Positions 1 to 59,337 of a stretch of 59,337 nt of DNA are shown here, piece by piece. The notes below the pieces were generated by a model, which saw only the letters and a program-made list of their open reading frames with translations, searched no databases and was not told the origin of the DNA. The stretch comes from a virus. Its lineage: Duplodnaviria; Caudoviricetes. The stretch is from positions 1 to 59,337 of IMG/VR virus record IMGVR_UViG_3300035684_000073; one strand, given 5' to 3'. Positions within the stretch are counted from its first letter, which is position 1. Every line of letters begins with the position of its first letter. A program made the translations under genes and the position numbers.

Positions 1-2412
1 ATGCCGCAGGTGCGCCGAGCGGCGGCCGCGGACCTGTTCGGCAACGTCTATTGGATCGGGGAGGATCGAAAGCAGCTGTTCGTGCGCTCGCGGGGCGACG
101 GGTCGGTCACTCGCTTCTGGCCCGATCCGCGTGCCGAGCGCCCGGTCGGGCGGCTTTTCGTTCCCCATGGCGGCGAGACGAGGCCGGCCGCGGAGTATCG
201 CGCGCTGGCGGCAACGGACACCGGCTGGCTCGTCGCCGCGAGCGACGACGGACTCGACAGCTTCGATCTGGTCGCCGGCGGACCGCCGCTGCATTTCGGA
301 TGGCCAACCGTCGGCAGGCCCACCGTGACCGACCTCGCGCCGCGTTGCGACGGCGGGCTGTGGCTGCTCGACGGGCCCGCAAAGCGCCTGTTCGAGCTGA
401 ACGCAGCGCTGACGCTCTCGGGCGGAGGGCCGGGCGCTCCCGAGCCGGAGCTGTTCCAGCCGCTCCAGGGAGAAGGACGGTCGCGCGCGCCGGCCATGGC
501 CCCGCAGGGCCACGATCTCACCCTCATCGACCCGGAGATTGATGCGATCGCTCTCGCCGTGTTGCCCGACGGCGGCCTGGCGCTGCTGTCGGCGGCGCCG
601 GCCCGGCTCTATCTTTGGCCGGGAGCGGGCGTCATGCCGCTCCGCCCGCCGATCGAGCTCGATTTCGTGCCGCACGACATGACCGCCGGACAGGTGCTGC
701 TCCGCGGCAACGAGAGTGCCGTGCGGGTCGTCGTGTCGGACGTCACGGGCAATCAGCTGCGCGCCTTTCGGATCGAGATGGAGGGCGGGGTCGCTCAGCT
801 CGCGGAAACGGCCGAGAGCTTCCCATTGCGGCGACATGCCGGCCGCGGGCTCGTCTCAATCCAGGGAAATGCGAGCTACGACAGCGGCCCGGTCCCGAAC
901 TGGGTCCGCGTCGTCGAGAAGCCGCGCCAGCGTTTTCGCACCGAGGCGCGATTCCTGACGCCGCTGTTCGACAGCCGGCTGCCGGGCGCGGTCTGGGACC
1001 GGCTACGGCTCGACGGCTGCGTCCCCCCAGGGACGCGAGTGACGGTCGAGGCGCGCGCGAGCGACGATGCCGATGCGCTCGGGGAATGGCGGGCCCAACC
1101 CCTGCCGATCCTGTCGAGGTCGGGAAGCGAGCTTGCCGGCCATTCGGCGGCGGCGCTCGTGGCGACTGACGCAGTCGCGCAGCACGGCACGTTCGAGCTG
1201 CTGTTCCAGCGCATCGAGGGCCGCTACCTGGAAGTGCGGCTAACTCTATCCGCCGATGGGGATGCGAGCCCGAGACTGCGCGCTCTGCGCGCCTCCTGGC
1301 CGCGCATTTCCTGGGCCGAGCGCTATTTGCCCGCGCTCTACCGCGAGGATCCCGAACCCGCCGACTTCCTCGAGCGGTTCCTGGCCAACATGCAGGGCAC
1401 GACCAGCGTGATCGAGGCGCGGATGGTCGCCGCGGCGATGCTGTTCGACACGCGCACCGCGCCGCTCGAGGCACTGGGCTGGCTTGCCGAATGGTTCGAC
1501 GTGGCGCTCGATCCCGCCTGGAGCGAGGCTCGGCGACGGCTGTTCATCGCGCATGCCGTTCGCTTCTTCGGCTGGCGAGGAACGATACGCGGCCTCGAGA
1601 GCGCCTTGGCGCTGGCGTTCGGCCAGTCGCTAGACGGAACGTTGTTCAGCGAGGGCGGGTGCGGCTGCGAGGGGCCGATCCGGATCGTCGAAACCTATCG
1701 CACAAGGACGCTCGGCCGGATCGGTGCGGGCGATTCGAGCGGCATTTCCGATCCTCCAACGCACGATGTCGGCCTCGCGGAGCGCAGGAACTGGGTCGCC
1801 TTTCAGCAGGCCAGCGGTACGCCCAACCCCATGACGAGCCTGCCGCGGCTGTCGGTGCCCGCGGCGCGCGCCGCGGACTGGGCTGCGTTTCTCGAGCGAC
1901 CCTCGCCCGATCGCGCCGCCTGGCAGCGTTTCCTGGCGGCGCGCTACAGGCGCATCCGGCTGCTTAACCAGGCGCACGACAGCGCCTGGACGTCGTTCGA
2001 GGAGGTCGCGCTGTGCGACACGGCACCGGCGACTGCGGCTGGACGGGCCGATTGGGCGCAGTTCGAGAAGCGGCTGCTGCCGATCGACCGCACCGCACAT
2101 CGTTTTTCCGTGCTGTTGCCGGTCAGCGCCACCGACGCCACCGACAGCGATACGCTGAAGCAGCGCGAGTTGCTCGCGCGGCGGATCGTGGAACTGGAAA
2201 AGCCCGCCCACACCATCTTCGACATCCGCTTCTATTTCGCGATGAACCGGATCGGCGAAGCGCGGCTCGGCCACGACACCGCGATCGGCGCGGGAAGCCG
2301 TGCGCCCGAACTGCTGCCGCCCGCGATCCTTGGCAAGGCCTATATCGGCGAGAGCTTCATCGGTCCCGACGGCCTGCCGCTCACCCCCGACCGCGTGCGG
2401 CTCGCATGCTGA
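1..2412 (+). CDS. Phage tail (P2 gpI-like) domain protein of eCIS; N-terminal beta-rich region; true start may lie upstream
   Basis: YLPALYREDP..DFLERFL, L.WLAEWF, WRGT..GL..AL and C-terminal IVELEKPAHT motifs typical of tail_P2_I/baseplate wedge proteins. Confidence 0.75.
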   Translation: MPQVRRAAAADLFGNVYWIGEDRKQLFVRSRGDGSVTRFWPDPRAERPVGRLFVPHGGETRPAAEYRALAATDTGWLVAASDDGLDSFDLVAGGPPLHFGWPTVGRPTVTDLAPRCDGGLWLLDGPAKRLFELNAALTLSGGGPGAPEPELFQPLQGEGRSRAPAMAPQGHDLTLIDPEIDAIALAVLPDGGLALLSAAPARLYLWPGAGVMPLRPPIELDFVPHDMTAGQVLLRGNESAVRVVVSDVTGNQLRAFRIEMEGGVAQLAETAESFPLRRHAGRGLVSIQGNASYDSGPVPNWVRVVEKPRQRFRTEARFLTPLFDSRLPGAVWDRLRLDGCVPPGTRVTVEARASDDADALGEWRAQPLPILSRSGSELAGHSAAALVATDAVAQHGTFELLFQRIEGRYLEVRLTLSADGDASPRLRALRASWPRISWAERYLPALYREDPEPADFLERFLANMQGTTSVIEARMVAAAMLFDTRTAPLEALGWLAEWFDVALDPAWSEARRRLFIAHAVRFFGWRGTIRGLESALALAFGQSLDGTLFSEGGCGCEGPIRIVETYRTRTLGRIGAGDSSGISDPPTHDVGLAERRNWVAFQQASGTPNPMTSLPRLSVPAARAADWAAFLERPSPDRAAWQRFLAARYRRIRLLNQAHDSAWTSFEEVALCDTAPATAAGRADWAQFEKRLLPIDRTAHRFSVLLPVSATDATDSDTLKQRELLARRIVELEKPAHTIFDIRFYFAMNRIGEARLGHDTAIGAGSRAPELLPPAILGKAYIGESFIGPDGLPLTPDRVRLAC

Positions 2413-2445
2413 CCCGCACCTTTTCCCTGAAGCCGGAGGCGACCA

Positions 2446-4023
2446 ATGGCCTGCTGTAACGCCACCACCGCTACCATGCCGTCGGTCGGAGCGCCCGATC
2501 CCGGCCAGCACGTCAATTTCGTCAAGGGCATGGTCCTGGGCGTCGCCGACTATGTCCAGGAGCATGCCTATCTGATCGGGCGCAGCGAATGGATGGTGCG
2601 CGACCTGGTCGGCTACGGCACCGCCAGCGGCCTTGCCGTGCGGGTCGAGGAGGACGGGGGCAACGGTCCCAGGGTCCATGTCACGGCCGGTTCGGCAGCG
2701 GCGCCGTCCGGCCGCATGATCTGCGTCGGGCGCGACCAGTGCGGCTCGATCAACGGCTGGCTGTCCGACCCAGACAATGCCCGGCGCGTGGCCGAGCGCA
2801 TCTCGGGCTCCCCGCCGGCGGGAACGATCACCCTCTATCTGACCCTCTGCTACCGGGACTGCGCGATTGCGCCGGTGCCGGTGCCGGGCGAGCCCTGCCG
2901 TTCGGAAGCCGCGCTGATGCAGCCGTCGCGCATCGCTGACGATTACTGCCTCGACTTCCGGCTCGATCCGCCTGAACAGTGGGAAGCCGACGCGATCTCC
3001 GCCTTTTCCGCCTGGCTCGACGATATCGCCGACGAGGGACCGGCGTCGCCGCCGCTCGATCCGGACCAGTGGGCGGGCGCGATCCGCGCGGCGCTGGACA
3101 TCGTCACCGGCGATGGCGGCGAGGCTTCGCCTCCTTGGGGCGCCGCGCCGGTGCCGCCGCCGCCGGAGGGCGTCGCGGTTGACGACTATGACGCGTTCCT
3201 GCGTCTGGCCTACCGGATCTGGATCACCGAATATCGTCCGACGATGCTGGCGCGGCGCTGCGCTGATCCGGCCGGCACGGAGCAGGATTGCGTGCTGCTC
3301 GCCGCGCTCGACGTGCCGGTCGTGCATGTCGGGAGCGACCCGGCCGCCGGGTGGAGCGTCGACGGAGTCGCCGAGCTGATCGTGGACGAGGGGCGCCGGC
3401 CGCTCGTTGCGCCGCTCCATCTCGTTCAGACCGCGCTCGGCATCATGACCGATGAAACCGGCGGATGGCTGAGCCCGCCGCCCGGCCCTGCGGGCCCTCA
3501 GGGCGAGCCCGGTTCTCCCGGAGCCGCCGGGCCGGCGGGGCCGCAGGGACCTCCCGGCCCCACGGGGCCGGCGGGCCCCGCAGGGCCGGCAGGTGCCGTC
3601 GGGCCCGCCGGCCAGAGGGGCCTGCAAGGCGTGCAGGGCCCGCCCGGGCCCCAGGGACCTGCCGGACCGCAGGGAATACCGGGCCCGCCCGGCGACATGG
3701 GACCTTTCCGGCTCAAGACGGTGAGGGTCGTGGATGCCATCGAGCTCGATGACGAGGTCGACTGCGTGATCACGGTCGACAATGCCAAAGTGATCCTGCC
3801 GCCGACGCAGGCGGCTCGGCAGGGGCGGACCTACTACATCAAGGCGCTGGCGGCGACGGACGTCGTGCCATCCTCCGGCGACGGCATCGAGATGCTCGGG
3901 CAAGGCTATGTCAGTGAAGAGCCGATCCACCTCGAGAACCCGCAGGCGATCCAGCTGGTGTGCGACGAGGAGCAGCGAAGCTGGCTGATCATCAGCAATT
4001 ATATCGATCTGTCGATCCGATGA
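2446..4023 (+). CDS. eCIS fibre-like protein with collagen triple-helix region
   Basis: N-terminal [20 protein letters not shown] fibre-anchor-type motif; 25 G-X-Y triplets; small C-terminal beta domain; GGAGG RBS. Confidence 0.7.
3484..3708 (+). repeat. Collagen-like (Gly-X-Y)25 coding repeat
   Basis: Uninterrupted GPA-GPQ-GEP...GDM-GPF, 25 triplets. Confidence 0.95.
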
Positions 4024-4035
4024 GAGGCTAACCCC

Positions 4036-5268
4036 ATGGCGAGCGAATTCGTGGCATTGCAGGAGCCGTTCGCGGCCGATGCCATCCGCACCGTCAACTT
4101 CTTCAACGGCCGCCTGCTGACCGGCAACGACATGAGCCGGGAGCAGGCCGCGGGCCGCGAAGCCGATGCCAGGATCGGCCTTGCGGTGGGCGACGGCATT
4201 GCCAGCGGCCTTTCGGTCGAATTTCGCGGCAACATCGCACCGGGGAATCGCCCGGCCGCGACCGTCCATCCCGGCGTCGCCGTGAACCGCAAGGGTGTGA
4301 CGCTCTGCCTGAAGCAGCCAGTGACGCTGGCGCTCGAACGGGCCGCGACGCCGGGCGAGAGGAGCGTCGCGTGCCTGTTCGGCGACTGCGCGCCGCTTGC
4401 CGCCGGCGACTATGTGGCGGGAGCTGGCCTTTATCTACTGACCATCTGTCCGGCCTTCGTCAGCGAGGGGCGCGCGCAGGTGAGCGGGATGGGAGACGCC
4501 AGCCCACGTTGCGCGCTCGACGTGACGGCCGAGGCGGTGCAGTTCCGGCTGCTCGAAATCCGCGACCAGCTGTTCGAGGCAAGCCCCGCCCAGCCGGACT
4601 TCCGCAACCGCATCGCCTATGAGGCATTCGGCGCCGGCGTCCTCCCCGGCTGGCCGCCGGACCTCCTCGGCAGTGCCCCGCGCAGGGACGATCTGATCGA
4701 GAAGATGCGCGGCCACGGGCTCGATGACGCCGAGGTGCCGCTCGCTCTCATCGCGTTCGACGGCAGCGGTCATGCATTCACGGACATGTGGAGCGTGCGG
4801 CGGCCGATCTCGCTTCGCGATTCCGAGAATGTCGTCAGCGCGATCGCCGAACCCCGGCGTGAAGCGCTCGGACGTGCGATGTTCCGGCAGTTCCAGGACG
4901 AACTCCAGTCGCTTCCCGACTTCGTTCAAGGCGGCGCCAGGAGCCGCTTCGCCTACCTGCCGCCGGCGGGCCTGCTGCCCAAGCTCTCTGACCCCGCGAC
5001 CGCGCTGTTCTTCGCAGGCCTGACCACGCGCGGCCCGGTCCATATCGATGCGAGCGAGGTCGAACCGCTGCTGCGGGAGAGCTTCGTGGCGCCGGCCATC
5101 GACACGGATGGCGATCATGCGATCTGGCTTTACCGCGTCGCCCAGGCCCGCATGGACCCGAGCCGCGCCGACATCCTGCTCTTCGCGAGCGGCCATCTGC
5201 CATATCGCGGCGATGCGCGCTTCAATCTGAACCATTGGAATTACGCCAATTACGCGGCGATCCCCTGA
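4036..5268 (+). CDS. eCIS-associated protein, N-terminus paralogous to the upstream fibre-like gene
   Basis: VNFFNGRLLTGNDMSREQ..G.GIASGL.V motif; GAGG RBS. Confidence 0.7.
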   Translation: MASEFVALQEPFAADAIRTVNFFNGRLLTGNDMSREQAAGREADARIGLAVGDGIASGLSVEFRGNIAPGNRPAATVHPGVAVNRKGVTLCLKQPVTLALERAATPGERSVACLFGDCAPLAAGDYVAGAGLYLLTICPAFVSEGRAQVSGMGDASPRCALDVTAEAVQFRLLEIRDQLFEASPAQPDFRNRIAYEAFGAGVLPGWPPDLLGSAPRRDDLIEKMRGHGLDDAEVPLALIAFDGSGHAFTDMWSVRRPISLRDSENVVSAIAEPRREALGRAMFRQFQDELQSLPDFVQGGARSRFAYLPPAGLLPKLSDPATALFFAGLTTRGPVHIDASEVEPLLRESFVAPAIDTDGDHAIWLYRVAQARMDPSRADILLFASGHLPYRGDARFNLNHWNYANYAAIP

Positions 5269-5281
5269 CGGAGCAACGATC

Positions 5282-6019
5282 ATGGCCAGCAAGTCCAACT
5301 CGATCGAAAATCTCATCGCCGCATCGCAGTCGGCCCAATATCAGGCGCTCAGCCAGAAGGACCGCGTCCTGATCGAGGCGCTGCTCGTGGACCGCGGCAT
5401 TCTGAGCGCGGTGGGAACACCCACCCCTTCGCCGAGCCCGGCGCCCAGTCCGACGCCGACGACAACGACCACGACCACGACGACCATGAACCCGATCGTT
5501 CGCCTGGCCATGACGACGGTAAAGCCGGGCGATCTCATCACGGCCAGCTTCATGAACACGATCGTGGACGCGCTGTTCGCGCTCGACGAGCGGCTCACGA
5601 GGCTCGAGGCGCCGAAGCCCGCTTCGGGGCCGGCGCCCGCGCCATCGCCTACGTCTCCGGCCTCGTCAGCTCAGACCTCGATCAAGGAGGCTGCCTCCGA
5701 GTTCGTCGTCGGGCGAGAGGCACGTTTCGCAATCAGAGCGCAGCCGACCATCGAAGCCGCCGTTGCCACTACCGTGAAAGGGCTGGGCGTCCGCGTGGAA
5801 GTCACGGGGGACAATATCGGCCAGGGATTGGTCGGGAGCGTCGTCCTCGGCGAAACGAGATATGCGCCGGCGAGCCTGATCTTCACCAGGGCCGGGTTCA
5901 ACTTCGTCACCACGACCACGGTGATCAGGGCCGCGAAAAACCGGCTGACTGTCGTCACCTCGGCCGGCCAGGACAGCGCCACGATCCGGACGGCGGCCCC
6001 GCAAGAGCCGGTGCGGTAA
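5282..6019 (+). CDS. Hypothetical eCIS protein with Pro/Ser/Thr-rich linkers
   Basis: GGAG RBS; TPTPSPSPAPSPTP-T9 tract; VKPGDLITA motif; beta-rich C-terminus. Confidence 0.65.
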   Translation: MASKSNSIENLIAASQSAQYQALSQKDRVLIEALLVDRGILSAVGTPTPSPSPAPSPTPTTTTTTTTTMNPIVRLAMTTVKPGDLITASFMNTIVDALFALDERLTRLEAPKPASGPAPAPSPTSPASSAQTSIKEAASEFVVGREARFAIRAQPTIEAAVATTVKGLGVRVEVTGDNIGQGLVGSVVLGETRYAPASLIFTRAGFNFVTTTTVIRAAKNRLTVVTSAGQDSATIRTAAPQEPVR

Positions 6020-6020
6020 G

Positions 6021-7706
6021 GTGGCGGTGCCCGCGATCCGCGTGGGCCGGGCGAGGCTTGCTCATGCGCGGCCGGGCGACCGCGAGCGGCTGATGCGCGC
6101 GTTCGACCTTGCTTCTCCCGCCGCCACCGGAGTGCCGGAAGGTGCGCTGCTGCTCATCTCGAACATGCGAGTGAAGCGGCCGCTTGCCGCTGGGGTCGAG
6201 GCATTCGCCGACGAACTGATCGGCAGAATCCGCAGTGCCAGGGCCGAGGCACGGACGGGCATGGGGGCGGCTGGCTCCGGCTTCTACTTCGAAAGCCAAG
6301 TGGCGGTCGAGGCGGCAATCGTTCGAGCGGCGGTGACAGGAGAGCAAATGCCGCCGCTTCTCCGCCGCAGCGTCGCCTGCAGCGATGCACCCGTCACACG
6401 TTGGCGACGGCATCTGCTCACCGACCATCGCCTCCTCCCGAGGCTCATGGCTGCCTTGGTTGAAACGAGCCTGGCCGCGCCCTGGGTTGCGCGCTTCGCC
6501 GAGGATGAACTGCTCGTCGCGGCGCTCAGGCTTGTCCGGGCTTATGGCGGCACCATAACCTCGTTGGAGGCGGACGGCTCCGGGAACCTGTATCCGGCGT
6601 CTCCTCAGGGTCATCGGGGTCGCCCGGTTCGGCCGGCTCGCCCGAGCAAGGTCCGCCGCTCGATGAGCGTTGCGGAGGTCGTTGCGATCGCGCGGGCTCA
6701 GGCTTCCGGGCCGGGAGCGCGGCTTTTCCTGGCCGCTACCCTGCTTGCGGCGCGGCAGCCCGCTCTGATCCCGACCGAGCAGTTTCGCCAGGCTCTGGCT
6801 GATCTGGCTTCCAAAACCAGCGTCCCGCGCGGCGGGAATGCGGCGAGCGGGCAGGATCCGCCGGGGCGGCGTGGGCCTCCTGCAGCCGTGCCAGCCGGTG
6901 CGGCAAGCCGGGCGGACGCGCCCGTCCGCCCGCTGCGCCAGGCGATGCCGAGCTTTGTCTCCGCGGCTCCGCTTTCCGCGCGGCCTGAGCCGCAGCGCTC
7001 CCGGCCCGGAGCAGATCCGGGAATGGCGGCCGCGGACCGCCCGCTCGCGTCAGAGGCGGCAATGACCGTCTCCAGTCCGTGCGCCGGCCTGTTCTTCCTG
7101 CTGAACGTCTTTCTCGGGCTGGGGCTCTATGGCGATTTCACCGATCCCGCCCGGCGGCTCGGCGGCCTCTCGCCGTTCGAGCTCCTGCTGTTGCTCGGCA
7201 GGCACTGGAAGGGCCGCGGTTTCGAATCCGATCCCGTCGCGCCGCTGCTGCGCTCGCTGGCCGGGCTCGGAGCGCGTGAGCGCGCGGGTCGCCACTTCGA
7301 GGCGCCGGTGTGGAAGGTGCCGCCGGAATGGGTCGCGCCATGGTCGCGCGCGCGGCCGCGCGCCGTCGTCGCCCGCAGCCGAATCAGCCGCTGGCACCCC
7401 GCAGGCTTCCCGGTCGATGACCGCTGGCGTGAGCCGCCCGGCGCCGATGACCTGCGACGCCGCTGGCTCAGGTGCCTCGCCCGCTATCTGGAAGCGCGAT
7501 CCGCGCGGGCGCTGGGCGTCGAAAGCGGAACCGAGGCGGTCGCCACTCTGATCGAGCGGGACGGAACGATCACGACTGCAGGCGACCGCGTCCACGTGGA
7601 ATTCGCGCTCGACTCGCATCCGCTCGCAATCCGCCTCGCCGGGCTCGACCGCGATCCGGGCTGGATTCCATCAGCGGGACACAGCGTCCTGTTTGGCTTC
7701 GTATGA
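6021..7706 (+). CDS. Putative CIS tape-measure-like (Afp14-like) protein
   Basis: AGLFFLLN and IRLAGLDRDPGWIP motifs; position just before the ATPase. Confidence 0.55.
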   Translation: MAVPAIRVGRARLAHARPGDRERLMRAFDLASPAATGVPEGALLLISNMRVKRPLAAGVEAFADELIGRIRSARAEARTGMGAAGSGFYFESQVAVEAAIVRAAVTGEQMPPLLRRSVACSDAPVTRWRRHLLTDHRLLPRLMAALVETSLAAPWVARFAEDELLVAALRLVRAYGGTITSLEADGSGNLYPASPQGHRGRPVRPARPSKVRRSMSVAEVVAIARAQASGPGARLFLAATLLAARQPALIPTEQFRQALADLASKTSVPRGGNAASGQDPPGRRGPPAAVPAGAASRADAPVRPLRQAMPSFVSAAPLSARPEPQRSRPGADPGMAAADRPLASEAAMTVSSPCAGLFFLLNVFLGLGLYGDFTDPARRLGGLSPFELLLLLGRHWKGRGFESDPVAPLLRSLAGLGARERAGRHFEAPVWKVPPEWVAPWSRARPRAVVARSRISRWHPAGFPVDDRWREPPGADDLRRRWLRCLARYLEARSARALGVESGTEAVATLIERDGTITTAGDRVHVEFALDSHPLAIRLAGLDRDPGWIPSAGHSVLFGFV

Positions 7707-9676
7707 ACCTTGCGGCGCTCCCCCGCGATGCGTCCACGCACTTGCGCCTGGCGCTGCTCGGCGCAGGTGCCGAACTGTCGGCCAAGCTGGGCACGGACGC
7801 TCCGGAATGGCTTGGCGACTATGCCGCGGAGATTGGCGGTCTCGCGGGCAGGGCGGTGTCCACGAAGGAATGGGCCGAGCTCGTCCGGGTCTGGGCGCAT
7901 GGGTCGCCCGAACTGCCCCTCAGCCGACTTGCGGCGACTTTGCACGAGCCGCTCGCGCTCGACCTTCTGCTGGGCATCGCGCTTGCCGGCGAGGATGCGC
8001 GCATCGGCGCTTTGCTCGGCGAGAACGGGCATATGACGGCGGCGGCGCTCACGGCACTCTGGCGCAGCCATGACGGGCGCGACGATCCCGGAGCGGTGCG
8101 CCGCTCGCTCAACTGGCTGACCCGCATCGGGCTGGTCCGGGTCGCGAACCCCGATGCGCAGCGCTCCGACTGGAACCTGTCGGTTTCGGCAATGGCCTGG
8201 GACGCGCTCGCGGGCGATCCGACTCCGCCGGCCGGCTGCCGCCTGCTGGCAACCAACGAGCTGCTTCCGTTCGACCGGATCGTCGGCGAGGCGGGCGTGA
8301 TCGAGCGCGCTCGGCTGATCGCCCAGGCAATGGCCGAGGATCCGACCCTCGTGGCGCTGCTGCGCGGCCCGGCGCGGAACGGGCGAGCGACTCTCGCAGG
8401 CGCCGCGGCCCGTTCGCTGGGGCGGCCACTGATCGTCGCCGATGCGGCGCTGCTGGAGGACGCGGAAGCCTGGCGGCAGCTCGGCCTGTTCGCATTCTTC
8501 CACGATGGCGTGATCGTCATCGCTCTTGCCGCCGGCGTCGGCGAGGTGCGCGAGGTGCCCGGCTTCGCGCTGGAGCCGGTACGCCTCATCCTGCTGATGG
8601 GGCAGAGCGGGGGCGTGCGGCTGCCCGACAGACCCCAGGCGGCGCTCTGCGTTCCCGCCCCGCACCGCGCCGCCCGCCTGGCGCACTGGCGCAACGCGGT
8701 GCCGGAACTCGACACGGCCGGCGCGGCCGCGCTCGCGGACGCGTTCCGCCTGACGGGAGGGACGATCCACAGGGCTGCGGTCGGAGCGCGGCTCACGGCG
8801 CGGCAGGCGGGGCGGCAGGCGATCACGCGCGCCGACGTGCGCGCCGCGCTGCGCGATCTCCAGGACAGCCGGCTTGAGACGGTCGCGGCTCGCGTCGATA
8901 CTGGCAGCGAGCCGGAATTCCTCGCCCTCGACGAGGTTGCGGAAGGCGAAATCGAGGCGCTGGCGGCGCGCTGCCGGAACCGGGAGGCGCTTGCCCCCCA
9001 TGCCGGGCCGGGACCGGGAGCAGCCGGAGTCCGCGCCCTGTTCGCGGGCCCCTCGGGCGCTGGCAAGACGCTTGCGGCCCGGCGGCTGGCGCACGATCTC
9101 GCGCGTGACCTCTGGCGCGTCGATCTCGCCGCCACAGTGAGCAAATATATCGGCGAAACGGAGAAGGCGCTCGACCGTGCCTTCGCCGCCGCCGAGGAGC
9201 TCGACACCATCCTGTTGCTCGATGAGGGTGACGCGTTGATGGCGCGGCGGACCGACGTCGGTAACGCCAACGACCGCTACGCCAATCTCGAGACCAACTT
9301 CCTGCTCCAGCGCATCGAGAGCTTCTCGGGCATCCTCATCGTCACCACGAACGCGGCGGATCGGATCGACAAGGCGTTCCAGCGGCGCATGGACGTGGTC
9401 GTGCCGTTCCGCGCGCCCGACGAGTTCCGGCGTTACCAGATCCTCGACCACCAGCTCGGCGCTCATGCTGCGGACGACGGGCTGGTGCAGGAAATCGCGG
9501 TCCGCTGCGCGCTGTCGGGGGGGCAGCTCCGCAACGTCGCGCTGCATGCGCGGCTGCTGGCGCTCGATGCCGGCATGCCGATCGATGACGAGATGCTCCG
9601 CCGGGCGGTGTTCCGCGAGTATCGCAAGATCGACGGCCACTGTCCGCTGAAGCCGCTCCTGTCCGAGGTCGGCTGA
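7703..9676 (+). CDS. AAA+ ATPase (Afp15/Pvc15-like)
   Basis: Walker A GPSGAGKT, VSKYIGETEK, Walker B LLLDEGD, DRYANLETNFLLQRIE; ATG 7703 overlaps upstream TGA. Confidence 0.9.
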   Translation: MNLAALPRDASTHLRLALLGAGAELSAKLGTDAPEWLGDYAAEIGGLAGRAVSTKEWAELVRVWAHGSPELPLSRLAATLHEPLALDLLLGIALAGEDARIGALLGENGHMTAAALTALWRSHDGRDDPGAVRRSLNWLTRIGLVRVANPDAQRSDWNLSVSAMAWDALAGDPTPPAGCRLLATNELLPFDRIVGEAGVIERARLIAQAMAEDPTLVALLRGPARNGRATLAGAAARSLGRPLIVADAALLEDAEAWRQLGLFAFFHDGVIVIALAAGVGEVREVPGFALEPVRLILLMGQSGGVRLPDRPQAALCVPAPHRAARLAHWRNAVPELDTAGAAALADAFRLTGGTIHRAAVGARLTARQAGRQAITRADVRAALRDLQDSRLETVAARVDTGSEPEFLALDEVAEGEIEALAARCRNREALAPHAGPGPGAAGVRALFAGPSGAGKTLAARRLAHDLARDLWRVDLAATVSKYIGETEKALDRAFAAAEELDTILLLDEGDALMARRTDVGNANDRYANLETNFLLQRIESFSGILIVTTNAADRIDKAFQRRMDVVVPFRAPDEFRRYQILDHQLGAHAADDGLVQEIAVRCALSGGQLRNVALHARLLALDAGMPIDDEMLRRAVFREYRKIDGHCPLKPLLSEVG

Positions 9677-9677
9677 G

Positions 9678-12600
9678 ATGGGCGCGGCAGCCGAAGCGCT
9701 TCAGCCCGCCGCTCCGTCCACCCCGGCGCGCGCACCCGAGCCTGGCAGCAGCCGCCGCCGCGTTCAGGCCGCGCTCAAGGTTTCCAATCCGAACGATGCC
9801 GCCGAGCGGGAGGCGGAGGCGACTGCGCGCGCCGTGATGACGATGCGCAACCCGGCGATCAGCGCCCGCGCCCGCGTGCCCATGCTCGCCGCGCGGACGC
9901 CTGAATCGGCGCCGCCGCTGAAAGCGAATAAGGACGAGACTTCGCCCGAGACGACCGCGGCGATCAAGTCCCAGCTGGGCGGCGGGCGCCCGCTTCCGCC
10001 GGAGACGCGCGAATTCCTTGAGCCCCGCTTCCGCGCCAGTTTCGCGGGCGTGCGCATCCATACCGGCGGGAAGGCGGAAAATCTCGCGACCCGCCTGGGC
10101 GCCCGCGCCTTTACCTACGGACGCGACATCTTCTTCAATGCCGGCGCCTTCCAGCCCGGCTCGCCCGAGGGCATGGAGCTGATCGCGCATGAGCTGACCC
10201 ACACCATCCAGCAGCGCGAGGTCGTGCAGCGCGAGGTGCGGATCGTGCAGCAGAGCGGGCCGCAGGTGCAGCGCGGCATCGTCAGCGAGGCGCTCGACTG
10301 GATCGCGGACAAGGCCAACGTCATCCCGGGCTACCGGCTGCTGACGATCGTCATCGGCCGCAACCCGATCAACATGTCCAGGGTGGAGCGCAGCGGCGCG
10401 AACATCCTGCGCGCCCTCATCGAATTCATTCCCGGCGGCGGGCTGATCGTTCAGGCGCTCGAGAATCACGGCATCTTCGAGAAGGGCGGCAAGTTCATCG
10501 AGCAGCAGTTCGCGACGCTCGGCGATCTCGGCGGCGCGATGCGCACGGCGCTGATGGAGTTCATCGACTCGCTCGGCTGGCGCGACATCTTCCGGCTCGG
10601 CAGCCTGTGGGGCCGGGCCAAGCGGATCTTCACGGTGCCGGTCGACAAGGCGATCAGCTTCGGGAAAAACCTGGTCTCCGGCATCGCCCAGATCGTCAAG
10701 GATGCGATCGTCAAGCCGCTCGGCCGCTGGGCTGCCGCCAATATTCCGAAATGGGATCTGCTGGTCGGCGTGTTCGGCAAGAACCCGATCTCCGACGAAG
10801 GCCAGAGCCCCGCCTCCTCGCTGATCGGCGGCTTCATGGGGTTGATCGGCCAGAAGGAGATCTGGGACAATATCCAGAAGGGCAATGCCGTCGCGAGGGC
10901 ATGGGCCTGGTTCCAGGGCGCGATGAAGGGGGCGCTCGCGCTGGTCACATCGATCCCGGGCCGGGTGATGAGCACGATCCGGTCGCTGACGATCGTCGAC
11001 CTTGTCACTATCGCCGGCGCCTTCCGCAAGATCCTGGGCGCGTTCAGCAGCTTCGTCGGCGACTTCATGCGGTGGGCGGGCGGCACGGTGCTCAAGCTGC
11101 TCGAGATCATCCTGTCGGTCGTCGCTCCGACCGTGGTTCCCTATCTGAAGAAGGCCGGGGGCGCCTTCTCGTCGATCATCAGGAACCCTGTCGGCTTCGT
11201 CCGGACGCTGGTCCGCGCCGCGATCCAGGGCTTCCGCCAGTTCGCGAGGAATTTCCTCACCCACCTCAAGGCCGCACTGATCGGCTGGCTGGCAGGCGCG
11301 ATGGGCGGCGCCGGCATCTACCTCCCGAGGGGCTTCGGCCTGCTGGAGATCGTCAAGTTCGTCCTCTCGGTCATGGGTCTCACCTGGCCGAACGTCCGCT
11401 CGAAGCTCGTCGCCGCCACGAACGAAACTGTCGTGAAAGCGCTCGAGACCGGGTTCGACGTCGTCCGGACCCTGGTCACGGAAGGACCGGCGGCCGCCTG
11501 GCAGAAGATCGTCGAGACGCTCGCCAATCTCAAGCAGATGGCGATCGACGCGGTCATGGACTTCGTCAAATCCAAGGTCGTCGAGGCCGCCGTGACCAAG
11601 CTGCTGTCCATGCTCAGCCCGGCCGGTGCCTTCATCCAGGCGATCATCGCGATCTATAACACGATCATGTTCTTCGTCGAACGCATCCGCCAGATCGCGC
11701 AGGTGGCGACAGCGTTCATCGACGGGATCGCGGCGATCGCGGCCGGCAATGTCGCGCCGGCCGCGAGCAGGGTCGAGCAGACGATGGCCGGGCTGCTCAC
11801 CTTGGTCATCAGTTTCCTCGCCCGGATCGCCGGCCTCGGCAAGGTGAGCGATGCCGTGCTGGGACTGATCAAGAAGATCCGCGACCCGATCGACAAGGCG
11901 ATCGACAAGGTCGTGGCGTGGATCGTCGCCTCGGCCAAGAAGCTCGGCAGGATCCTGCTCGGCGAGGACCGAAAACCGGTGCCGCCGGCAGCGCGGGAGG
12001 TGCCGAGCGACGGCGAACTGGGCGAGACGGTGGCATTCAGTGCCGAAGACGGAGGCCACCGCCTCTGGGTGGAGAAAAAGGGCGAGAATGCGGAGCTGAT
12101 GCTGGCAAGCACGGTAAAGCCGCTGAGCAAACACCTCGCCGATTTCCGGAAGGACGCGAAGCAGCTCGACGATGAGCCCAAGGCCAAGGTGCTCGGAGCG
12201 ATCGCCACGGCCACGCCGATCACCAAGGGTATCGAAAGCATGACGAAGAAGGCGGCGGGCAAGAAGATCGGGGAGAAGGATCGCGATGCGCTCGACAAGA
12301 AGATCGAAGTGGAAGAGCGCAAGTTGCGGCCGCCGCTCAAAACCATCTTGGATACGCTCAACATGCGAGTTCCGGACCAGGCGACGCTGGTCAAGAAGAA
12401 GTTCACCCCGTCGCCCGGTCTGGCTGCGCACGCCGCCGAATATCTCCGACAGATCAAGCGGCAGGAAGTCGAGATCAACAAGATGACGGTTCACATGTGG
12501 ATCGAGCGGCGGCGCCAGTACGAGCAGTTCAAGAAGCAATCCGACGAGGGGAGTCTCGACGCGAAGGCGAGGCGCGACGCGCGCCAGAAGATGATCGAGA

Positions 12601-13034
12601 CGATCGCGGAGCGGCTGACCTACCCGTGGCACCCGGCTAATCCGCCGCCCGTCGCTGCGCGCGTCGCGCGAATGACGGGAGCGCAAGCCATCGTTGATTC
12701 CATCTTCAAGGCGTCGAAGGTTGGAAACCAGAAAGGCGGCCACTCATTGGGCAATGCGCTGGCGCTGGCAAAGGCGGGAATGAAGCAGCAGGCCGTCCTG
12801 CACGAGCCCGACAAGGTGGCCGGTGGCCGATACAGCAACATCAGCGATGTCGGCCTGGGTCTGGTCAACAGCGACATCGGCGCCAATTGGGGCGGCGCGA
12901 CGATCAAAGGTGTCGCCAAGCCCAATCGAATCGCCTGGGAGATCGAGCAAGAGGTGAAGGCCGAGATGAAGAAAAAGAAGATCAGCCAGGCCCTGTGGCG
13001 CAAGCCGAAGATGAACGTCGACCTGCATCTATAA
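9678..13034 (+). CDS. DUF4157 (eCIS core domain) polymorphic toxin with C-terminal Ntox15/Tde-like DNase
   Basis: GARAFTYGRDIFF..LIAHELTHTIQQ (DUF4157 HExxH); long helical middle; C-terminal EYLRQIKRQE..INKMTV and QAVLHEPDKVAGG..VNSDIGANW. Confidence 0.85.
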   Translation: MGAAAEALQPAAPSTPARAPEPGSSRRRVQAALKVSNPNDAAEREAEATARAVMTMRNPAISARARVPMLAARTPESAPPLKANKDETSPETTAAIKSQLGGGRPLPPETREFLEPRFRASFAGVRIHTGGKAENLATRLGARAFTYGRDIFFNAGAFQPGSPEGMELIAHELTHTIQQREVVQREVRIVQQSGPQVQRGIVSEALDWIADKANVIPGYRLLTIVIGRNPINMSRVERSGANILRALIEFIPGGGLIVQALENHGIFEKGGKFIEQQFATLGDLGGAMRTALMEFIDSLGWRDIFRLGSLWGRAKRIFTVPVDKAISFGKNLVSGIAQIVKDAIVKPLGRWAAANIPKWDLLVGVFGKNPISDEGQSPASSLIGGFMGLIGQKEIWDNIQKGNAVARAWAWFQGAMKGALALVTSIPGRVMSTIRSLTIVDLVTIAGAFRKILGAFSSFVGDFMRWAGGTVLKLLEIILSVVAPTVVPYLKKAGGAFSSIIRNPVGFVRTLVRAAIQGFRQFARNFLTHLKAALIGWLAGAMGGAGIYLPRGFGLLEIVKFVLSVMGLTWPNVRSKLVAATNETVVKALETGFDVVRTLVTEGPAAAWQKIVETLANLKQMAIDAVMDFVKSKVVEAAVTKLLSMLSPAGAFIQAIIAIYNTIMFFVERIRQIAQVATAFIDGIAAIAAGNVAPAASRVEQTMAGLLTLVISFLARIAGLGKVSDAVLGLIKKIRDPIDKAIDKVVAWIVASAKKLGRILLGEDRKPVPPAAREVPSDGELGETVAFSAEDGGHRLWVEKKGENAELMLASTVKPLSKHLADFRKDAKQLDDEPKAKVLGAIATATPITKGIESMTKKAAGKKIGEKDRDALDKKIEVEERKLRPPLKTILDTLNMRVPDQATLVKKKFTPSPGLAAHAAEYLRQIKRQEVEINKMTVHMWIERRRQYEQFKKQSDEGSLDAKARRDARQKMIETIAERLTYPWHPANPPPVAARVARMTGAQAIVDSIFKASKVGNQKGGHSLGNALALAKAGMKQQAVLHEPDKVAGGRYSNISDVGLGLVNSDIGANWGGATIKGVAKPNRIAWEIEQEVKAEMKKKKISQALWRKPKMNVDLHL

Positions 13035-13046
13035 GCGAGACCTCCG

Positions 13047-13631
13047 ATGCCGATCACCCAAGGCCAGGCACTGAAGCAGTTCAAGAAGCAGTATCGCGCC
13101 GACCCGCCTTACAAGAAGTTCACCGAGGAGGACCGGGCGAGGCTCGGCGCGCGCGTCCCCGACATCTTTATCGAGCTTGCAAGCAAGCATGGCTGGTGCT
13201 CGTTCAATCGGCAGCTTCTCTGGCTGTGCGATCCCGACGATTGGAAAGGCGTGGCGAAACCATGGCTGCCGAGCGGCAGCGGCAACCTTCTCGCGCGGAC
13301 GGCTTTTGGAGACATGGTCGTGTCCGCCGGCAAGAAAATCTGGCTGATCCTGCCCCACAGCGCCACGCGTATCCGCCTGAGCGACGATCCCAATTGGGTC
13401 GTTGGGGTCACCCTCGGCGATGCCGGATATGAGGAACTCGCCGAGCTTCCGGAACTGGTCGAGGCGGCGCGCGCGAAGGTCGGCGAACTCGATCGGCAGC
13501 AGATGTACAATTACGCCCCGGCGCTGGCGCTGGGGGGATCGGGGGAGACCTCCGAAGTCGCCAAGGACGACATGAAGGTGGCGCTCAACATCATCCGGCA
13601 GCTCGCGCCGGTCACGGCGCTGGATGACTAG
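13047..13631 (+). CDS. Tdi-like immunity protein (GAD-like + DUF1851)
   Basis: LWLCDPDDW, ARTAFGD, Y.YAPALALGG motifs; directly after the toxin. Confidence 0.85.
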   Translation: MPITQGQALKQFKKQYRADPPYKKFTEEDRARLGARVPDIFIELASKHGWCSFNRQLLWLCDPDDWKGVAKPWLPSGSGNLLARTAFGDMVVSAGKKIWLILPHSATRIRLSDDPNWVVGVTLGDAGYEELAELPELVEAARAKVGELDRQQMYNYAPALALGGSGETSEVAKDDMKVALNIIRQLAPVTALDD

Positions 13632-15795
13632 CGCGCTGGCTCCGCGCGTGTCCGCCATCATGCCGACGGCGGATCGCCGCCGTTTCGTGCCGGCCGCGGT
13701 CGCGCAGTTTCTCGCGCAGGGCCGCGAGGATGCCGAGCTCGTCATCCTCGACGACGGATCCGACAAGGTCGCGGACCTGATCCCGAGCGATGCCCGCATT
13801 CGCTACTTTCGGGAGGAGGGGCGGCGGGTGCTCGGCGACAAGCGCAACCGGCTCTGCGAGCTGGCCCGGGGGCAGATCATCATACACTGGGACGACGACG
13901 ATTGGCACGCTCCCGACCGGATCGAGCGGCAGCTCGCGGCGCTGGATGCAAGCGGTGCCGACCTCGTCGGGCTGGAGCGGATCGCCTTCCTTGCCGACGA
14001 TGGCGGGCGCGCCTGGGACTATCGCTGGGGCGGGCGAGGGCGCTGGGTCTATGGCGCGACCATGGCCTATCGCCGCGCGCTGTGGGAGCGACGGCGCTTC
14101 GCCAGCATTCGCGCGGGCGAAGATACCCGCTTCGTGCTCGACGCGCGCGGCGCGCGGATCCAGGCCATGGCCGATACGGACTGGATGGTCGCCCGGGTGC
14201 ACGGCGGCAATACCAGCCCGAAGCGGACGCGGGGCGGCTACTGGAGCGAGCGTCCTTCCGGGCCCCTGCTCGAACGGATCGCGACATGGTCGGGCCACGG
14301 CGCGCCGATCGCCGCGCCGCGCCCGCTCGCCAACGTTTATGCGCTGCTCGCGCACGAGCGGCCCGAATGCGTGGTCGATCTGGTGCGCAACCTGCGCTGG
14401 CACGATCGGGTCTCGCCGATTCTTCTCTATGACGGCAGCGCGAGCGGCGGCCTGGTCGACCCGCGCCTCCCCTGGGCTCGCTGGGGCGTGGAGGTCGTGC
14501 CCGGCTCCCGGCCGATGCGCTGGGGCGCGCTGCACGACTTCGCGCTCGACTGCATCGCACATCTGGGGGATCGCACGCACGATTGCCTGACGATCGTCGA
14601 TTCCGATCAGATGATGCTCCGCAAGGACTATCCGCTCCGGCTGGCGATGGAGGGCGGCGTGCCGGGCCTGCTGTCGAGCGATCCGCGGCCGCAGGGGCGC
14701 GGCACGCGCATCCCGCCCGCCGCAACCGCGCAGGCCGAGCGGCCGCTCTGGCAGCCGTTTCTCGACCGGTTCGAGGGCGGAGATGCGGCGTTCGTGCACT
14801 GGACCTTCTGGCCCGCGACGGTGATCGGCGCCGAGTGCGGCCGCGCCGTCGCCGAGCTGTTCAAGGATGCGCAGTTGCAGGCCATCCTCGCGGCATCGCG
14901 GCTCTGGGCAACCGAGGAGATCCTGTTCCCGACGCTCGCCAAGCTGCTCGGCTTTCCGGTGCAGCAAAACCCCTGCCGCGGTGACTGGACGCAATATCGC
15001 CGACGCTGGAGCTCGCGCGACATCGACGCGGCGCGAAGCGATCCGAGCGCCTTCTGGATGCATCCGGTGCCGCGCGCGCTCGACGATCCGCTGCGGCGCC
15101 ATTTGCGGGAGAGGAGCGATCACTACCGGCTTGCCGCCGCGGCGCCGCGACCGGAGCCGAAGGCGGACGAGGCCGTGCTGGCCGAGATGCGGGCGATCCC
15201 CGGCTGGCTCAGCGACGCCGAGGCGATGGCGCTGCTCGTGGCCGCGCGCGGGGCGCTGGCGCGCGAGGGCGCGGCGGGACATCTGGTGGAGATTGGCAGC
15301 CATTGCGGCAAGGCGACCTTGCTGCTCGGCCGCGCCGCGGAGGCCGCCCCGATCGAAGCTCGGGTCAGCGCCATCGACCGGTTCAACGGCGTCACCGGCA
15401 GCCGCGAGGACAAGCTGACGCGCGAGCCGGTGACGCGCGGGCGCTTCGACGGGATGCTGGCCGCGTCCGGGCTCTCGCCCTGGGTGTCGGCCCGCACCGG
15501 CGAAGCCGGCGATCTCGCGACCGGCGAGCCCGTCGACCTCCTGCTCGTCGACGGGCTGCACGATTACCCCGCGGTCGCGGCGGACTTCGCGGCCTTCGAG
15601 CCGGCGCTGACCGGGGCTGCGCGCGTCGCATTTCATGATTATGCCGACTATTTTCCGGGCGTGGTCGCCTTCGTCGACGAGCTCGTCGACGAAGGCGAGT
15701 GGGAAGTGGAAACGGTGGTCGAGAGCCTCTGCATCCTTCGGCGCACCGCGGCGGCGGCGCAGGAGGCGCGGCGGCTGGCGGCGGCGCAGGCATGA
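13624..15795 (+). CDS. Glycosyltransferase family 2 / unknown middle domain / class I SAM methyltransferase fusion
   Basis: VSAIMPT, ELVILDDG, WDDDDW (GT-A); C-terminal VEIGSHCGKAT, VDGLHDY, FHDY (Methyltransf_24-like). Confidence 0.85.
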   Translation: MTSALAPRVSAIMPTADRRRFVPAAVAQFLAQGREDAELVILDDGSDKVADLIPSDARIRYFREEGRRVLGDKRNRLCELARGQIIIHWDDDDWHAPDRIERQLAALDASGADLVGLERIAFLADDGGRAWDYRWGGRGRWVYGATMAYRRALWERRRFASIRAGEDTRFVLDARGARIQAMADTDWMVARVHGGNTSPKRTRGGYWSERPSGPLLERIATWSGHGAPIAAPRPLANVYALLAHERPECVVDLVRNLRWHDRVSPILLYDGSASGGLVDPRLPWARWGVEVVPGSRPMRWGALHDFALDCIAHLGDRTHDCLTIVDSDQMMLRKDYPLRLAMEGGVPGLLSSDPRPQGRGTRIPPAATAQAERPLWQPFLDRFEGGDAAFVHWTFWPATVIGAECGRAVAELFKDAQLQAILAASRLWATEEILFPTLAKLLGFPVQQNPCRGDWTQYRRRWSSRDIDAARSDPSAFWMHPVPRALDDPLRRHLRERSDHYRLAAAAPRPEPKADEAVLAEMRAIPGWLSDAEAMALLVAARGALAREGAAGHLVEIGSHCGKATLLLGRAAEAAPIEARVSAIDRFNGVTGSREDKLTREPVTRGRFDGMLAASGLSPWVSARTGEAGDLATGEPVDLLLVDGLHDYPAVAADFAAFEPALTGAARVAFHDYADYFPGVVAFVDELVDEGEWEVETVVESLCILRRTAAAAQEARRLAAAQA

Positions 15796-16397
15796 CCGCG
15801 CAGGCGCTGCTGAGGCCGCTCGAGATCCTCGCCACGATGCGCCGCATTCCGGGATGGCTGGAGGACGAGGAGGCGGAGCTGCTGATCGCCGGTGCCGCCC
15901 GTGCAACGCGCGGGGAAGGCGCGCGCACCCTGGTCGAGATCGGCAGCTATCAGGGTCGCTCGACCGTCGTGCTCGGCGCGGTGCTGCGCGCCCTCTCGCC
16001 GCACTCGCGGCTTTATGCGATCGATCCGCACGATGGCGTGGTCGGCGCGGCCGACGCGCGCCTCAACCGGGGCTCGCCGACCTTCGATGCGTTCCTCGCG
16101 AACATCGAGGCCGCCGGCGTGCGCGAGCTGGTCGAGCCGGTGCGACGGCTCTCCTACGAGACCGAGCTCGACCGCCCGGTCGAGCTGCTGTTCGTCGACG
16201 GGCTCCACGACCGGCTGAACGTCGAGCGCGATTTCCGCCACTTCGAGCCCCTGCTCGAGCCGGAGGCAGTCGTGCTGTTCCACGATTATGCCGAATATTA
16301 TCCCGGCGTCGTCGAGTTCGTAGACCTGCTCGTGGCGGAGGGAGGATGGCACCCCGCCGCGCAGGCCGGCTCGATGATGATGCTCGAACGCGGCTGA
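15792..16397 (+). CDS. Class I SAM-dependent methyltransferase (Methyltransf_24-like)
   Basis: IPGWL, VEIGSYQGRST, FVDGLHD, FHDY..YYPGV; ATGA overlap; paralogous to the C-terminal domain of the upstream gene. Confidence 0.85.
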   Translation: MTAQALLRPLEILATMRRIPGWLEDEEAELLIAGAARATRGEGARTLVEIGSYQGRSTVVLGAVLRALSPHSRLYAIDPHDGVVGAADARLNRGSPTFDAFLANIEAAGVRELVEPVRRLSYETELDRPVELLFVDGLHDRLNVERDFRHFEPLLEPEAVVLFHDYAEYYPGVVEFVDLLVAEGGWHPAAQAGSMMMLERG

Positions 16398-16502
16398 GCT
16401 TCCGGTCCGGCCGCGCGCCGGTCCGCACGTCATGTCGCCCGCGAATAGGCCCAGCAGCCAAAGGCATTCGCGGTCCGGCTCCGGTGCTGCTATTCCCGGC
16501 CG

Positions 16503-17540
16503 ATGCACAGCAGACGAGCCGCCGTTCAGAGCTTCGCCGCATTGGCCGCAGGATTGGCGCTTCCGCTCGGCGGGGCCGCCGCGCAGCCGCTCGGGCGCAG
16601 GCCGCCGCGGCTGCGGCCGGGCGACACGGTCGGCCTGATCGAGCCCGCCGGCTTCACCGCCGACCAGTTCGATCTCGACCTCGTCAAGGAGTCGATCTCG
16701 GCGATGGGCCTGGTGCCCAGGCCGGCGCCGCATCTGATGGCGCGATACGGCTATCTTGCGGGCAAGGACCGGGAGCGGGCCGCCGATGTCAACGCGATGT
16801 ATGCCGACAGCAGCGTGCGCGCGGTGTTCGCGGTGCGCGGCGGCTGGGGGTCGGCCCGGATCCTGCCCTATCTCGACTATCGCCTGATCCGCGCCAATCC
16901 GAAGCTGCTGATCGGCTTCAGCGACATCACGGCCCTGCACATGGCCTTTGCCGCTCGTGCCGGGTTCACGACCATCCACGGGCCCAACGCCGCCAGCTCC
17001 TGGGGGGAGCTGTCCTGGAACTCGCTGCGCAGCATCGCCTTCGCCGGCGAGACGCCGCTCTACGCCAGCCCCGCGGGGACGGAGGACCGCCTGGTCCAGC
17101 GGGTCGGGCGGACCCGCACCTTCCGGCCGGGCAGGGCGACGGGGCGGCTGCTGGGCGGAAATCTCACGGTCCTCACCGCGCTGATGGGAACGCCCTATCT
17201 GCCGGACTTCAGCGGCGCGATCCTGTTCATCGAGGATATCGACGAGGCCGAATACCGGATCGACCGGATGCTGACCCAGCTGGCGCTCGGCGGCGTGCTC
17301 GGGCGGGTGGCGGGCGTCGTGTTCGGCCAGTGCACCGACTGCCGCGCGCGGGGGCCCTCGACCGGCGGCTTCACCCTGTCGGAGGTGCTCCAGCAGCATC
17401 TGGAGCCGCTCGGCGTGCCTGCCTTCCAGGGCGCGCTGATCGGCCATGTCCCCAACCAGTTCAGCCTGCCGGTGGGGATCCGGGCCGAGATCGACGCGGC
17501 GGCGGGCACGATCCGGATCCTGGAACCCGCCGTGGTCTAG
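16503..17540 (+). CDS. LD-carboxypeptidase, peptidase S66 family, probable Tat signal
   Basis: RGGWGSARIL, GFSDITAL, HGP, GGNL, FIEDI.E, IGH motifs; N-terminal SRR plus hydrophobic stretch. Confidence 0.92.
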   Translation: MHSRRAAVQSFAALAAGLALPLGGAAAQPLGRRPPRLRPGDTVGLIEPAGFTADQFDLDLVKESISAMGLVPRPAPHLMARYGYLAGKDRERAADVNAMYADSSVRAVFAVRGGWGSARILPYLDYRLIRANPKLLIGFSDITALHMAFAARAGFTTIHGPNAASSWGELSWNSLRSIAFAGETPLYASPAGTEDRLVQRVGRTRTFRPGRATGRLLGGNLTVLTALMGTPYLPDFSGAILFIEDIDEAEYRIDRMLTQLALGGVLGRVAGVVFGQCTDCRARGPSTGGFTLSEVLQQHLEPLGVPAFQGALIGHVPNQFSLPVGIRAEIDAAAGTIRILEPAVV

Positions 17541-17599
17541 CGGAGCGGGTCCGTCCGGGCTTGTCTCGGCGGGTGGTTTCGGGCTAATCGCCAGCCCAT

Positions 17600-17673
17600 G
17601 CGGGCGTAGCATAGTGGTAATGCTCTAGCCTTCCAAGCTAGCTAGGAGGGTTCGATTCCCTTCGCCCGCTCCA
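17600..17673 (+). tRNA. tRNA-Gly (anticodon TCC), CCA encoded
   Basis: Acceptor GCGGGCG/CGCCCGC, D arm GCAT/ATGC, anticodon stem CTAGC/GCTAG with loop CTTCCAA, T loop TTCGATT, 3' TCCA. Confidence 0.97.
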
Positions 17674-19271
17674 CCGTTAACACGCATCGAGGCCGGCACT
17701 TCGGTGCCGGTCGCGAGCGCGATGATGGTCGCGAGGCGGCCTGTCAGCTCGATATGAAAACCGCGGCGTCCGCCGAGCGAAGTCAAGGTCACGCGGTCGA
17801 TCAGGCTCCGTACGATCGGCAAAGCCGTGTGGCGCGCCTCTTCTCCGTCGGACAGCGCCGCGGCCAGGCTCTCGACCTGGCGGCGATATTCGGTGGCGAT
17901 GCCGGGATGCAGGTCGATGACGCCCTGTGCCAGTTCGTCGATCCGCCGGAGCCGCTCGGCAAGCTCGTCGCGCTCCGCTTTGGCGGAGCCGAGCGCCGCG
18001 GCGATCTCCTCGATCCCGGAGAGACGCGGATCCGAGATCGCCGCGACCAGGCGCTGCACCTTGGCCGAGGCGTCGGCGTGGCGGCGCACCAGGCCGACAC
18101 GGTCGCGCCGGGCGGCCGCCGATCGACGGGCGAAGTCGTGATGAAATTCGCGAACGAAAGCGGCGACGAGATCGGGATCGAGCATCTGCTGCTGCAGCCC
18201 ATCGAGTACGCGCGCTTCGAGCCGGTGGGCCTTGATCCGGCCCTTGCTGCTGCAGCCGGCGCCTGCGGCCGCGCGGCCGCAGCCCCATTGGTTGCGCCCG
18301 CGCACGACCACGCGCCCGCCGCAGGCGCCGCAGAAGATCAGCCCCGAAAGGAGGTGCTTCGGCCGGCGGGCGCGCTCTGGCCGAGCGTGCGAAAGATCCT
18401 CGCGGCGCGCCTGCACGCGTTCCCATAGGTCGGCGGGCACGATCCTCAGTTCGGGCACCGGGTGCACAATCCACCCTTCCTCGGAATTGGGGCGGATCCG
18501 AGTCGCGCGCGTAAACGGGTCCGCGCGCTTGCTGGTACGGCCGTGCACCAGCTCGCCGGCATAGAGGCGGTTTCGAAGCAGGCCGTTCTGGCGCTTGCGG
18601 TCGCCGAGGATGGTCGATCGCGTCCATGCCCGCCCGCGCGGTCCGGGAATGTTGTCGGCGTTCAACCCTTCGGCGATGGCGCGGGGGCTTATGTCGCGGT
18701 CATATTCCTCGAATATGCGGCGCACGATCGTGGCCTGGTCAGGATCGATCTCGCGCAGCCCGCGCACAGGATCTCCGCGATCGTCGATGCGGTTGGCGCG
18801 CCGATAGCCATAAGCGAGGCCGCCCGGCGATCGGCCGACAGCGACGGCGCCGCGCTGGCCGCGCTTTACGCGCTCGGCGAGATCCTTGCGAAAGCGGGCG
18901 TCGAAGAGCCCTTTGATCGTGCCCGTGATATCATCGACAACGCCGTCGAGCAGGGTGAAGAGCCTGGCGCCGGCATAATCGAGGCGTTCGCGGATTGCGA
19001 ATGCGTCGCCCTGGTGGCGGGCGACGCGATCGGTGCTTTCGGCGAGCAGCTGGTCGGCTTGTCCGGCCTCGATCATTGCGAGCGCCTGCGCCAGCTGCGG
19101 CCTGGCCGCCTCATCTATGCCGGCGGCCCCGCTGATGGCATCGTCGGCAAAGACCCCGATGATCGGCCAGCCTTCGCGCGCCGCGCGAGCGCGGCAGTCG
19201 GCGATCTGGTCGGCAGTCGATCGCTTATTCTGAAGCTGGCTGCTGTATCGCGCGTAAATCACCGTTCGCAT
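17625..19271 (-). CDS. int: Large serine recombinase (prophage integrase)
   Basis: IYARYSS catalytic Ser, DRVAR, recombinase domain (LLRNRLYAG, LRIVPADLW), Zn ribbon LLSGLIFCGACG, coiled coil. Confidence 0.95.
   Translation of the reverse strand: MRTVIYARYSSQLQNKRSTADQIADCRARAAREGWPIIGVFADDAISGAAGIDEAARPQLAQALAMIEAGQADQLLAESTDRVARHQGDAFAIRERLDYAGARLFTLLDGVVDDITGTIKGLFDARFRKDLAERVKRGQRGAVAVGRSPGGLAYGYRRANRIDDRGDPVRGLREIDPDQATIVRRIFEEYDRDISPRAIAEGLNADNIPGPRGRAWTRSTILGDRKRQNGLLRNRLYAGELVHGRTSKRADPFTRATRIRPNSEEGWIVHPVPELRIVPADLWERVQARREDLSHARPERARRPKHLLSGLIFCGACGGRVVVRGRNQWGCGRAAAGAGCSSKGRIKAHRLEARVLDGLQQQMLDPDLVAAFVREFHHDFARRSAAARRDRVGLVRRHADASAKVQRLVAAISDPRLSGIEEIAAALGSAKAERDELAERLRRIDELAQGVIDLHPGIATEYRRQVESLAAALSDGEEARHTALPIVRSLIDRVTLTSLGGRRGFHIELTGRLATIIALATGTEVPASMRVNGGAGEGNRTLLASLEG
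17691..17712 (+). terminator. C(UUCG)G hairpin just 3' of the tRNA, inside int coding sequence
   Basis: GGCCGGCAC-TTCG-GTGCCGGTC; no U tract. Confidence 0.4.
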
Positions 19272-19292
19272 TCGCGTCTCCTGAGCGACCGA

Positions 19293-19952
19293 TCAGCCTT
19301 CCCGCTTCGATTTCGAGCGTCGCTTGATCTCGCGTGCGGCGTGCTCAACGCGCGCCAATGCCAGCAGGGTCGGTTTCAGCTCGTCGGGAGCATCGTCATA
19401 AGATTGTCCCCACCTTCCCGCCAGACGGGGTAACATGGCCCTGGGCACGAGCACCCAATTGCTCGGATCGCAATTTGTCCTGTCGCGGGTAAGGCACTTC
19501 AGCGCATGATCCGTGGGGATCGGCCCGTGCGCCCGCTCCCACAAGACGCGGTGTTTCAGCACGGGCCTGGTACGGCGGTTCGGGCAAGAAGGATAGCGAA
19601 CGCCGTCCTCGATCACGATCATGACGTAGCCGTCCTTGCTTAGGGTTTCGTAGCCAGGGCCGCGATAGTTCGCCGGAAGGTGGCCCGTGGGAAACCAGCC
19701 TTTCTCCGAACCTGGCGCGACGTAGCCCTTGCGCCCCTTGTTCGGGGGTATGTTCCCCTTCTGCAGCCTGCCGTCGCGGCCGCTTTTCCAACCCTTGCGA
19801 AGGCAGAGTTGCTTTAGTGCGTCCTCGGTGACTTCGGGCCGTTCGAAGAACATGACGAAGAACTTGTGCAGCAGCTTGCGCGGCCAGTTCTTATTCTCCT
19901 CGATCCAGGCCAGCTCATCCGCCGAGTAGCGGAAGGGGCGGCCGCGGGTCAT
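19293..19952 (-). CDS. Phage HNH endonuclease-like protein
   Basis: KGNIPPNKG, KHRVLWE..HGPIP....DRTNCDPSNW. Confidence 0.8.
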   Translation of the reverse strand: MTRGRPFRYSADELAWIEENKNWPRKLLHKFFVMFFERPEVTEDALKQLCLRKGWKSGRDGRLQKGNIPPNKGRKGYVAPGSEKGWFPTGHLPANYRGPGYETLSKDGYVMIVIEDGVRYPSCPNRRTRPVLKHRVLWERAHGPIPTDHALKCLTRDRTNCDPSNWVLVPRAMLPRLAGRWGQSYDDAPDELKPTLLALARVEHAAREIKRRSKSKREG

Positions 19953-20206
19953 GCACCTGCCGGCGGCTCGCCGCCACCACTGGTCAGCATCGGCAGCTGC
20001 TTAAGAAAGAGGTCGCCGTGCTGCGCGACCAGTTTGGCGACGTCGAGCTGCAGCTTCATGCCGGCGACGATCTGATCCGACACGGCGACAACAGCATCGG
20101 AGCGCTTCACTTCCGCTTCGATCTGCTCGGGCGAGAGGGTTTCGTCGGTGAGCCTTTCGAGCTGGGCGAAAAGATGGTTGTTCAGGTCCGGAAGCTTGTT
20201 TTTCAC
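19949..20206 (-). CDS. Conserved phage protein typically upstream of this HNH gene
   Basis: KNKL.DLNNHLFAQLERL motif; NTGA overlaps at both ends. Confidence 0.8.
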   Translation of the reverse strand: MKNKLPDLNNHLFAQLERLTDETLSPEQIEAEVKRSDAVVAVSDQIVAGMKLQLDVAKLVAQHGDLFLKQLPMLTSGGGEPPAGA

Positions 20207-20358
20207 GACGGTTCCTTTTCGGCAGGTTGGGACGATGTTTGCCCCGCCGCGAGCGCGGCGAAGTGTCGGGCCGCCGTCGCGCGCGCGAGCGCCTTTGCCA
20301 GCTCAACCAGCTCCGGCGGAGGAGGCGGCTTGGCGCGGATCCTCGCCGGCGCGTTCAT
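20203..20358 (-). CDS. Small protein, candidate recombination directionality factor
   Basis: MNAPARIRAKPPPPPELVELAKALARATAARHF; coupled by ATGA/GTGA overlaps; role is inference. Confidence 0.5.
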   Translation of the reverse strand: MNAPARIRAKPPPPPELVELAKALARATAARHFAALAAGQTSSQPAEKEPS

Positions 20359-20687
20359 GCGATTTCGACCAGGCCGTGCCGGTAGCGCAGAGCGACATAG
20401 TCGACGGTGGGCATGCGGCCGGCGGCGCGGTCCTCCTCGAGCCAACGCTGGAGGAGGCTGTTCGCGTCGCGCGACGCCTTGCGGCCCGTTTCGCGCGCCG
20501 CCTGGTCGCCGCGCGACCCATAGCGCGTGTAGCGGCCGGCCGCCTGTAGCGGCGCGAGCACGGCACCGCGGGTGAGCCAGCGGTTGTTGTAAGCGCGCTT
20601 GTGAGTGGTGCTGCAGAAGATCTGGTGCGGCTGCACCTTGCGCAACTCGGCGAGGCATTCCGGGCAGCGGGCGGCGACCTTGTTCAC
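20355..20687 (-). CDS. Zn-finger-like phage protein
   Basis: CPEC..QIFCSTTHKRAYNNR; GTGA overlap start. Confidence 0.65.
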   Translation of the reverse strand: MNKVAARCPECLAELRKVQPHQIFCSTTHKRAYNNRWLTRGAVLAPLQAAGRYTRYGSRGDQAARETGRKASRDANSLLQRWLEEDRAAGRMPTVDYVALRYRHGLVEIA

Positions 20688-21043
20688 GCGGCCTGCCCCC
20701 CTTCGAAAGCGGCGGCGACGCGGCCGAGCAGCGCGGCGATCTCGGCGACGTTGGCGCGCCGCTCGGCGAGGGCCTGATTGTTCGGCCATGCGCGGCTCGC
20801 CTCCTCTCGCCTGGCGAGCGCCCGCGCGGCCGCCTCTGCGAGCGGCGTCCAAACCGGGCCGCGTTCTTCGCGGCCAAGCCTGAATTGCCCTTCGCCGATG
20901 AAAGCCGCGATCCGGCGCCAAGCCTGCAGATCATCGTCCGCCTCGCCCGGTGAGATCTCGCCGCGCTGGACCTGCGCCGGGTAGTGCTCGGCGCGCAGAT
21001 CGCGCTCGATCGCGGCCGCGGCGGCGAGTTCGGGCTTGATCAC
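20684..21043 (-). CDS. Hypothetical phage protein
   Basis: Member of NTGA-coupled leftward operon; R...YPAQVQRGEIS...AD motif. Confidence 0.7.
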   Translation of the reverse strand: MIKPELAAAAAIERDLRAEHYPAQVQRGEISPGEADDDLQAWRRIAAFIGEGQFRLGREERGPVWTPLAEAAARALARREEASRAWPNNQALAERRANVAEIAALLGRVAAAFEGGQAA

Positions 21044-21411
21044 CGTTCCCGTCCTGTTCCAGATGCACGGCGATGCGGAAGGGACGCGACGAATTGATCT
21101 ATATGGCGCTTATGGCGCTCGACGAGATCGCCGAGACGTGCGGTAGGGCGCCTGCCCAGAAGACGTGGGCGCTGCGCTTCATTCTCGCATGGCTCTTCGA
21201 GGCGAGCGGCGCCGACCCGGATCGCAAATGGATGTTCGAGCACTTTTGGAAGGACGCCACGCGCTCCGGCGGGGAATATCTGCAGTGTGTGGCGCGCGAA
21301 ACCGGCGCACAGTCCGCCTTGAACGGGATCACCCGCGCGTGCGGTTGGGAGCGCGACGTGCCCTTTCTTCACGAGATGAGCGCCAGGCGTAAGCGGAAAG
21401 GCTGACTTCAT
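21040..21411 (-). CDS. Bridge ORF antisense to 21073-21405
   Basis: ATG 21411 overlaps upstream TGA; TGA 21040-21042 overlaps downstream GTG 21043; product reads like an antisense shadow. Confidence 0.4.
   Translation of the reverse strand: MKSAFPLTPGAHLVKKGHVALPTARAGDPVQGGLCAGFARHTLQIFPAGARGVLPKVLEHPFAIRVGAARLEEPCENEAQRPRLLGRRPTARLGDLVERHKRHIDQFVASLPHRRASGTGRER
21073..21405 (+). CDS. Hypothetical cargo protein nested antisense in the leftward operon
   Basis: Protein-like helical composition (ALRFILAWLF..FEHFWK). Confidence 0.7.
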   Translation: MRKGRDELIYMALMALDEIAETCGRAPAQKTWALRFILAWLFEASGADPDRKWMFEHFWKDATRSGGEYLQCVARETGAQSALNGITRACGWERDVPFLHEMSARRKRKG

Positions 21412-21677
21412 CCGGCCCACCCATCGAGGAACCGGACGCACGCGCCGAGCAGCTGATTGCGCATCTGCGCTTCGTCGCGGTCGCCGCGATCATCGCCGGT
21501 TTCCGCAAATTCGACTTCCAGAGCCATTTTAAGCGCGTCGGCGAGCAGTTCGACAAGCTCAACGTCGCCGAACGGCGCGGGCCAGTTCGGGCCTTCCTTA
21601 GCGAAGCGTATCGGCTCGGCCGTGGCGGCGCTGGCTTGCACCGCCGCTGAGAGCGCAAGGCTGGCGGATGGGCTCAC
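21408..21677 (-). CDS. Hypothetical phage protein
   Basis: GTGA start overlap with 21674-21895; stop overlaps bridge ATG. Confidence 0.55.
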   Translation of the reverse strand: MSPSASLALSAAVQASAATAEPIRFAKEGPNWPAPFGDVELVELLADALKMALEVEFAETGDDRGDRDEAQMRNQLLGACVRFLDGWAG

Positions 21678-21895
21678 GATAGCCATGCCGCAACAATCGG
21701 CCGCGCCAGCTGCGCGCCGAAATAGAAGATCGCGAAGGCCGCGACGCCGTAGCCGGCGAGGCGCGACGCTCGATCTGCTCGGCGGCGCAGCTCGACGCCG
21801 GCACCGAAGCCGAGCAGCTGGCCGTGGATATGGCGCCGGCGTGCCGGTGTGAGCGTCGGCCGCGGTGCCGGCGTGGTGGTGAAGCGCCGGCTCAT
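21674..21895 (-). CDS. Small putative membrane protein
   Basis: C-terminal hydrophobic segment; ATGA overlap. Confidence 0.55.
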   Translation of the reverse strand: MSRRFTTTPAPRPTLTPARRRHIHGQLLGFGAGVELRRRADRASRLAGYGVAAFAIFYFGAQLARPIVAAWLS

Positions 21896-22275
21896 GCGTG
21901 CCCCCTGCGCAGCTCTTCGAGCCGGCTTGCGCAGGCGGCGAAGAGTGCGCCGAGCTGGTGCCCGTTTGCCTCTGCGATCGCCTCTTCCGCGAAGGCGAGG
22001 CGGCCGCTCTGATCGCGCAGCTCATCGCGACGCCTCTGCCAATCCGTCGTTTCGCATTTGGCAGGGCTGGGCGGCGCCGGCGACGCCGGCGCGATCGGCG
22101 GGCTGAGCAGCTCGCGAAGGCCGGTATTCAGGAAGTCGATCAGGCCAGGCTTGTCAGTCGGCACCTCGACCTGTTGCCAGCCCAGGCCGCTCACGACAGC
22201 GGCGCTCCTCGCCTCCGCCTGAGTGCCGAGCCAAACCTGCGTGACGCCGGGGCAGGTGGCAAGGTAAAGCCTCAT
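21892..22275 (-). CDS. Hypothetical phage protein
   Basis: W.GTQAEA..VEVPTDKPGLIDFLN; ATGA overlaps. Confidence 0.7.
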   Translation of the reverse strand: MRLYLATCPGVTQVWLGTQAEARSAAVVSGLGWQQVEVPTDKPGLIDFLNTGLRELLSPPIAPASPAPPSPAKCETTDWQRRRDELRDQSGRLAFAEEAIAEANGHQLGALFAACASRLEELRRGHA

Positions 22276-22649
22276 GCCGCCACCTTCGGAAAGAGGGCGA
22301 TCAGGTTCGCGAGGGTGGCGCTGCGAATGTCGCGGAGGCGCAGGGCCTGGTAGCGCTTGCGGCGGATCCTGGCGGCGCGCGACTGGCTCGGCCGCGTCCC
22401 TTCCGAGTGCACGAACCTTTCCAGCGCTTTCAGCTCGGCGCGTTCCTCTTCGTCGAGCGGCGTGCCGTCGAGCAGCTGCTCGATCGGGACGCGCTTGTTC
22501 CCGCTGGCGGCGCCGATGCGGCCGGGAAAGGAGATCGTCGCGAAGCCCTGCTGATCGTGCTGGTGGATCCGGACGGCGTGCGTCTTACCCTCCTCGTCGA
22601 AGAGGGCGAAGCTGCCCTGTTGTGGGTAGGGTGTCGGGGGTGAGAGCAT
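22272..22649 (-). CDS. First gene of leftward early operon, hypothetical
   Basis: AGGAGG RBS; downstream of pL-like region. Confidence 0.7.
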   Translation of the reverse strand: MLSPPTPYPQQGSFALFDEEGKTHAVRIHQHDQQGFATISFPGRIGAASGNKRVPIEQLLDGTPLDEEERAELKALERFVHSEGTRPSQSRAARIRRKRYQALRLRDIRSATLANLIALFPKVAA

Positions 22650-22679
22650 CGGGGCCTCCTGTTAATACAGGAGACGATC

Positions 22680-22719
22680 AATAGCCCAGACTATAGCCTA
22701 GTCAATAGTCAAAATTATA
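22680..22719 (-). promoter_or_regulatory. pL/oL-like region with two operators
   Basis: AATAG-N6-CTATA (22680-22695), AATAG-N6-TTATA (22704-22719); minus-strand TTGACT at 22705-22700. Confidence 0.7.
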
Positions 22720-22724
22720 GCACG

Positions 22725-23270
22725 TCAGTCGGTGCTCTCGCGATATCCAGCCTCCTGGTTTCGTGCACACGCTCCCGCCATGGCAAAATCGGTGACATCA
22801 GCTTGGGTGTATCTATCGTAGCAGTTCTCAAGTGCCGTGATCATGGCGGGGACCTGCAGATAGCGGTTCCAGATTTCGATGTAGTCGCTCCGCCCGCTCT
22901 CGGCGTTGCGACCGCACGCGGCACGCATGGAGAAATCGTCCGGATAGCGCTCCCCACAATGAGCGTCGCGGCTCGATTTCGCGTAGGCATCATCGGTCTT
23001 AACCTCGACTGGCTCGGGCACTAGCGCGGCTATCGGTGAAGAGGGTGCATCGGCCGACGACCTGGTGCTTGGTGGCGTCGACACGGCACACCACGAGACA
23101 AGCCCAAGGATTGATAAGGCGACCAATGCATTTCGCGTGCGGGCAGCCCGCCCATGGCGGTCTCCCTCGGTTATCTCGGCCTCGGTAAGCTCGTGATGGC
23201 AGAAGCGACACTTGGAGGCTCCGACCAAAATCCGTTCCCGACAGGCGGGGCAAGGAAAGGTCGCCGCCAT
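22725..23270 (-). CDS. Zn-ribbon + TM + Cys-repeat protein co-transcribed with cI
   Basis: CPAC..CRFC, one TM helix, duplicated C..RY..DF.M..AC.RN.E.G; start overlaps cI stop. Confidence 0.75.
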   Translation of the reverse strand: MAATFPCPACRERILVGASKCRFCHHELTEAEITEGDRHGRAARTRNALVALSILGLVSWCAVSTPPSTRSSADAPSSPIAALVPEPVEVKTDDAYAKSSRDAHCGERYPDDFSMRAACGRNAESGRSDYIEIWNRYLQVPAMITALENCYDRYTQADVTDFAMAGACARNQEAGYRESTD

Positions 23271-23932
23271 CAGATCCGTCTTCCGATCCAGATCACGCGA
23301 CCGATGACATACATTTCATCATCGACCGCGTGGAACGCCTGCACGGCAGGGTTGTCAGACATTACCGAATAGCTGCCGCCCGGCAGACGGCGAACACGCT
23401 TGATCATGCCCAAGTCTCCGTAGGCGATCGCCCAGACACGATCCTGTTGACGAATATCTTTCTGCGAAGTGTCGATCAGCACGATGTCGCCGTCCAACAG
23501 CGTCGGCTGCATCGAGTCTCCTTCGCCGCGCGCCACGAAAAGGTCTTCGAACGACCCTTTCATCATCGAACGTAGCCAATCGCGCTGAAACGGCACTATA
23601 CCGGTATGTTCATAGCTGTCGAAGATCGAGCCGCCGCCCATGCTGTAGCCAAGCTCCAGCTGCGGGACGAGAGCCAGGTTGAACTGCTCTGCAAACACAT
23701 CCGGCGAAGGCAACGTCAAAGCATTTTCCGCCGGATCTTCGGTTTTGCCTTCGAGGTAAGCGGGTGTGGTGCCGAGCACGGTGGCAATCTTGTGCAGATG
23801 CTTCGAGCCCTGATTATCACCTCGGATCAGGGCGTTGATGGTGGGCTGCGACACGCCGACCCTTCGCGCCAGTTCCGCCTGCGACATGTCGTGCCGGTTG
23901 AGCCGGTCTAAAATGCGATCGCCCAATGTCAT
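23270..23932 (-). CDS. cI: CI-like repressor (HTH XRE + S24 peptidase)
   Basis: MSQAELARRVGVSQPTI HTH; GDSMQPTL Ser and IKR Lys. Confidence 0.95.
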   Translation of the reverse strand: MTLGDRILDRLNRHDMSQAELARRVGVSQPTINALIRGDNQGSKHLHKIATVLGTTPAYLEGKTEDPAENALTLPSPDVFAEQFNLALVPQLELGYSMGGGSIFDSYEHTGIVPFQRDWLRSMMKGSFEDLFVARGEGDSMQPTLLDGDIVLIDTSQKDIRQQDRVWAIAYGDLGMIKRVRRLPGGSYSVMSDNPAVQAFHAVDDEMYVIGRVIWIGRRI

Positions 23933-23940
23933 ACAAGCAG

Positions 23941-24008
23941 ATTATAGGCTGGCCTATAATCTTCCACGAAGGTTTGCCTATTGACGCTGCTATAGCCATA
24001 GCTATACG
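23941..24008. promoter_or_regulatory. oR region with divergent pRM/pR-like promoters
   Basis: Palindrome ATTATAGGC-TG-GCCTATAAT (23941-23960); TATAG-N6-CTATA (23991-24006); TTGACG-16-TATACG toward cro; TATAAT toward cI. Confidence 0.8.
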
Positions 24009-24016
24009 AATAGCTC

Positions 24017-24430
24017 ATGAGCAAATCAGCCTTAGAGAGAGCAGTCGAGGCGGCGGGTGGACAATCTGCCTTTGCGCGCATCCATGGCGTCTCGCAGCCA
24101 ACCGTATGGGCATGGATCAAGAATGGTCGACCTTTGCCAGCGGAGCTCGTGCTTCGCACGGAGAGGGAGTGCGGCATCTCGCGTCACGAGCTGCGGCCGG
24201 ATATTTATCCCGTCGCTCAATCCTCGTCAGCAACTAAAGACGACGAAAATATTTGCGCGCCGGGGGAGGCTGACAGCCCTGGCCCTTTTCCGGATCCGGC
24301 GGCGACGCCGCCGCTCGCTTCCTGCCCGATCTGTTCTTCGAGCAGCCCAAGCCCGCACGGGCATTCCGGCACCATGCCGAGCCAAGCCTCTTCGACTTCG
24401 ACCGTCGGCGGGAAGGCTGAAGCGGCATGA
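24017..24430 (+). CDS. cro: Cro-like (YdaS-type) regulator with low-complexity tail
   Basis: AGGQSAFAR..GVSQPTVWAW..ISRHELRPDIY; divergent from cI. Confidence 0.9.
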   Translation: MSKSALERAVEAAGGQSAFARIHGVSQPTVWAWIKNGRPLPAELVLRTERECGISRHELRPDIYPVAQSSSATKDDENICAPGEADSPGPFPDPAATPPLASCPICSSSSPSPHGHSGTMPSQASSTSTVGGKAEAA

Positions 24431-24885
24431 AAAACGCGCTCGCTCACGACCTGTTTGAGGATCGGGCAGCCGGCGATCGTCCCGCTTTCCTACTGCGTCT
24501 TGCCCACCTTCCGGTAAACGGCGTCGTTGACGAAGGCCATGCGGCCCTCTGCGTCGACGTTCAATCCGCGCGCGGCGCACCAGGCGACGAACTCCTCCGG
24601 GTCGATTGGAACCCGAATGGGAAGCTGCCCTTCTGCCCTGAGCTGACGCTCGGCATGTTCTGCGCGGCTCTGCCACTTGTCGAACGTGAGGGGGAGCTTC
24701 TCACGATCCTCCATGACTTCGAGGGTCCGCCGGTAATCCTGGCGGCGATACCAGGCGATCCCGCAGGCGCGAACGCCGGGGCGGAGGTTGAACACGGACA
24801 AGGGCGATCTCCGGTCGTTGCGGGCCCTGCAAGCGTAGCCGAAGACCAACTCGTGGCAAGCCGTCTCCTCGGACGGCGCGAATGA
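24427..24885 (+). CDS. Bridge ORF antisense to 24490-24801
   Basis: ATGA overlaps with cro stop and with next gene start; shadow-like product. Confidence 0.4.
   Translation: MKNALAHDLFEDRAAGDRPAFLLRLAHLPVNGVVDEGHAALCVDVQSARGAPGDELLRVDWNPNGKLPFCPELTLGMFCAALPLVEREGELLTILHDFEGPPVILAAIPGDPAGANAGAEVEHGQGRSPVVAGPASVAEDQLVASRLLGRRE
24490..24801 (-). CDS. Hypothetical cargo protein nested antisense
   Basis: GIAWY..D..LP.TFDKW...AE..IDPEEFVAWC..RGL..DAEGR; GGAG RBS before TTG 24801 (alternative GTG 24795). Confidence 0.7.
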   Translation of the reverse strand: MSVFNLRPGVRACGIAWYRRQDYRRTLEVMEDREKLPLTFDKWQSRAEHAERQLRAEGQLPIRVPIDPEEFVAWCAARGLNVDAEGRMAFVNDAVYRKVGKTQ

Positions 24886-25379
24886 GCTGCGACCGCACGC
24901 TCTCGCTTCCGCCGCACCTGCAGGCGGGGAAGGTGGCGACGAAGGGCTTGATCCGGGCCGCCGGCGGTCAGGAGGCCGCATCCGCCGAGACGCACAAGTC
25001 GCAGCCGCGACTTTCGAGCTACGGCGCGACAAACACGCCCGATTTCATTCCGATCAACGACGTGGCGGCGCTCGAAGCGGTCACGCACGGCACGCCGGGG
25101 CACCCGCATGTCACGCGCTGGCTCGCGCGAGAAGCGGGGTTCGCGCTGGTGAAACTGCCCACGGCTCCGGTGGGCTTCACTGATTTTCATCGCGCGATCG
25201 GCGCCGTCTCCCGAGAAGTCGGCGAGGCGGTCGAGCTGGTCTGCGACGCGCTTGGCGACGACAACCAGGTGACGAAGCGGGAAGTGCGCGAGAAGAAGAT
25301 CGTCGAGAATATCGACGACGCCATCGAGCGCCTGATCGCGCTGCGCGGCCTCGCGCTCGATGCTCCGGAGACGATCTGA
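24882..25379 (+). CDS. CII-like phage regulatory protein
   Basis: Position after cro; ATKGLIRAAGGQEAA HTH-like start, FIPINDVAALE, LAREAGFALVKLP. Confidence 0.6.
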   Translation: MSCDRTLSLPPHLQAGKVATKGLIRAAGGQEAASAETHKSQPRLSSYGATNTPDFIPINDVAALEAVTHGTPGHPHVTRWLAREAGFALVKLPTAPVGFTDFHRAIGAVSREVGEAVELVCDALGDDNQVTKREVREKKIVENIDDAIERLIALRGLALDAPETI

Positions 25380-25624
25380 TGGCAGAGCCTCCCCGCTGCA
25401 CCTTCACCGTCGAGCCGCGCCGGACTCCCTCGATCGAGATCCGCGCCGCGATCGCGGATCGCGCGGCGGCGGCGCTGCTGAGCGGTGGTCGTGAATGTTC
25501 CGCCGGCTTCGAGCGCGATCGCGCCGGGCGCCTGGTGGTGGTCGAGTTGGAACCGGTGAGACAGCCGGGAAGCGGGTGCCCGCCAAAGTCATACTTTGGC
25601 GGGGTCCGGAGTGCGGGAGAGTGA
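25379..25624 (+). CDS. Hypothetical protein
   Basis: TGATG overlap with upstream gene. Confidence 0.4.
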   Translation: MAEPPRCTFTVEPRRTPSIEIRAAIADRAAAALLSGGRECSAGFERDRAGRLVVVELEPVRQPGSGCPPKSYFGGVRSAGE

Positions 25625-25627
25625 GGC

Positions 25628-26230
25628 GTGCAAGCGGGTACAAGCGCGAAGGATGGACGGATCGAGCAGTGCTGGACGCTCACCAGGGACGCCGTTGACG
25701 ATTTTCTGCGCACCGCGAAGGCCGGCGACCGCCTCGTCTATGCGTCGGGCTCGCACCTGCTGCAGACGGACGGCGTAAAGGCGATCAAGCGTGCCGCCGA
25801 TCTCAATCAGCTGGTGCTCAATTTCCGGCGAAAGTCGGCGACCGTCGGCGAATGGATCGCGACGCGCAAAAGGCCCGCCGCGGCCGAGCCGGCTCCGGCG
25901 CCGCGGCGGCCGATCGCGCCGCAGCTCGACTTCGACGAAGGGGCGCAGCTCATGGCGCTCCTGTGCAACCTGGCGCGCAACCGGCGGCCGTGCGGCACGA
26001 ACCGCGAGATCGGCGATATGCTCGGCGGGATCGCGCCGGAGCGGGTTTCCTATCTGCTGCGAAGGCAGGTCGCCGCGGAGGCGATCGCCGTCGAGCAGCT
26101 CGCCGGCGGCGTCCGCGTGGTGAGCATCCGTGCGAGCGGTCTGTCGACCGCGCGCCCGGAGCGTCCGGGGGACGCTTCGGGCGAGGAGGGCCAGGCTTGC
26201 GGCCTGACGACGGCGAGGCCGGAGCAATGA
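25628..26230 (+). CDS. Hypothetical protein with C-terminal winged-HTH-like region
   Basis: PCGTNREIGDMLG..ERVSYLL. Confidence 0.6.
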   Translation: MQAGTSAKDGRIEQCWTLTRDAVDDFLRTAKAGDRLVYASGSHLLQTDGVKAIKRAADLNQLVLNFRRKSATVGEWIATRKRPAAAEPAPAPRRPIAPQLDFDEGAQLMALLCNLARNRRPCGTNREIGDMLGGIAPERVSYLLRRQVAAEAIAVEQLAGGVRVVSIRASGLSTARPERPGDASGEEGQACGLTTARPEQ

Positions 26231-26430
26231 AGGGGACCTGTCACCGCGGCCATAAGAGGGCAGCGGGCCTCGCCTTTGCCCGCGCCTGGCGCGAGGAGAA
26301 TCGGGCGCGCTTCGACGAAATGGATCGGCAAGGTCTGTTCTCCGACAGTTGGGCTCGCTGCCCTATCGGCGTCTCCGCGCCCGAATGGCCGCTTTCGCCC
26401 CAAAGGATCAATTTGGAGCGCTCAAGATGA
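26227..26430 (+). CDS. Hypothetical protein
   Basis: GGAG RBS; ATGA overlaps both ends. Confidence 0.5.
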   Translation: MKGTCHRGHKRAAGLAFARAWREENRARFDEMDRQGLFSDSWARCPIGVSAPEWPLSPQRINLERSR

Positions 26431-26792
26431 CCCGCTATCCGCAGCCGGGCGAGGTCCCGCACTGGTTTCTGCCGCCGGCGCCGCCGGCGCGGATTCGCTG
26501 CCAGGGCTGTTCGGCCGAGACACTGGCGCCGCCCGACGAGGCTCCGGAGGGCTGGGCGGGCACTTATGCGCTCGGCGCGCACGGCGCGGGCTGGCGCTTC
26601 ACCTGCGCCACCTGCAGCCTTCACTTTGGCGGCCCGGTGGTCGGTCACGTTCGGCCGGGCGCCGATCGACCGATCGTGGTCGTTTCGCACGAAGGTGGCT
26701 TCGACGCGACGATCGCCGAGGCGCGGATCCTGCACGCTGCGCTCGGCGGCGCTCTGGCGATCGCCGGCCGCGGCGATGGGAACAAGCCATGA
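26427..26792 (+). CDS. Hypothetical Zn-binding protein
   Basis: CQGC and CATC pairs; ATGA overlaps. Confidence 0.55.
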   Translation: MTRYPQPGEVPHWFLPPAPPARIRCQGCSAETLAPPDEAPEGWAGTYALGAHGAGWRFTCATCSLHFGGPVVGHVRPGADRPIVVVSHEGGFDATIAEARILHAALGGALAIAGRGDGNKP

Positions 26793-27067
26793 CTTCGCCG
26801 GATCGCGTGCCCCCGAACGCGCCCGGCGGCGCCGGAGCGCCTGCAAGCGCTTCGGCGCAACCTTGCTGGCCGGAGCGCCATATCGCCCGGCGCAACGCCG
26901 CCAAGCACCATTTGGAAGCGTGCGGGTTCTGGGTCGGCCGCGCCGATCCCGACCCCGCCGCCACGGCGCTGACGAAGTGGCAGGTTTCGGGCGTGGCCGG
27001 CCACTTCGTCGATGGCGAGCTGGTCGCCTTCGCCCGGCAATATGGCTTCGAAGGGGGCGAGGCGTGA
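26789..27067 (+). CDS. Hypothetical protein
   Basis: ATGA/GTGA overlaps. Confidence 0.5.
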   Translation: MTSPDRVPPNAPGGAGAPASASAQPCWPERHIARRNAAKHHLEACGFWVGRADPDPAATALTKWQVSGVAGHFVDGELVAFARQYGFEGGEA

Positions 27068-28515
27068 AGATCGGCGGCTATGCGGCAATCTTCGATCACG
27101 TCGATCGCGGCGGCGACGTCGTGCGGCCGGGCGCGTTCGACCGGACCTTGCGGCTTCGGAGCGCGGGCGCCGTGCCGCTGCTGTGGCAGCACGCGATGGC
27201 GCGGCCGATCGGCGGGATCGACGCACTCGCGGTGGATGGGCGGGGCCTGCACATGCGCGGCACGTTGCGCGATCCTGTCGCGGCCATGCTGGTGCGCGCC
27301 GGAAAGATCACGGGCCTGAGTTTTGGCTATCGCCCCCGCAAGGTTCGGATGGGCGAGGCCTGGCGACAGCTGATCGAACTCGACCTGGTCGAAATCTCGA
27401 TCGTCATGGACCCGATGCAGCCACAGGCGCGGGTCGCGCCAATCAATGGCGGCGCCCCCGACGCGCTACAGGTCCGACACGCGGATCATGATCGGGCCGG
27501 GCTCGCCGGCGGCGGCGCGCCGCTCGGCGATGACGAGGATCTGATCGAGGCGGTTGCGCACGAAGCTTTCGCGCTGCCGCGCGTCCATGCGCCCGGCGCT
27601 TTCGGGCGGGAGTCCGAGATAATCCTCGATCGTCTCGCGGCTGATCACGATCCAGCGTTTCGGCGCGCGGCGGCCGCCCACGTTGCCAAGCGGCACGTGC
27701 ACGTGAACGTCATCGCCCTGCGGAAAAACGAGCGGCGCTGCCATGGCGCTGCCTTACCACCTCTCGAGATCCGCAACGTAGAAGAGGGGAGGATCGGTTC
27801 GATAAGTACGGCCGATGACCTTGTATTGCACGCCGAGTTCAAGGTCCCAAAATCTTCTCCGATCCAGCTCCAGGCGCAGCGTTGGCATGGCCGGATCGTC
27901 CGTCGCGATGCTCAGCACGCCCAAATCGCGGGTGATTACGCCCACGAGCGTTTCCAAAGTCGAACCGAGGTCGTTGGCCCACTTGTCGAACGCAACTCGG
28001 GACTGGAGGTAATCGGACGCGGGGTCGGTGCCTCTTGCCGCCCGCAGGGCCATCGCAACGGCAGCCTGGATGTGGATCCGACTTTCGTTCGAGCCCTGGA
28101 CGTAGATATCGATCCGTTCGATGCGGCCATGGTCGACCGGAGCGGCGAGTGCCTCCACCGCACGGGTGGCCGCAGACGGGGGCGGGCGACTGCTGCTCCT
28201 CAGCAAGATCTCGATCGTATCTCTGATGTTCTGGACGAAGCCGCCGAGAATAGCGCGGTGGTCAAGGAGCTTGTCAGCGACCTCGAAAAGCGTGGCCAGC
28301 GTCGCAAAGAGGCTGCCGCTGCGAACATTGTGGATGGTCAAGTGACCGGTCATGCCGCGCTCACGGCAATAGACGGCAAAGGCCTCACTAATGCGGGCGA
28401 GAATCTCGCCGGTATCGAAGGCGGACACAGGTTGCCAACTTCGGACTTCGATTTCGAGAAATGGATCGCTCATGAGTCGATGCTGGCGCACCCCGCGCTC
28501 GGGGGCAAGCCGTGA
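27064..28515 (+). CDS. HK97-family prohead protease domain (~27064-27440) with long read-through extension antisense to two genes
   Basis: GYAAIFD.VDRGGDVVRPGAF, PLLWQH, GLSFGY, EISIV..PMQPQARV; GTGA overlaps at start and stop. Confidence 0.8.
   Translation: MKIGGYAAIFDHVDRGGDVVRPGAFDRTLRLRSAGAVPLLWQHAMARPIGGIDALAVDGRGLHMRGTLRDPVAAMLVRAGKITGLSFGYRPRKVRMGEAWRQLIELDLVEISIVMDPMQPQARVAPINGGAPDALQVRHADHDRAGLAGGGAPLGDDEDLIEAVAHEAFALPRVHAPGAFGRESEIILDRLAADHDPAFRRAAAAHVAKRHVHVNVIALRKNERRCHGAALPPLEIRNVEEGRIGSISTADDLVLHAEFKVPKSSPIQLQAQRWHGRIVRRDAQHAQIAGDYAHERFQSRTEVVGPLVERNSGLEVIGRGVGASCRPQGHRNGSLDVDPTFVRALDVDIDPFDAAMVDRSGECLHRTGGRRRGRATAAPQQDLDRISDVLDEAAENSAVVKELVSDLEKRGQRRKEAAAANIVDGQVTGHAALTAIDGKGLTNAGENLAGIEGGHRLPTSDFDFEKWIAHESMLAHPALGGKP
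27466..27744 (-). CDS. Small cargo protein, possibly DUF1488-like
   Basis: ISRETIEDYL...F..N....I...A...I...DL pattern. Confidence 0.6.
   Translation of the reverse strand: MAAPLVFPQGDDVHVHVPLGNVGGRRAPKRWIVISRETIEDYLGLPPESAGRMDARQRESFVRNRLDQILVIAERRAAAGEPGPIMIRVSDL
27754..28473 (-). CDS. Hypothetical cargo protein (239 aa)
   Basis: Lower GC; protein-like sequence with I.NVRSGSL motif; ATG 28473. Confidence 0.65.
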   Translation of the reverse strand: MSDPFLEIEVRSWQPVSAFDTGEILARISEAFAVYCRERGMTGHLTIHNVRSGSLFATLATLFEVADKLLDHRAILGGFVQNIRDTIEILLRSSSRPPPSAATRAVEALAAPVDHGRIERIDIYVQGSNESRIHIQAAVAMALRAARGTDPASDYLQSRVAFDKWANDLGSTLETLVGVITRDLGVLSIATDDPAMPTLRLELDRRRFWDLELGVQYKVIGRTYRTDPPLFYVADLERW

Positions 28516-28874
28516 CGGCCAGTGTGTTCGCCGAAATCGCGTTCGCAATCGGCTGCGCGGCGCGTGCGGCCGAGATCCAGGAGGCGATCGTCGGCGAAAC
28601 GATTGAGGCGCTCAAAGCCGCCCGGATCGAGCAGATCGGGAAGCACGGGCACGACGCCGAGCATGACGCCATGCTGCCGATCGATCAGCTGCCGCGGCTC
28701 GCGCAGGGTCGGATCGTGCACGCGCTCGATCAGATCCAGGCATTCGCCGGCGCCCGCAACCTGCCTGCAGCTCGCCTCAATCTGCTGCGCGGCGCGGCGA
28801 TCCTGCTCGCGGCCGTCGATCGCCTGGCGCCCGTGATTGCCGCCGGCATGGGAAGCGAAGGGGAAGAGCATTGA
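28512..28874 (+). CDS. Hypothetical phage protein
   Basis: R.EQIGKHGHDAEHD..L.RGAAILLAAVDRL; coupled both ends. Confidence 0.7.
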   Translation: MTASVFAEIAFAIGCAARAAEIQEAIVGETIEALKAARIEQIGKHGHDAEHDAMLPIDQLPRLAQGRIVHALDQIQAFAGARNLPAARLNLLRGAAILLAAVDRLAPVIAAGMGSEGEEH

Positions 28875-29458
28875 GCCAAGATCGAAACATCACGGTCGGC
28901 AAGAGCTGGCCGAGGCCGGCTACGCCGTGCGCGCTGGCGCCGAATTGGGAAGGCGAGTTCCGCGACTTCGACGATTGGGTCAGCTTCGCATCGAAGCGGC
29001 TCACAGTGGCGAGCGACAGCAACGGTGCCGATCTGTCGGCGATCTGCGTCGATGCCCTCGGCCGCCGCTGTCATAACGGCCGCGACTTCGCGCGGGCCCG
29101 CGATGAAGGCGCCTTTCCGGTGCGCTATTTCTTCGAGTGCCGCCAGCCGGCGATCGAGCCCGACGGCCTGGCGCAGCTGCGCGATGCGATCCCCAAGTTG
29201 GACCAGGCGCTCGGCGAGATGGTCGATGATCACACGACAAGCGCGAACCATCACCCGGCGCACGTGCTGGTGCCCGTCGCGGCCTTCGAGACCGTCAAAG
29301 ACTTTGTGCAGCTGGCGCGGCGCATAAAGCAGCAGGCCGAAAGTATCGGCGAGCTGCCCCCGGTCGACGGCGGGCCAACGGCGGGCCTGGCGCCAGGCTA
29401 TGCGATCGATGCCGCCGGTTGCCCGGTGCACGTCGGCCGCGACGGCGGCGCGTTGTGA
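28871..29458 (+). CDS. Hypothetical phage protein
   Basis: FDDWVSFA..CVDALGRRC..GRDFARARDEGAFPVRY; TTGA overlap. Confidence 0.7.
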   Translation: MSQDRNITVGKSWPRPATPCALAPNWEGEFRDFDDWVSFASKRLTVASDSNGADLSAICVDALGRRCHNGRDFARARDEGAFPVRYFFECRQPAIEPDGLAQLRDAIPKLDQALGEMVDDHTTSANHHPAHVLVPVAAFETVKDFVQLARRIKQQAESIGELPPVDGGPTAGLAPGYAIDAAGCPVHVGRDGGAL

Positions 29459-30249
29459 GCGCCGTCAAGGTGGGCCGGCTGGTCGAATATTTTCGCGGCG
29501 AGGGTGCCCGCTTCGGCAACGAAGGCGATCTGCAGGGCTGGTCGACCGAGGAAACAGCTGTGCGCTTCCTGCGCTCCTATCGCGAACTGCTCGACCAGGC
29601 CCCGCGGCCGATCGGCGCCGAGCTGCCGTGGCGGTGCTTTCATTGCGAGGAAGTTTTCGACACGCGCGCCAAGGCGGCCGAGCACTTCGGCACGGGCAAT
29701 TACAAGAACGAGCAGCCCGTTTGTATCGAAGCGGCGACAACCGAGCTCAAAATGCTGGTGATCACAAATCGCGAGCTTTGGGAGCGGCTGCGGTCGGTCG
29801 AGCAGGATCTAGAGCAGGCCGAATTCGAGCGGGACAACTTCGCCTATGCCGCGCGCAAGCTCACGGGCAAGCCGAGCGCCACGGCTCACGATCTGTCGAG
29901 CTGGAAGGAGACGGCGGACGGGCGGGTGCTCGCCGCGGAGGCCGCGATCGACGCCGCACCGGCGTGGCTGGCCGCCTGGCTGCGCCGGCGTGCCGAGCGG
30001 ATCTGGCGGCGGGCGCCGGCGGCCGCGACACGCGCGCAGCTGCGACAGATACTGCAGCGCTGGCAGGCCTGGTGCGCCGACGGCGAGCTGCGCGGCCAGC
30101 ACGTTTTCGCAAGCGAGGGGGCGATCGCGCTTCGCGCTGTCACGGCCGAAGCGCTGGCGCCGACGGCCTCTCGGGCGCCCAGATCCTGCAAATCGCTCCT
30201 AGACTCATTTGGGGCGGGCCGTCTTAGACGGCCTTCGGCAAAGGGCTGA
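29455..30249 (+). CDS. Hypothetical protein with C2H2-like motif and coiled coil
   Basis: WRCFHCEEVF....AAEHFG; GTGA overlap. Confidence 0.65.
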   Translation: MSAVKVGRLVEYFRGEGARFGNEGDLQGWSTEETAVRFLRSYRELLDQAPRPIGAELPWRCFHCEEVFDTRAKAAEHFGTGNYKNEQPVCIEAATTELKMLVITNRELWERLRSVEQDLEQAEFERDNFAYAARKLTGKPSATAHDLSSWKETADGRVLAAEAAIDAAPAWLAAWLRRRAERIWRRAPAAATRAQLRQILQRWQAWCADGELRGQHVFASEGAIALRAVTAEALAPTASRAPRSCKSLLDSFGAGRLRRPSAKG

Positions 30250-30252
30250 CAA

Positions 30253-30513
30253 GTGCCGGATCAGCTGAGCTTCCTGCCGGTGCCGCTGCGCGAGGCCTTC
30301 GCCCGTGCGATCTATGCCAAGCGGCCTTTTTGCCAGGCCTCCACCGTCGGCGTGCTCGATGGGCTCGGCGGGGTGACGGTCATCGCTTGGGATAATGCGC
30401 CGGCCTTCTACCAGGATCAGTGCTTCGAGCTGGCCGACGCCGTGCTCGCGGAGATCTTCCTGCGCCAGCAGCAAGGCGAGCAGCTGCCCGTGCAAGTCGA
30501 AAGGGCGGCATGA
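30253..30513 (+). CDS. Hypothetical protein
   Basis: In operon; stop overlaps next ATG. Confidence 0.55.
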
Positions 30514-30761
30514 CGGTTTACGTCGACCAGGCGCGCAATCGGCTCGGCCGCATGATCTGCTGCCATATGGTCGCGGACACGCTCCAAGAGCTGCACGCGA
30601 TGGCGGCCGCGATCGGGATGCGGCGCGCCTGGTTTCAGCCGGCCAGCTTCCCGCACTACGACGTGAGCTTAGAGCGCCGAGCCCGTGCGATCGCCGCCGG
30701 CGCCGTCGAGATCGATCGTCGCCAACTGGCGCGCTTCATGCGCGAGAAGAGGCGCGCATGA
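30510..30761 (+). CDS. DUF4031 family protein
   Basis: MTVYVD..CHMVADT..ELHAMA..IG..R.WFQ..PHYDV. Confidence 0.85.
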
Positions 30762-30994
30762 CGGCGCGGGGCGGGCCGGTAGCGTTGCGATCGGCGCGGG
30801 AGATCCTGGCCGATCAGTATGACGCCGAGGGACGGCGATCGACGGCCGCGGCCGTTCGGCGGGGCGGCAACCCGTCGGAAAGCGTGCTGCGCTCGCTGCG
30901 GGCGATCGAGATCGCGCAGCGGGAAGCCATCGCGACACGTGCGCAGCTGGCCGTCAAGCCAGGCAAAGCGCCTCGACGCGAGCAGCGAAGCTAA
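30758..30994 (+). CDS. Hypothetical protein
   Basis: ATGA and TAATG overlaps. Confidence 0.5.
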
Positions 30995-32121
30995 TGGCAG
31001 GGGCAGGGGGGCAGGGCCGCGGCAGTGATGCTTCCGCGGGCGTTGGGGCGCCGGCGCAGCTTTTGGCGCGTCTTAAGCTCGGCGTTCCGACGAAGCCCGA
31101 CGGTTCGATCGATTGGCCGGCGCCGGATCCGTCGAGCCCGTTTTTTGTGCAGGCGCCGTGCCTGGTGAGCTTTTCGGGCGGCCGCACGTCGGCGCTTATG
31201 CTCTTCCTGATCTTGTGGGCGCACGGCGGCGAGCTGCCGCCTGGCGTTTTCGTTTGTTTCGCCAATACGGGCAAAGAGCGCGAGGAAACGCTGCGGTTCC
31301 TCTATGAGTGTGGCCTCCGCTGGGGCGTTCGGATCCGCATAGTCGAATGGCGCCGCCCGGACGCGGCGAAGGGCAAGAGGCTTCCCCCTGATCAGCGCTT
31401 CGAGGAAGTCGGTTTCAATAGTGCTGCCCGCAATGGTGAGCCGTTTGTCGCTCTAATCGAAAATCGCGGCTTTCTCCCCAATGTCGCAACCCGCTTTTGC
31501 ACGTCGGACCTGAAGATCAACACATTGGACGCCTTTATGAGGGCGCAGGGTTTCGACCGCTGGTCTAACGCTGTCGGGCTGCGCGCCGATGAAATGCACA
31601 GGGTGTTTAAGCAAGTCGAGCGGAACAAGGCTGCGCGCCGGTCGACGGCGATCATGCCGCTCGCAGTGGCGGGCATCACTAAGCAAGACGTGATGGCCTT
31701 CTGGGCTCGGCAGCCGTTCAACCTGCAGCTACGCGGCTACGAAGGGAATTGCGACCTTTGCTTTTTGAAAGGCGAGCGGATCCTCCGGCGGCTCGTCCGC
31801 GACAACCCCGGAATGGCGGGCTGGTGGAAAGAGCAGGAAGGGCAGCGCGCCGGCGCCACTCGCGATCCAGCGATGGCGAATTTCTCGCGCCGCTACACTT
31901 ACGCCGGGTTGGAGGCTGAAGTCGGCGCGAGTGCGCTGCTCGATCTCGATTTGATGAGCGAAGATGAAGAGTTCGATGCCGAATGCGGGTTGACGTGTGG
32001 CGGTGATGATAGCCCGATCTCTTTCGACGCCGCGGCCGCGGTCGACCGCATGTTGGCCGATGTCGAGCTAAGGCGCGCGGCCGAGGATTGGCAAAGCCGG
32101 CAAGGCGGGCTCGATCTGTGA
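30994..32121 (+). CDS. PAPS-reductase-family (PP-loop) phage protein
   Basis: VSFSGGRTS, FANTGKE..ETLRF, RFCT..LK, GLRADE, GNCDLCFLK. Confidence 0.85.
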   Translation: MAGAGGQGRGSDASAGVGAPAQLLARLKLGVPTKPDGSIDWPAPDPSSPFFVQAPCLVSFSGGRTSALMLFLILWAHGGELPPGVFVCFANTGKEREETLRFLYECGLRWGVRIRIVEWRRPDAAKGKRLPPDQRFEEVGFNSAARNGEPFVALIENRGFLPNVATRFCTSDLKINTLDAFMRAQGFDRWSNAVGLRADEMHRVFKQVERNKAARRSTAIMPLAVAGITKQDVMAFWARQPFNLQLRGYEGNCDLCFLKGERILRRLVRDNPGMAGWWKEQEGQRAGATRDPAMANFSRRYTYAGLEAEVGASALLDLDLMSEDEEFDAECGLTCGGDDSPISFDAAAAVDRMLADVELRRAAEDWQSRQGGLDL

Positions 32122-35100
32122 CGGCTCAAAGCGCAAACCCGTTCCTTGACGCGGCGCTCGGCTATGCGGCGCGGGGCTGGCCTGTCTTTCCCTGCAGCCC
32201 GAGGCAGAAGGCGCCGCTGCTGCCGTGCGACAAGGATGCCGAGGGGCGCGAGATCCGCGGCACGGGCGGCGTGTCGAAGGCCTCGACGGATCCGGAGCAG
32301 ATCGCGGCCTGGTGGAAGCGCTGGCCGAAAGCCCTGGTCGGCCTGGCGACGGGGCACCCGACGATCGATGCCGACGGCCGCCGGCTCTTCGTGGTCGATT
32401 TCGATCCGCGCGAAGACGGCGACACGGGCGAAGTGTGGACGCTCGAAAGGCTCAAAGGCGAGCTGGAAGAGCAGCAAGGGTGCCCGTTCCCGTCAACGTT
32501 AACGGCCATGACGCCTTCGGACGGCGTGCACGCTTACCTGCTGCAGCCCGACGAAGGCGATCCGATCACGAACCGGGGCAACCTGCCCGAGCACGTCGAC
32601 GTGCGCGGCCTCGGCGGCTACGTGATCGCGCCGCCGTCGGTAATGGGGCCGAGCGCGATCAAGGGGCAGGCCGGGCTCCGCTATCGCTGGCTGCATGGCG
32701 AGGCCGATCGGCCGCTCGCCGACGCGCCGGCGCAGCTGATCGAGATCCTGCGATCGAGGCCGAAGGCAAAGGCCGGCGCCAGTACCGGCGACGATCGCCG
32801 GCGGCCGAGCAGCGCGGCGCCGATCGGCGCCGAGGAAGCCGTGCGCAAATATGCCCTGGCGGCCCTCGATGGCGAGTGCAGGGCGATCCGCGGCGCCGGA
32901 TCCGGCGTGCGCAATGCGCAACTTAACGAAAGCGCGCTCAAGGTTGCGAGCCTGGTCGTTGCAGGCGCCATCGACAGCACGATCGCGCGCAGCTCGATCG
33001 AGGCGGCCGCACGCGACAATCCGGGCCGCGACGACGATCGACAGCTCGCCGCGACGATCGAAAGCGGGTGGACAGCCGGGCTAAATAGCCCTCGCGATCT
33101 CTCTGAGATCGCGGCCGCTGCCCGTGCTCGCGCCGAGCGCGGGCATTCTCGATCCTTCCAACCTTCCGGCGATCGGCCGAGCCGCGGGGCGCCGCCGCGG
33201 CCGCCCGCGCCTGGCCGCCCTGCCGCACCCGCACCCGTCTCGCCGGCGGAAAATTCCAAACCCTTCCGAAACGGAAGGCTGGAAAGCTTATCATTGGGGA
33301 GCAAGGCGGGGGCGGCGCGGCTGAGGCGGCTTGCCGAGAAGTGGCTCGACCGCCGGATCGAGGCGGCACCCGAGACGGAACGCGAGATCACGGCGCTGGC
33401 ATGGGGCGTCGGCCGACGGGTGGCTGCGCAGCTGCTCGACGAACATGCCGCCCGCGAGCGGATATGGCCTCTGGTCGAGAAGTGCGCCGGCCTCGCCTTC
33501 GAGACGGTCGACCAGGCGATCGACGACGGCTTTAATCGCGGCTTCGATCCGGCGCCGCTGCAGCTCGACGCCGATTGCGCGGGCTTTCCCATGACGGACA
33601 AGGGCAACGCGCAGCGGTTCCGGGCGCGCTATGGACACGATTTCCGCTTTACGACGGCGAAGGGCTGGCTCGGATGGGATGGCCGGCGCTGGGCCGTGCT
33701 CGACCAGGATCCGCAGAACGCCCCCGCGGAGATCATGGCGGCTGTTTTCGACACCGTTGACGCAATCCAGCGCGAGGCGCGCCTGGTGCGCGACACGGGC
33801 CTGCAGCACGATGAAAACGAGCACGGGCTCGATCGCGCGATACCGAAGGGCAAGGGAGTCGTGCTGCTATCCGATATGATCGCCGCCTGGGGGCGCGCCT
33901 CGGAAAGCTCCGGACGGCTCGGCTGCATCGCGAACCTGGCGAAGCGCTGGTTGACCATGCCGATCGAGAAATTCGACTGCGAGGCGCTGGCGATCAACGT
34001 CCTGAACGGCACGCTTCGCTTCCGACGCGAGCAGCTCGGCGACGGCACGGTAACGGCCTCCCTCACGCTCGACGCGCATAGGCGCGAAGATCTGTCGACG
34101 AAGCTGGCGCCCGTCGAATATGATCCCAAGGCCGAGTGCCCCCTTTACGACCGGCAGCTCGCATGGGCGCAACCCGACGAAAAGGTGCGGCGCTATCTGC
34201 ACCAGGTCGGCGGCTACGGCATGACGGGCGACACGACGGCGCACGCGCTCTGGTTCTGGTATGGCCGAGGCCGCAACGGCAAGTCGACGACCATCGACAC
34301 CTGGTGCTATTTCGCCGGCGACTATAGCGGCACGACTTTGATCGAGACGTTTCTCGACCAAGGCATCAAGAAGCGCGGCGACCAGGCCTCGCCAGATCTG
34401 GCGCGGCTCGGCGGCGTGCGGATGCTACGCGCATCGGAACCCGAGCGCGGCGCCAAGCTGAATGCGGCGCTGATCAAGTTCGTGACGGGCGGCGAGCCCG
34501 TGCCGGTGCGGGCGCTTCACCGCGGCTTTTTCGACCTGTTGCCCCGCTTCAAGCTCATCATCTCCGGCAACTCGAAACCGGACATCCCCGACACGGACGA
34601 AGGCATCTGGTCGCGAATGAAGCTGGTTCCCTGGCAGCGCCATATCGAGAAGCCCGAAGAGGATCCGCTGCGCGACCGCTTCCCGGTGCCCGAGGGCCAG
34701 TGGCCGAAAAAGGATCTGCAGCTGGTCGACAAGATGAAGGCGGCCGAGGGATCGGGCGTGCTCAACCGGCTGATCGGCGGGCTCATGGACTGGCTCGCGA
34801 ACGGCCTGGTCGAGCCGGAAGCGGTGAAGCTGGCGACCCAAGAATATCGCGACCAGACGGATCCGCTGGCGCGGTTCCTGCGCCTCTGCACGGTAGCGGA
34901 TCCGGCGAGCCGCATCCAATCCTCGAAGCTGCACGAAGTCTTTGCCGCCTGGTGCAAGGCCGCCGGCGAGCGCGAGTGGACGAACAAGGGGCTCGCGAAG
35001 GCGATGGCCGACAAGGGCTTTGCTAAGGCGCGAAGCGACGGGATGCAGTGGCTCGGCCTGCGCCTGGTGCGCCAGGCATCCGACTTCGTCGATCACGAAG

Positions 35101-35240
35101 GCAATGTGCGCGAGTCGCTGCCCGACTTCGAGGCGCTCGCGGCCAGGGAGGAAGCGGCGCGCTCGGCCGAGGCCCGCGGCGACGTCGACCAGCCCCGCAC
35201 CCCCGACACTGAGGATCGCGAGCGATGGGATGTGCCCTGA
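32118..35240 (+). CDS. Prim-Pol primase + P4/D5-type SF3 helicase
   Basis: GWPVFPC, VVDFDP, TPSDGVH, DVRGLGGYVIAPPS; TDKGNAQRF; Walker A GRGRNGKST; IKFVTGGE; GTG 32118 overlaps upstream stop. Confidence 0.92.
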   Translation: MTAQSANPFLDAALGYAARGWPVFPCSPRQKAPLLPCDKDAEGREIRGTGGVSKASTDPEQIAAWWKRWPKALVGLATGHPTIDADGRRLFVVDFDPREDGDTGEVWTLERLKGELEEQQGCPFPSTLTAMTPSDGVHAYLLQPDEGDPITNRGNLPEHVDVRGLGGYVIAPPSVMGPSAIKGQAGLRYRWLHGEADRPLADAPAQLIEILRSRPKAKAGASTGDDRRRPSSAAPIGAEEAVRKYALAALDGECRAIRGAGSGVRNAQLNESALKVASLVVAGAIDSTIARSSIEAAARDNPGRDDDRQLAATIESGWTAGLNSPRDLSEIAAAARARAERGHSRSFQPSGDRPSRGAPPRPPAPGRPAAPAPVSPAENSKPFRNGRLESLSLGSKAGAARLRRLAEKWLDRRIEAAPETEREITALAWGVGRRVAAQLLDEHAARERIWPLVEKCAGLAFETVDQAIDDGFNRGFDPAPLQLDADCAGFPMTDKGNAQRFRARYGHDFRFTTAKGWLGWDGRRWAVLDQDPQNAPAEIMAAVFDTVDAIQREARLVRDTGLQHDENEHGLDRAIPKGKGVVLLSDMIAAWGRASESSGRLGCIANLAKRWLTMPIEKFDCEALAINVLNGTLRFRREQLGDGTVTASLTLDAHRREDLSTKLAPVEYDPKAECPLYDRQLAWAQPDEKVRRYLHQVGGYGMTGDTTAHALWFWYGRGRNGKSTTIDTWCYFAGDYSGTTLIETFLDQGIKKRGDQASPDLARLGGVRMLRASEPERGAKLNAALIKFVTGGEPVPVRALHRGFFDLLPRFKLIISGNSKPDIPDTDEGIWSRMKLVPWQRHIEKPEEDPLRDRFPVPEGQWPKKDLQLVDKMKAAEGSGVLNRLIGGLMDWLANGLVEPEAVKLATQEYRDQTDPLARFLRLCTVADPASRIQSSKLHEVFAAWCKAAGEREWTNKGLAKAMADKGFAKARSDGMQWLGLRLVRQASDFVDHEGNVRESLPDFEALAAREEAARSAEARGDVDQPRTPDTEDRERWDVP

Positions 35241-35499
35241 TCCTTCCGGGTCGGAAGGATGCCGGAAGGATCGCGGAAGTCGGAAACGGCGGAATTCCGC
35301 GCGCTTGGAAGGTTTGGAAGGATCGCCGTGAAGAAGTCTGCGAGTGGGTGCGTGCGCGCAGGCGCACGAATGCAATCCACCTTCAAGCTTCCAATCCTTC
35401 CGATCCTTCCGAGTGAATGAAGAAAAGGTCTAGTATCAATGAGTTCTGACTTCTCAAATGCCGGAAGGTTGAAAGCCGAGGCTTCCAAGGCCGGAAGCT
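35240..35499. repeat. Converging YGGAAG(GAT) iteron cluster, putative replication origin
   Basis: About 11 copies in both orientations directly after the primase-helicase. Confidence 0.6.
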
Positions 35500-35921
35500 T
35501 TCTTACGTTCGAGGACGTACAGGAGGAAATGATCGCCGCGCTACAGGGCTGGCGGCGGATGCCCGATCGGGAGCGCAACTGGCTCCGGAGCCGGGCGCAC
35601 TGGCCGGAGATACTTCGGCATACCTATTTCGGCGACTATTCGGACGAAGAGCAGCCGGAGCCGCGGCCGCTGCCGCTCACCCGCGCGCAGGTGAAGCGGA
35701 TGAATGAGGTCAGCGAATGGCTGCGCTTCGCGCCCGAAGCCGATCGGCAGCTGGTGGTGCTCGCCCTGGCGCAGCTCGCGGCGGGTCGCAAGCGGGTGAG
35801 CTGGACGCGAGTGAGGCGGAAAATGAACGCCGAAGTGGGCACGCGCGCGCTCGGCCAGCGCTTCACAAGGGCGATTTCCTCGATAGCAAAGGGCGTGAAC
35901 GCCGCAGAAAAGCTGGCCTAG
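35439..35921 (+). CDS. Putative late-gene regulator (DUF6362-like)
   Basis: TFEDVQEEM..A...WRRMPDRER.WL..WPEI; HTH-like C-terminus; between replication and packaging genes. Confidence 0.6.
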   Translation: MSSDFSNAGRLKAEASKAGSFLTFEDVQEEMIAALQGWRRMPDRERNWLRSRAHWPEILRHTYFGDYSDEEQPEPRPLPLTRAQVKRMNEVSEWLRFAPEADRQLVVLALAQLAAGRKRVSWTRVRRKMNAEVGTRALGQRFTRAISSIAKGVNAAEKLA

Positions 35922-36136
35922 AGGCTGTCAAGCCCTAGAATGTGCGGCGAATGAGATTTTGTCTGTTCGGCTCTAGGGCAAAATGGGCCTATCCATTGCT
36001 AAGTTCGGCGGACGTTATGCAAGCCATCTTCGCCCCTTCGATCGCAACGCTTCAGCCCGGCCAGGCCGAACGGTTCGGCCTGTTCTTGGGCGGCTTGGCA
36101 TGGCGCTTGCCCCGGTTCGGCCTGTCGAGGGCTTTT

Positions 36137-36181
36137 GGGTCCTTCCTGGCGCTCCGGACGTATGCGGGGGCCAAAGGCGCG
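36137..36181 (+). other. Lambda-like cos site (cosQ + cosN)
   Basis: GGGTCCT, 23 nt ending in CG, then GGGGCCAAAGG-CGCG; upstream of terS. Confidence 0.7.
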
Positions 36182-36337
36182 GCATTCGCGAGAGTGCCGA
36201 ATTTTTTGAAACTCTCTTGTTTTTCTTTCGGTTTCGGAACGGCGACGGTGCGGTTCGGCTGTCCCGCTTTCGGCCGAGCTGCTGACCAGGCGCCGGCGGC
36301 CGTCAGCGGCACGCCCCCAACTCGACGCCGCCAGCGG

Positions 36338-36628
36338 GTGCCTCACAGATCGGCCGCGCCCGTGAGGCCGGCTTTCTTCGTCGCGTTCGTCGGCAGCTAC
36401 GCCGATCCTGATCGAGGCGGTCTTTCCGGGCCGTATCCAGATCGGGCGGCCGCTGTCGCTTGGATCGAGCTGCTGCGCATGATCGCCAGGACCGGGCTGC
36501 ATCAGCTCGATCCGCCCGTGCCGCTGTATCTGATCCGGGCGATCGCCAGGTCGAGCAGCGGATCCTTCCGGTCGGAAGCTTTGGCTGGAAAGCTAGACAA
36601 CGTGGCGGGTGCGGGGCGGCGGAAATGA
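36338..36628 (+). CDS. Hypothetical protein, start uncertain
   Basis: Stop overlaps next ATG. Confidence 0.35.
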   Translation: MPHRSAAPVRPAFFVAFVGSYADPDRGGLSGPYPDRAAAVAWIELLRMIARTGLHQLDPPVPLYLIRAIARSSSGSFRSEALAGKLDNVAGAGRRK

Positions 36629-36855
36629 GGGCGTGCCTTTGCTACTGGCACAACGCCTTCGGCAAGGCCGGGCGGGTTGATCGCGTCGAAGTGCGGCACG
36701 GTGCGTTGACGCTCGGCGGCTGCGGTTGGATTAAGAGTAATTCGCGCGTGGTTAGCTTCGACCGCGGTTGGGTCGATCAGGCACTCGAGTTCAGCGGCCA
36801 CGCTAACGAAGATGCGAGTGGCCGCTCGCGCGCGGCAAGGGAGTGCCCGTTTTGA
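36625..36855 (+). CDS. Hypothetical protein
   Basis: ATGA start overlap; stop overlaps terS TTG. Confidence 0.45.
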   Translation: MRACLCYWHNAFGKAGRVDRVEVRHGALTLGGCGWIKSNSRVVSFDRGWVDQALEFSGHANEDASGRSRAARECPF

Positions 36856-37442
36856 GGGGCAATCTGGCGGATCTGGCGGCGACGGGGCTTGCCTCGGAAC
36901 CGACGCTTCGCAAGTGGATTGCGGCCGAGCCCGATCAGCCGTGGATTATCAAGCGCGGCTCTAACGGCGACGCTTACGAGATCGATCTCGCCGGCGCCGT
37001 CGAGGCTTGGAAGGCGCAGCAGGAACGCGCAACGGCTGCAGCTCGCGATCGCGCGCAGCAGCTCCGGCAGCTCGGCCTCGATCTTGGCGTCGGTGGGCAG
37101 GCCGCCGACGAAGAGGGCGGCTTCACCTTCTCGATCGCCGAGCGGAAGCAGCTGGTCGAGGAAGAATATGTGGCGATGAAGCTCGCCGAGAAGCGCGGCG
37201 AGCTGGTGCGATATGCGGACATAGCCCACGAATTCGGGGAGTTGCTGGTGCTCTTTCGCCAGCGCGGCGAGACGTTCGCCGCCCGATTGGCGAAGCGGGT
37301 CGATCTTACACGCGAGCAGCTTGCCGCGATCGATCGCCAGGTCGCGGCCGATCAGGCGTTTCTAGCGCAGGCTTTGGAGAAGTGGGGAAGTGGCGACACG
37401 GGCAACCTTGCCGCCGCCGCGGTGGACGATCCCGCCGCTTAG
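36843..37442 (+). CDS. terS: Terminase small subunit (Nu1-like); start possibly TTG 36852
   Basis: wHTH SEPTLRKWI..RGSNG.AYEID; coiled coil with KRGELV; precedes terL. Confidence 0.85.
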   Translation: MPVLRGNLADLAATGLASEPTLRKWIAAEPDQPWIIKRGSNGDAYEIDLAGAVEAWKAQQERATAAARDRAQQLRQLGLDLGVGGQAADEEGGFTFSIAERKQLVEEEYVAMKLAEKRGELVRYADIAHEFGELLVLFRQRGETFAARLAKRVDLTREQLAAIDRQVAADQAFLAQALEKWGSGDTGNLAAAAVDDPAA

Positions 37443-39600
37443 GACGGCGCAAGATCTGATCCGCGGGCAAGCGCACTTGCTGGCGCCGAAGTCTAGGCGG
37501 CGGGTAAGCCAGTGGGCCGCGGACGAACAAGGCTTCGATCCGGACGTGCTACCGTGGCAAGCCGAGATCATGGATCGGCTTGGCGATCCGGACGTCGGCG
37601 AAGTCGGGATGATGGGGCCGAGCCAGGCCGGCAAGTCCACGATCGGACTGGCCTGGCTCGGCCAAACGATCGACGAAGATCCGGCCGAGTTCCTGATCTC
37701 GCAACCGTCGCAAAATCTGTCGCAGACGTTCGTGGTTACGCGCGTCGAGCCGATGATCGAGGCGACGCCGGCGGTGAAGCGCAAGCTGTCGCCGGCGGCG
37801 AACGCGAACAACATCTTCCTGAAGCAATTTCGGGGAATGATGCTGGCGACTGTCTGGCCCGTGGCGGCGCAGTTCACGCAACGGCCGATCCGGTTCGGTT
37901 GGCTCGACGACTACGACCAGTTTCCCGACGATATTGACGGGCAGGGATCGGGAATTGCCCTGCTCGACGGGCGGCAAACGAGCTTCGAGGGCCGCGACCG
38001 CAAGCTGATCTCTTCGTCGCCGGCACGCGACGACGGCAGTGGGATCGAGGCCTTCTGCGCTTCGGGAAGCGACGAACGGCTGCAGCCGCGGTGCCCGCAT
38101 TGCGAAGAGCGGATCGAGCTGGATCTGCTGCGCGATTTGCAATTCGCGGGCAAGCCGCGCGACGGCGAGCGCGGCGCCAGCCCGGCGACGGCCGACGACG
38201 CCGCGGCCTCGGCGCACGTGGTTTGCCCGGCAAGCGGGTGCATATTGGAGCCGAGCGATCGGCGCCGGCTGCTCGATAGCCTGGCCGATTTGCCCGCGCG
38301 GGGCTTCGTGCCGGCAAACCCGCTGGCATCGCGGCGCCGCTCGACGTTCCGGATCGACGGGCTGCTCGCGCTCACCAGCTGGCCGAAGCTGGCACGGCTG
38401 TGGCGCGAAGCGCTGATCGCCTGGGAAACGCGCCAGGACGAAACCGGGCTGCGGACGTTCGTGAACACGAAGGCGGGCGTGAATTATCGGGCGAAGGCAT
38501 CGGGCGAAAAGCCGCTCGACGCCGAGGCTTTGAAGCTTCGCCGTGAGCTAGACTTTTACCTCGGCACGGTGCCGATCGGCGTCAAGGTGCTGGTTACGCT
38601 GGTCGACGTGCAGAGCAACCGGGTCGAGCTAGCGACGGTGGGTTATGGCGACGGCCTCGAAAGCTGGCTTATCGATCGCCATTCGATCGACGTTCTAGAC
38701 GACGGGCTTACTCAGCTCGCGCCGTTCACGCACCCCGAGCATTCGGCGGTGCTGCTGCCGCTTTTCAACAAGCGCTATCCGCTCGCGGACGGCGTGCGAT
38801 CGGCCGAGCAGCTGCGGCGCATTGCCGACTGGCCTACGGCGCCGGTGCTCACGGTCGCGCTCGACATTGGCGGCGGCGGCGACAAGGAGAAGGGCGCGGC
38901 GGAATTTGCAAAAGCCTTCTGGAACGCCGCGCGAGCGCTCGGCATTCCGCCGGCGCGGATCACGCTGGTGAAGGGCGGCAATCGGCCGACGGCGGATCTC
39001 ATGCCGCGGGCGAAGTTTGCGGATCAGAAGCGCAGGGGCGGCGCCAAGCGCAGCTCGGCGCAGCTGTGGCTGCCGAACGTGCACGCGATCAAACACACGA
39101 TCGACGCGCGGTTGCGGCGGCTCGATCCGGGGCCGGGCTATATCCACCTGCCCGGCGGGAAGATCGGCGGGCGGCCGCTAAGGCCCGGCGAAAGTGAGGC
39201 AGGGGCGCACCGGCTGCTCGATCAGCATGTCGAAGAGATCGCGGCTGAAGAGTTGCAGAAGGGCAAGTGGGTAAAACGGCAAACCAGAAACGAGACCTGG
39301 GATCTGCTGGTTTACAGTTACGCCGCGATCCTGCGGCCGCCCTTCGCGCAGTCGCGAACGCATATGCGTTGGGTGCCCGCGGCGTTCCGGGTGCCCGACC
39401 ATCCGATCGCGTCGCCGCTGCCTCCGGCCGAGGGCGACGCGCCGAGGCCTGCAGCTGCGCCGGCCTCGAAGCCGGTCCTGGCGGCGGCGGCTACGCCCGT
39501 GCCGCAACGGGCTGCAGCTGCCGTCAAACCGCGCCCTGGCGCGCAAAAGAATTGGCTCGTCCCGCGCCGGGGCGGGAACTGGCTCAAACCTCGAAGGTAA
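37390..39600 (+). CDS. terL: Terminase large subunit, lambda gpA family
   Basis: MGPSQAGKS Walker A, LDDYD, ISSSP, CPHC, FVNT..G, VDVQ, RNETWDLLVY. Confidence 0.93.
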   Translation: MATRATLPPPRWTIPPLRTAQDLIRGQAHLLAPKSRRRVSQWAADEQGFDPDVLPWQAEIMDRLGDPDVGEVGMMGPSQAGKSTIGLAWLGQTIDEDPAEFLISQPSQNLSQTFVVTRVEPMIEATPAVKRKLSPAANANNIFLKQFRGMMLATVWPVAAQFTQRPIRFGWLDDYDQFPDDIDGQGSGIALLDGRQTSFEGRDRKLISSSPARDDGSGIEAFCASGSDERLQPRCPHCEERIELDLLRDLQFAGKPRDGERGASPATADDAAASAHVVCPASGCILEPSDRRRLLDSLADLPARGFVPANPLASRRRSTFRIDGLLALTSWPKLARLWREALIAWETRQDETGLRTFVNTKAGVNYRAKASGEKPLDAEALKLRRELDFYLGTVPIGVKVLVTLVDVQSNRVELATVGYGDGLESWLIDRHSIDVLDDGLTQLAPFTHPEHSAVLLPLFNKRYPLADGVRSAEQLRRIADWPTAPVLTVALDIGGGGDKEKGAAEFAKAFWNAARALGIPPARITLVKGGNRPTADLMPRAKFADQKRRGGAKRSSAQLWLPNVHAIKHTIDARLRRLDPGPGYIHLPGGKIGGRPLRPGESEAGAHRLLDQHVEEIAAEELQKGKWVKRQTRNETWDLLVYSYAAILRPPFAQSRTHMRWVPAAFRVPDHPIASPLPPAEGDAPRPAAAPASKPVLAAAATPVPQRAAAAVKPRPGAQKNWLVPRRGGNWLKPRR

Positions 39601-39604
39601 CAGG

Positions 39605-39820
39605 ATGGCTTGGACGCAAGCGGATCTCGATCGGGTCGACGCGGCAATCGCGAACGGCAACGTCAAGAGCGTCACCTATGCCGACGGCCGAGCCGTCCAG
39701 TATGAAAGCCGGGCCGAGCTGCTCGCGGTGCGTCGCGAGATCCGGGCCGAGCTGCTGGCCTCGGCGAGCCAGGCGCGGCCGTTCCGCCGTGCAACGGTCG
39801 CGCGGTATCGCCGCCCGTGA
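39605..39820 (+). CDS. Head-tail adaptor (gpW-like)
   Basis: MAWTQADLD...AIA.G..SVTY.DGR.V.Y.S..EL. Confidence 0.88.
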   Translation: MAWTQADLDRVDAAIANGNVKSVTYADGRAVQYESRAELLAVRREIRAELLASASQARPFRRATVARYRRP

Positions 39821-41346
39821 GCGTGCTCGACAAAGCGATCGCGATCGCCTCGCCGCGATGGGCGGCGAAGCGCCAGGCGTCACGCCTGCAGCTGCAGCAG
39901 CTCGAAGCCGTCGGCCAGGCGGCGCGCCGCTCAAACGATCGGCGCACGCGCCGACGCGGCGACGACTGGCGGATCAACGACACGTCGCTACGCCGTTACG
40001 AAGCGCAGCAAGGCAAACCGATCTCGCGCGTCGATCGCCAGCGGATCCGCGAGATCTTCGAAACCAATCCCTTCGCGGTGAAGGCGAAGGCCTCGCTCCT
40101 GAACAACCTGGTCGGCTACGGCATAACGGGCACGGTCAAGGGGCCGAAGGCGCTGCAGAAGGCATGGACCGACTGGATCCGGGTTTGCGACTTCGACGGC
40201 GTGCTCGATCTCTACGGGCTGCAGGCGCTGATCGCCGAGATCTGGCTCGACGACGGCGAGGCCTTCATTGTCAAGCGGATCGTGCCCGGCGCGGCCGTGC
40301 ACCCGCTGCGATTGCAGGTGCTCGACGCCGATCAGCTCGACGTAACGGCCGTGCTTGGGAATTCGCGGATCCGCGACGGGATCGAGTATGGCGAAGGCGG
40401 CAAGCCGGTCGCCTATCACTTCAAGCGCAGCCGCGAGATCGACCAGTTCGGCGATCCGGTGCGCGTTCCCGCCGATCAGGTTATCCACCTGTTTCACCGT
40501 CGGCGCGCCGGGCAATGGCGCGGCCGCCCGCACTTCGAGCCGGTGCTCGACGCGCTCGCCGACGTCGACGACTTCATCGAGGCCGAGGGGATCCGCAAAA
40601 AGATCGAGAGCTGTTTCGTCGGCTTTCGATCGGTAACGAATGAAGAGATGGCCGGCGGCGGCGATGGCAGCATGGGGCAGATCGAGCCGGGCCTGCAGCC
40701 GCTCGACGGCGACGGCTTTCCGCTCGAAACCTTCTCGCCCGGCATGATCATCAACGGCCGCGACGGTGAAAGCATGACGTTCGGCGAGCCTAAGGCCGCC
40801 GGCGGCTTCGCCGAATTCATGCGGTGGGGGGCGCTCCGGATCGCCGCCGGCGGTCAAACGACTTATGAGCGCGCGACGGGCGATCTTTCGAACGTCAACT
40901 ATTCGAGCTTTCGCGCCGGCGATCTCGAATTCCAGCGCTTCATCGGGCGCGTGCAATGGCTGATGTTCATTCCCCGGCTGCTGGTCGATATCGAGCGGGC
41001 CTTTCTGGAAGCCGCGCAACTGATCGGCCTGGTGTCGCCGAGCCGCTCCGCGCCGGTTTTCAAGTGGACGCCGCCCCCCTTCGGTTCGGTCGATCCCAAG
41101 AAAGACGCCGACGCGCGCAAAGCTGAGATGGCGATGGGCGCCGAGAGCCTGCGCAACGTAGTCGCGGAACGCGGTTACGATCTCGACGAGCTTAGCGATG
41201 AGATCGCGGCCGACCTAAAGATGCTGGAAGGAAAGGGGCTTCTCGCCCTGGCGAAAGCAATGTTCGCCATGGCCGGTGCGGGCGCCGCGGCGGGGTCCGG
41301 CGCGCCGGCCTCGGCCGAACCAGGGGCCGAGCCGCCCGCCGAGTAA
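39817..41346 (+). CDS. Portal protein, lambda family
   Basis: NLVGYGI, DGEAF, DGIEY..GKPVAYH, VIHLF..R.GQWRG.P, TGDLSNVNYSSFRAG, VDPKKD. Confidence 0.93.
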   Translation: MSVLDKAIAIASPRWAAKRQASRLQLQQLEAVGQAARRSNDRRTRRRGDDWRINDTSLRRYEAQQGKPISRVDRQRIREIFETNPFAVKAKASLLNNLVGYGITGTVKGPKALQKAWTDWIRVCDFDGVLDLYGLQALIAEIWLDDGEAFIVKRIVPGAAVHPLRLQVLDADQLDVTAVLGNSRIRDGIEYGEGGKPVAYHFKRSREIDQFGDPVRVPADQVIHLFHRRRAGQWRGRPHFEPVLDALADVDDFIEAEGIRKKIESCFVGFRSVTNEEMAGGGDGSMGQIEPGLQPLDGDGFPLETFSPGMIINGRDGESMTFGEPKAAGGFAEFMRWGALRIAAGGQTTYERATGDLSNVNYSSFRAGDLEFQRFIGRVQWLMFIPRLLVDIERAFLEAAQLIGLVSPSRSAPVFKWTPPPFGSVDPKKDADARKAEMAMGAESLRNVVAERGYDLDELSDEIAADLKMLEGKGLLALAKAMFAMAGAGAAAGSGAPASAEPGAEPPAE

Positions 41347-41398
41347 TGCAGCGGGCGCCGATCGGCGCCCGCAGATCTAACCGAAGGGAGAAGAGACT

Positions 41399-43387
41399 AT
41401 GCCGCCAGTAGCGGAGGCGCCGGCGCGCCAGGTCGAGCGCAATGCGCCGATCCTCATGCGCGCGGCGAACGTGCAACCGGGCTCCTATCAGGAGGCCGAC
41501 AATAGCGTCGAAATGGTCTGGTCGACGGGCGCCGCCGGAACGCGCTTCGACTTCTGGGAAGGTGAATATTACACCGAAGAGCTTTCGATGGATCCGGCGC
41601 ACGTGCGCCTCGATCGGTTGAACGCCGGCGCCTGCCTTCTGGACAGTCACCAGGATTATTCGCTCCGCGCCGTGCTCGGCTCGACCGTGCCGGGCACCGT
41701 GCGGATCGAGGGCGGGCAGGGGATCTCCCGTGTCGCTTTGTCGCGCGCCGCAGGCGTGGCCGATATCGTGCAGAACATCATCGACGGCCATATCCGCAGC
41801 GTGAGCGTCGGATACATGGTGCACACCTATCTTCGCACGGAACGGGAGGGCGAAAAGCCGCACCTTCTCGCGATCGATTGGGAGCCGGTTGAGCTTTCCA
41901 TGGTCGCCGTGCCCTTCGATGCCGGCGCGCAGGTTCGCGCCCGGAGTGCCTCGCAGGGGGGCTTGCACCCCTGCACAATCCGCGGCGCGCCCGCGACTTC
42001 AGGAGAAACGAATATGGATCCGGTAAATCCGGCGCCCGCGCCGAGCCCGACGCCTGCCATCACGCCGACGCCTTCGCCGGCGCCTTCGCAGGAAGAGCGC
42101 GGCAACGTCACGATCACGATCCGCTCGATCCGTGAGCGTGCCGCGGTGCTCGGCTCCGAAGTGGTGCTCGACCTGGTGAGCCGCCACGAAGAAACGCCGT
42201 TCACGGACGCGACGCTCAACGCCGAGCTGGTGACGCGCTTCGCCGCCGAGCGCTCGGCGCCGCCGATCGACAACGCGATCACGATCACGGCCGATGAAAC
42301 GGACAAGTTTCGCCGCGCGCTCACGGGCGCCCTTGTCGTCCGGATGCAGGACAGCTCGGCGAAGCCGGCGGACGGCGGCGAGTTGTTCGGGCACATGACG
42401 GCGCGCGAGATCGCCCGCGAGTGCCTGCAGCGCGCCGGCGTCAAGGGGCACGCGCAGATGGGGCCGTATGATCTCGTCAACGCCGCGCTCGGAATGCAGC
42501 GGCACGGCGCGCTTACGTCGACCGACTTCGCGATCGCGCTGCAGCAGGCGGGCAACCTGGCGATCCTGGACAGCTACCAGGTTCAAGGCGAGGACGACTG
42601 GAAGCAGCTTTCCCGCGAGAAGGCCGCCAACGATTTCCGCCCCCACAACCTGGCAGGCCTCACGGGAACGCCGGAATTCCTGGTGGTCGAGGAAAACGGC
42701 GAATATACCTACGCCGGCTTCCAAGACATCGGCGAGAGCTTCAAGCTCTGGACGGCGGGCCGCATCATCTCGCTTTCGCGGCAGCTGATTATCAACGATC
42801 AGCTCGGCCTCTTCGGCGATATGGCCGGCGCCCTCGGCCGCGGCGCCTCGCTTCATGAAGCAAACAGCTGGTGGGCGAACCTTCTCGGCAATCCCCTGCT
42901 GAGCGACGGCATTGCGCTTTTCCACGCAGCGCACGGCAATCTCGGCGCTGCCGCGGCCCTCAGTTTGACAACGCTCAACGCCGGGCGGGCCGCAATGCGT
43001 ATGCAGAAGGATCGCGACGGCGTGACGGCGCTCAACGTGACGCCGAAGTTCCTGATCGTCGGGCCGCTGCTCGAAGGCGTCGCCGAGCAGCTCGCCAGCC
43101 CGGCGATCGTGCCCGGAACCGCCGGTGCGGTGGTGCAGCCTTGGGTGCGCAACCTCACGATCATCGTGACGCCGCGGATCACCGATTATTCCTGGTATCT
43201 GCTCGCGGATCCGGCGCGGGCGGCGGCGATCATCCACGGTTATCTGCGCGGCCAGCAGGGTATCTACACGGATACCCGCGTCGGCTTCGAGGTCGACGGC
43301 GTGGAATATAAGGGCCGCACCGACTTCTCCGCAAAGGCGGTCGGGCACCAGGGCGCTTACCGCAATCCCGGCGCCGCGCCGGCCTGA
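41399..43387 (+). CDS. Prohead protease-major capsid protein fusion
   Basis: LLDSH, SVSVGY, WEPVELSMVAVPFD protease; TSTDF, SLSRQLIINDQLG, PKFLIVGP capsid domain. Confidence 0.9.
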   Translation: MPPVAEAPARQVERNAPILMRAANVQPGSYQEADNSVEMVWSTGAAGTRFDFWEGEYYTEELSMDPAHVRLDRLNAGACLLDSHQDYSLRAVLGSTVPGTVRIEGGQGISRVALSRAAGVADIVQNIIDGHIRSVSVGYMVHTYLRTEREGEKPHLLAIDWEPVELSMVAVPFDAGAQVRARSASQGGLHPCTIRGAPATSGETNMDPVNPAPAPSPTPAITPTPSPAPSQEERGNVTITIRSIRERAAVLGSEVVLDLVSRHEETPFTDATLNAELVTRFAAERSAPPIDNAITITADETDKFRRALTGALVVRMQDSSAKPADGGELFGHMTAREIARECLQRAGVKGHAQMGPYDLVNAALGMQRHGALTSTDFAIALQQAGNLAILDSYQVQGEDDWKQLSREKAANDFRPHNLAGLTGTPEFLVVEENGEYTYAGFQDIGESFKLWTAGRIISLSRQLIINDQLGLFGDMAGALGRGASLHEANSWWANLLGNPLLSDGIALFHAAHGNLGAAAALSLTTLNAGRAAMRMQKDRDGVTALNVTPKFLIVGPLLEGVAEQLASPAIVPGTAGAVVQPWVRNLTIIVTPRITDYSWYLLADPARAAAIIHGYLRGQQGIYTDTRVGFEVDGVEYKGRTDFSAKAVGHQGAYRNPGAAPA

Positions 43388-43413
43388 TCGCCGAGCGGCA
43401 ACCTTCGGCTGCA

Positions 43414-43450
43414 GAGGGCGGGTCCTTCGCGGGATCCGCCCTTCATTTTT
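43414..43450 (+). terminator. Rho-independent terminator after the capsid gene
   Basis: GAGGGCGGGTCC stem / GGATCCGCCCTT followed by ATTTTT. Confidence 0.7.
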
Positions 43451-43479
43451 CCGAGCCCGAATATCCGAGGCTCGAATTC

Positions 43480-43836
43480 ATGGAGTTTTTCGAAATGAGC
43501 GAAGTCAAGTTCGTGGCAATTCGCCTGCTGGCGACGTGCATGATCGCCGGTCTTCCGCGCAGCCCCGCCGAGGGTCTGCAGACGGTGCCCGAAGGCGAAG
43601 CAAAGCGGCTGATCGAAGCCGGCCAGGCGGTCGACGCCGAGGCCGATGCCGAGACTGCGCTGCGCGATCCCTCGGTTCCGCCGGGCAGCTTCGACGCCGA
43701 AGCCTTTATCGGGCGGTCGCTCGACCAGATCAGCGACGAAGAGATCGCCGGGCTGAGCGACGCCGATCGGGAGGCCGTGCGCCGGGCCGAGCAGGACCGC
43801 GAGAAGCCGCGCTCGGGCCTGCTTGATCGGCTCTAG
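43480..43836 (+). CDS. Hypothetical head-associated protein (start 43480 or 43495)
   Basis: EAKRLIEAGQA and C-terminal AE..R.KPRSGLL motifs. Confidence 0.65.
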   Translation: MEFFEMSEVKFVAIRLLATCMIAGLPRSPAEGLQTVPEGEAKRLIEAGQAVDAEADAETALRDPSVPPGSFDAEAFIGRSLDQISDEEIAGLSDADREAVRRAEQDREKPRSGLLDRL

Positions 43837-43919
43837 GCCGTTCGCCTTTTCCGCGGGGATAGGCGCCCGCAATCATGGCCGCGGCAGTTGCCTCGGCCGA
43901 GCAAGAGGAACCAAGGAAA

Positions 43920-44252
43920 ATGCGCAATCTTCGGATGCAGAGCGGCGAAAATCTGACGCTGCTCGCCCCCTATGCCGTCTCGGGCGGCCAGGGGATGCTG
44001 GTCGGCCTGATCTTCGGCATTGCTTCGACAGCGGCGGCGCTCGGCGCTTCCGTCGCCGTGTCGACGCTCGGCGTTTACGATATCACGAAGGCCGCAGGCC
44101 AGGCCTTCGGCGTCGGCGCTGCCGTCTACTGGGACAACGCCGCCCGCAACGTCACAACCGTTGCCGCCGACAACACCAAAATCGGCGTGACGATCGCGGC
44201 GGCCGCGGCCGGCGATGCGGTCGCGCAGGTGCGGCTTAACGGCACCTTCTAA
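43920..44252 (+). CDS. DUF2190 family capsid cement/decoration protein
   Basis: MRN..Q.GE.LTL.AP..VSGG, GVYDITK, VYWD, V.LNG; AAGGA RBS. Confidence 0.88.
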   Translation: MRNLRMQSGENLTLLAPYAVSGGQGMLVGLIFGIASTAAALGASVAVSTLGVYDITKAAGQAFGVGAAVYWDNAARNVTTVAADNTKIGVTIAAAAAGDAVAQVRLNGTF

Positions 44253-44470
44253 TCGCGCTTCGGCGCGATTGGGCGGGCGGCTCTGTGGCTTCGTCGAAGC
44301 CGCCCGCCTCAGTGCTCGGCCTCGCGGCCGGTTCCTTCCCAGAGCCGGGTTCTGGCCGGGCGTCTTAGACGCCTTCGGCCAGGCTCGCCCTAAGCCGCGC
44401 CGCACGCGGCTTTGGGCGGGTGTGCCCCTTTCCCGCGCAAACTGAGGCGGCGCGGGGCTCCCGTGTCGCT
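44251..44470 (+). ncRNA. Candidate structured RNA / attenuator
   Basis: Six or more hairpins plus a perfect 10-bp long-range stem in an intergenic gap. Confidence 0.4.
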
Positions 44471-44496
44471 TCCCCTTCTTTCGAGGATCCGCGCAG

Positions 44497-44982
44497 ATGA
44501 AGAAGATTTTCCTACACTCAGGCGCGATCGACGCCGCGCTGCAGTTCGTCGACGCCGGCAATTTCCTGACGATCGGCGAGGCCGGCCATGCCGGCACGAT
44601 CGGCGGGAAGGAAGCCGCGGCCCTGGTCGAAAGCGGCCGTGCGATCGACGCCGACAAAATGAGCGATCCCGACGGGCTCGACGCGCAAACCGTGCCGCAG
44701 CTGCAGGTGCTCGCCGAGGGGGTCGTGGTCGAGGGCACGCGAAAGCAGGATTATATCGACGCGATCCGCGCCGCCCGCCGCGAGCGCGTCGGAGCGCAGG
44801 CGATGCCCGCGGCGGTGCCGGCGCCAGGATCCGGGCAGCTGCCCGGCGAGACGGATCTGCCGATCGTGCAGATCAAGGATCCTTCGGCCGAGGGCGGCGT
44901 GCTGCGCGTCTCGGCACGCGGGATCGTGCCGCCCGATGAAGTCGTCGAAGTCGACGCACCTGCGGTGCCGGGCGGGGAGTAA
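44497..44982 (+). CDS. Hypothetical structural-module protein
   Basis: GAGGA RBS; L...TVPQL..LA..RKQDYIDAI (HeH-like). Confidence 0.7.
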   Translation: MKKIFLHSGAIDAALQFVDAGNFLTIGEAGHAGTIGGKEAAALVESGRAIDADKMSDPDGLDAQTVPQLQVLAEGVVVEGTRKQDYIDAIRAARRERVGAQAMPAAVPAPGSGQLPGETDLPIVQIKDPSAEGGVLRVSARGIVPPDEVVEVDAPAVPGGE

Positions 44983-44988
44983 GCGGAG

Positions 44989-45303
44989 ATGCGGGACTTC
45001 GAGGCCGCAGGCCTGGCCGCCATCGCGACGACGTGGGGCGTGCAAGTGCTCTACACGGGCGCCGGCCTCGTTGCCGCCGAGCTGCCCGCGATCCGTTCCG
45101 ACGGAGGCGCGCAGACATTCCAAGGCGTGGGTTCGACGCTCAACCAAACCAGCTTCGAGATCCAGCAGCACGAATTGCCCGGCGAGCCCATGCCGGAAGA
45201 TCTGATCGAGGAAGTCGAAAGCGGCGAGCGGTTCCGGGTGCTGGAGCCGCGGCGCCGCGACGACGTGGCCGCCTGGCTCTTGATCGTGGAGCTTGCGGAA
45301 TGA
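44989..45303 (+). CDS. Head-tail joining protein (FII-like)
   Basis: Size, position, P...D.I.....F.V......D....W pattern. Confidence 0.7.
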   Translation: MRDFEAAGLAAIATTWGVQVLYTGAGLVAAELPAIRSDGGAQTFQGVGSTLNQTSFEIQQHELPGEPMPEDLIEEVESGERFRVLEPRRRDDVAAWLLIVELAE

Positions 45304-45743
45304 CGGCCGCGCGCGAGCAGATCTTCGCCCTGGTCGACCAGCTGCTCGGCCTCGACGCCGAGGATCCGATCGCCGGTCTCGGCGAATATGAATTCGAGCC
45401 CGATCGGGATCCTGCGAAGTTTCCCGCCCTGCACGCTTTCGACGGCGGCGATCTGCCCCTCGAAGAGGAGACCGGCGTGCGGATGAAGGCGCTCACGCTC
45501 ACGATCGAGGGCTTCGTCCAGAAACCCGGCGGGGCCGCGGCGCGAGCTGCGCTTAACGAGCTGCACGCCGAAGCGGTGCGCCGGCTTATGAATAATCCGG
45601 CGCTGGAACGCTGGGGCATCAGGGAAACCGGGCCGCTGCGCATCGACACGGCCGAGCTGGCGAATAAGCGGCGCCGCGGCTTCAGCCAAGATTTCGAGAT
45701 CACTTATTCGACCGTTCCGGGCGATCCCGGCGCATTTGCCTAA
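45300..45743 (+). CDS. Tail terminator-like protein
   Basis: MTAAREQI..FPAL..F.ITYST..GDP; before tail tube; ATGA overlap. Confidence 0.7.
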   Translation: MTAAREQIFALVDQLLGLDAEDPIAGLGEYEFEPDRDPAKFPALHAFDGGDLPLEEETGVRMKALTLTIEGFVQKPGGAAARAALNELHAEAVRRLMNNPALERWGIRETGPLRIDTAELANKRRRGFSQDFEITYSTVPGDPGAFA

Positions 45744-45758
45744 GAGGAGGAAACGAGA

Positions 45759-46991
45759 ATGGACCATGTAATTCGCCCCGAAAACGGGCTGCTGCTCATC
45801 GCCGTGCAGGCGCAGGAGGGTGTCGCGGCCGTGCTCGATCCCGCGCAGCACGGCGTGCCGGTGGAGCGCGACAGCGTCACCTATAATGGGCCGTTCGCAA
45901 CGGAAGCCGCCGGCGAGGCAACGGGATCCTATGTCGCCGGCGCGCCGCTGGTCATCGGGCAGCCGGCGACTATCGCCTTCCGGAGCCGGATCAAGGGCGC
46001 GAACGCCGCTTATACGGCGGGCGTGAAGCCGCCGCTGCACAATGCCCTGCTCGGCTGCGGCTTGCGTGGGCAGTTCACGGCGGCGATCGCGGCGGCCGCG
46101 CTCGCTGCCGGCACCGCCACGTCGGCGACCCTGCCCGTCGGCTTCGCCGCGACGGCGCAGCTCTATCGCGGGCAGCCGCTCATCCTTTCCGGCGGCGCCG
46201 GCGCCGGGCATCACCCGCTGATCACGGACTATACGGCTGGACGCGTCGCCACCTTGTCGGACACGTTCGCGCCGGCGCTCGACGGCACCACGCAAGCCGC
46301 GATCCCGGCAAACTGGACCTATGCGGGCACCAGCCCCCGCGACGCGGCCGCCCGTCTGCTCGACCATCCGGCGGTAACGATCGGCTGGTATGAGGATGGC
46401 AACCTCTACACGTGGATGGATTGCCGCGGAACGCTCGACGTCGAGGGCAGCTCGGCGCGCCCCGCGATCGGCGCTTTCTCCTTTTCAGGAACATATGTCG
46501 GCGTCGCACCCGCCGCCATTCCATCTAACGCCGTGGTCGCGCAGCATTCGGCGCCGACGCTGGTCAAGGGCGCGGGCTTACCGCCGGCGATCCTCGCCAA
46601 CCGAATTCAGCTTCCGATCAGCCGCTTCGCGCTTCGCGCCGGATCCGGCGTCGAAATGCCCGACGATCCGAACACGCAATATGGCTTCGGCGCCGGTCAG
46701 CTCGCGGGGAGAACCCCCACGTTCGACATGGATCCGCTGCGCACGCTGGTGTCGACCAGGAACGCGATCGCCGAGATTTCCGGTGCCTTGCAATATCCGA
46801 TCGCGCTTCGCCTCGGCGCCGCCGGCGCGGCGGGCAATCGCGTCGGCCTGGTGCTGCCGATCGCGCAGCCCACGACGGTCGACAATGCCATGCGCGGCCG
46901 CCTGCGCGCCGATGCGATGACTTACCAGGCGCTTTCGCCTGGCCGCGACGCGCAGGATCGAGACAGCGACCGCTTTCTCACCTTCTACTGA
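45759..46991 (+). CDS. Major tail tube protein
   Basis: GAGGAGG RBS; PP....LLGCG, DCRGT, F.FSG; position before chaperone. Confidence 0.75.
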   Translation: MDHVIRPENGLLLIAVQAQEGVAAVLDPAQHGVPVERDSVTYNGPFATEAAGEATGSYVAGAPLVIGQPATIAFRSRIKGANAAYTAGVKPPLHNALLGCGLRGQFTAAIAAAALAAGTATSATLPVGFAATAQLYRGQPLILSGGAGAGHHPLITDYTAGRVATLSDTFAPALDGTTQAAIPANWTYAGTSPRDAAARLLDHPAVTIGWYEDGNLYTWMDCRGTLDVEGSSARPAIGAFSFSGTYVGVAPAAIPSNAVVAQHSAPTLVKGAGLPPAILANRIQLPISRFALRAGSGVEMPDDPNTQYGFGAGQLAGRTPTFDMDPLRTLVSTRNAIAEISGALQYPIALRLGAAGAAGNRVGLVLPIAQPTTVDNAMRGRLRADAMTYQALSPGRDAQDRDSDRFLTFY

Positions 46992-47042
46992 GGCGGTCGC
47001 CCGCAGCCGATCGGTGAACCAAAACAAAGAAGGGGCAATCCC

Positions 47043-47666
47043 ATGATCAGAGCGTCAAAAGAACCGGTAGCCTGGCCGGTGCCGTGGAACCTGAAGCAGA
47101 CATTCTTCTTCCGGGCGGGCGATGTGATCGAGCGTGCGGAATTGGAAGGCGACCTGGACGGCGAGCACAGGTCAAGGGCTGTTTACCCGTTCGAACTCCA
47201 GGCGGCCTTCGAAGAGGGTATCACCGCTCTCTTGGGAGCCGACAGCCCGGACGGGGCGGAATTCATCGCACTGAGCGCGTCAGAAGCGGCCGGGGAGACT
47301 ATCGCGCCCGCGCAGGCTGCGCAGCTGGAAGCAGTGCGCGAGACGCTGATCGGGCAGTGGCCTCCGTATAAAGCGTTGAAGGCGCGGGAGGCGCGCCGGT
47401 TGAACATCGTCCCGGTTCAGGCCTTCATCCGCTACTGCACGGGCTGGCAGGGCGAAGGTTTACCCGAGTTCAAGAAAGGGAGGGACGGCATGGTATCGCT
47501 GACGCTGCTGTCAGATATCCCAGACCTGGTGCTGAGGGCCGGGGGAGCTTTCGCCTATTCGCTCCAATATGCCTCTGGTGAGACAAAAAACTCCGGTGCG
47601 CCCTTGCCGTCCGACAAAGGCCCGCCGACTTCGACTTCGGACACGCACCCGGCGGATGGGAAATAG
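47043..47666 (+). CDS. Tail assembly chaperone (gpG-like)
   Basis: After tail tube; GW.G.GLP.F motif; slippery A-AAA-AAC at E-T-K-N. Confidence 0.75.
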   Translation: MIRASKEPVAWPVPWNLKQTFFFRAGDVIERAELEGDLDGEHRSRAVYPFELQAAFEEGITALLGADSPDGAEFIALSASEAAGETIAPAQAAQLEAVRETLIGQWPPYKALKAREARRLNIVPVQAFIRYCTGWQGEGLPEFKKGRDGMVSLTLLSDIPDLVLRAGGAFAYSLQYASGETKNSGAPLPSDKGPPTSTSDTHPADGK

Positions 47667-47884
47667 CGGGCGAGGTTTATGAACAAAACCCGCTACTCAC
47701 GCTCCCCCGCTGGGCATTCTCGGTTGTCGATCTCTGGCTCGACTGCCGCCGAATGGCCCCCGCGACGCTTCTCGGCAGCGGGGGCCGCGCGCTCCCGTGT
47801 GCGGGAGGCGTCGGCCAGCAGCCGGCGGCCCTGATGGACGCGTTTGCGCTGCTCGACGGTTGGACGGTCGAGGATAAGGGCTGA
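47585..47884 (+). CDS. -1 frameshift extension of the chaperone (gpT-like)
   Basis: -1 frame open from the slippery site to TGA 47882-47884; LPCAGGVGQQPAALMDAF. Confidence 0.75.
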   Translation, partial: KKLRCALAVRQRPADFDFGHAPGGWEIAGEVYEQNPLLTLPRWAFSVVDLWLDCRRMAPATLLGSGGRALPCAGGVGQQPAALMDAFALLDGWTVEDKG

Positions 47885-48549
47885 TGGTCGAGATCGTCGA
47901 CGTCCTGACGATCGATCGGCGTGCGCTCGATGCAGAAAAAGAGCGTCTCGTCCGGGGCGTTCTGCGCGCCGGCAAGCACACCATAACCGAGGCGACGAAA
48001 GTCCTAGAGCGCGACCTGGAAGCGCTGACGCGTTCGGCGGTCCCGGGCAGGCTGTGGCGCGCCTGGAAGTCCGATGTGTTTCCCAAGGGCGCGGCGCTGG
48101 CGCGTGAGCCGGTGGGCGTGGTCTATGTCAACGGGGGCGCGCGATCTCGCGGCGCGATATCGTTCTTTACCAGGCCTGGCCGGATCAAGGGCCGGTCGGG
48201 GCAGTATCTTGCGATACCTACCCCAGCAGCCGGATCGCGCGGCCGGGGCAGGGACCTGACGCCGAAAGAGTGGGAAAGGCGGACGGGAGCGAAGCTCCGC
48301 TTCGTCTACAGGCGCGGCAAGCCGTCGCTGCTGGTGGTCGATGAAGCGGTGCTCTCGGGCAAGAAGCAAGTCGCCCGGCTCAATACCGAAAGGCGCCGCG
48401 CCAGCGGCCGCGGGAACACGACGATCGTCGTGTTCTTCTTGGTCCCCTTCGTCAGCTACGGGAATAAAATCGCTATCGACCCGGTAGTCCACGCAGCCGG
48501 CGCGGATCTAGGCAAGGATTTCGCGACGCGAGTGAAGTCGCTGCCCTGA
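47884..48549 (+). CDS. DUF6441-like phage tail/neck-associated protein
   Basis: GRL.RAW.S.VFP, G.YLAIPT, TP.EWERRTG.KLRFVYRRG.PSLLV, F.LVP.V. Confidence 0.7.
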   Translation: MVEIVDVLTIDRRALDAEKERLVRGVLRAGKHTITEATKVLERDLEALTRSAVPGRLWRAWKSDVFPKGAALAREPVGVVYVNGGARSRGAISFFTRPGRIKGRSGQYLAIPTPAAGSRGRGRDLTPKEWERRTGAKLRFVYRRGKPSLLVVDEAVLSGKKQVARLNTERRRASGRGNTTIVVFFLVPFVSYGNKIAIDPVVHAAGADLGKDFATRVKSLP

Positions 48550-48592
48550 CCGTGGCCCGCCCGCCCGACCTTGATCCCTCGATGTAAACATT

Positions 48593-48618
48593 AGGCCGCC
48601 TCAGGGCGGTTTTTCTTT
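48593..48618 (+). terminator. Rho-independent terminator before tape measure gene
   Basis: AGGCCGCC-TCAG-GGCGGTTT then TTCTTT. Confidence 0.7.
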
Positions 48619-48628
48619 GGAGTTGAGC

Positions 48629-51600
48629 ATGGCCTCAGTCGACATCATCGCCCGCCTGAAGCTCGCCGGCGAGGAGTTCAACCGCGAGTTCGACAGCCGC
48701 ATGAGCCGCGTGGAGGCGCAGGCGCGCACCGCCAGCGCCCGCGTGAACGCCGCCTTCTCCGGGCTCAAGAGCGCGACCTCCGGCCTAGTGGCGGGGATCG
48801 GCGCGGCGAGCGTGGTCGGAGTGGCAAAGCAGGCGCTGGATTATGCTTCCTCGCTTGGCGAAGTTTCTCAGCAACTCGGGGTAACCACGAAGGACCTCCA
48901 AGTCTACCGCTATGCGGCCTCTCAGGTGGGCATCGAACAGGACACGATGGACAAAAGCCTGGCGAAGCTCACCATGACGATCGGCAAGGCGGCGACGGGC
49001 GGTGAGGCACAAAGGAGAACATTCGCTGCCCTTGGAATTGATGTGAGGGACGCCAGCGGGCACATCAAAACCGCCGGCCAGGTTATTCCTGAAATCGCAG
49101 CGGCGCTGCAGAAGGTGGAAAGCCCCGCACAGCGTGCGGCGGTAGAGGTGGCCCTGTTCGGAAAGGCGGGGCAGAAACTCGACACTCTGCTCGCCGGCGG
49201 GCGCGCGGGTATAGATGAGCTGAGCGCGTCTGCTGAAAGATTGGGGATCGTGCTCTCCGATGAGCAGATCCAGAAAGCCGACGAGACAGCCGACAAAATG
49301 GCCGCCCTCAAGCAGGTGCTGGAGGCGAATATCGCGCGCGCCGTCACGGGAAATGCGGACGCAATTCTGACACTGGTGGACGCGCTGGCGAAGCTTCCAT
49401 CAGCCGCCGGCGGGGCGATGCAGTGGTATACCGCGATGCAGCGGCGGCTGGAGCTTTTTAACGGCACCGACAAGATGAGGATGGGGATCACTCCCAGCAT
49501 TCGTCGCGAAGGACAGGATCAGACCGTTAGAGTGCTGCGAGGAATGGCGCGCGAACAGGCGCAGCGACTCCTCGGGTTCAATCCGATTGGATTGGAGCCG
49601 GCGCCGATGCGTGACCGCCTTCCTGCGCCAATCTCAAACGATCTTTCCGATTTCAGCGGTAGAGAGTCCGGAGGGACGAAAAAGGAACCCTCGTTCGGCG
49701 AGCGGCTCGAGCAGGAGCGGCGCGCCGCTCTCTACTCGGCGGCGAATTCATACCGCGGGGCGGGTGAGAGGAATGCGAACCTCGCCAGCTTGCTCCGCGA
49801 GGCGAGCATCAATGTCGACCCGAAAATGGTGGCCTGGTGCGCTGCTTTCGTGAACGCCGTCCTGGCCACCAACGGACTGCCCGGAACGGGGAGTCTCAGC
49901 GCTAAATCGTTCCTCGGCTACGGCTCGGCTACTAGCGATCCGGAGCGCGGCGACATCGTCGTCTCCAAGCGCAGGGGCGGCGGGCATGTCGGCTTCTTCG
50001 AAGGCTTCGACGCGAACGGAAACGTTCGCGTGCTCGGCGGCAACACCTCCGACCGCGTGGCGACACAAACCGTCAAAAAGGGCGATGTGCTCGGCTTTCG
50101 CCGAACGCCCGACGCCGCGACAGCCTACACGCAACAGCAAGCTGAAGATGAGCGACGCGCCGAAGCGAGGCGCGAGGCCGAAGAGCGTGTGGCAGAGGCT
50201 CTCGGCGAGCAGCGCGAAGAACTGGAGCGGCAATTGCGGCTCGGCGACATGCGGGCGCGTGGGCTCGAAGACCAGGCCGAGATCGAAGAGGCGATCGCGC
50301 AGCTGCGCCGGCAGATGCTGCCGCTGATCGAAGCCGAAGAAAAAATCACGGGCGAGCTCGCCGAGGATGATCGCGCGAGGCTCGCCGTGCTCGAAGCCAT
50401 GACGATCGAACGCGTCAAGCAAGGGCACGCGGCCGAGAAGGATCGCGAGCTGCAGCGCGAGCGCGAGAAAGCCGCGGCCGAGGCCGAGCAGCTGGTGAGG
50501 GAAGAGCTGGAAAAACGCGACCAGCTGCAACGCGAGCAGATCCAGGATCTCGCGGACTTTTACGAGCGCGCCTTCCGGTCGGGCGGCAAGTCGATCCTCG
50601 AAGATTTCGAGGATCAGGCGCTGTCCATGATCGCCGATATCGCGGCGCAATGGACGTTGGCCCTGCTGTCGGGGCAGAAAGTCGGGCTGCCCGACATACT
50701 CGGCCAGATCAGCGGCCAAGGCGGCGCCTCCGGCGGGCCGCTCGGCAGCATCATGGGAGTGCTTACCGGCGGCGGCGGCTTCGGCACGCCGGGCTTTGGA
50801 GGGTGGGGTGCCGCAGGGCAGCAGGCGGCGGCGCTCGCCGGCAGCTATGTCTACGGGGGCGGCGCGCCGGGCAGGGCGACGCCTGCCGGCGGCGCCGCCG
50901 GCGCGATCGGTGGAGCCGCAAGCGCGCTCGGCCAGGCCGTGCCCTATGCCGCGGCGGCGATGGCGGCGACCAGCGCGATCAGCAGCATCTTGGGCATCAA
51001 GAACAATGCGGGCGGGATCTTCGGCGTCGGCGGGAACCTGCTGATCAACGCGATCTCGCCCGCCAGGCGCGGCGGCGCGTCGCTCAGCTTCAGCCAATAT
51101 GGCGAGCTGGGCGTCGGCGACACGTTCGGAAACTCGAAAAAGCGGATCGGCTCCGCGACGGACGCCGCGGGATCGCTGGCCGACATGCTTTCCCGGATCG
51201 CGGCGCAGCTCGGTGGGGAGGTCACGGGCGCGCCTTCGCTCTATATTGGGATGCGGGGCAAGGACTGGCGGGTGAACCCCACAGGCCGGGCGAGCACGAA
51301 GACGAGCAAGGGTGCGGTCGACTTCGGCCAGGACCAGGCGGCAGCGATCCGCTTTGCCCTCGGCGACGCCCTCAAAGATGGCGTGATCGGCGCGATCAGC
51401 GACACGCAAAAGCGGCTGATTGCGGCGGGTGGAGATCTGGAGAAGGCGCTCGATAAGGCGCTGCTGGTCGGCGAGATCCCGAAGCGGCTGAAGGCGATGG
51501 TCGATCCGCTCGGTGCGGCGCTCGACGACTTCGAGAAAGGATGGAAGCGGCAGCTCGACGCGCTGAAAGAAGGCGGAGCCTCGGCCGAGGAAATGGCCGA

Positions 51601-52159
51601 CGCGCACAAGCTCTACAAGCTGGAACTCGACGAAGTGAAGGCGAGCACGCGCGGCGCCTCCTCCTCGCTCAAAGACTTCCTCGAAAGCATCAAGTTCGGC
51701 AGCAGCTCACCCTATTCCTTGCGAGACCAGCAGGCCGCGGCCGAGGCTGCGCTCAAGCCCCTGCTCGGCAAGATCGATGCCGAGGGCAGGCTGAGCGCGG
51801 CCGATCAGCAGAGTTATGTCGCCAAGTCGCAGGCGCTTCTCGACATCGAGCGCCAGCTCGGCGGCTCGACATCGGCCTATTTCGACAAGCTCGATATGAT
51901 CCAGGCCTACGCGAACAAGGCGATCGGCACGATCGACGCGGCCGCGCCGGTCCGCACGATCGCCGATCCGTTCATCGAAGCGACGGCGGGCCATACGCAA
52001 GCGATCGCGAACATCAGCGACCAGATGAACCAGCGCCTCGCCAACATCGAGCAGCTGCTGGGCAGGCTCGGCGGCGGCGGGGGCGACGGCGGTTTCGTGG
52101 GGAGCGGCCGTCACTTCTACAAGGGCACGATCGCCGGCGGCGGCGGGGATTATCACTGA
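48629..52159 (+). CDS. Tail tape measure protein with internal cysteine-peptidase-like (TIGR02594-type) domain
   Basis: Long Ala-rich helical protein, ALFGKAG; internal AWCAAFV..GDIVV..GGHVGF..VLGGN; GGAG RBS before ATG 48629. Confidence 0.9.
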   Translation: MASVDIIARLKLAGEEFNREFDSRMSRVEAQARTASARVNAAFSGLKSATSGLVAGIGAASVVGVAKQALDYASSLGEVSQQLGVTTKDLQVYRYAASQVGIEQDTMDKSLAKLTMTIGKAATGGEAQRRTFAALGIDVRDASGHIKTAGQVIPEIAAALQKVESPAQRAAVEVALFGKAGQKLDTLLAGGRAGIDELSASAERLGIVLSDEQIQKADETADKMAALKQVLEANIARAVTGNADAILTLVDALAKLPSAAGGAMQWYTAMQRRLELFNGTDKMRMGITPSIRREGQDQTVRVLRGMAREQAQRLLGFNPIGLEPAPMRDRLPAPISNDLSDFSGRESGGTKKEPSFGERLEQERRAALYSAANSYRGAGERNANLASLLREASINVDPKMVAWCAAFVNAVLATNGLPGTGSLSAKSFLGYGSATSDPERGDIVVSKRRGGGHVGFFEGFDANGNVRVLGGNTSDRVATQTVKKGDVLGFRRTPDAATAYTQQQAEDERRAEARREAEERVAEALGEQREELERQLRLGDMRARGLEDQAEIEEAIAQLRRQMLPLIEAEEKITGELAEDDRARLAVLEAMTIERVKQGHAAEKDRELQREREKAAAEAEQLVREELEKRDQLQREQIQDLADFYERAFRSGGKSILEDFEDQALSMIADIAAQWTLALLSGQKVGLPDILGQISGQGGASGGPLGSIMGVLTGGGGFGTPGFGGWGAAGQQAAALAGSYVYGGGAPGRATPAGGAAGAIGGAASALGQAVPYAAAAMAATSAISSILGIKNNAGGIFGVGGNLLINAISPARRGGASLSFSQYGELGVGDTFGNSKKRIGSATDAAGSLADMLSRIAAQLGGEVTGAPSLYIGMRGKDWRVNPTGRASTKTSKGAVDFGQDQAAAIRFALGDALKDGVIGAISDTQKRLIAAGGDLEKALDKALLVGEIPKRLKAMVDPLGAALDDFEKGWKRQLDALKEGGASAEEMADAHKLYKLELDEVKASTRGASSSLKDFLESIKFGSSSPYSLRDQQAAAEAALKPLLGKIDAEGRLSAADQQSYVAKSQALLDIERQLGGSTSAYFDKLDMIQAYANKAIGTIDAAAPVRTIADPFIEATAGHTQAIANISDQMNQRLANIEQLLGRLGGGGGDGGFVGSGRHFYKGTIAGGGGDYH

Positions 52160-52521
52160 TGCCGGCGCTGGTGCCCGACATAGCCGCGGCGCTGCGGCCG
52201 GCAACCGTCCAGACCTGGTCGGATCCGGCGGTGAAGGCGCGTTATCCGAATGCGCGCGACGGCCGCGGGCGGCCGGCGGAAGGCAATTTCGACAATCCCG
52301 CCGACGGGCAGACGGCCGTCAATCAGCGGGGGCAGCTCTTCGGCGTCGAGCGGCGCCGCTTCGCCGTCGAAGTCGCTGAACTGGTCTGGCCGGATCCGGC
52401 GAACGGCCTGCCCGCGGCGCGACTGCTCGATCCGGAGCACGCGGTGGACGCGGCGCACCTGTCGGCCCGCATCGAGCTGGATCTAGAGACTGAGGCGAGT
52501 GGCTATGAGGTTTTCGGCTGA
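52159..52521 (+). CDS. Tail-associated protein
   Basis: TGATG overlaps both ends; RYPNARDG, RRRFAV. Confidence 0.7.
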   Translation: MPALVPDIAAALRPATVQTWSDPAVKARYPNARDGRGRPAEGNFDNPADGQTAVNQRGQLFGVERRRFAVEVAELVWPDPANGLPAARLLDPEHAVDAAHLSARIELDLETEASGYEVFG

Positions 52522-53327
52522 TGGGTAGGGCATGGACGCTGCGGCCGCTCGTGCCGGCGGGCGTGACGACGGACGTGGTGCAGGGCGCCGAATTCGCGCC
52601 TTCCAACATGCTGAACGACTATCTCGGCGTCGTCTATCGATCGCCGCCCGTCGGGCTGGTGACGATAACGGTCGATCTCGGCGCCAACCCCGCCCCCGTC
52701 GACGCCCTGCTGCTGTTCGGCTGCACGGATGCGAAGGCGCATTGGGACATGGACGTGCTCGCGAGCAACGCAGCCGACTTCTCGGCGCCGGTCCATGCAT
52801 CGAACGGCCTGTTCCTGGCGGGAGCGGAGTTTCCCTTGCACGGGCGCGGCGTCGGCTTCCGGGAGATCGCAGGCGGTTTGGTGCAGGCGCGTTACTGGCG
52901 ACTTGCCATCTACATGTATGGCGGCGGGCAGCTTACCGTCGGCCGCCTGGTCATGGGCGCGAGATTGCAACTGGAGCGCAATTTCGCGTTCGGTGCGGCG
53001 TTCGGCGTACGCGATCTCGGGAACGTGCAATTCTCGACGTCGGGCGTGCTCCTGCGCCGCCGTGCCGCCAAGCTGCGCACGCTCGGGCTCACCTTCCCCT
53101 CCGTTCGCAGGGATGAAGTCGAGGCGCGGGTTCAGCCTCTGATCGAGCAAGCGGCGGGGCAGGAGCCGATCGCACTTTGCATTGATCCGGATCCGCACGC
53201 GCAGCGGCAGAAGCGCTGTTATTTCGGCAATCTGATCGGCGATCTCGGCACCATCTGGACGCGGGCCAGCGGTTTCGAATGGCGGGCGAACCTGGTCGAC
53301 CTAGTGCCGATCCCGAAGGCCAGCTGA
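52521..53327 (+). CDS. Tail tip / distal tail-associated protein
   Basis: TVDLG, ARYWRL, VGRL.MG, NFAFGA.FGV.DLG. Confidence 0.7.
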   Translation: MGRAWTLRPLVPAGVTTDVVQGAEFAPSNMLNDYLGVVYRSPPVGLVTITVDLGANPAPVDALLLFGCTDAKAHWDMDVLASNAADFSAPVHASNGLFLAGAEFPLHGRGVGFREIAGGLVQARYWRLAIYMYGGGQLTVGRLVMGARLQLERNFAFGAAFGVRDLGNVQFSTSGVLLRRRAAKLRTLGLTFPSVRRDEVEARVQPLIEQAAGQEPIALCIDPDPHAQRQKRCYFGNLIGDLGTIWTRASGFEWRANLVDLVPIPKAS

Positions 53328-53329
53328 CA

Positions 53330-56300
53330 GTGCCCGCCTTCCTGATCCGAATCGACGCGTTCGATCCCGTTGCCGGCGCGCCCGTGAGCCTTCGGGCGTC
53401 GAGCGTCGACGACGATCGCGTTTGCCACCTCGACGGCAATATCTGGTGGCCTGGGATCGCGCAGCTCCCCGCGTTGCGATACGACCTGATCGACGGCGCG
53501 CTCAGCGGCCGCATTGTCACGCCGGGCTCTTCGCTTGCGCTGATGGTGGATGCCTGGCCAAGCCTGCCCCGCTACGCGTTTCCCGACGCGCGCGTGCGGA
53601 TCTGGAGCGGCGAGCCGGGCCAGGCATGGGACTTATGGGTGCTGCGGTTCGATGGCCGAGCAACCGGGCAGCCCCGCATCTCGGATGGTCGCGCCGATCT
53701 TCCCTTCGCAGTCGACGATCGCTGGCTCGATGAGCCGTTGCTCGCCACCTATGCCGGCACGGGCGGGATCGAGGGCGAGGCTGCGCTCAAAGGGCAGCCC
53801 AAGCCGCTTGCGCTCGGCGCACCCCGCTTCGCGGGAGCAACGCTGGTCGACAGCACGAACCTGGTGCTGCAGCTTTCCGCTTACGGCGCGATCGAGGATA
53901 TCGAAGTCGCGTTCGAAAGGGTGGCGCGCTTTTCGCCGAGCGTCGGCGATTTCAACGACTATGCAAGCCTGATCGCCGCGCCCGTGCCGGCGGGGAAGAT
54001 CGCGACCGCGCGGGCCCTTGGGCTGGTGCGGCATGGGGCGCCGCCGGTGGGCAAGCTCTCCTACCATCTGAAGGGCGACAAGGGGGGCGCCGCGGGATGG
54101 GCGCGCCTGCCCGGCGCGCTGATCGGCCGGATCGCCGAAATCGCAGGTGCGGCGGGAAGGGTATATGGCGCGAGCCTGGCGGCGCTGGACGCGGCGCGAC
54201 CTTGGCCGAGCAGCTGGATCTTCGCCGAGCAGATCACCAGGCGAGAGGCGATGCAGCGGATCGCGGCGAGCGTCAACTCGGCCGTCGGGGTCGATTGGCT
54301 GGGCCGGCTGTTCGCGGTGCCGGTTGCGATCGGCGCGCCGTCCGTCATGCTGGACGCCACGGGCGCGGCATTGCCTCCGGTCGCACGGGTGCAGCAGCTC
54401 GAAGTCGATCCGCCCTTCTGGCGCCTGGCGATGGAAGCCGAAAGAACGTGGGAACCGCACGGCCTGGCGGAGATCGCCTTCACCGCGACGCCGGAGCCAG
54501 CAGGGCTCCTAGACCCGGCGCGCACCTATCGCGAGGGGCAGATCGTGGAGCTGCCCAACGGTTCACAGTGGCTTTACGTCAATGCGACGCCATCATCCGG
54601 GAACGCGCCCCCCGTGACGGGCACGTCCAACGCTCATTGGGAGCAGCTGCGGCCGCCGATCACAGGACCGGATATCGGGGTCGCGGCGGGCGCGACGCGG
54701 AACATCCTCTATCGGCAGACGACGGATCCCGCGGGCGGCAACGCCCTGCAGAACGGGGATTTGTGGGTCGATATCTCCGGCTCGCCGATGGTGATCAAGA
54801 TCCGGATCGGCAACAGCTGGCAGGTTTCCGGCAATCACGTCACGCAAGGCGAGCATATCGGCGTCGCCAACGGCGCAACGAGGAACATCGTCTATCGCCA
54901 GGCAGGGGCGCCAGCGGTCCCGAACGACGGCGATTATTGGGTCGATACAAGCGTCACGCCGAACGTCACGCGGGTTCGCGTCGGCGGAGCCTGGCAGGCC
55001 GCCGCCAACCTGGTGACGCAAGGCCAGGATATCGGGGTCGAGAATGGCGCGACGAACAATCCGCCCGAACGCTCGATCCTGCGCAACAGCACGTTCGAAG
55101 GCGCAGCGGGAGCCTTTCCCGTCGGTTGGCAGCGGCAGGCGACGGGGCAGTTTACGGGCCAGCCCTATCTTCTGGTCGGCGATGCTCGATCGAGTCGGGG
55201 GCAGAACCTGCTGGCCGTGCCAAGCGACAGTCTGTTCATAAGCGAGCGTTTCGCCGTCGCAGCCGGCGAAAAGATTTTTCTCGAGCATCGAGTGCAGATG
55301 GCGGCGAACCGGAGCGACGGCGCGGCACCTCAGGTTACGCTGTTCATAAGCTTCGAGAATGCGTCGGGCGGCGAGACCGGGACCGCGGACGTTTATCGTT
55401 TCACCCCGATCAGCGTAGCAGCCGGCGCGCTTTCCGGGGTACTCGCGGCAACGGCGCCCGCCGGAACCGTTCGCGCGATCATCGCCTGCTGGATCGATCT
55501 GGACGTAAATCCAGCAGGCGCGTTGCTGCTGCTCGACTATGTCGCGCCGCACCGGGACGAGCCGGGTTCCGACGTCACGGCGAACAATCAGCACAAGCTT
55601 GTGCCCGCACCGGCTCAGCAGATCCAATATGACTGGACCGGCTCCACCTCGGCTCAGCTACCGAAGATGTTGCAGAACACGGTTTCGCGGGGCACCTCCG
55701 ACGTAACCGCCACGACGGCGATAACCTATACGCCGACGGGCTGCACGGTAGACCTGGTGGGCGCTGGTGTGGGGCAGGTGCGGCTGACCGGCGTCACGGC
55801 CGGCAACGCATCGATCAAGGTGGCGGCGACACCGCAGGGCGGCGCCCCGCAGATCGATTATATCCAGATCACGAGGCAGCAGGCGGACCCGCCGAGCAAC
55901 ACTGGCGGCGGTGCAGGAGCGACCAGTTTCGGGCCGGTCGAGGTTAACACGAGCATCACGGACACCTCCTATGACGGCACTCCGCAGGTGCTCGCCGTCG
56001 GTCGTCTCCGCTCCAATGCGTCGGGACAGATCCGCTTCGTGCTGAATGCCGACTATATGGCAGACAACGGATCGAGCGTCTCCGTGAACGCGAAGGGCCA
56101 ATTCGGGACGGACGGCGCCAGTTATAGCGACGCGGGGATCTCGGCGACCGGCTCCGGCTCGACCGGCGGATATTACGACACGCCGCCCAATCAGCTCCCT
56201 TCGTTCGAGGATTGGGTCGAAGGCTCGACGGGCAGCGTCGTCGCCAACGCCCTGGTGGGCGGTTTCACCCCAAACACCGATTATTATGTCCGGTGGATCG

Positions 56301-56365
56301 CCATCAAGACGGGGCCGCAAGGCTCCGTTGGCGTCTATGGCTCGGCTTCGGGAGGGCAATCATGA
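53330..56365 (+). CDS. Tail tip / receptor-binding fibre protein with tandem repeats and CBM-like domain
   Basis: YAGTGG.EG...LKG..KP...G N-terminus; GATRN..GD.WVD repeats; ILRNSTFE beta-sandwich. Confidence 0.75.
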   Translation: MPAFLIRIDAFDPVAGAPVSLRASSVDDDRVCHLDGNIWWPGIAQLPALRYDLIDGALSGRIVTPGSSLALMVDAWPSLPRYAFPDARVRIWSGEPGQAWDLWVLRFDGRATGQPRISDGRADLPFAVDDRWLDEPLLATYAGTGGIEGEAALKGQPKPLALGAPRFAGATLVDSTNLVLQLSAYGAIEDIEVAFERVARFSPSVGDFNDYASLIAAPVPAGKIATARALGLVRHGAPPVGKLSYHLKGDKGGAAGWARLPGALIGRIAEIAGAAGRVYGASLAALDAARPWPSSWIFAEQITRREAMQRIAASVNSAVGVDWLGRLFAVPVAIGAPSVMLDATGAALPPVARVQQLEVDPPFWRLAMEAERTWEPHGLAEIAFTATPEPAGLLDPARTYREGQIVELPNGSQWLYVNATPSSGNAPPVTGTSNAHWEQLRPPITGPDIGVAAGATRNILYRQTTDPAGGNALQNGDLWVDISGSPMVIKIRIGNSWQVSGNHVTQGEHIGVANGATRNIVYRQAGAPAVPNDGDYWVDTSVTPNVTRVRVGGAWQAAANLVTQGQDIGVENGATNNPPERSILRNSTFEGAAGAFPVGWQRQATGQFTGQPYLLVGDARSSRGQNLLAVPSDSLFISERFAVAAGEKIFLEHRVQMAANRSDGAAPQVTLFISFENASGGETGTADVYRFTPISVAAGALSGVLAATAPAGTVRAIIACWIDLDVNPAGALLLLDYVAPHRDEPGSDVTANNQHKLVPAPAQQIQYDWTGSTSAQLPKMLQNTVSRGTSDVTATTAITYTPTGCTVDLVGAGVGQVRLTGVTAGNASIKVAATPQGGAPQIDYIQITRQQADPPSNTGGGAGATSFGPVEVNTSITDTSYDGTPQVLAVGRLRSNASGQIRFVLNADYMADNGSSVSVNAKGQFGTDGASYSDAGISATGSGSTGGYYDTPPNQLPSFEDWVEGSTGSVVANALVGGFTPNTDYYVRWIAIKTGPQGSVGVYGSASGGQS

Positions 56366-57096
56366 CGATCGGAACGACTGGCGACCAATCGGTTGACGTG
56401 TCGCGATGGCTCCCCGCGCGCGAGCCGGCAGAGCCCGCGCCCGCGACTGGGGTCGTTTCTCCTCCCGCCGTGATCGGCAGGCAGGCAGAACCTGCATGTC
56501 AGCATTTGACCGAGGGGCGGCCGACGCACGCGATCTGGCGCGAGCACGGTGTAGAGCTGGTCTTTCCGGACGGCTACGATCCTGTCAACCTGGTCGAGCT
56601 GCCGCCGGGTTTCCACGATCAACCGATGCAGGCCGACGTCGCAACGCGCAGCTTTCAAGTCGATTGGAGCGACTACGACGCTGCGCTCTTCGAGAGGATC
56701 GATGCCGAGGCCGGGGCCTTCCGCCTCCAATTCATCACCGACGTGCCGGGGCAGCAGGCGACTTACCAAACGAAGGAACAGGAGGCGCTGGACTATGGCG
56801 TGAACGGCCTCGTCGATCCTGCATATTTCCCGCTGCTCTCTGCGGAGGCCGTGGAGATCGGCACGCCGCTGGATCAACTTGTCGTCGAGGTGCTGACGCT
56901 CGCGACGCAGTGGCGGTGGATCAATGCGAAAGTCGAGGGGCGGCGGATCGGCGCGAAGGCGCGGGTGCGGCAGGCGGCGACCTATGCGGCGAAGCAAGAG
57001 GCGGCTGCCATTGACTGGTGGGGGCTGATCGCGCCCCCGCCCGCGTCAACCTCGCCCGCCGCGGGCAAGCCATTGAGCGGGAGCCTCGCGAAATGA
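56362..57096 (+). CDS. Tail fibre assembly-like protein
   Basis: ID.EAG..R..FIT..PGQ.ATY..KE.EA..PLL.AEA..EG.R..AK. Confidence 0.7.
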   Translation: MTIGTTGDQSVDVSRWLPAREPAEPAPATGVVSPPAVIGRQAEPACQHLTEGRPTHAIWREHGVELVFPDGYDPVNLVELPPGFHDQPMQADVATRSFQVDWSDYDAALFERIDAEAGAFRLQFITDVPGQQATYQTKEQEALDYGVNGLVDPAYFPLLSAEAVEIGTPLDQLVVEVLTLATQWRWINAKVEGRRIGAKARVRQAATYAAKQEAAAIDWWGLIAPPPASTSPAAGKPLSGSLAK

Positions 57097-57395
57097 TCGG
57101 CCGGCTCGCAGCCTGGCTGGTCGAGCTGCTGATCGCGATCGACCAGTTTGCACACGTGCTCCTCGGCGGCCCTAAATATGTCGTGATCGGGAAGGGGCCG
57201 TGCCCGTCGGCCGATGAGACGATCAGCTCGAAAGTCGGGCGCCAGGCGATCAGGGGCAAGCGCTGGGCGCGGATCTGCGAAGTGCCGATCGACGCGCTCT
57301 TTCGGCTGCTCGGCGAGCACGGCCATTGCCGCCGCCGGATCGAATTCGACGAACTGACGCCGGAGCTTCGGGCGAAGATCGAGGGGAGGTCTTAG
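57093..57395 (+). CDS. Conserved phage protein
   Basis: LIAIDQ....LLGG..DETISS..G..IDALF..HC. Confidence 0.75.
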   Translation: MIGRLAAWLVELLIAIDQFAHVLLGGPKYVVIGKGPCPSADETISSKVGRQAIRGKRWARICEVPIDALFRLLGEHGHCRRRIEFDELTPELRAKIEGRS

Positions 57396-58030
57396 TGCAA
57401 GCGTATCTGCCGCATATCCTCACGGGCCTGGCTACGTTTGTCGCGGCCCTACTCGGAAGCGCTGGCCTTTGGAGCTACCTTACCCGAAGCGCCGATCGGA
57501 AAGACGCCCGAGAGGTCGGCGAGATCGAGCGCCTGCGCGGAGAGGTCAAGGACCTGAAGGCAAGCCACCAGAATTGCGAAAGCACGGTCGGGGAGCTGCG
57601 CGAGCGGATCGCGGTCATCGAGACCCATAACGCAAGCTACCTGGCGCGCTGGATCAAGGATGCGAACAAGCGTCTGGTCTGGATCAACGACAAGGCGCTG
57701 ATAACGATCTTCGCGCCGCTCAGCCTGTCACGCGAGCAGGTGCTCGGCTTCACCTTTGCCGAGCTTCTCGATCCGCTCGCGGCCGCCGAGGTCGATCGCC
57801 TCGATCGCGCCGCGCTCGCCAATCACGGTGCCGCAGTGAGCAGTCTCATTCAGCTGCACCCGGATCTGCCGCTTATGCACGTGGTCAAGGTGGCGAGCGT
57901 CGGCCGCGACGGCGAGCTGATTTACGAAGGGCACGCATTCCGCCCGAACGATCCGGAGATCGCGCACGCCGTCGGCATCGGCCGACAAGTCGAGCAGCGC
58001 GAGATCTCGGCCGACAGAGTGCTCGAATAG
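57395..58030 (+). CDS. TM + coiled coil + PAS-fold protein in lysis cassette
   Basis: GGAGG RBS, GTG overlaps upstream TAG; TM ILTGLATFVAALLGSAGLWSYL; WIKD..R...IN..LG.T..EL..D...L..K..RDG. Confidence 0.75.
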   Translation: MQAYLPHILTGLATFVAALLGSAGLWSYLTRSADRKDAREVGEIERLRGEVKDLKASHQNCESTVGELRERIAVIETHNASYLARWIKDANKRLVWINDKALITIFAPLSLSREQVLGFTFAELLDPLAAAEVDRLDRAALANHGAAVSSLIQLHPDLPLMHVVKVASVGRDGELIYEGHAFRPNDPEIAHAVGIGRQVEQREISADRVLE

Positions 58031-58072
58031 CGGCGGCTCTGCCGCCTGATTTTCGTAACGGGAGAAGAGACT

Positions 58073-58930
58073 ATGCAACAGCACCGCAAGGCGCTGGCTG
58101 ATCTGCTGCGTCCGCGGCTTCGGCCGCCCGGCTTCAACGACGCCGAGTTCCGCCGCAAGTTCGATCGGCTGCTCGACGCCGCCGGAGTGCCGCGGGACGA
58201 AGATCCGATCGCGCCGGCGCTGCCCGGCCACGGCCTCGGCGTCCCGCTCGATCCGGAAATCGCCACGATCGACGTAGAGCTGCTGCGCGTCGCGTGCCCG
58301 CAAGTCGGCCGCGAGCTACTGGCCGCCTTCGTCGAGCCGGTTCGCCGCGCCTGCCAAGCCTTCGAGATCGACACGATTCGGCGCGTCGCGGCATTCATCG
58401 CCCAGATCGCGCATGAAAGCTGCTGCTTTACGGCGATGAATGAAAATCTGAATTATTCGAGCGCCAAGCGGATCCACGACATATTCGGCCGCGGCGAGGC
58501 GGGCCGCCGCCGCTTCCCGTCGCTCGCGCACTGCACGCCCTATGTCGGGCAGCCTCAGAAGCTCGCGAATTATGTCTATGCGAACCGCATGGGGAACGGG
58601 CCGCCGGAAAGTGGCGACGGGTGGCGCTATCGCGGCGGCGGCGGGATCGGGCTCACGGGCGCGGACAACTGGAACGGCTTTGCGGCCGCGATGGGAATGC
58701 CCGTCGACCAGGCGCTCGCATGGGCGCGCACGCCCGAGGGCGGGATCATGGCCGCAGCATGGTTTTGGGAAGTAAACGACATCAACCGGCTTGCCGACAC
58801 GCCCGGCGTTACCGACGAGAGCCGCCGCATAAACGGCGGCGACAACGGGCTCGACGATCGGAAAGCGAAATTCGATCGCCTCGTCGAAGAATTGCTGCGC
58901 CGCGAGCGTGCTGCGGCGGTGCTGCAGTGA
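58073..58930 (+). CDS. Endolysin, glycoside hydrolase family 19
   Basis: RVAAFIAQIAHES, ENLNYS, ANYVYANRMGNG..SGDGWRYRG, AAWFW, RINGG.NGLDDR. Confidence 0.93.
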   Translation: MQQHRKALADLLRPRLRPPGFNDAEFRRKFDRLLDAAGVPRDEDPIAPALPGHGLGVPLDPEIATIDVELLRVACPQVGRELLAAFVEPVRRACQAFEIDTIRRVAAFIAQIAHESCCFTAMNENLNYSSAKRIHDIFGRGEAGRRRFPSLAHCTPYVGQPQKLANYVYANRMGNGPPESGDGWRYRGGGGIGLTGADNWNGFAAAMGMPVDQALAWARTPEGGIMAAAWFWEVNDINRLADTPGVTDESRRINGGDNGLDDRKAKFDRLVEELLRRERAAAVLQ

Positions 58931-59337
58931 GGGGCGGCGACCACTGCCACAAGCTCGACAAGCTCGGCCTGTTCATCCTCGCCGGCCTGGTGGTGGGCGT
59001 GCTCGGCGCGATCGTGGTCGGCACCTTCTGGACGCGCGCCGTGCCCGACAAGGGCGAAGTGCTGATCGGCGGGATCTCGACGGGCTTGATCCTCTTCCTG
59101 CGCGATATTGTCGCCGCCGTGCGCGCCGGTTGGGAGGAAGTGACGCGAAACCAGGTCAACGAGCAGCTGGCGCTTTCGAAGCCGGCGCCGCGCCTGCTGC
59201 CGTCGCCGAAGCCGCTAGCCGGCGCCGGCGCGGCGGCCGAGGACGTGGCGGCCGCGGCCGAGGATCGCGCCGAAGAGATCCAAACCGCCGAGGCGGCCGA
59301 GCTTCAGCTGCGCAACGAAGAAAGGGAGCAACGTTAA
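58927..59337 (+). CDS. Two-TM membrane protein, putative holin
   Basis: Two hydrophobic helices, charged C-terminus; GTGA overlap with endolysin stop. Confidence 0.55.
   Translation: MRGGDHCHKLDKLGLFILAGLVVGVLGAIVVGTFWTRAVPDKGEVLIGGISTGLILFLRDIVAAVRAGWEEVTRNQVNEQLALSKPAPRLLPSPKPLAGAGAAAEDVAAAAEDRAEEIQTAEAAELQLRNEEREQR

What the first reader, a model, noticed from the sequence alone, without database searches (positions are those of the whole stretch)
21040..28515. Recurrent architecture: opposite-strand cargo genes nested in 'bridge' ORFs coupled at both ends
Seen three times in the early operons: (a) + gene 21073-21405 inside - ORF 21411-21040; (b) - gene 24801-24490 inside + ORF 24427-24885; (c) - genes 27744-27466 and 28473-27754 inside + ORF 27064-28515. 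In each case cargo and bridge are codon-in-register, and the bridge begins and ends with exact 4-bp NTGA overlaps to flanking operon genes (six of six junctions). In-register antisense frames are often open in GC-rich DNA, so openness alone is weak; the exact junctions are the signal. Inference: a way to carry lysogen-expressed accessory genes (e.g. defence) within a lytic operon while ribosomes traverse the insert, preserving coupling and avoiding Rho polarity, with reciprocal antisense control. I know of no described system like this.
Basis: partly seen in the sequence, partly recalled or inferred. Interest (0 to 1): 0.85.

Follow-up and report, generated by a model that had tools for sequence, protein, structure and literature searches.

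The report
Read-through ORFs spanning opposite-strand phage genes
In a GC-rich temperate phage, the three places where a gene sits backwards inside an early operon are each crossed by an open reading frame on the operon strand that joins the neighbouring genes exactly, probably so that ribosomes can keep moving along the operon.

Summary
All three "bridge" ORFs, their in-register opposite-strand genes and all six NTGA junctions are in the sequence. They are the only opposite-strand genes nested in the two early operons.

The bridges are not ordinary genes. They have an antisense codon signature and no homologs. Bridge c is a real 134-aa S78 protease domain that runs on for 349 codons. The cargo strand is the coding one.

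Openness alone is weak evidence: 19 of 40 genes have an open in-register antisense frame. Phase plus openness plus junctions is unlikely by chance: about 4e-6 even if the NTGA contexts are granted.

In related prophages, all 10 spacers between cro and the next gene are spanned by ORFs: 8 single ORFs, 2 chains. The 8 single ORFs overlap by 4 nt at both ends and lack codon bias. One encloses a different antisense gene.

Best reading (0.55): these are pass-through ORFs kept open to preserve translational coupling. The nearest precedents are mycobacterial MIRUs and "delivery" uORFs.

Lysogenic expression, a defence role and Rho avoidance are untested. No RNA data exist. This is a new variant of a known kind.

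The parts
21040..21411 (-). Pass-through ORF a (123 codons). Its ATG overlaps the stop of 21408-21686 (ATGA) and its TGA overlaps the GTG of 20684-21043 (GTGA).
   Evidence: GC by codon position is 0.78/0.54/0.57, an antisense signature. Coding score is -0.14 per codon. No Pfam or PHROG hit.
21073..21405 (+). Cargo a, a 110-aa gene on the opposite strand, 29 nt and 2 nt from the flanking operon genes.
   Evidence: GC3 is 0.80. Sense over in-register antisense is +36.2 bits. No homolog in phages or viral contigs.
21408..21686 (-). Operon gene upstream of insert a (92 aa).
   Evidence: tblastn homolog in L109/L116 at 47% identity. There the same ...LDGW.G* end carries an ATGA whose ATG starts a real downstream gene.
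20684..21043 (-). Operon gene downstream of insert a (119 aa, GTG start preceded by AGGAC).
   Evidence: GC3 is 0.83.
24017..24430 (+). Cro-like gene: HTH in residues 1-76, then a 60-residue S/P/T-rich tail.
   Evidence: phrog_35 at 1.5e-19 over residues 1-74. The 22 homologs align only to residues 1 to about 66-87.
24427..24885 (+). Pass-through ORF b (152 codons), ATGA at both ends, linking cro to the cII-like gene.
   Evidence: GC is 0.82/0.47/0.65. Log-odds per codon is -0.01 against a median of 0.40 for window genes. No family hit. Positional counterparts in relatives.
24490..24801 (-). Cargo b, a 103-aa gene (TTG start with GGAG 7-8 nt upstream).
   Evidence: phrog_4753 at 8e-22. 36% identity to Burkholderia phage Bcep176 gp17. 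+13.7 bits sense over antisense.
24882..25379 (+). CII-like activator gene downstream of insert b.
   Evidence: Pfam Phage_CP76 at 4.6e-7. phrog_101 at 4.9e-14.
26227..26430 (+). A fourth ORF (67 codons) with ATGA at both ends and no codon bias. It fills a 196-nt gap and holds no opposite-strand gene.
   Evidence: (log-odds per codon -0.03).
27064..27465 (+). S78 prohead-protease domain gene (134 aa) with no stop codon of its own.
   Evidence: Pfam PF04586 at 6.5e-23 over residues 3-125. phrog_80 at 8e-34. Relatives are mostly 122-160 aa and end 5-35 residues after the ...ARV motif.
27466..28515 (+). Run-on of the protease frame (349 codons), in-register antisense to c1 and c2. Its TGA overlaps the GTG of 28512-28874.
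   Evidence: In an exhaustive HMMER search, 149 of the 150 hits listed (6771 had E <= 0.001) align only within query residues 1-177; the only one reaching further is the ORF's own record. The GC-phase profile switches strand at about 27440.
27466..27744 (-). Cargo c1 (92 aa), with AAGG 7 nt before its ATG.
   Evidence: GC3 is 0.86. +21.9 bits. Only itself in the 5.8-billion-protein search. Atlas lead to DUF1488, score 0.83, a lead only.
27754..28473 (-). Cargo c2 (239 aa), in the same frame as c1 and separated from it by TAA plus 9 nt.
   Evidence: GC3 is 0.72. +32.2 bits. Only itself in the protein search. Weak leads only.
28512..28874 (+). Operon gene downstream of insert c (120 aa).
   Evidence: GC3 is 0.81.. 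No family hit.
22650..22724 (-). AT-rich, promoter-like spacer with a strong AGGAGG site at the head of the minus-strand early operon.
   Evidence: Sequence printed. Function inferred only.

Best explanation
The bridges are pass-through (relay) ORFs. They are not protein genes in the usual sense. Each opposite-strand gene interrupts an early operon whose genes are otherwise joined stop-to-start. On the operon mRNA, a ribosome that finishes the upstream gene re-initiates at the ATG or GTG overlapping its TGA. It then reads across the insert in the frame that is codon-for-codon antisense to the cargo. It terminates on a TGA that overlaps the start codon of the next operon gene, so the ribosome is delivered there and the mRNA is never left bare. 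In case c the upstream gene itself, an S78 protease domain, has no stop and simply runs on. Selection acts on phase, openness and the two junctions, not on the peptide. What is shown: the ORFs, the junctions, the antisense signature, coding on the cargo strand, and recurrence of coupled bias-free ORFs at the cro site in relatives. What is inferred: that the bridges are translated, that they sustain downstream translation or prevent polarity, and when the cargo is expressed.
For: 1. The six junctions and the in-register frames are verified.
2. The bridges carry an antisense codon signature and have no homologs. The cargo frames score +14 to +36 bits over them, whereas only 1.3% of 229 chunks of known genes score at or below 0.
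3. These are the only nested opposite-strand genes in the window, and all three sets are bridged.
4. With the bridges and ORF 26227-26430 counted, both early operons become gap-free chains. 13 of 21 ordinary junctions are 4-nt overlaps. The 68-nt gap disappears if the ATG at 30994 is used as the start.
5. Simulation granting the NTGA contexts gives P(bridge) = 0.042, 0.019 and 0.0048. P(open given the observed phase) = 0.37, 0.18 and 0.046. TTA/CTA/TCA count in the cargo: 3.8 expected, 0 seen.
6. Among 17 informative cro loci (16 relatives plus the window), 7 join cro directly to a gene. Eight have one ORF of 14-189 codons with 4-nt overlaps at both ends (in L129 the next gene is cut by the contig end). 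Two have chains. No spacer is left unspanned. Per-locus chance is 0.0003-0.22.
7. All eight of these ORFs score -0.56 to +0.12 log-odds per codon. In the 7 loci that have reference genes, that is below the minimum of the locus genes.
8. In L165 the bridge (168 codons, ATGA/GTGA) encloses a different antisense gene: 68 aa, log-odds 0.39 per codon, with an AAGGA site.
9. Crude control: a doubly coupled ORF spans 0 of 119 gaps holding an antisense core in GC-rich bacterial loci.
10. The principle is in print for MIRUs and delivery uORFs (passages of PMC12548453).
Against: 1. There are no expression data of any kind; no RNA run is listed.
2. Comparators exist only for site b. No homolog of the flanks or cargo of sites a and c was found, apart from the gene upstream of a.
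3. The ATGA at the stop of the gene upstream of a is ancestral: in L109 it starts a real gene. So junction contexts can be relics, and only phase and openness then need explaining.
4. Read-through in c would attach 349 residues of nonsense to a protease-domain protein, which looks costly.
5. The downstream genes have Shine-Dalgarno-like sites of their own, read by eye, so coupling may not be needed.
6. My automated survey did not retrieve more clear cases. 2 of 19 nested groups in relatives were doubly coupled; on inspection one was a miscall. Of 3 of 26 gaps with an antisense core, two were miscalls and one was ambiguous. Some confidently nested genes elsewhere, such as L164, are open but not coupled.
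7. The long cro-site ORFs of L111 and L165 could be ordinary orphan genes.
8. All statistics are post hoc, on a pattern picked by eye.
Confidence: 0.55

Rival explanations
1. Chance shadow ORFs plus relic junctions. The opposite-strand genes replaced or were inserted next to genes of a tightly overlapped operon. The NTGA motifs are left over from the former couplings. The in-register antisense frame happens to be open, as is common in GC-rich DNA. Nothing is selected or translated.
For: 19 of 40 genes have fully open in-register antisense frames. 13 of 21 ordinary junctions are NTGA overlaps, so such contexts are everywhere. The ATGA at the stop of the gene upstream of a is ancestral. Chain-following through NTGA also runs through off-frame junk inside real gene 25628-26230, so a start codon over a TGA stop is nearly automatic. 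The pattern was picked by eye.
Against: Even granting all the NTGA contexts, the joint chance of correct phase and openness is about 0.042 x 0.019 x 0.0048, and all three nested sets show it. Coupled bias-free ORFs recur at the cro site in independent relatives. In bacterial control loci, 0 of 119 gaps with an antisense core are bridged.
Confidence: 0.25
2. True dual coding. The bridges encode functional proteins that overlap the cargo genes antisense, like the long antisense overlapping genes reported in Pseudomonas aeruginosa.
For: The ORFs are long (123-483 codons) and have start codons in coupling position. Translated antisense 'shadow' ORFs are reported in the literature (search listing and abstract of PMC8850804).
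Against: There is no codon bias. No homolog exists for any bridge part, including in an exhaustive HMMER search for bridge c. Positional counterparts in relatives share no sequence similarity and range from 14 to 189 codons.
Confidence: 0.1
3. The cargo ORFs are the artefacts, and the bridges are the real genes of the operon.
For: The bridges fit the operon's overlap grammar. Cargo a, c1 and c2 have no homologs.
Against: Cargo frames win the codon test by +14 to +36 bits. Cargo b has a PHROG family and a Bcep176 homolog, while bridge b gives no hit on the same locus. The protease family ends where c1 begins.
Confidence: 0.03
4. In-place inversion of former operon genes, or invertible segments, left the old start and stop junctions behind.
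For: It would explain exact junctions and in-register frames in one step. Short imperfect inverted repeats flank inserts a and c.
Against: The repeats are 10-20 nt, 75-100% complementary, no more than expected in GC-rich DNA, and not mirror-consistent. The cargo genes carry their own start, stop and, for b and c1, ribosome-binding sites inside the bridge. The source contig shows one orientation only.
Confidence: 0.05

Closest known systems
MIRUs (mycobacterial interspersed repetitive units). Source: Supply et al. 1997 as described in the review PMC12548453; passages read, the original paper was not read.
   Same: A segment is inserted into a GC-rich operon and spanned by an ORF on the operon strand. 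That ORF is coupled to the flanking gene with a 4-nt overlap. The proposed effect is that the insertion costs little downstream expression.
   Different: MIRUs are short, repeated, non-coding units. Here the inserts are unrelated 0.3-1 kb protein-coding genes on the opposite strand, and the pass-through frame is their antisense frame. No repeat family is present.
Ribosome-'delivering' short upstream ORFs and termination-reinitiation coupling. Sources: review PMC12548453, passages; PMC6728339, listing and abstract only.
   Same: The ORF's only job is to bring a ribosome to the next start codon through an ATGA/GTGA overlap. The peptide is irrelevant.
   Different: Those ORFs are short leaders at the head of a gene. 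Here they are 123-483 codons long, lie inside an operon, and read antisense through another gene.
Long antisense embedded overlapping genes ('shadow ORFs') of GC-rich bacteria. Sources: PMC8850804 and 10.1101/2021.02.09.430400, listing and abstracts.
   Same: Long open frames antisense to a real gene in GC-rich DNA, claimed to be translated.
   Different: That claim is for a functional second protein under purifying selection. Here there is no codon bias, no conservation, and the distinctive feature is the pair of exact junctions.
Phage morons and the opposite-strand block next to cII in Burkholderia phage Bcep176. The moron concept is recalled, not from a call; the Bcep176 locus is.
   Same: Accessory genes sit inside an early region. 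A homolog of cargo b (gp17) lies beside a CII-like gene in the opposite orientation.
   Different: In Bcep176 the block gp15-gp20 has a 189-nt divergent intergenic region, and no operon-strand ORF spans it. Morons are described as carrying their own promoter and terminator (recalled).

Membership tests
Shadow ORF (in-register antisense frame of a real gene in GC-rich DNA) | Codons coincide with those of a real gene on the other strand | tested here: met
   true for all four cargo genes.
Shadow ORF (in-register antisense frame of a real gene in GC-rich DNA) | GC1 exceeds GC3, there is no codon bias, and there are no homologs | tested here: met
   No hits.
Translationally coupled ORF (termination-reinitiation) | Co-directional ORFs whose stop and start codons overlap (ATGA, GTGA or TGATG) | tested here: met
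   six of six junctions; 13 of 21 other junctions.
Translationally coupled ORF (termination-reinitiation) | Translation of the downstream ORF depends on translation of the upstream one | not testable with these tools
   This needs reporter or ribosome-profiling data. No RNA run is listed.
MIRU-type insertion with pass-through ORF | The inserted segment carries an ORF coupled with a 4-nt overlap to the flanking gene(s) | tested here: met
   Feature definition taken.
MIRU-type insertion with pass-through ORF | A short, repeated, mobile non-coding unit | tested here: not met
   The inserts are 364, 451 and 1046 nt. They encode unrelated genes. No shared repeat was found, and the bridges show no similarity to relatives.
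Antisense overlapping gene pair (both strands encode functional proteins) | Both frames show coding signature or conservation | tested here: not met
   Only the cargo frames do. There are no bridge homologs.
Caudovirus prohead protease S78 (N-terminal part of bridge c) | Pfam PF04586 above the gathering score, with conserved His and Ser motifs | tested here: met
   82.1 bits against a cut-off of 21. H43 and S86 are invariant in alignment A1. Their catalytic role is recalled, not tested.
Anti-phage defence gene (cargo) | Match to a known defence family | tested here: not met
   PADLOC: 0 families for a, b and c1. c2 gives only PglZ at E = 0.0013 and 14.9 bits.

The most novel reading that the evidence does not exclude
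GC-rich temperate phages of this lineage keep their early operons as unbroken ribosome tracks. An insertion, including a backwards accessory gene, persists only if one operon-strand frame can be read straight through it and lands on the next start codon. Cargo genes are therefore shaped to avoid TTA/CTA/TCA, and their in-register antisense frame becomes a working part of the lytic mRNA. This would also make cargo expression and lytic read-through mutually exclusive, giving a built-in lysogeny/lysis switch for the cargo.
Probability: 0.25. Interest if true: 0.8.

Novelty: new variant of a known kind. Interest (0 to 1): 0.6.

Why it matters
If true, 'shadow' ORFs that annotators discard would have a mechanical job: carrying ribosomes across foreign or backwards DNA inside an operon. 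That would:

- explain how phages take up opposite-strand accessory genes without breaking early gene expression;
- predict a measurable codon constraint on such genes;
- give a simple rule for inserting payloads into coupled operons;
- warn annotators that a 483-aa 'protease' such as bridge c is a 134-aa domain plus read-through.

It can be tested directly with one silent stop codon.

Tried and rejected
**Close relatives.**
- Megablast of 20000-29000 against phages found no match.
- tblastn of cargo a against phages found nothing.
- The primase found only distant phages.
- The search for related loci in viral contigs with the CII-like gene, cargo b, cargo a, dn(c) and c1 gave no relatives.
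- With the protease it gave 12 distant loci.
- The genome-contig scan with protease alignment A1 returned 80 Sphingomonadales loci. These are GTA-type head clusters; the portal-protease-capsid order was seen in L017 only. None shares any other window gene, so they say nothing about site c.

**Expression.** No RNA holder is listed. The one DNA run is the probable source of the record.

**Signals.**
- The promoter/terminator scan was uninformative: 2 promoter-like sites against 1.1 expected.
- Rfam gave 0 matches at E <= 0.1.
- Inverted and direct repeats around the inserts are short, imperfect, and judged to be chance.

**Gene callers.**
- My first frame-segmentation script was too fragmented.
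- A first core-finder was too strict.
- The working one miscalls small genes. It missed cro and swallowed part of c1.
- The nested-gene surveys built on it are therefore rough controls only. It did not retrieve the window's own cases a and b as bridged; I verified those by hand.
- On inspection, its hits in L105, L109 and L118 were miscalls and L121 was ambiguous.

**Cargo and other ORFs.**
- Minus-strand ORF 24217-24447, considered as a second cargo, was rejected: GC3 0.65, no ribosome-binding site, no hit.
- Atlas leads for c1 (DUF1488, 0.83) and c2 (RloG/DUF7946, at most 0.90) are below the level that counts as evidence.

**Not done.** No structure prediction and no complex prediction were run. 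Supplementary files of papers were not consulted. The MIRU original (Supply 1997) was not read; only the review's passage was.

Full report
**What the record is.** The window is the whole record: 59,337 bp, one contig, at 61-72% GC. It looks like a temperate phage or prophage.
- A recombinase-sized ORF lies at 17625-19271 on the minus strand.
- A minus-strand early operon runs from 22649 down to 19293, behind an AT-rich promoter-like spacer.
- A CI-type repressor is at 23270-23932 on the minus strand (phrog_4, 3.9e-46).
- A Cro-like gene is at 24017 and a CII-like gene at 24882.
- A plus-strand operon runs on through a primase at 32118-35240 into late genes.
- The closest relatives of its repressor and of its S78 domain are in Sphingomonadales. 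The host assignment is therefore an inference.

**The observation.** One search confirms:
- the six junction 4-mers are ATGA, GTGA, ATGA, ATGA, GTGA, GTGA;
- the codons of all four cargo genes coincide with bridge codons;
- across the inserts, the bridge frame has 0 stops while the other two operon-strand frames have 3/3, 5/6 and 9/9.

My gene map and junction census show that these are the only opposite-strand genes nested in the two early operons. The pattern is therefore three of three.

Two details need correcting. Junction c-up is just the normal start of a real gene.

**Which strand codes.**
- GC by codon position marks the bridges as antisense: a is 0.78/0.54/0.57 and b is 0.82/0.47/0.65. 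The cargo looks like sense, with GC3 of 0.80, 0.82, 0.86 and 0.72. The phase profile flips strand at about 27440.
- A codon-usage likelihood test was calibrated on 229 chunks of known genes, where 1.3% scored at or below 0. It gives the cargo frames +36.2, +13.7, +21.9 and +32.2 bits over the bridge frames.
- Cargo b matches phrog_4753 (8e-22) and Bcep176 gp17 (36%). Bridge b gives no hit on that locus.
- Bridge c begins with a genuine S78 prohead-protease domain (Pfam 6.5e-23, residues 3-125).
- An exhaustive HMMER search of 1.84 billion representatives found 6771 relatives. Of the 150 listed, 149 align only within query residues 1-177; the one reaching further is the ORF's own record. Most listed relatives are 122-160 aa. 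Codons 135-483 are therefore a run-on, antisense to c1 and c2.
- c1 and c2 have no relatives in the word-indexed 5.8-billion-protein search. Only weak Atlas leads exist: DUF1488 for c1; RloG/DUF7946 for c2.

**Is it more than chance?**
- Openness alone is not. TTA/CTA/TCA codons are 3.7 per 1000, and 19 of 40 presumed genes have a completely open in-register antisense frame, some over 500 codons long.
- With early-gene codon usage, the four cargo genes should hold 3.8 such codons. They hold none (P0 = 0.022).
- A start codon over a TGA stop is also close to automatic in this DNA. Chain-following through NTGA runs even through off-frame junk inside gene 25628-26230. 13 of 21 ordinary junctions are 4-nt overlaps.
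- In L109 a homolog of the gene upstream of insert a ends with the same ...LDGW.G* plus ATGA, and there the ATG starts a real gene. So junction contexts can be relics.
- I therefore granted the NTGA contexts and randomised only phase, synonymous codons and spacers. P(complete bridge) = 0.042 (a), 0.019 (b) and 0.0048 (c). With the observed phases fixed, P(open) = 0.37, 0.18 and 0.046. The joint figures are about 4e-6 and 3e-3. They are post hoc, but hard to dismiss when all three nested sets show the pattern.
- As a crude empirical control, a doubly coupled ORF spans 0 of 119 gaps holding an antisense core in GC-rich bacterial loci, and 18 of 418 empty gaps.

**Relatives.** A metagenome scan with a repressor alignment gave 80 loci.
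- 22 loci carry a Cro homolog and 7 carry a CII homolog. None carries any cargo, any bridge, or the downstream genes of sites a or c.
- Of the 22 Cro loci, 4 run off the contig and 2 duplicate others. That leaves 16 informative loci plus the window, 17 in all.
- 7 of the 17 join cro directly to a gene.
- 8 have a single ORF that starts on cro's stop (ATGA in all eight) and ends on the next start codon: L096 (14 codons), L109 (23), L118 (34), L129 (34; the next gene is cut by the contig end), L099 (44), window (152), L165 (168) and L111 (189).
- 2 have chains of ORFs (L110, L113).
- No spacer is left unspanned.
- Granting the junction contexts, chance per locus is 0.12-0.22 for the four short ORFs with a known downstream gene (0.09 for L129) and 0.0003-0.008 for the long ones.
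- All eight score -0.56 to +0.12 coding log-odds per codon. In the seven loci that have reference genes, this is below the minimum of the locus genes; the medians there are 0.40-0.46. They are open and exactly placed, yet look non-coding.
- The L165 bridge encloses a different antisense gene: 68 aa, log-odds 0.39 per codon, GC3 0.79, AAGGA before its ATG. It is not in register.
- The window also has a fourth such ORF with no cargo (26227-26430, ATGA at both ends, log-odds -0.03).
- With these ORFs counted, the 11-kb plus-strand operon from cro to the primase and the 3.4-kb minus-strand operon are unbroken chains of ORFs joined by overlaps or gaps of 3 nt or less.

**Mechanism.** The best-supported reading is a pass-through ORF. 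The ribosome terminates and re-initiates at the upstream NTGA, translates across the insert, and terminates on the next gene's start codon.
- This idea is in print for MIRU insertions in mycobacterial operons and for short 'delivery' ORFs (review PMC12548453, passages).
- What differs here is that the insert is a protein-coding gene on the other strand, and the pass-through frame is its antisense frame.
- I put this at 0.55.
- Against it: no expression data; comparators for one site only; a costly 349-residue tail on the protease domain in c; Shine-Dalgarno-like sites before the downstream genes (read by eye); and an automated survey that found no further clear cases.
- Chance plus relic junctions stays at 0.25.
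- From recall only: in phage lambda the cro-cII spacer must stay untranslated for N to act at nutR. A translated spacer here would therefore imply a different control logic.

**Verdict.** This is a new variant of a known kind. It is of moderate to high interest because a single silent stop codon could test it.

Noticed in passing
window 27064-27465: An S78 prohead-protease domain gene sits in the early region, far from the late genes. Its nearest relatives (50-60% identity) are the short proteases of what look like GTA-type head clusters in Sphingomonadales genomes (portal, small ORF, protease, capsid-sized ORF in L017). Whether the phage also has a late protease was not checked.
   Followed up: partly
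window 27466-28473: Cargo genes c2 and c1 lie in the same minus-strand frame, separated only by TAA plus 9 nt. They could be one former gene split by a stop codon, or a stop-and-restart pair.
   Followed up: no
window 27748-28542 (run X1): A low-depth (3.1) 264-nt contig of the source metagenome matches 27689-27748 and 28542-28663 at about 90%, with 67 other letters in place of the 793 nt that hold c2. The net difference is 726 nt, which is 3 x 242. It may be a relative lacking c2, or noise. Its letters were not available.
   Followed up: no
window 24245-24430; loci L096-L165: The Cro-like ORF carries a 60-residue S/P/T-rich tail beyond the HTH. Homologs align only to about the first 66 residues, and Cro ORF lengths range from 70 to 166 aa among relatives. 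Cro tails may themselves be run-on sequence.
   Followed up: partly
window 22650-22724: An AT-rich spacer with repeated GACTA/TTGACTAGGCTATAGT-like motifs and a strong AGGAGG site lies ahead of the minus-strand early operon. It is probably the early-left promoter and operator region.
   Followed up: no
L064 15363-15695 and the same relative place in many loci of L014-L093: In Sphingomonadales loci fetched with the protease, my crude caller repeatedly called a minus-strand core of about 330 nt between two plus-strand genes, 3-5 kb downstream of the protease. It is either a systematic miscall or a conserved opposite-strand gene.
   Followed up: no
L013 (Bcep176) 2305-5488: In Burkholderia phage Bcep176, the homolog of cargo b (gp17) lies in a six-gene block (gp15-gp20) that faces away from the CII-like gene gp14. 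No operon-strand ORF spans that block.
   Followed up: partly
protein P0004 (417 aa): One relative of the protease domain (62% identity over residues 1-127) continues into a 290-residue extension that looks like a real protein. This differs from the junk-like extensions of P0125 and of the window. Its context could not be fetched.
   Followed up: no
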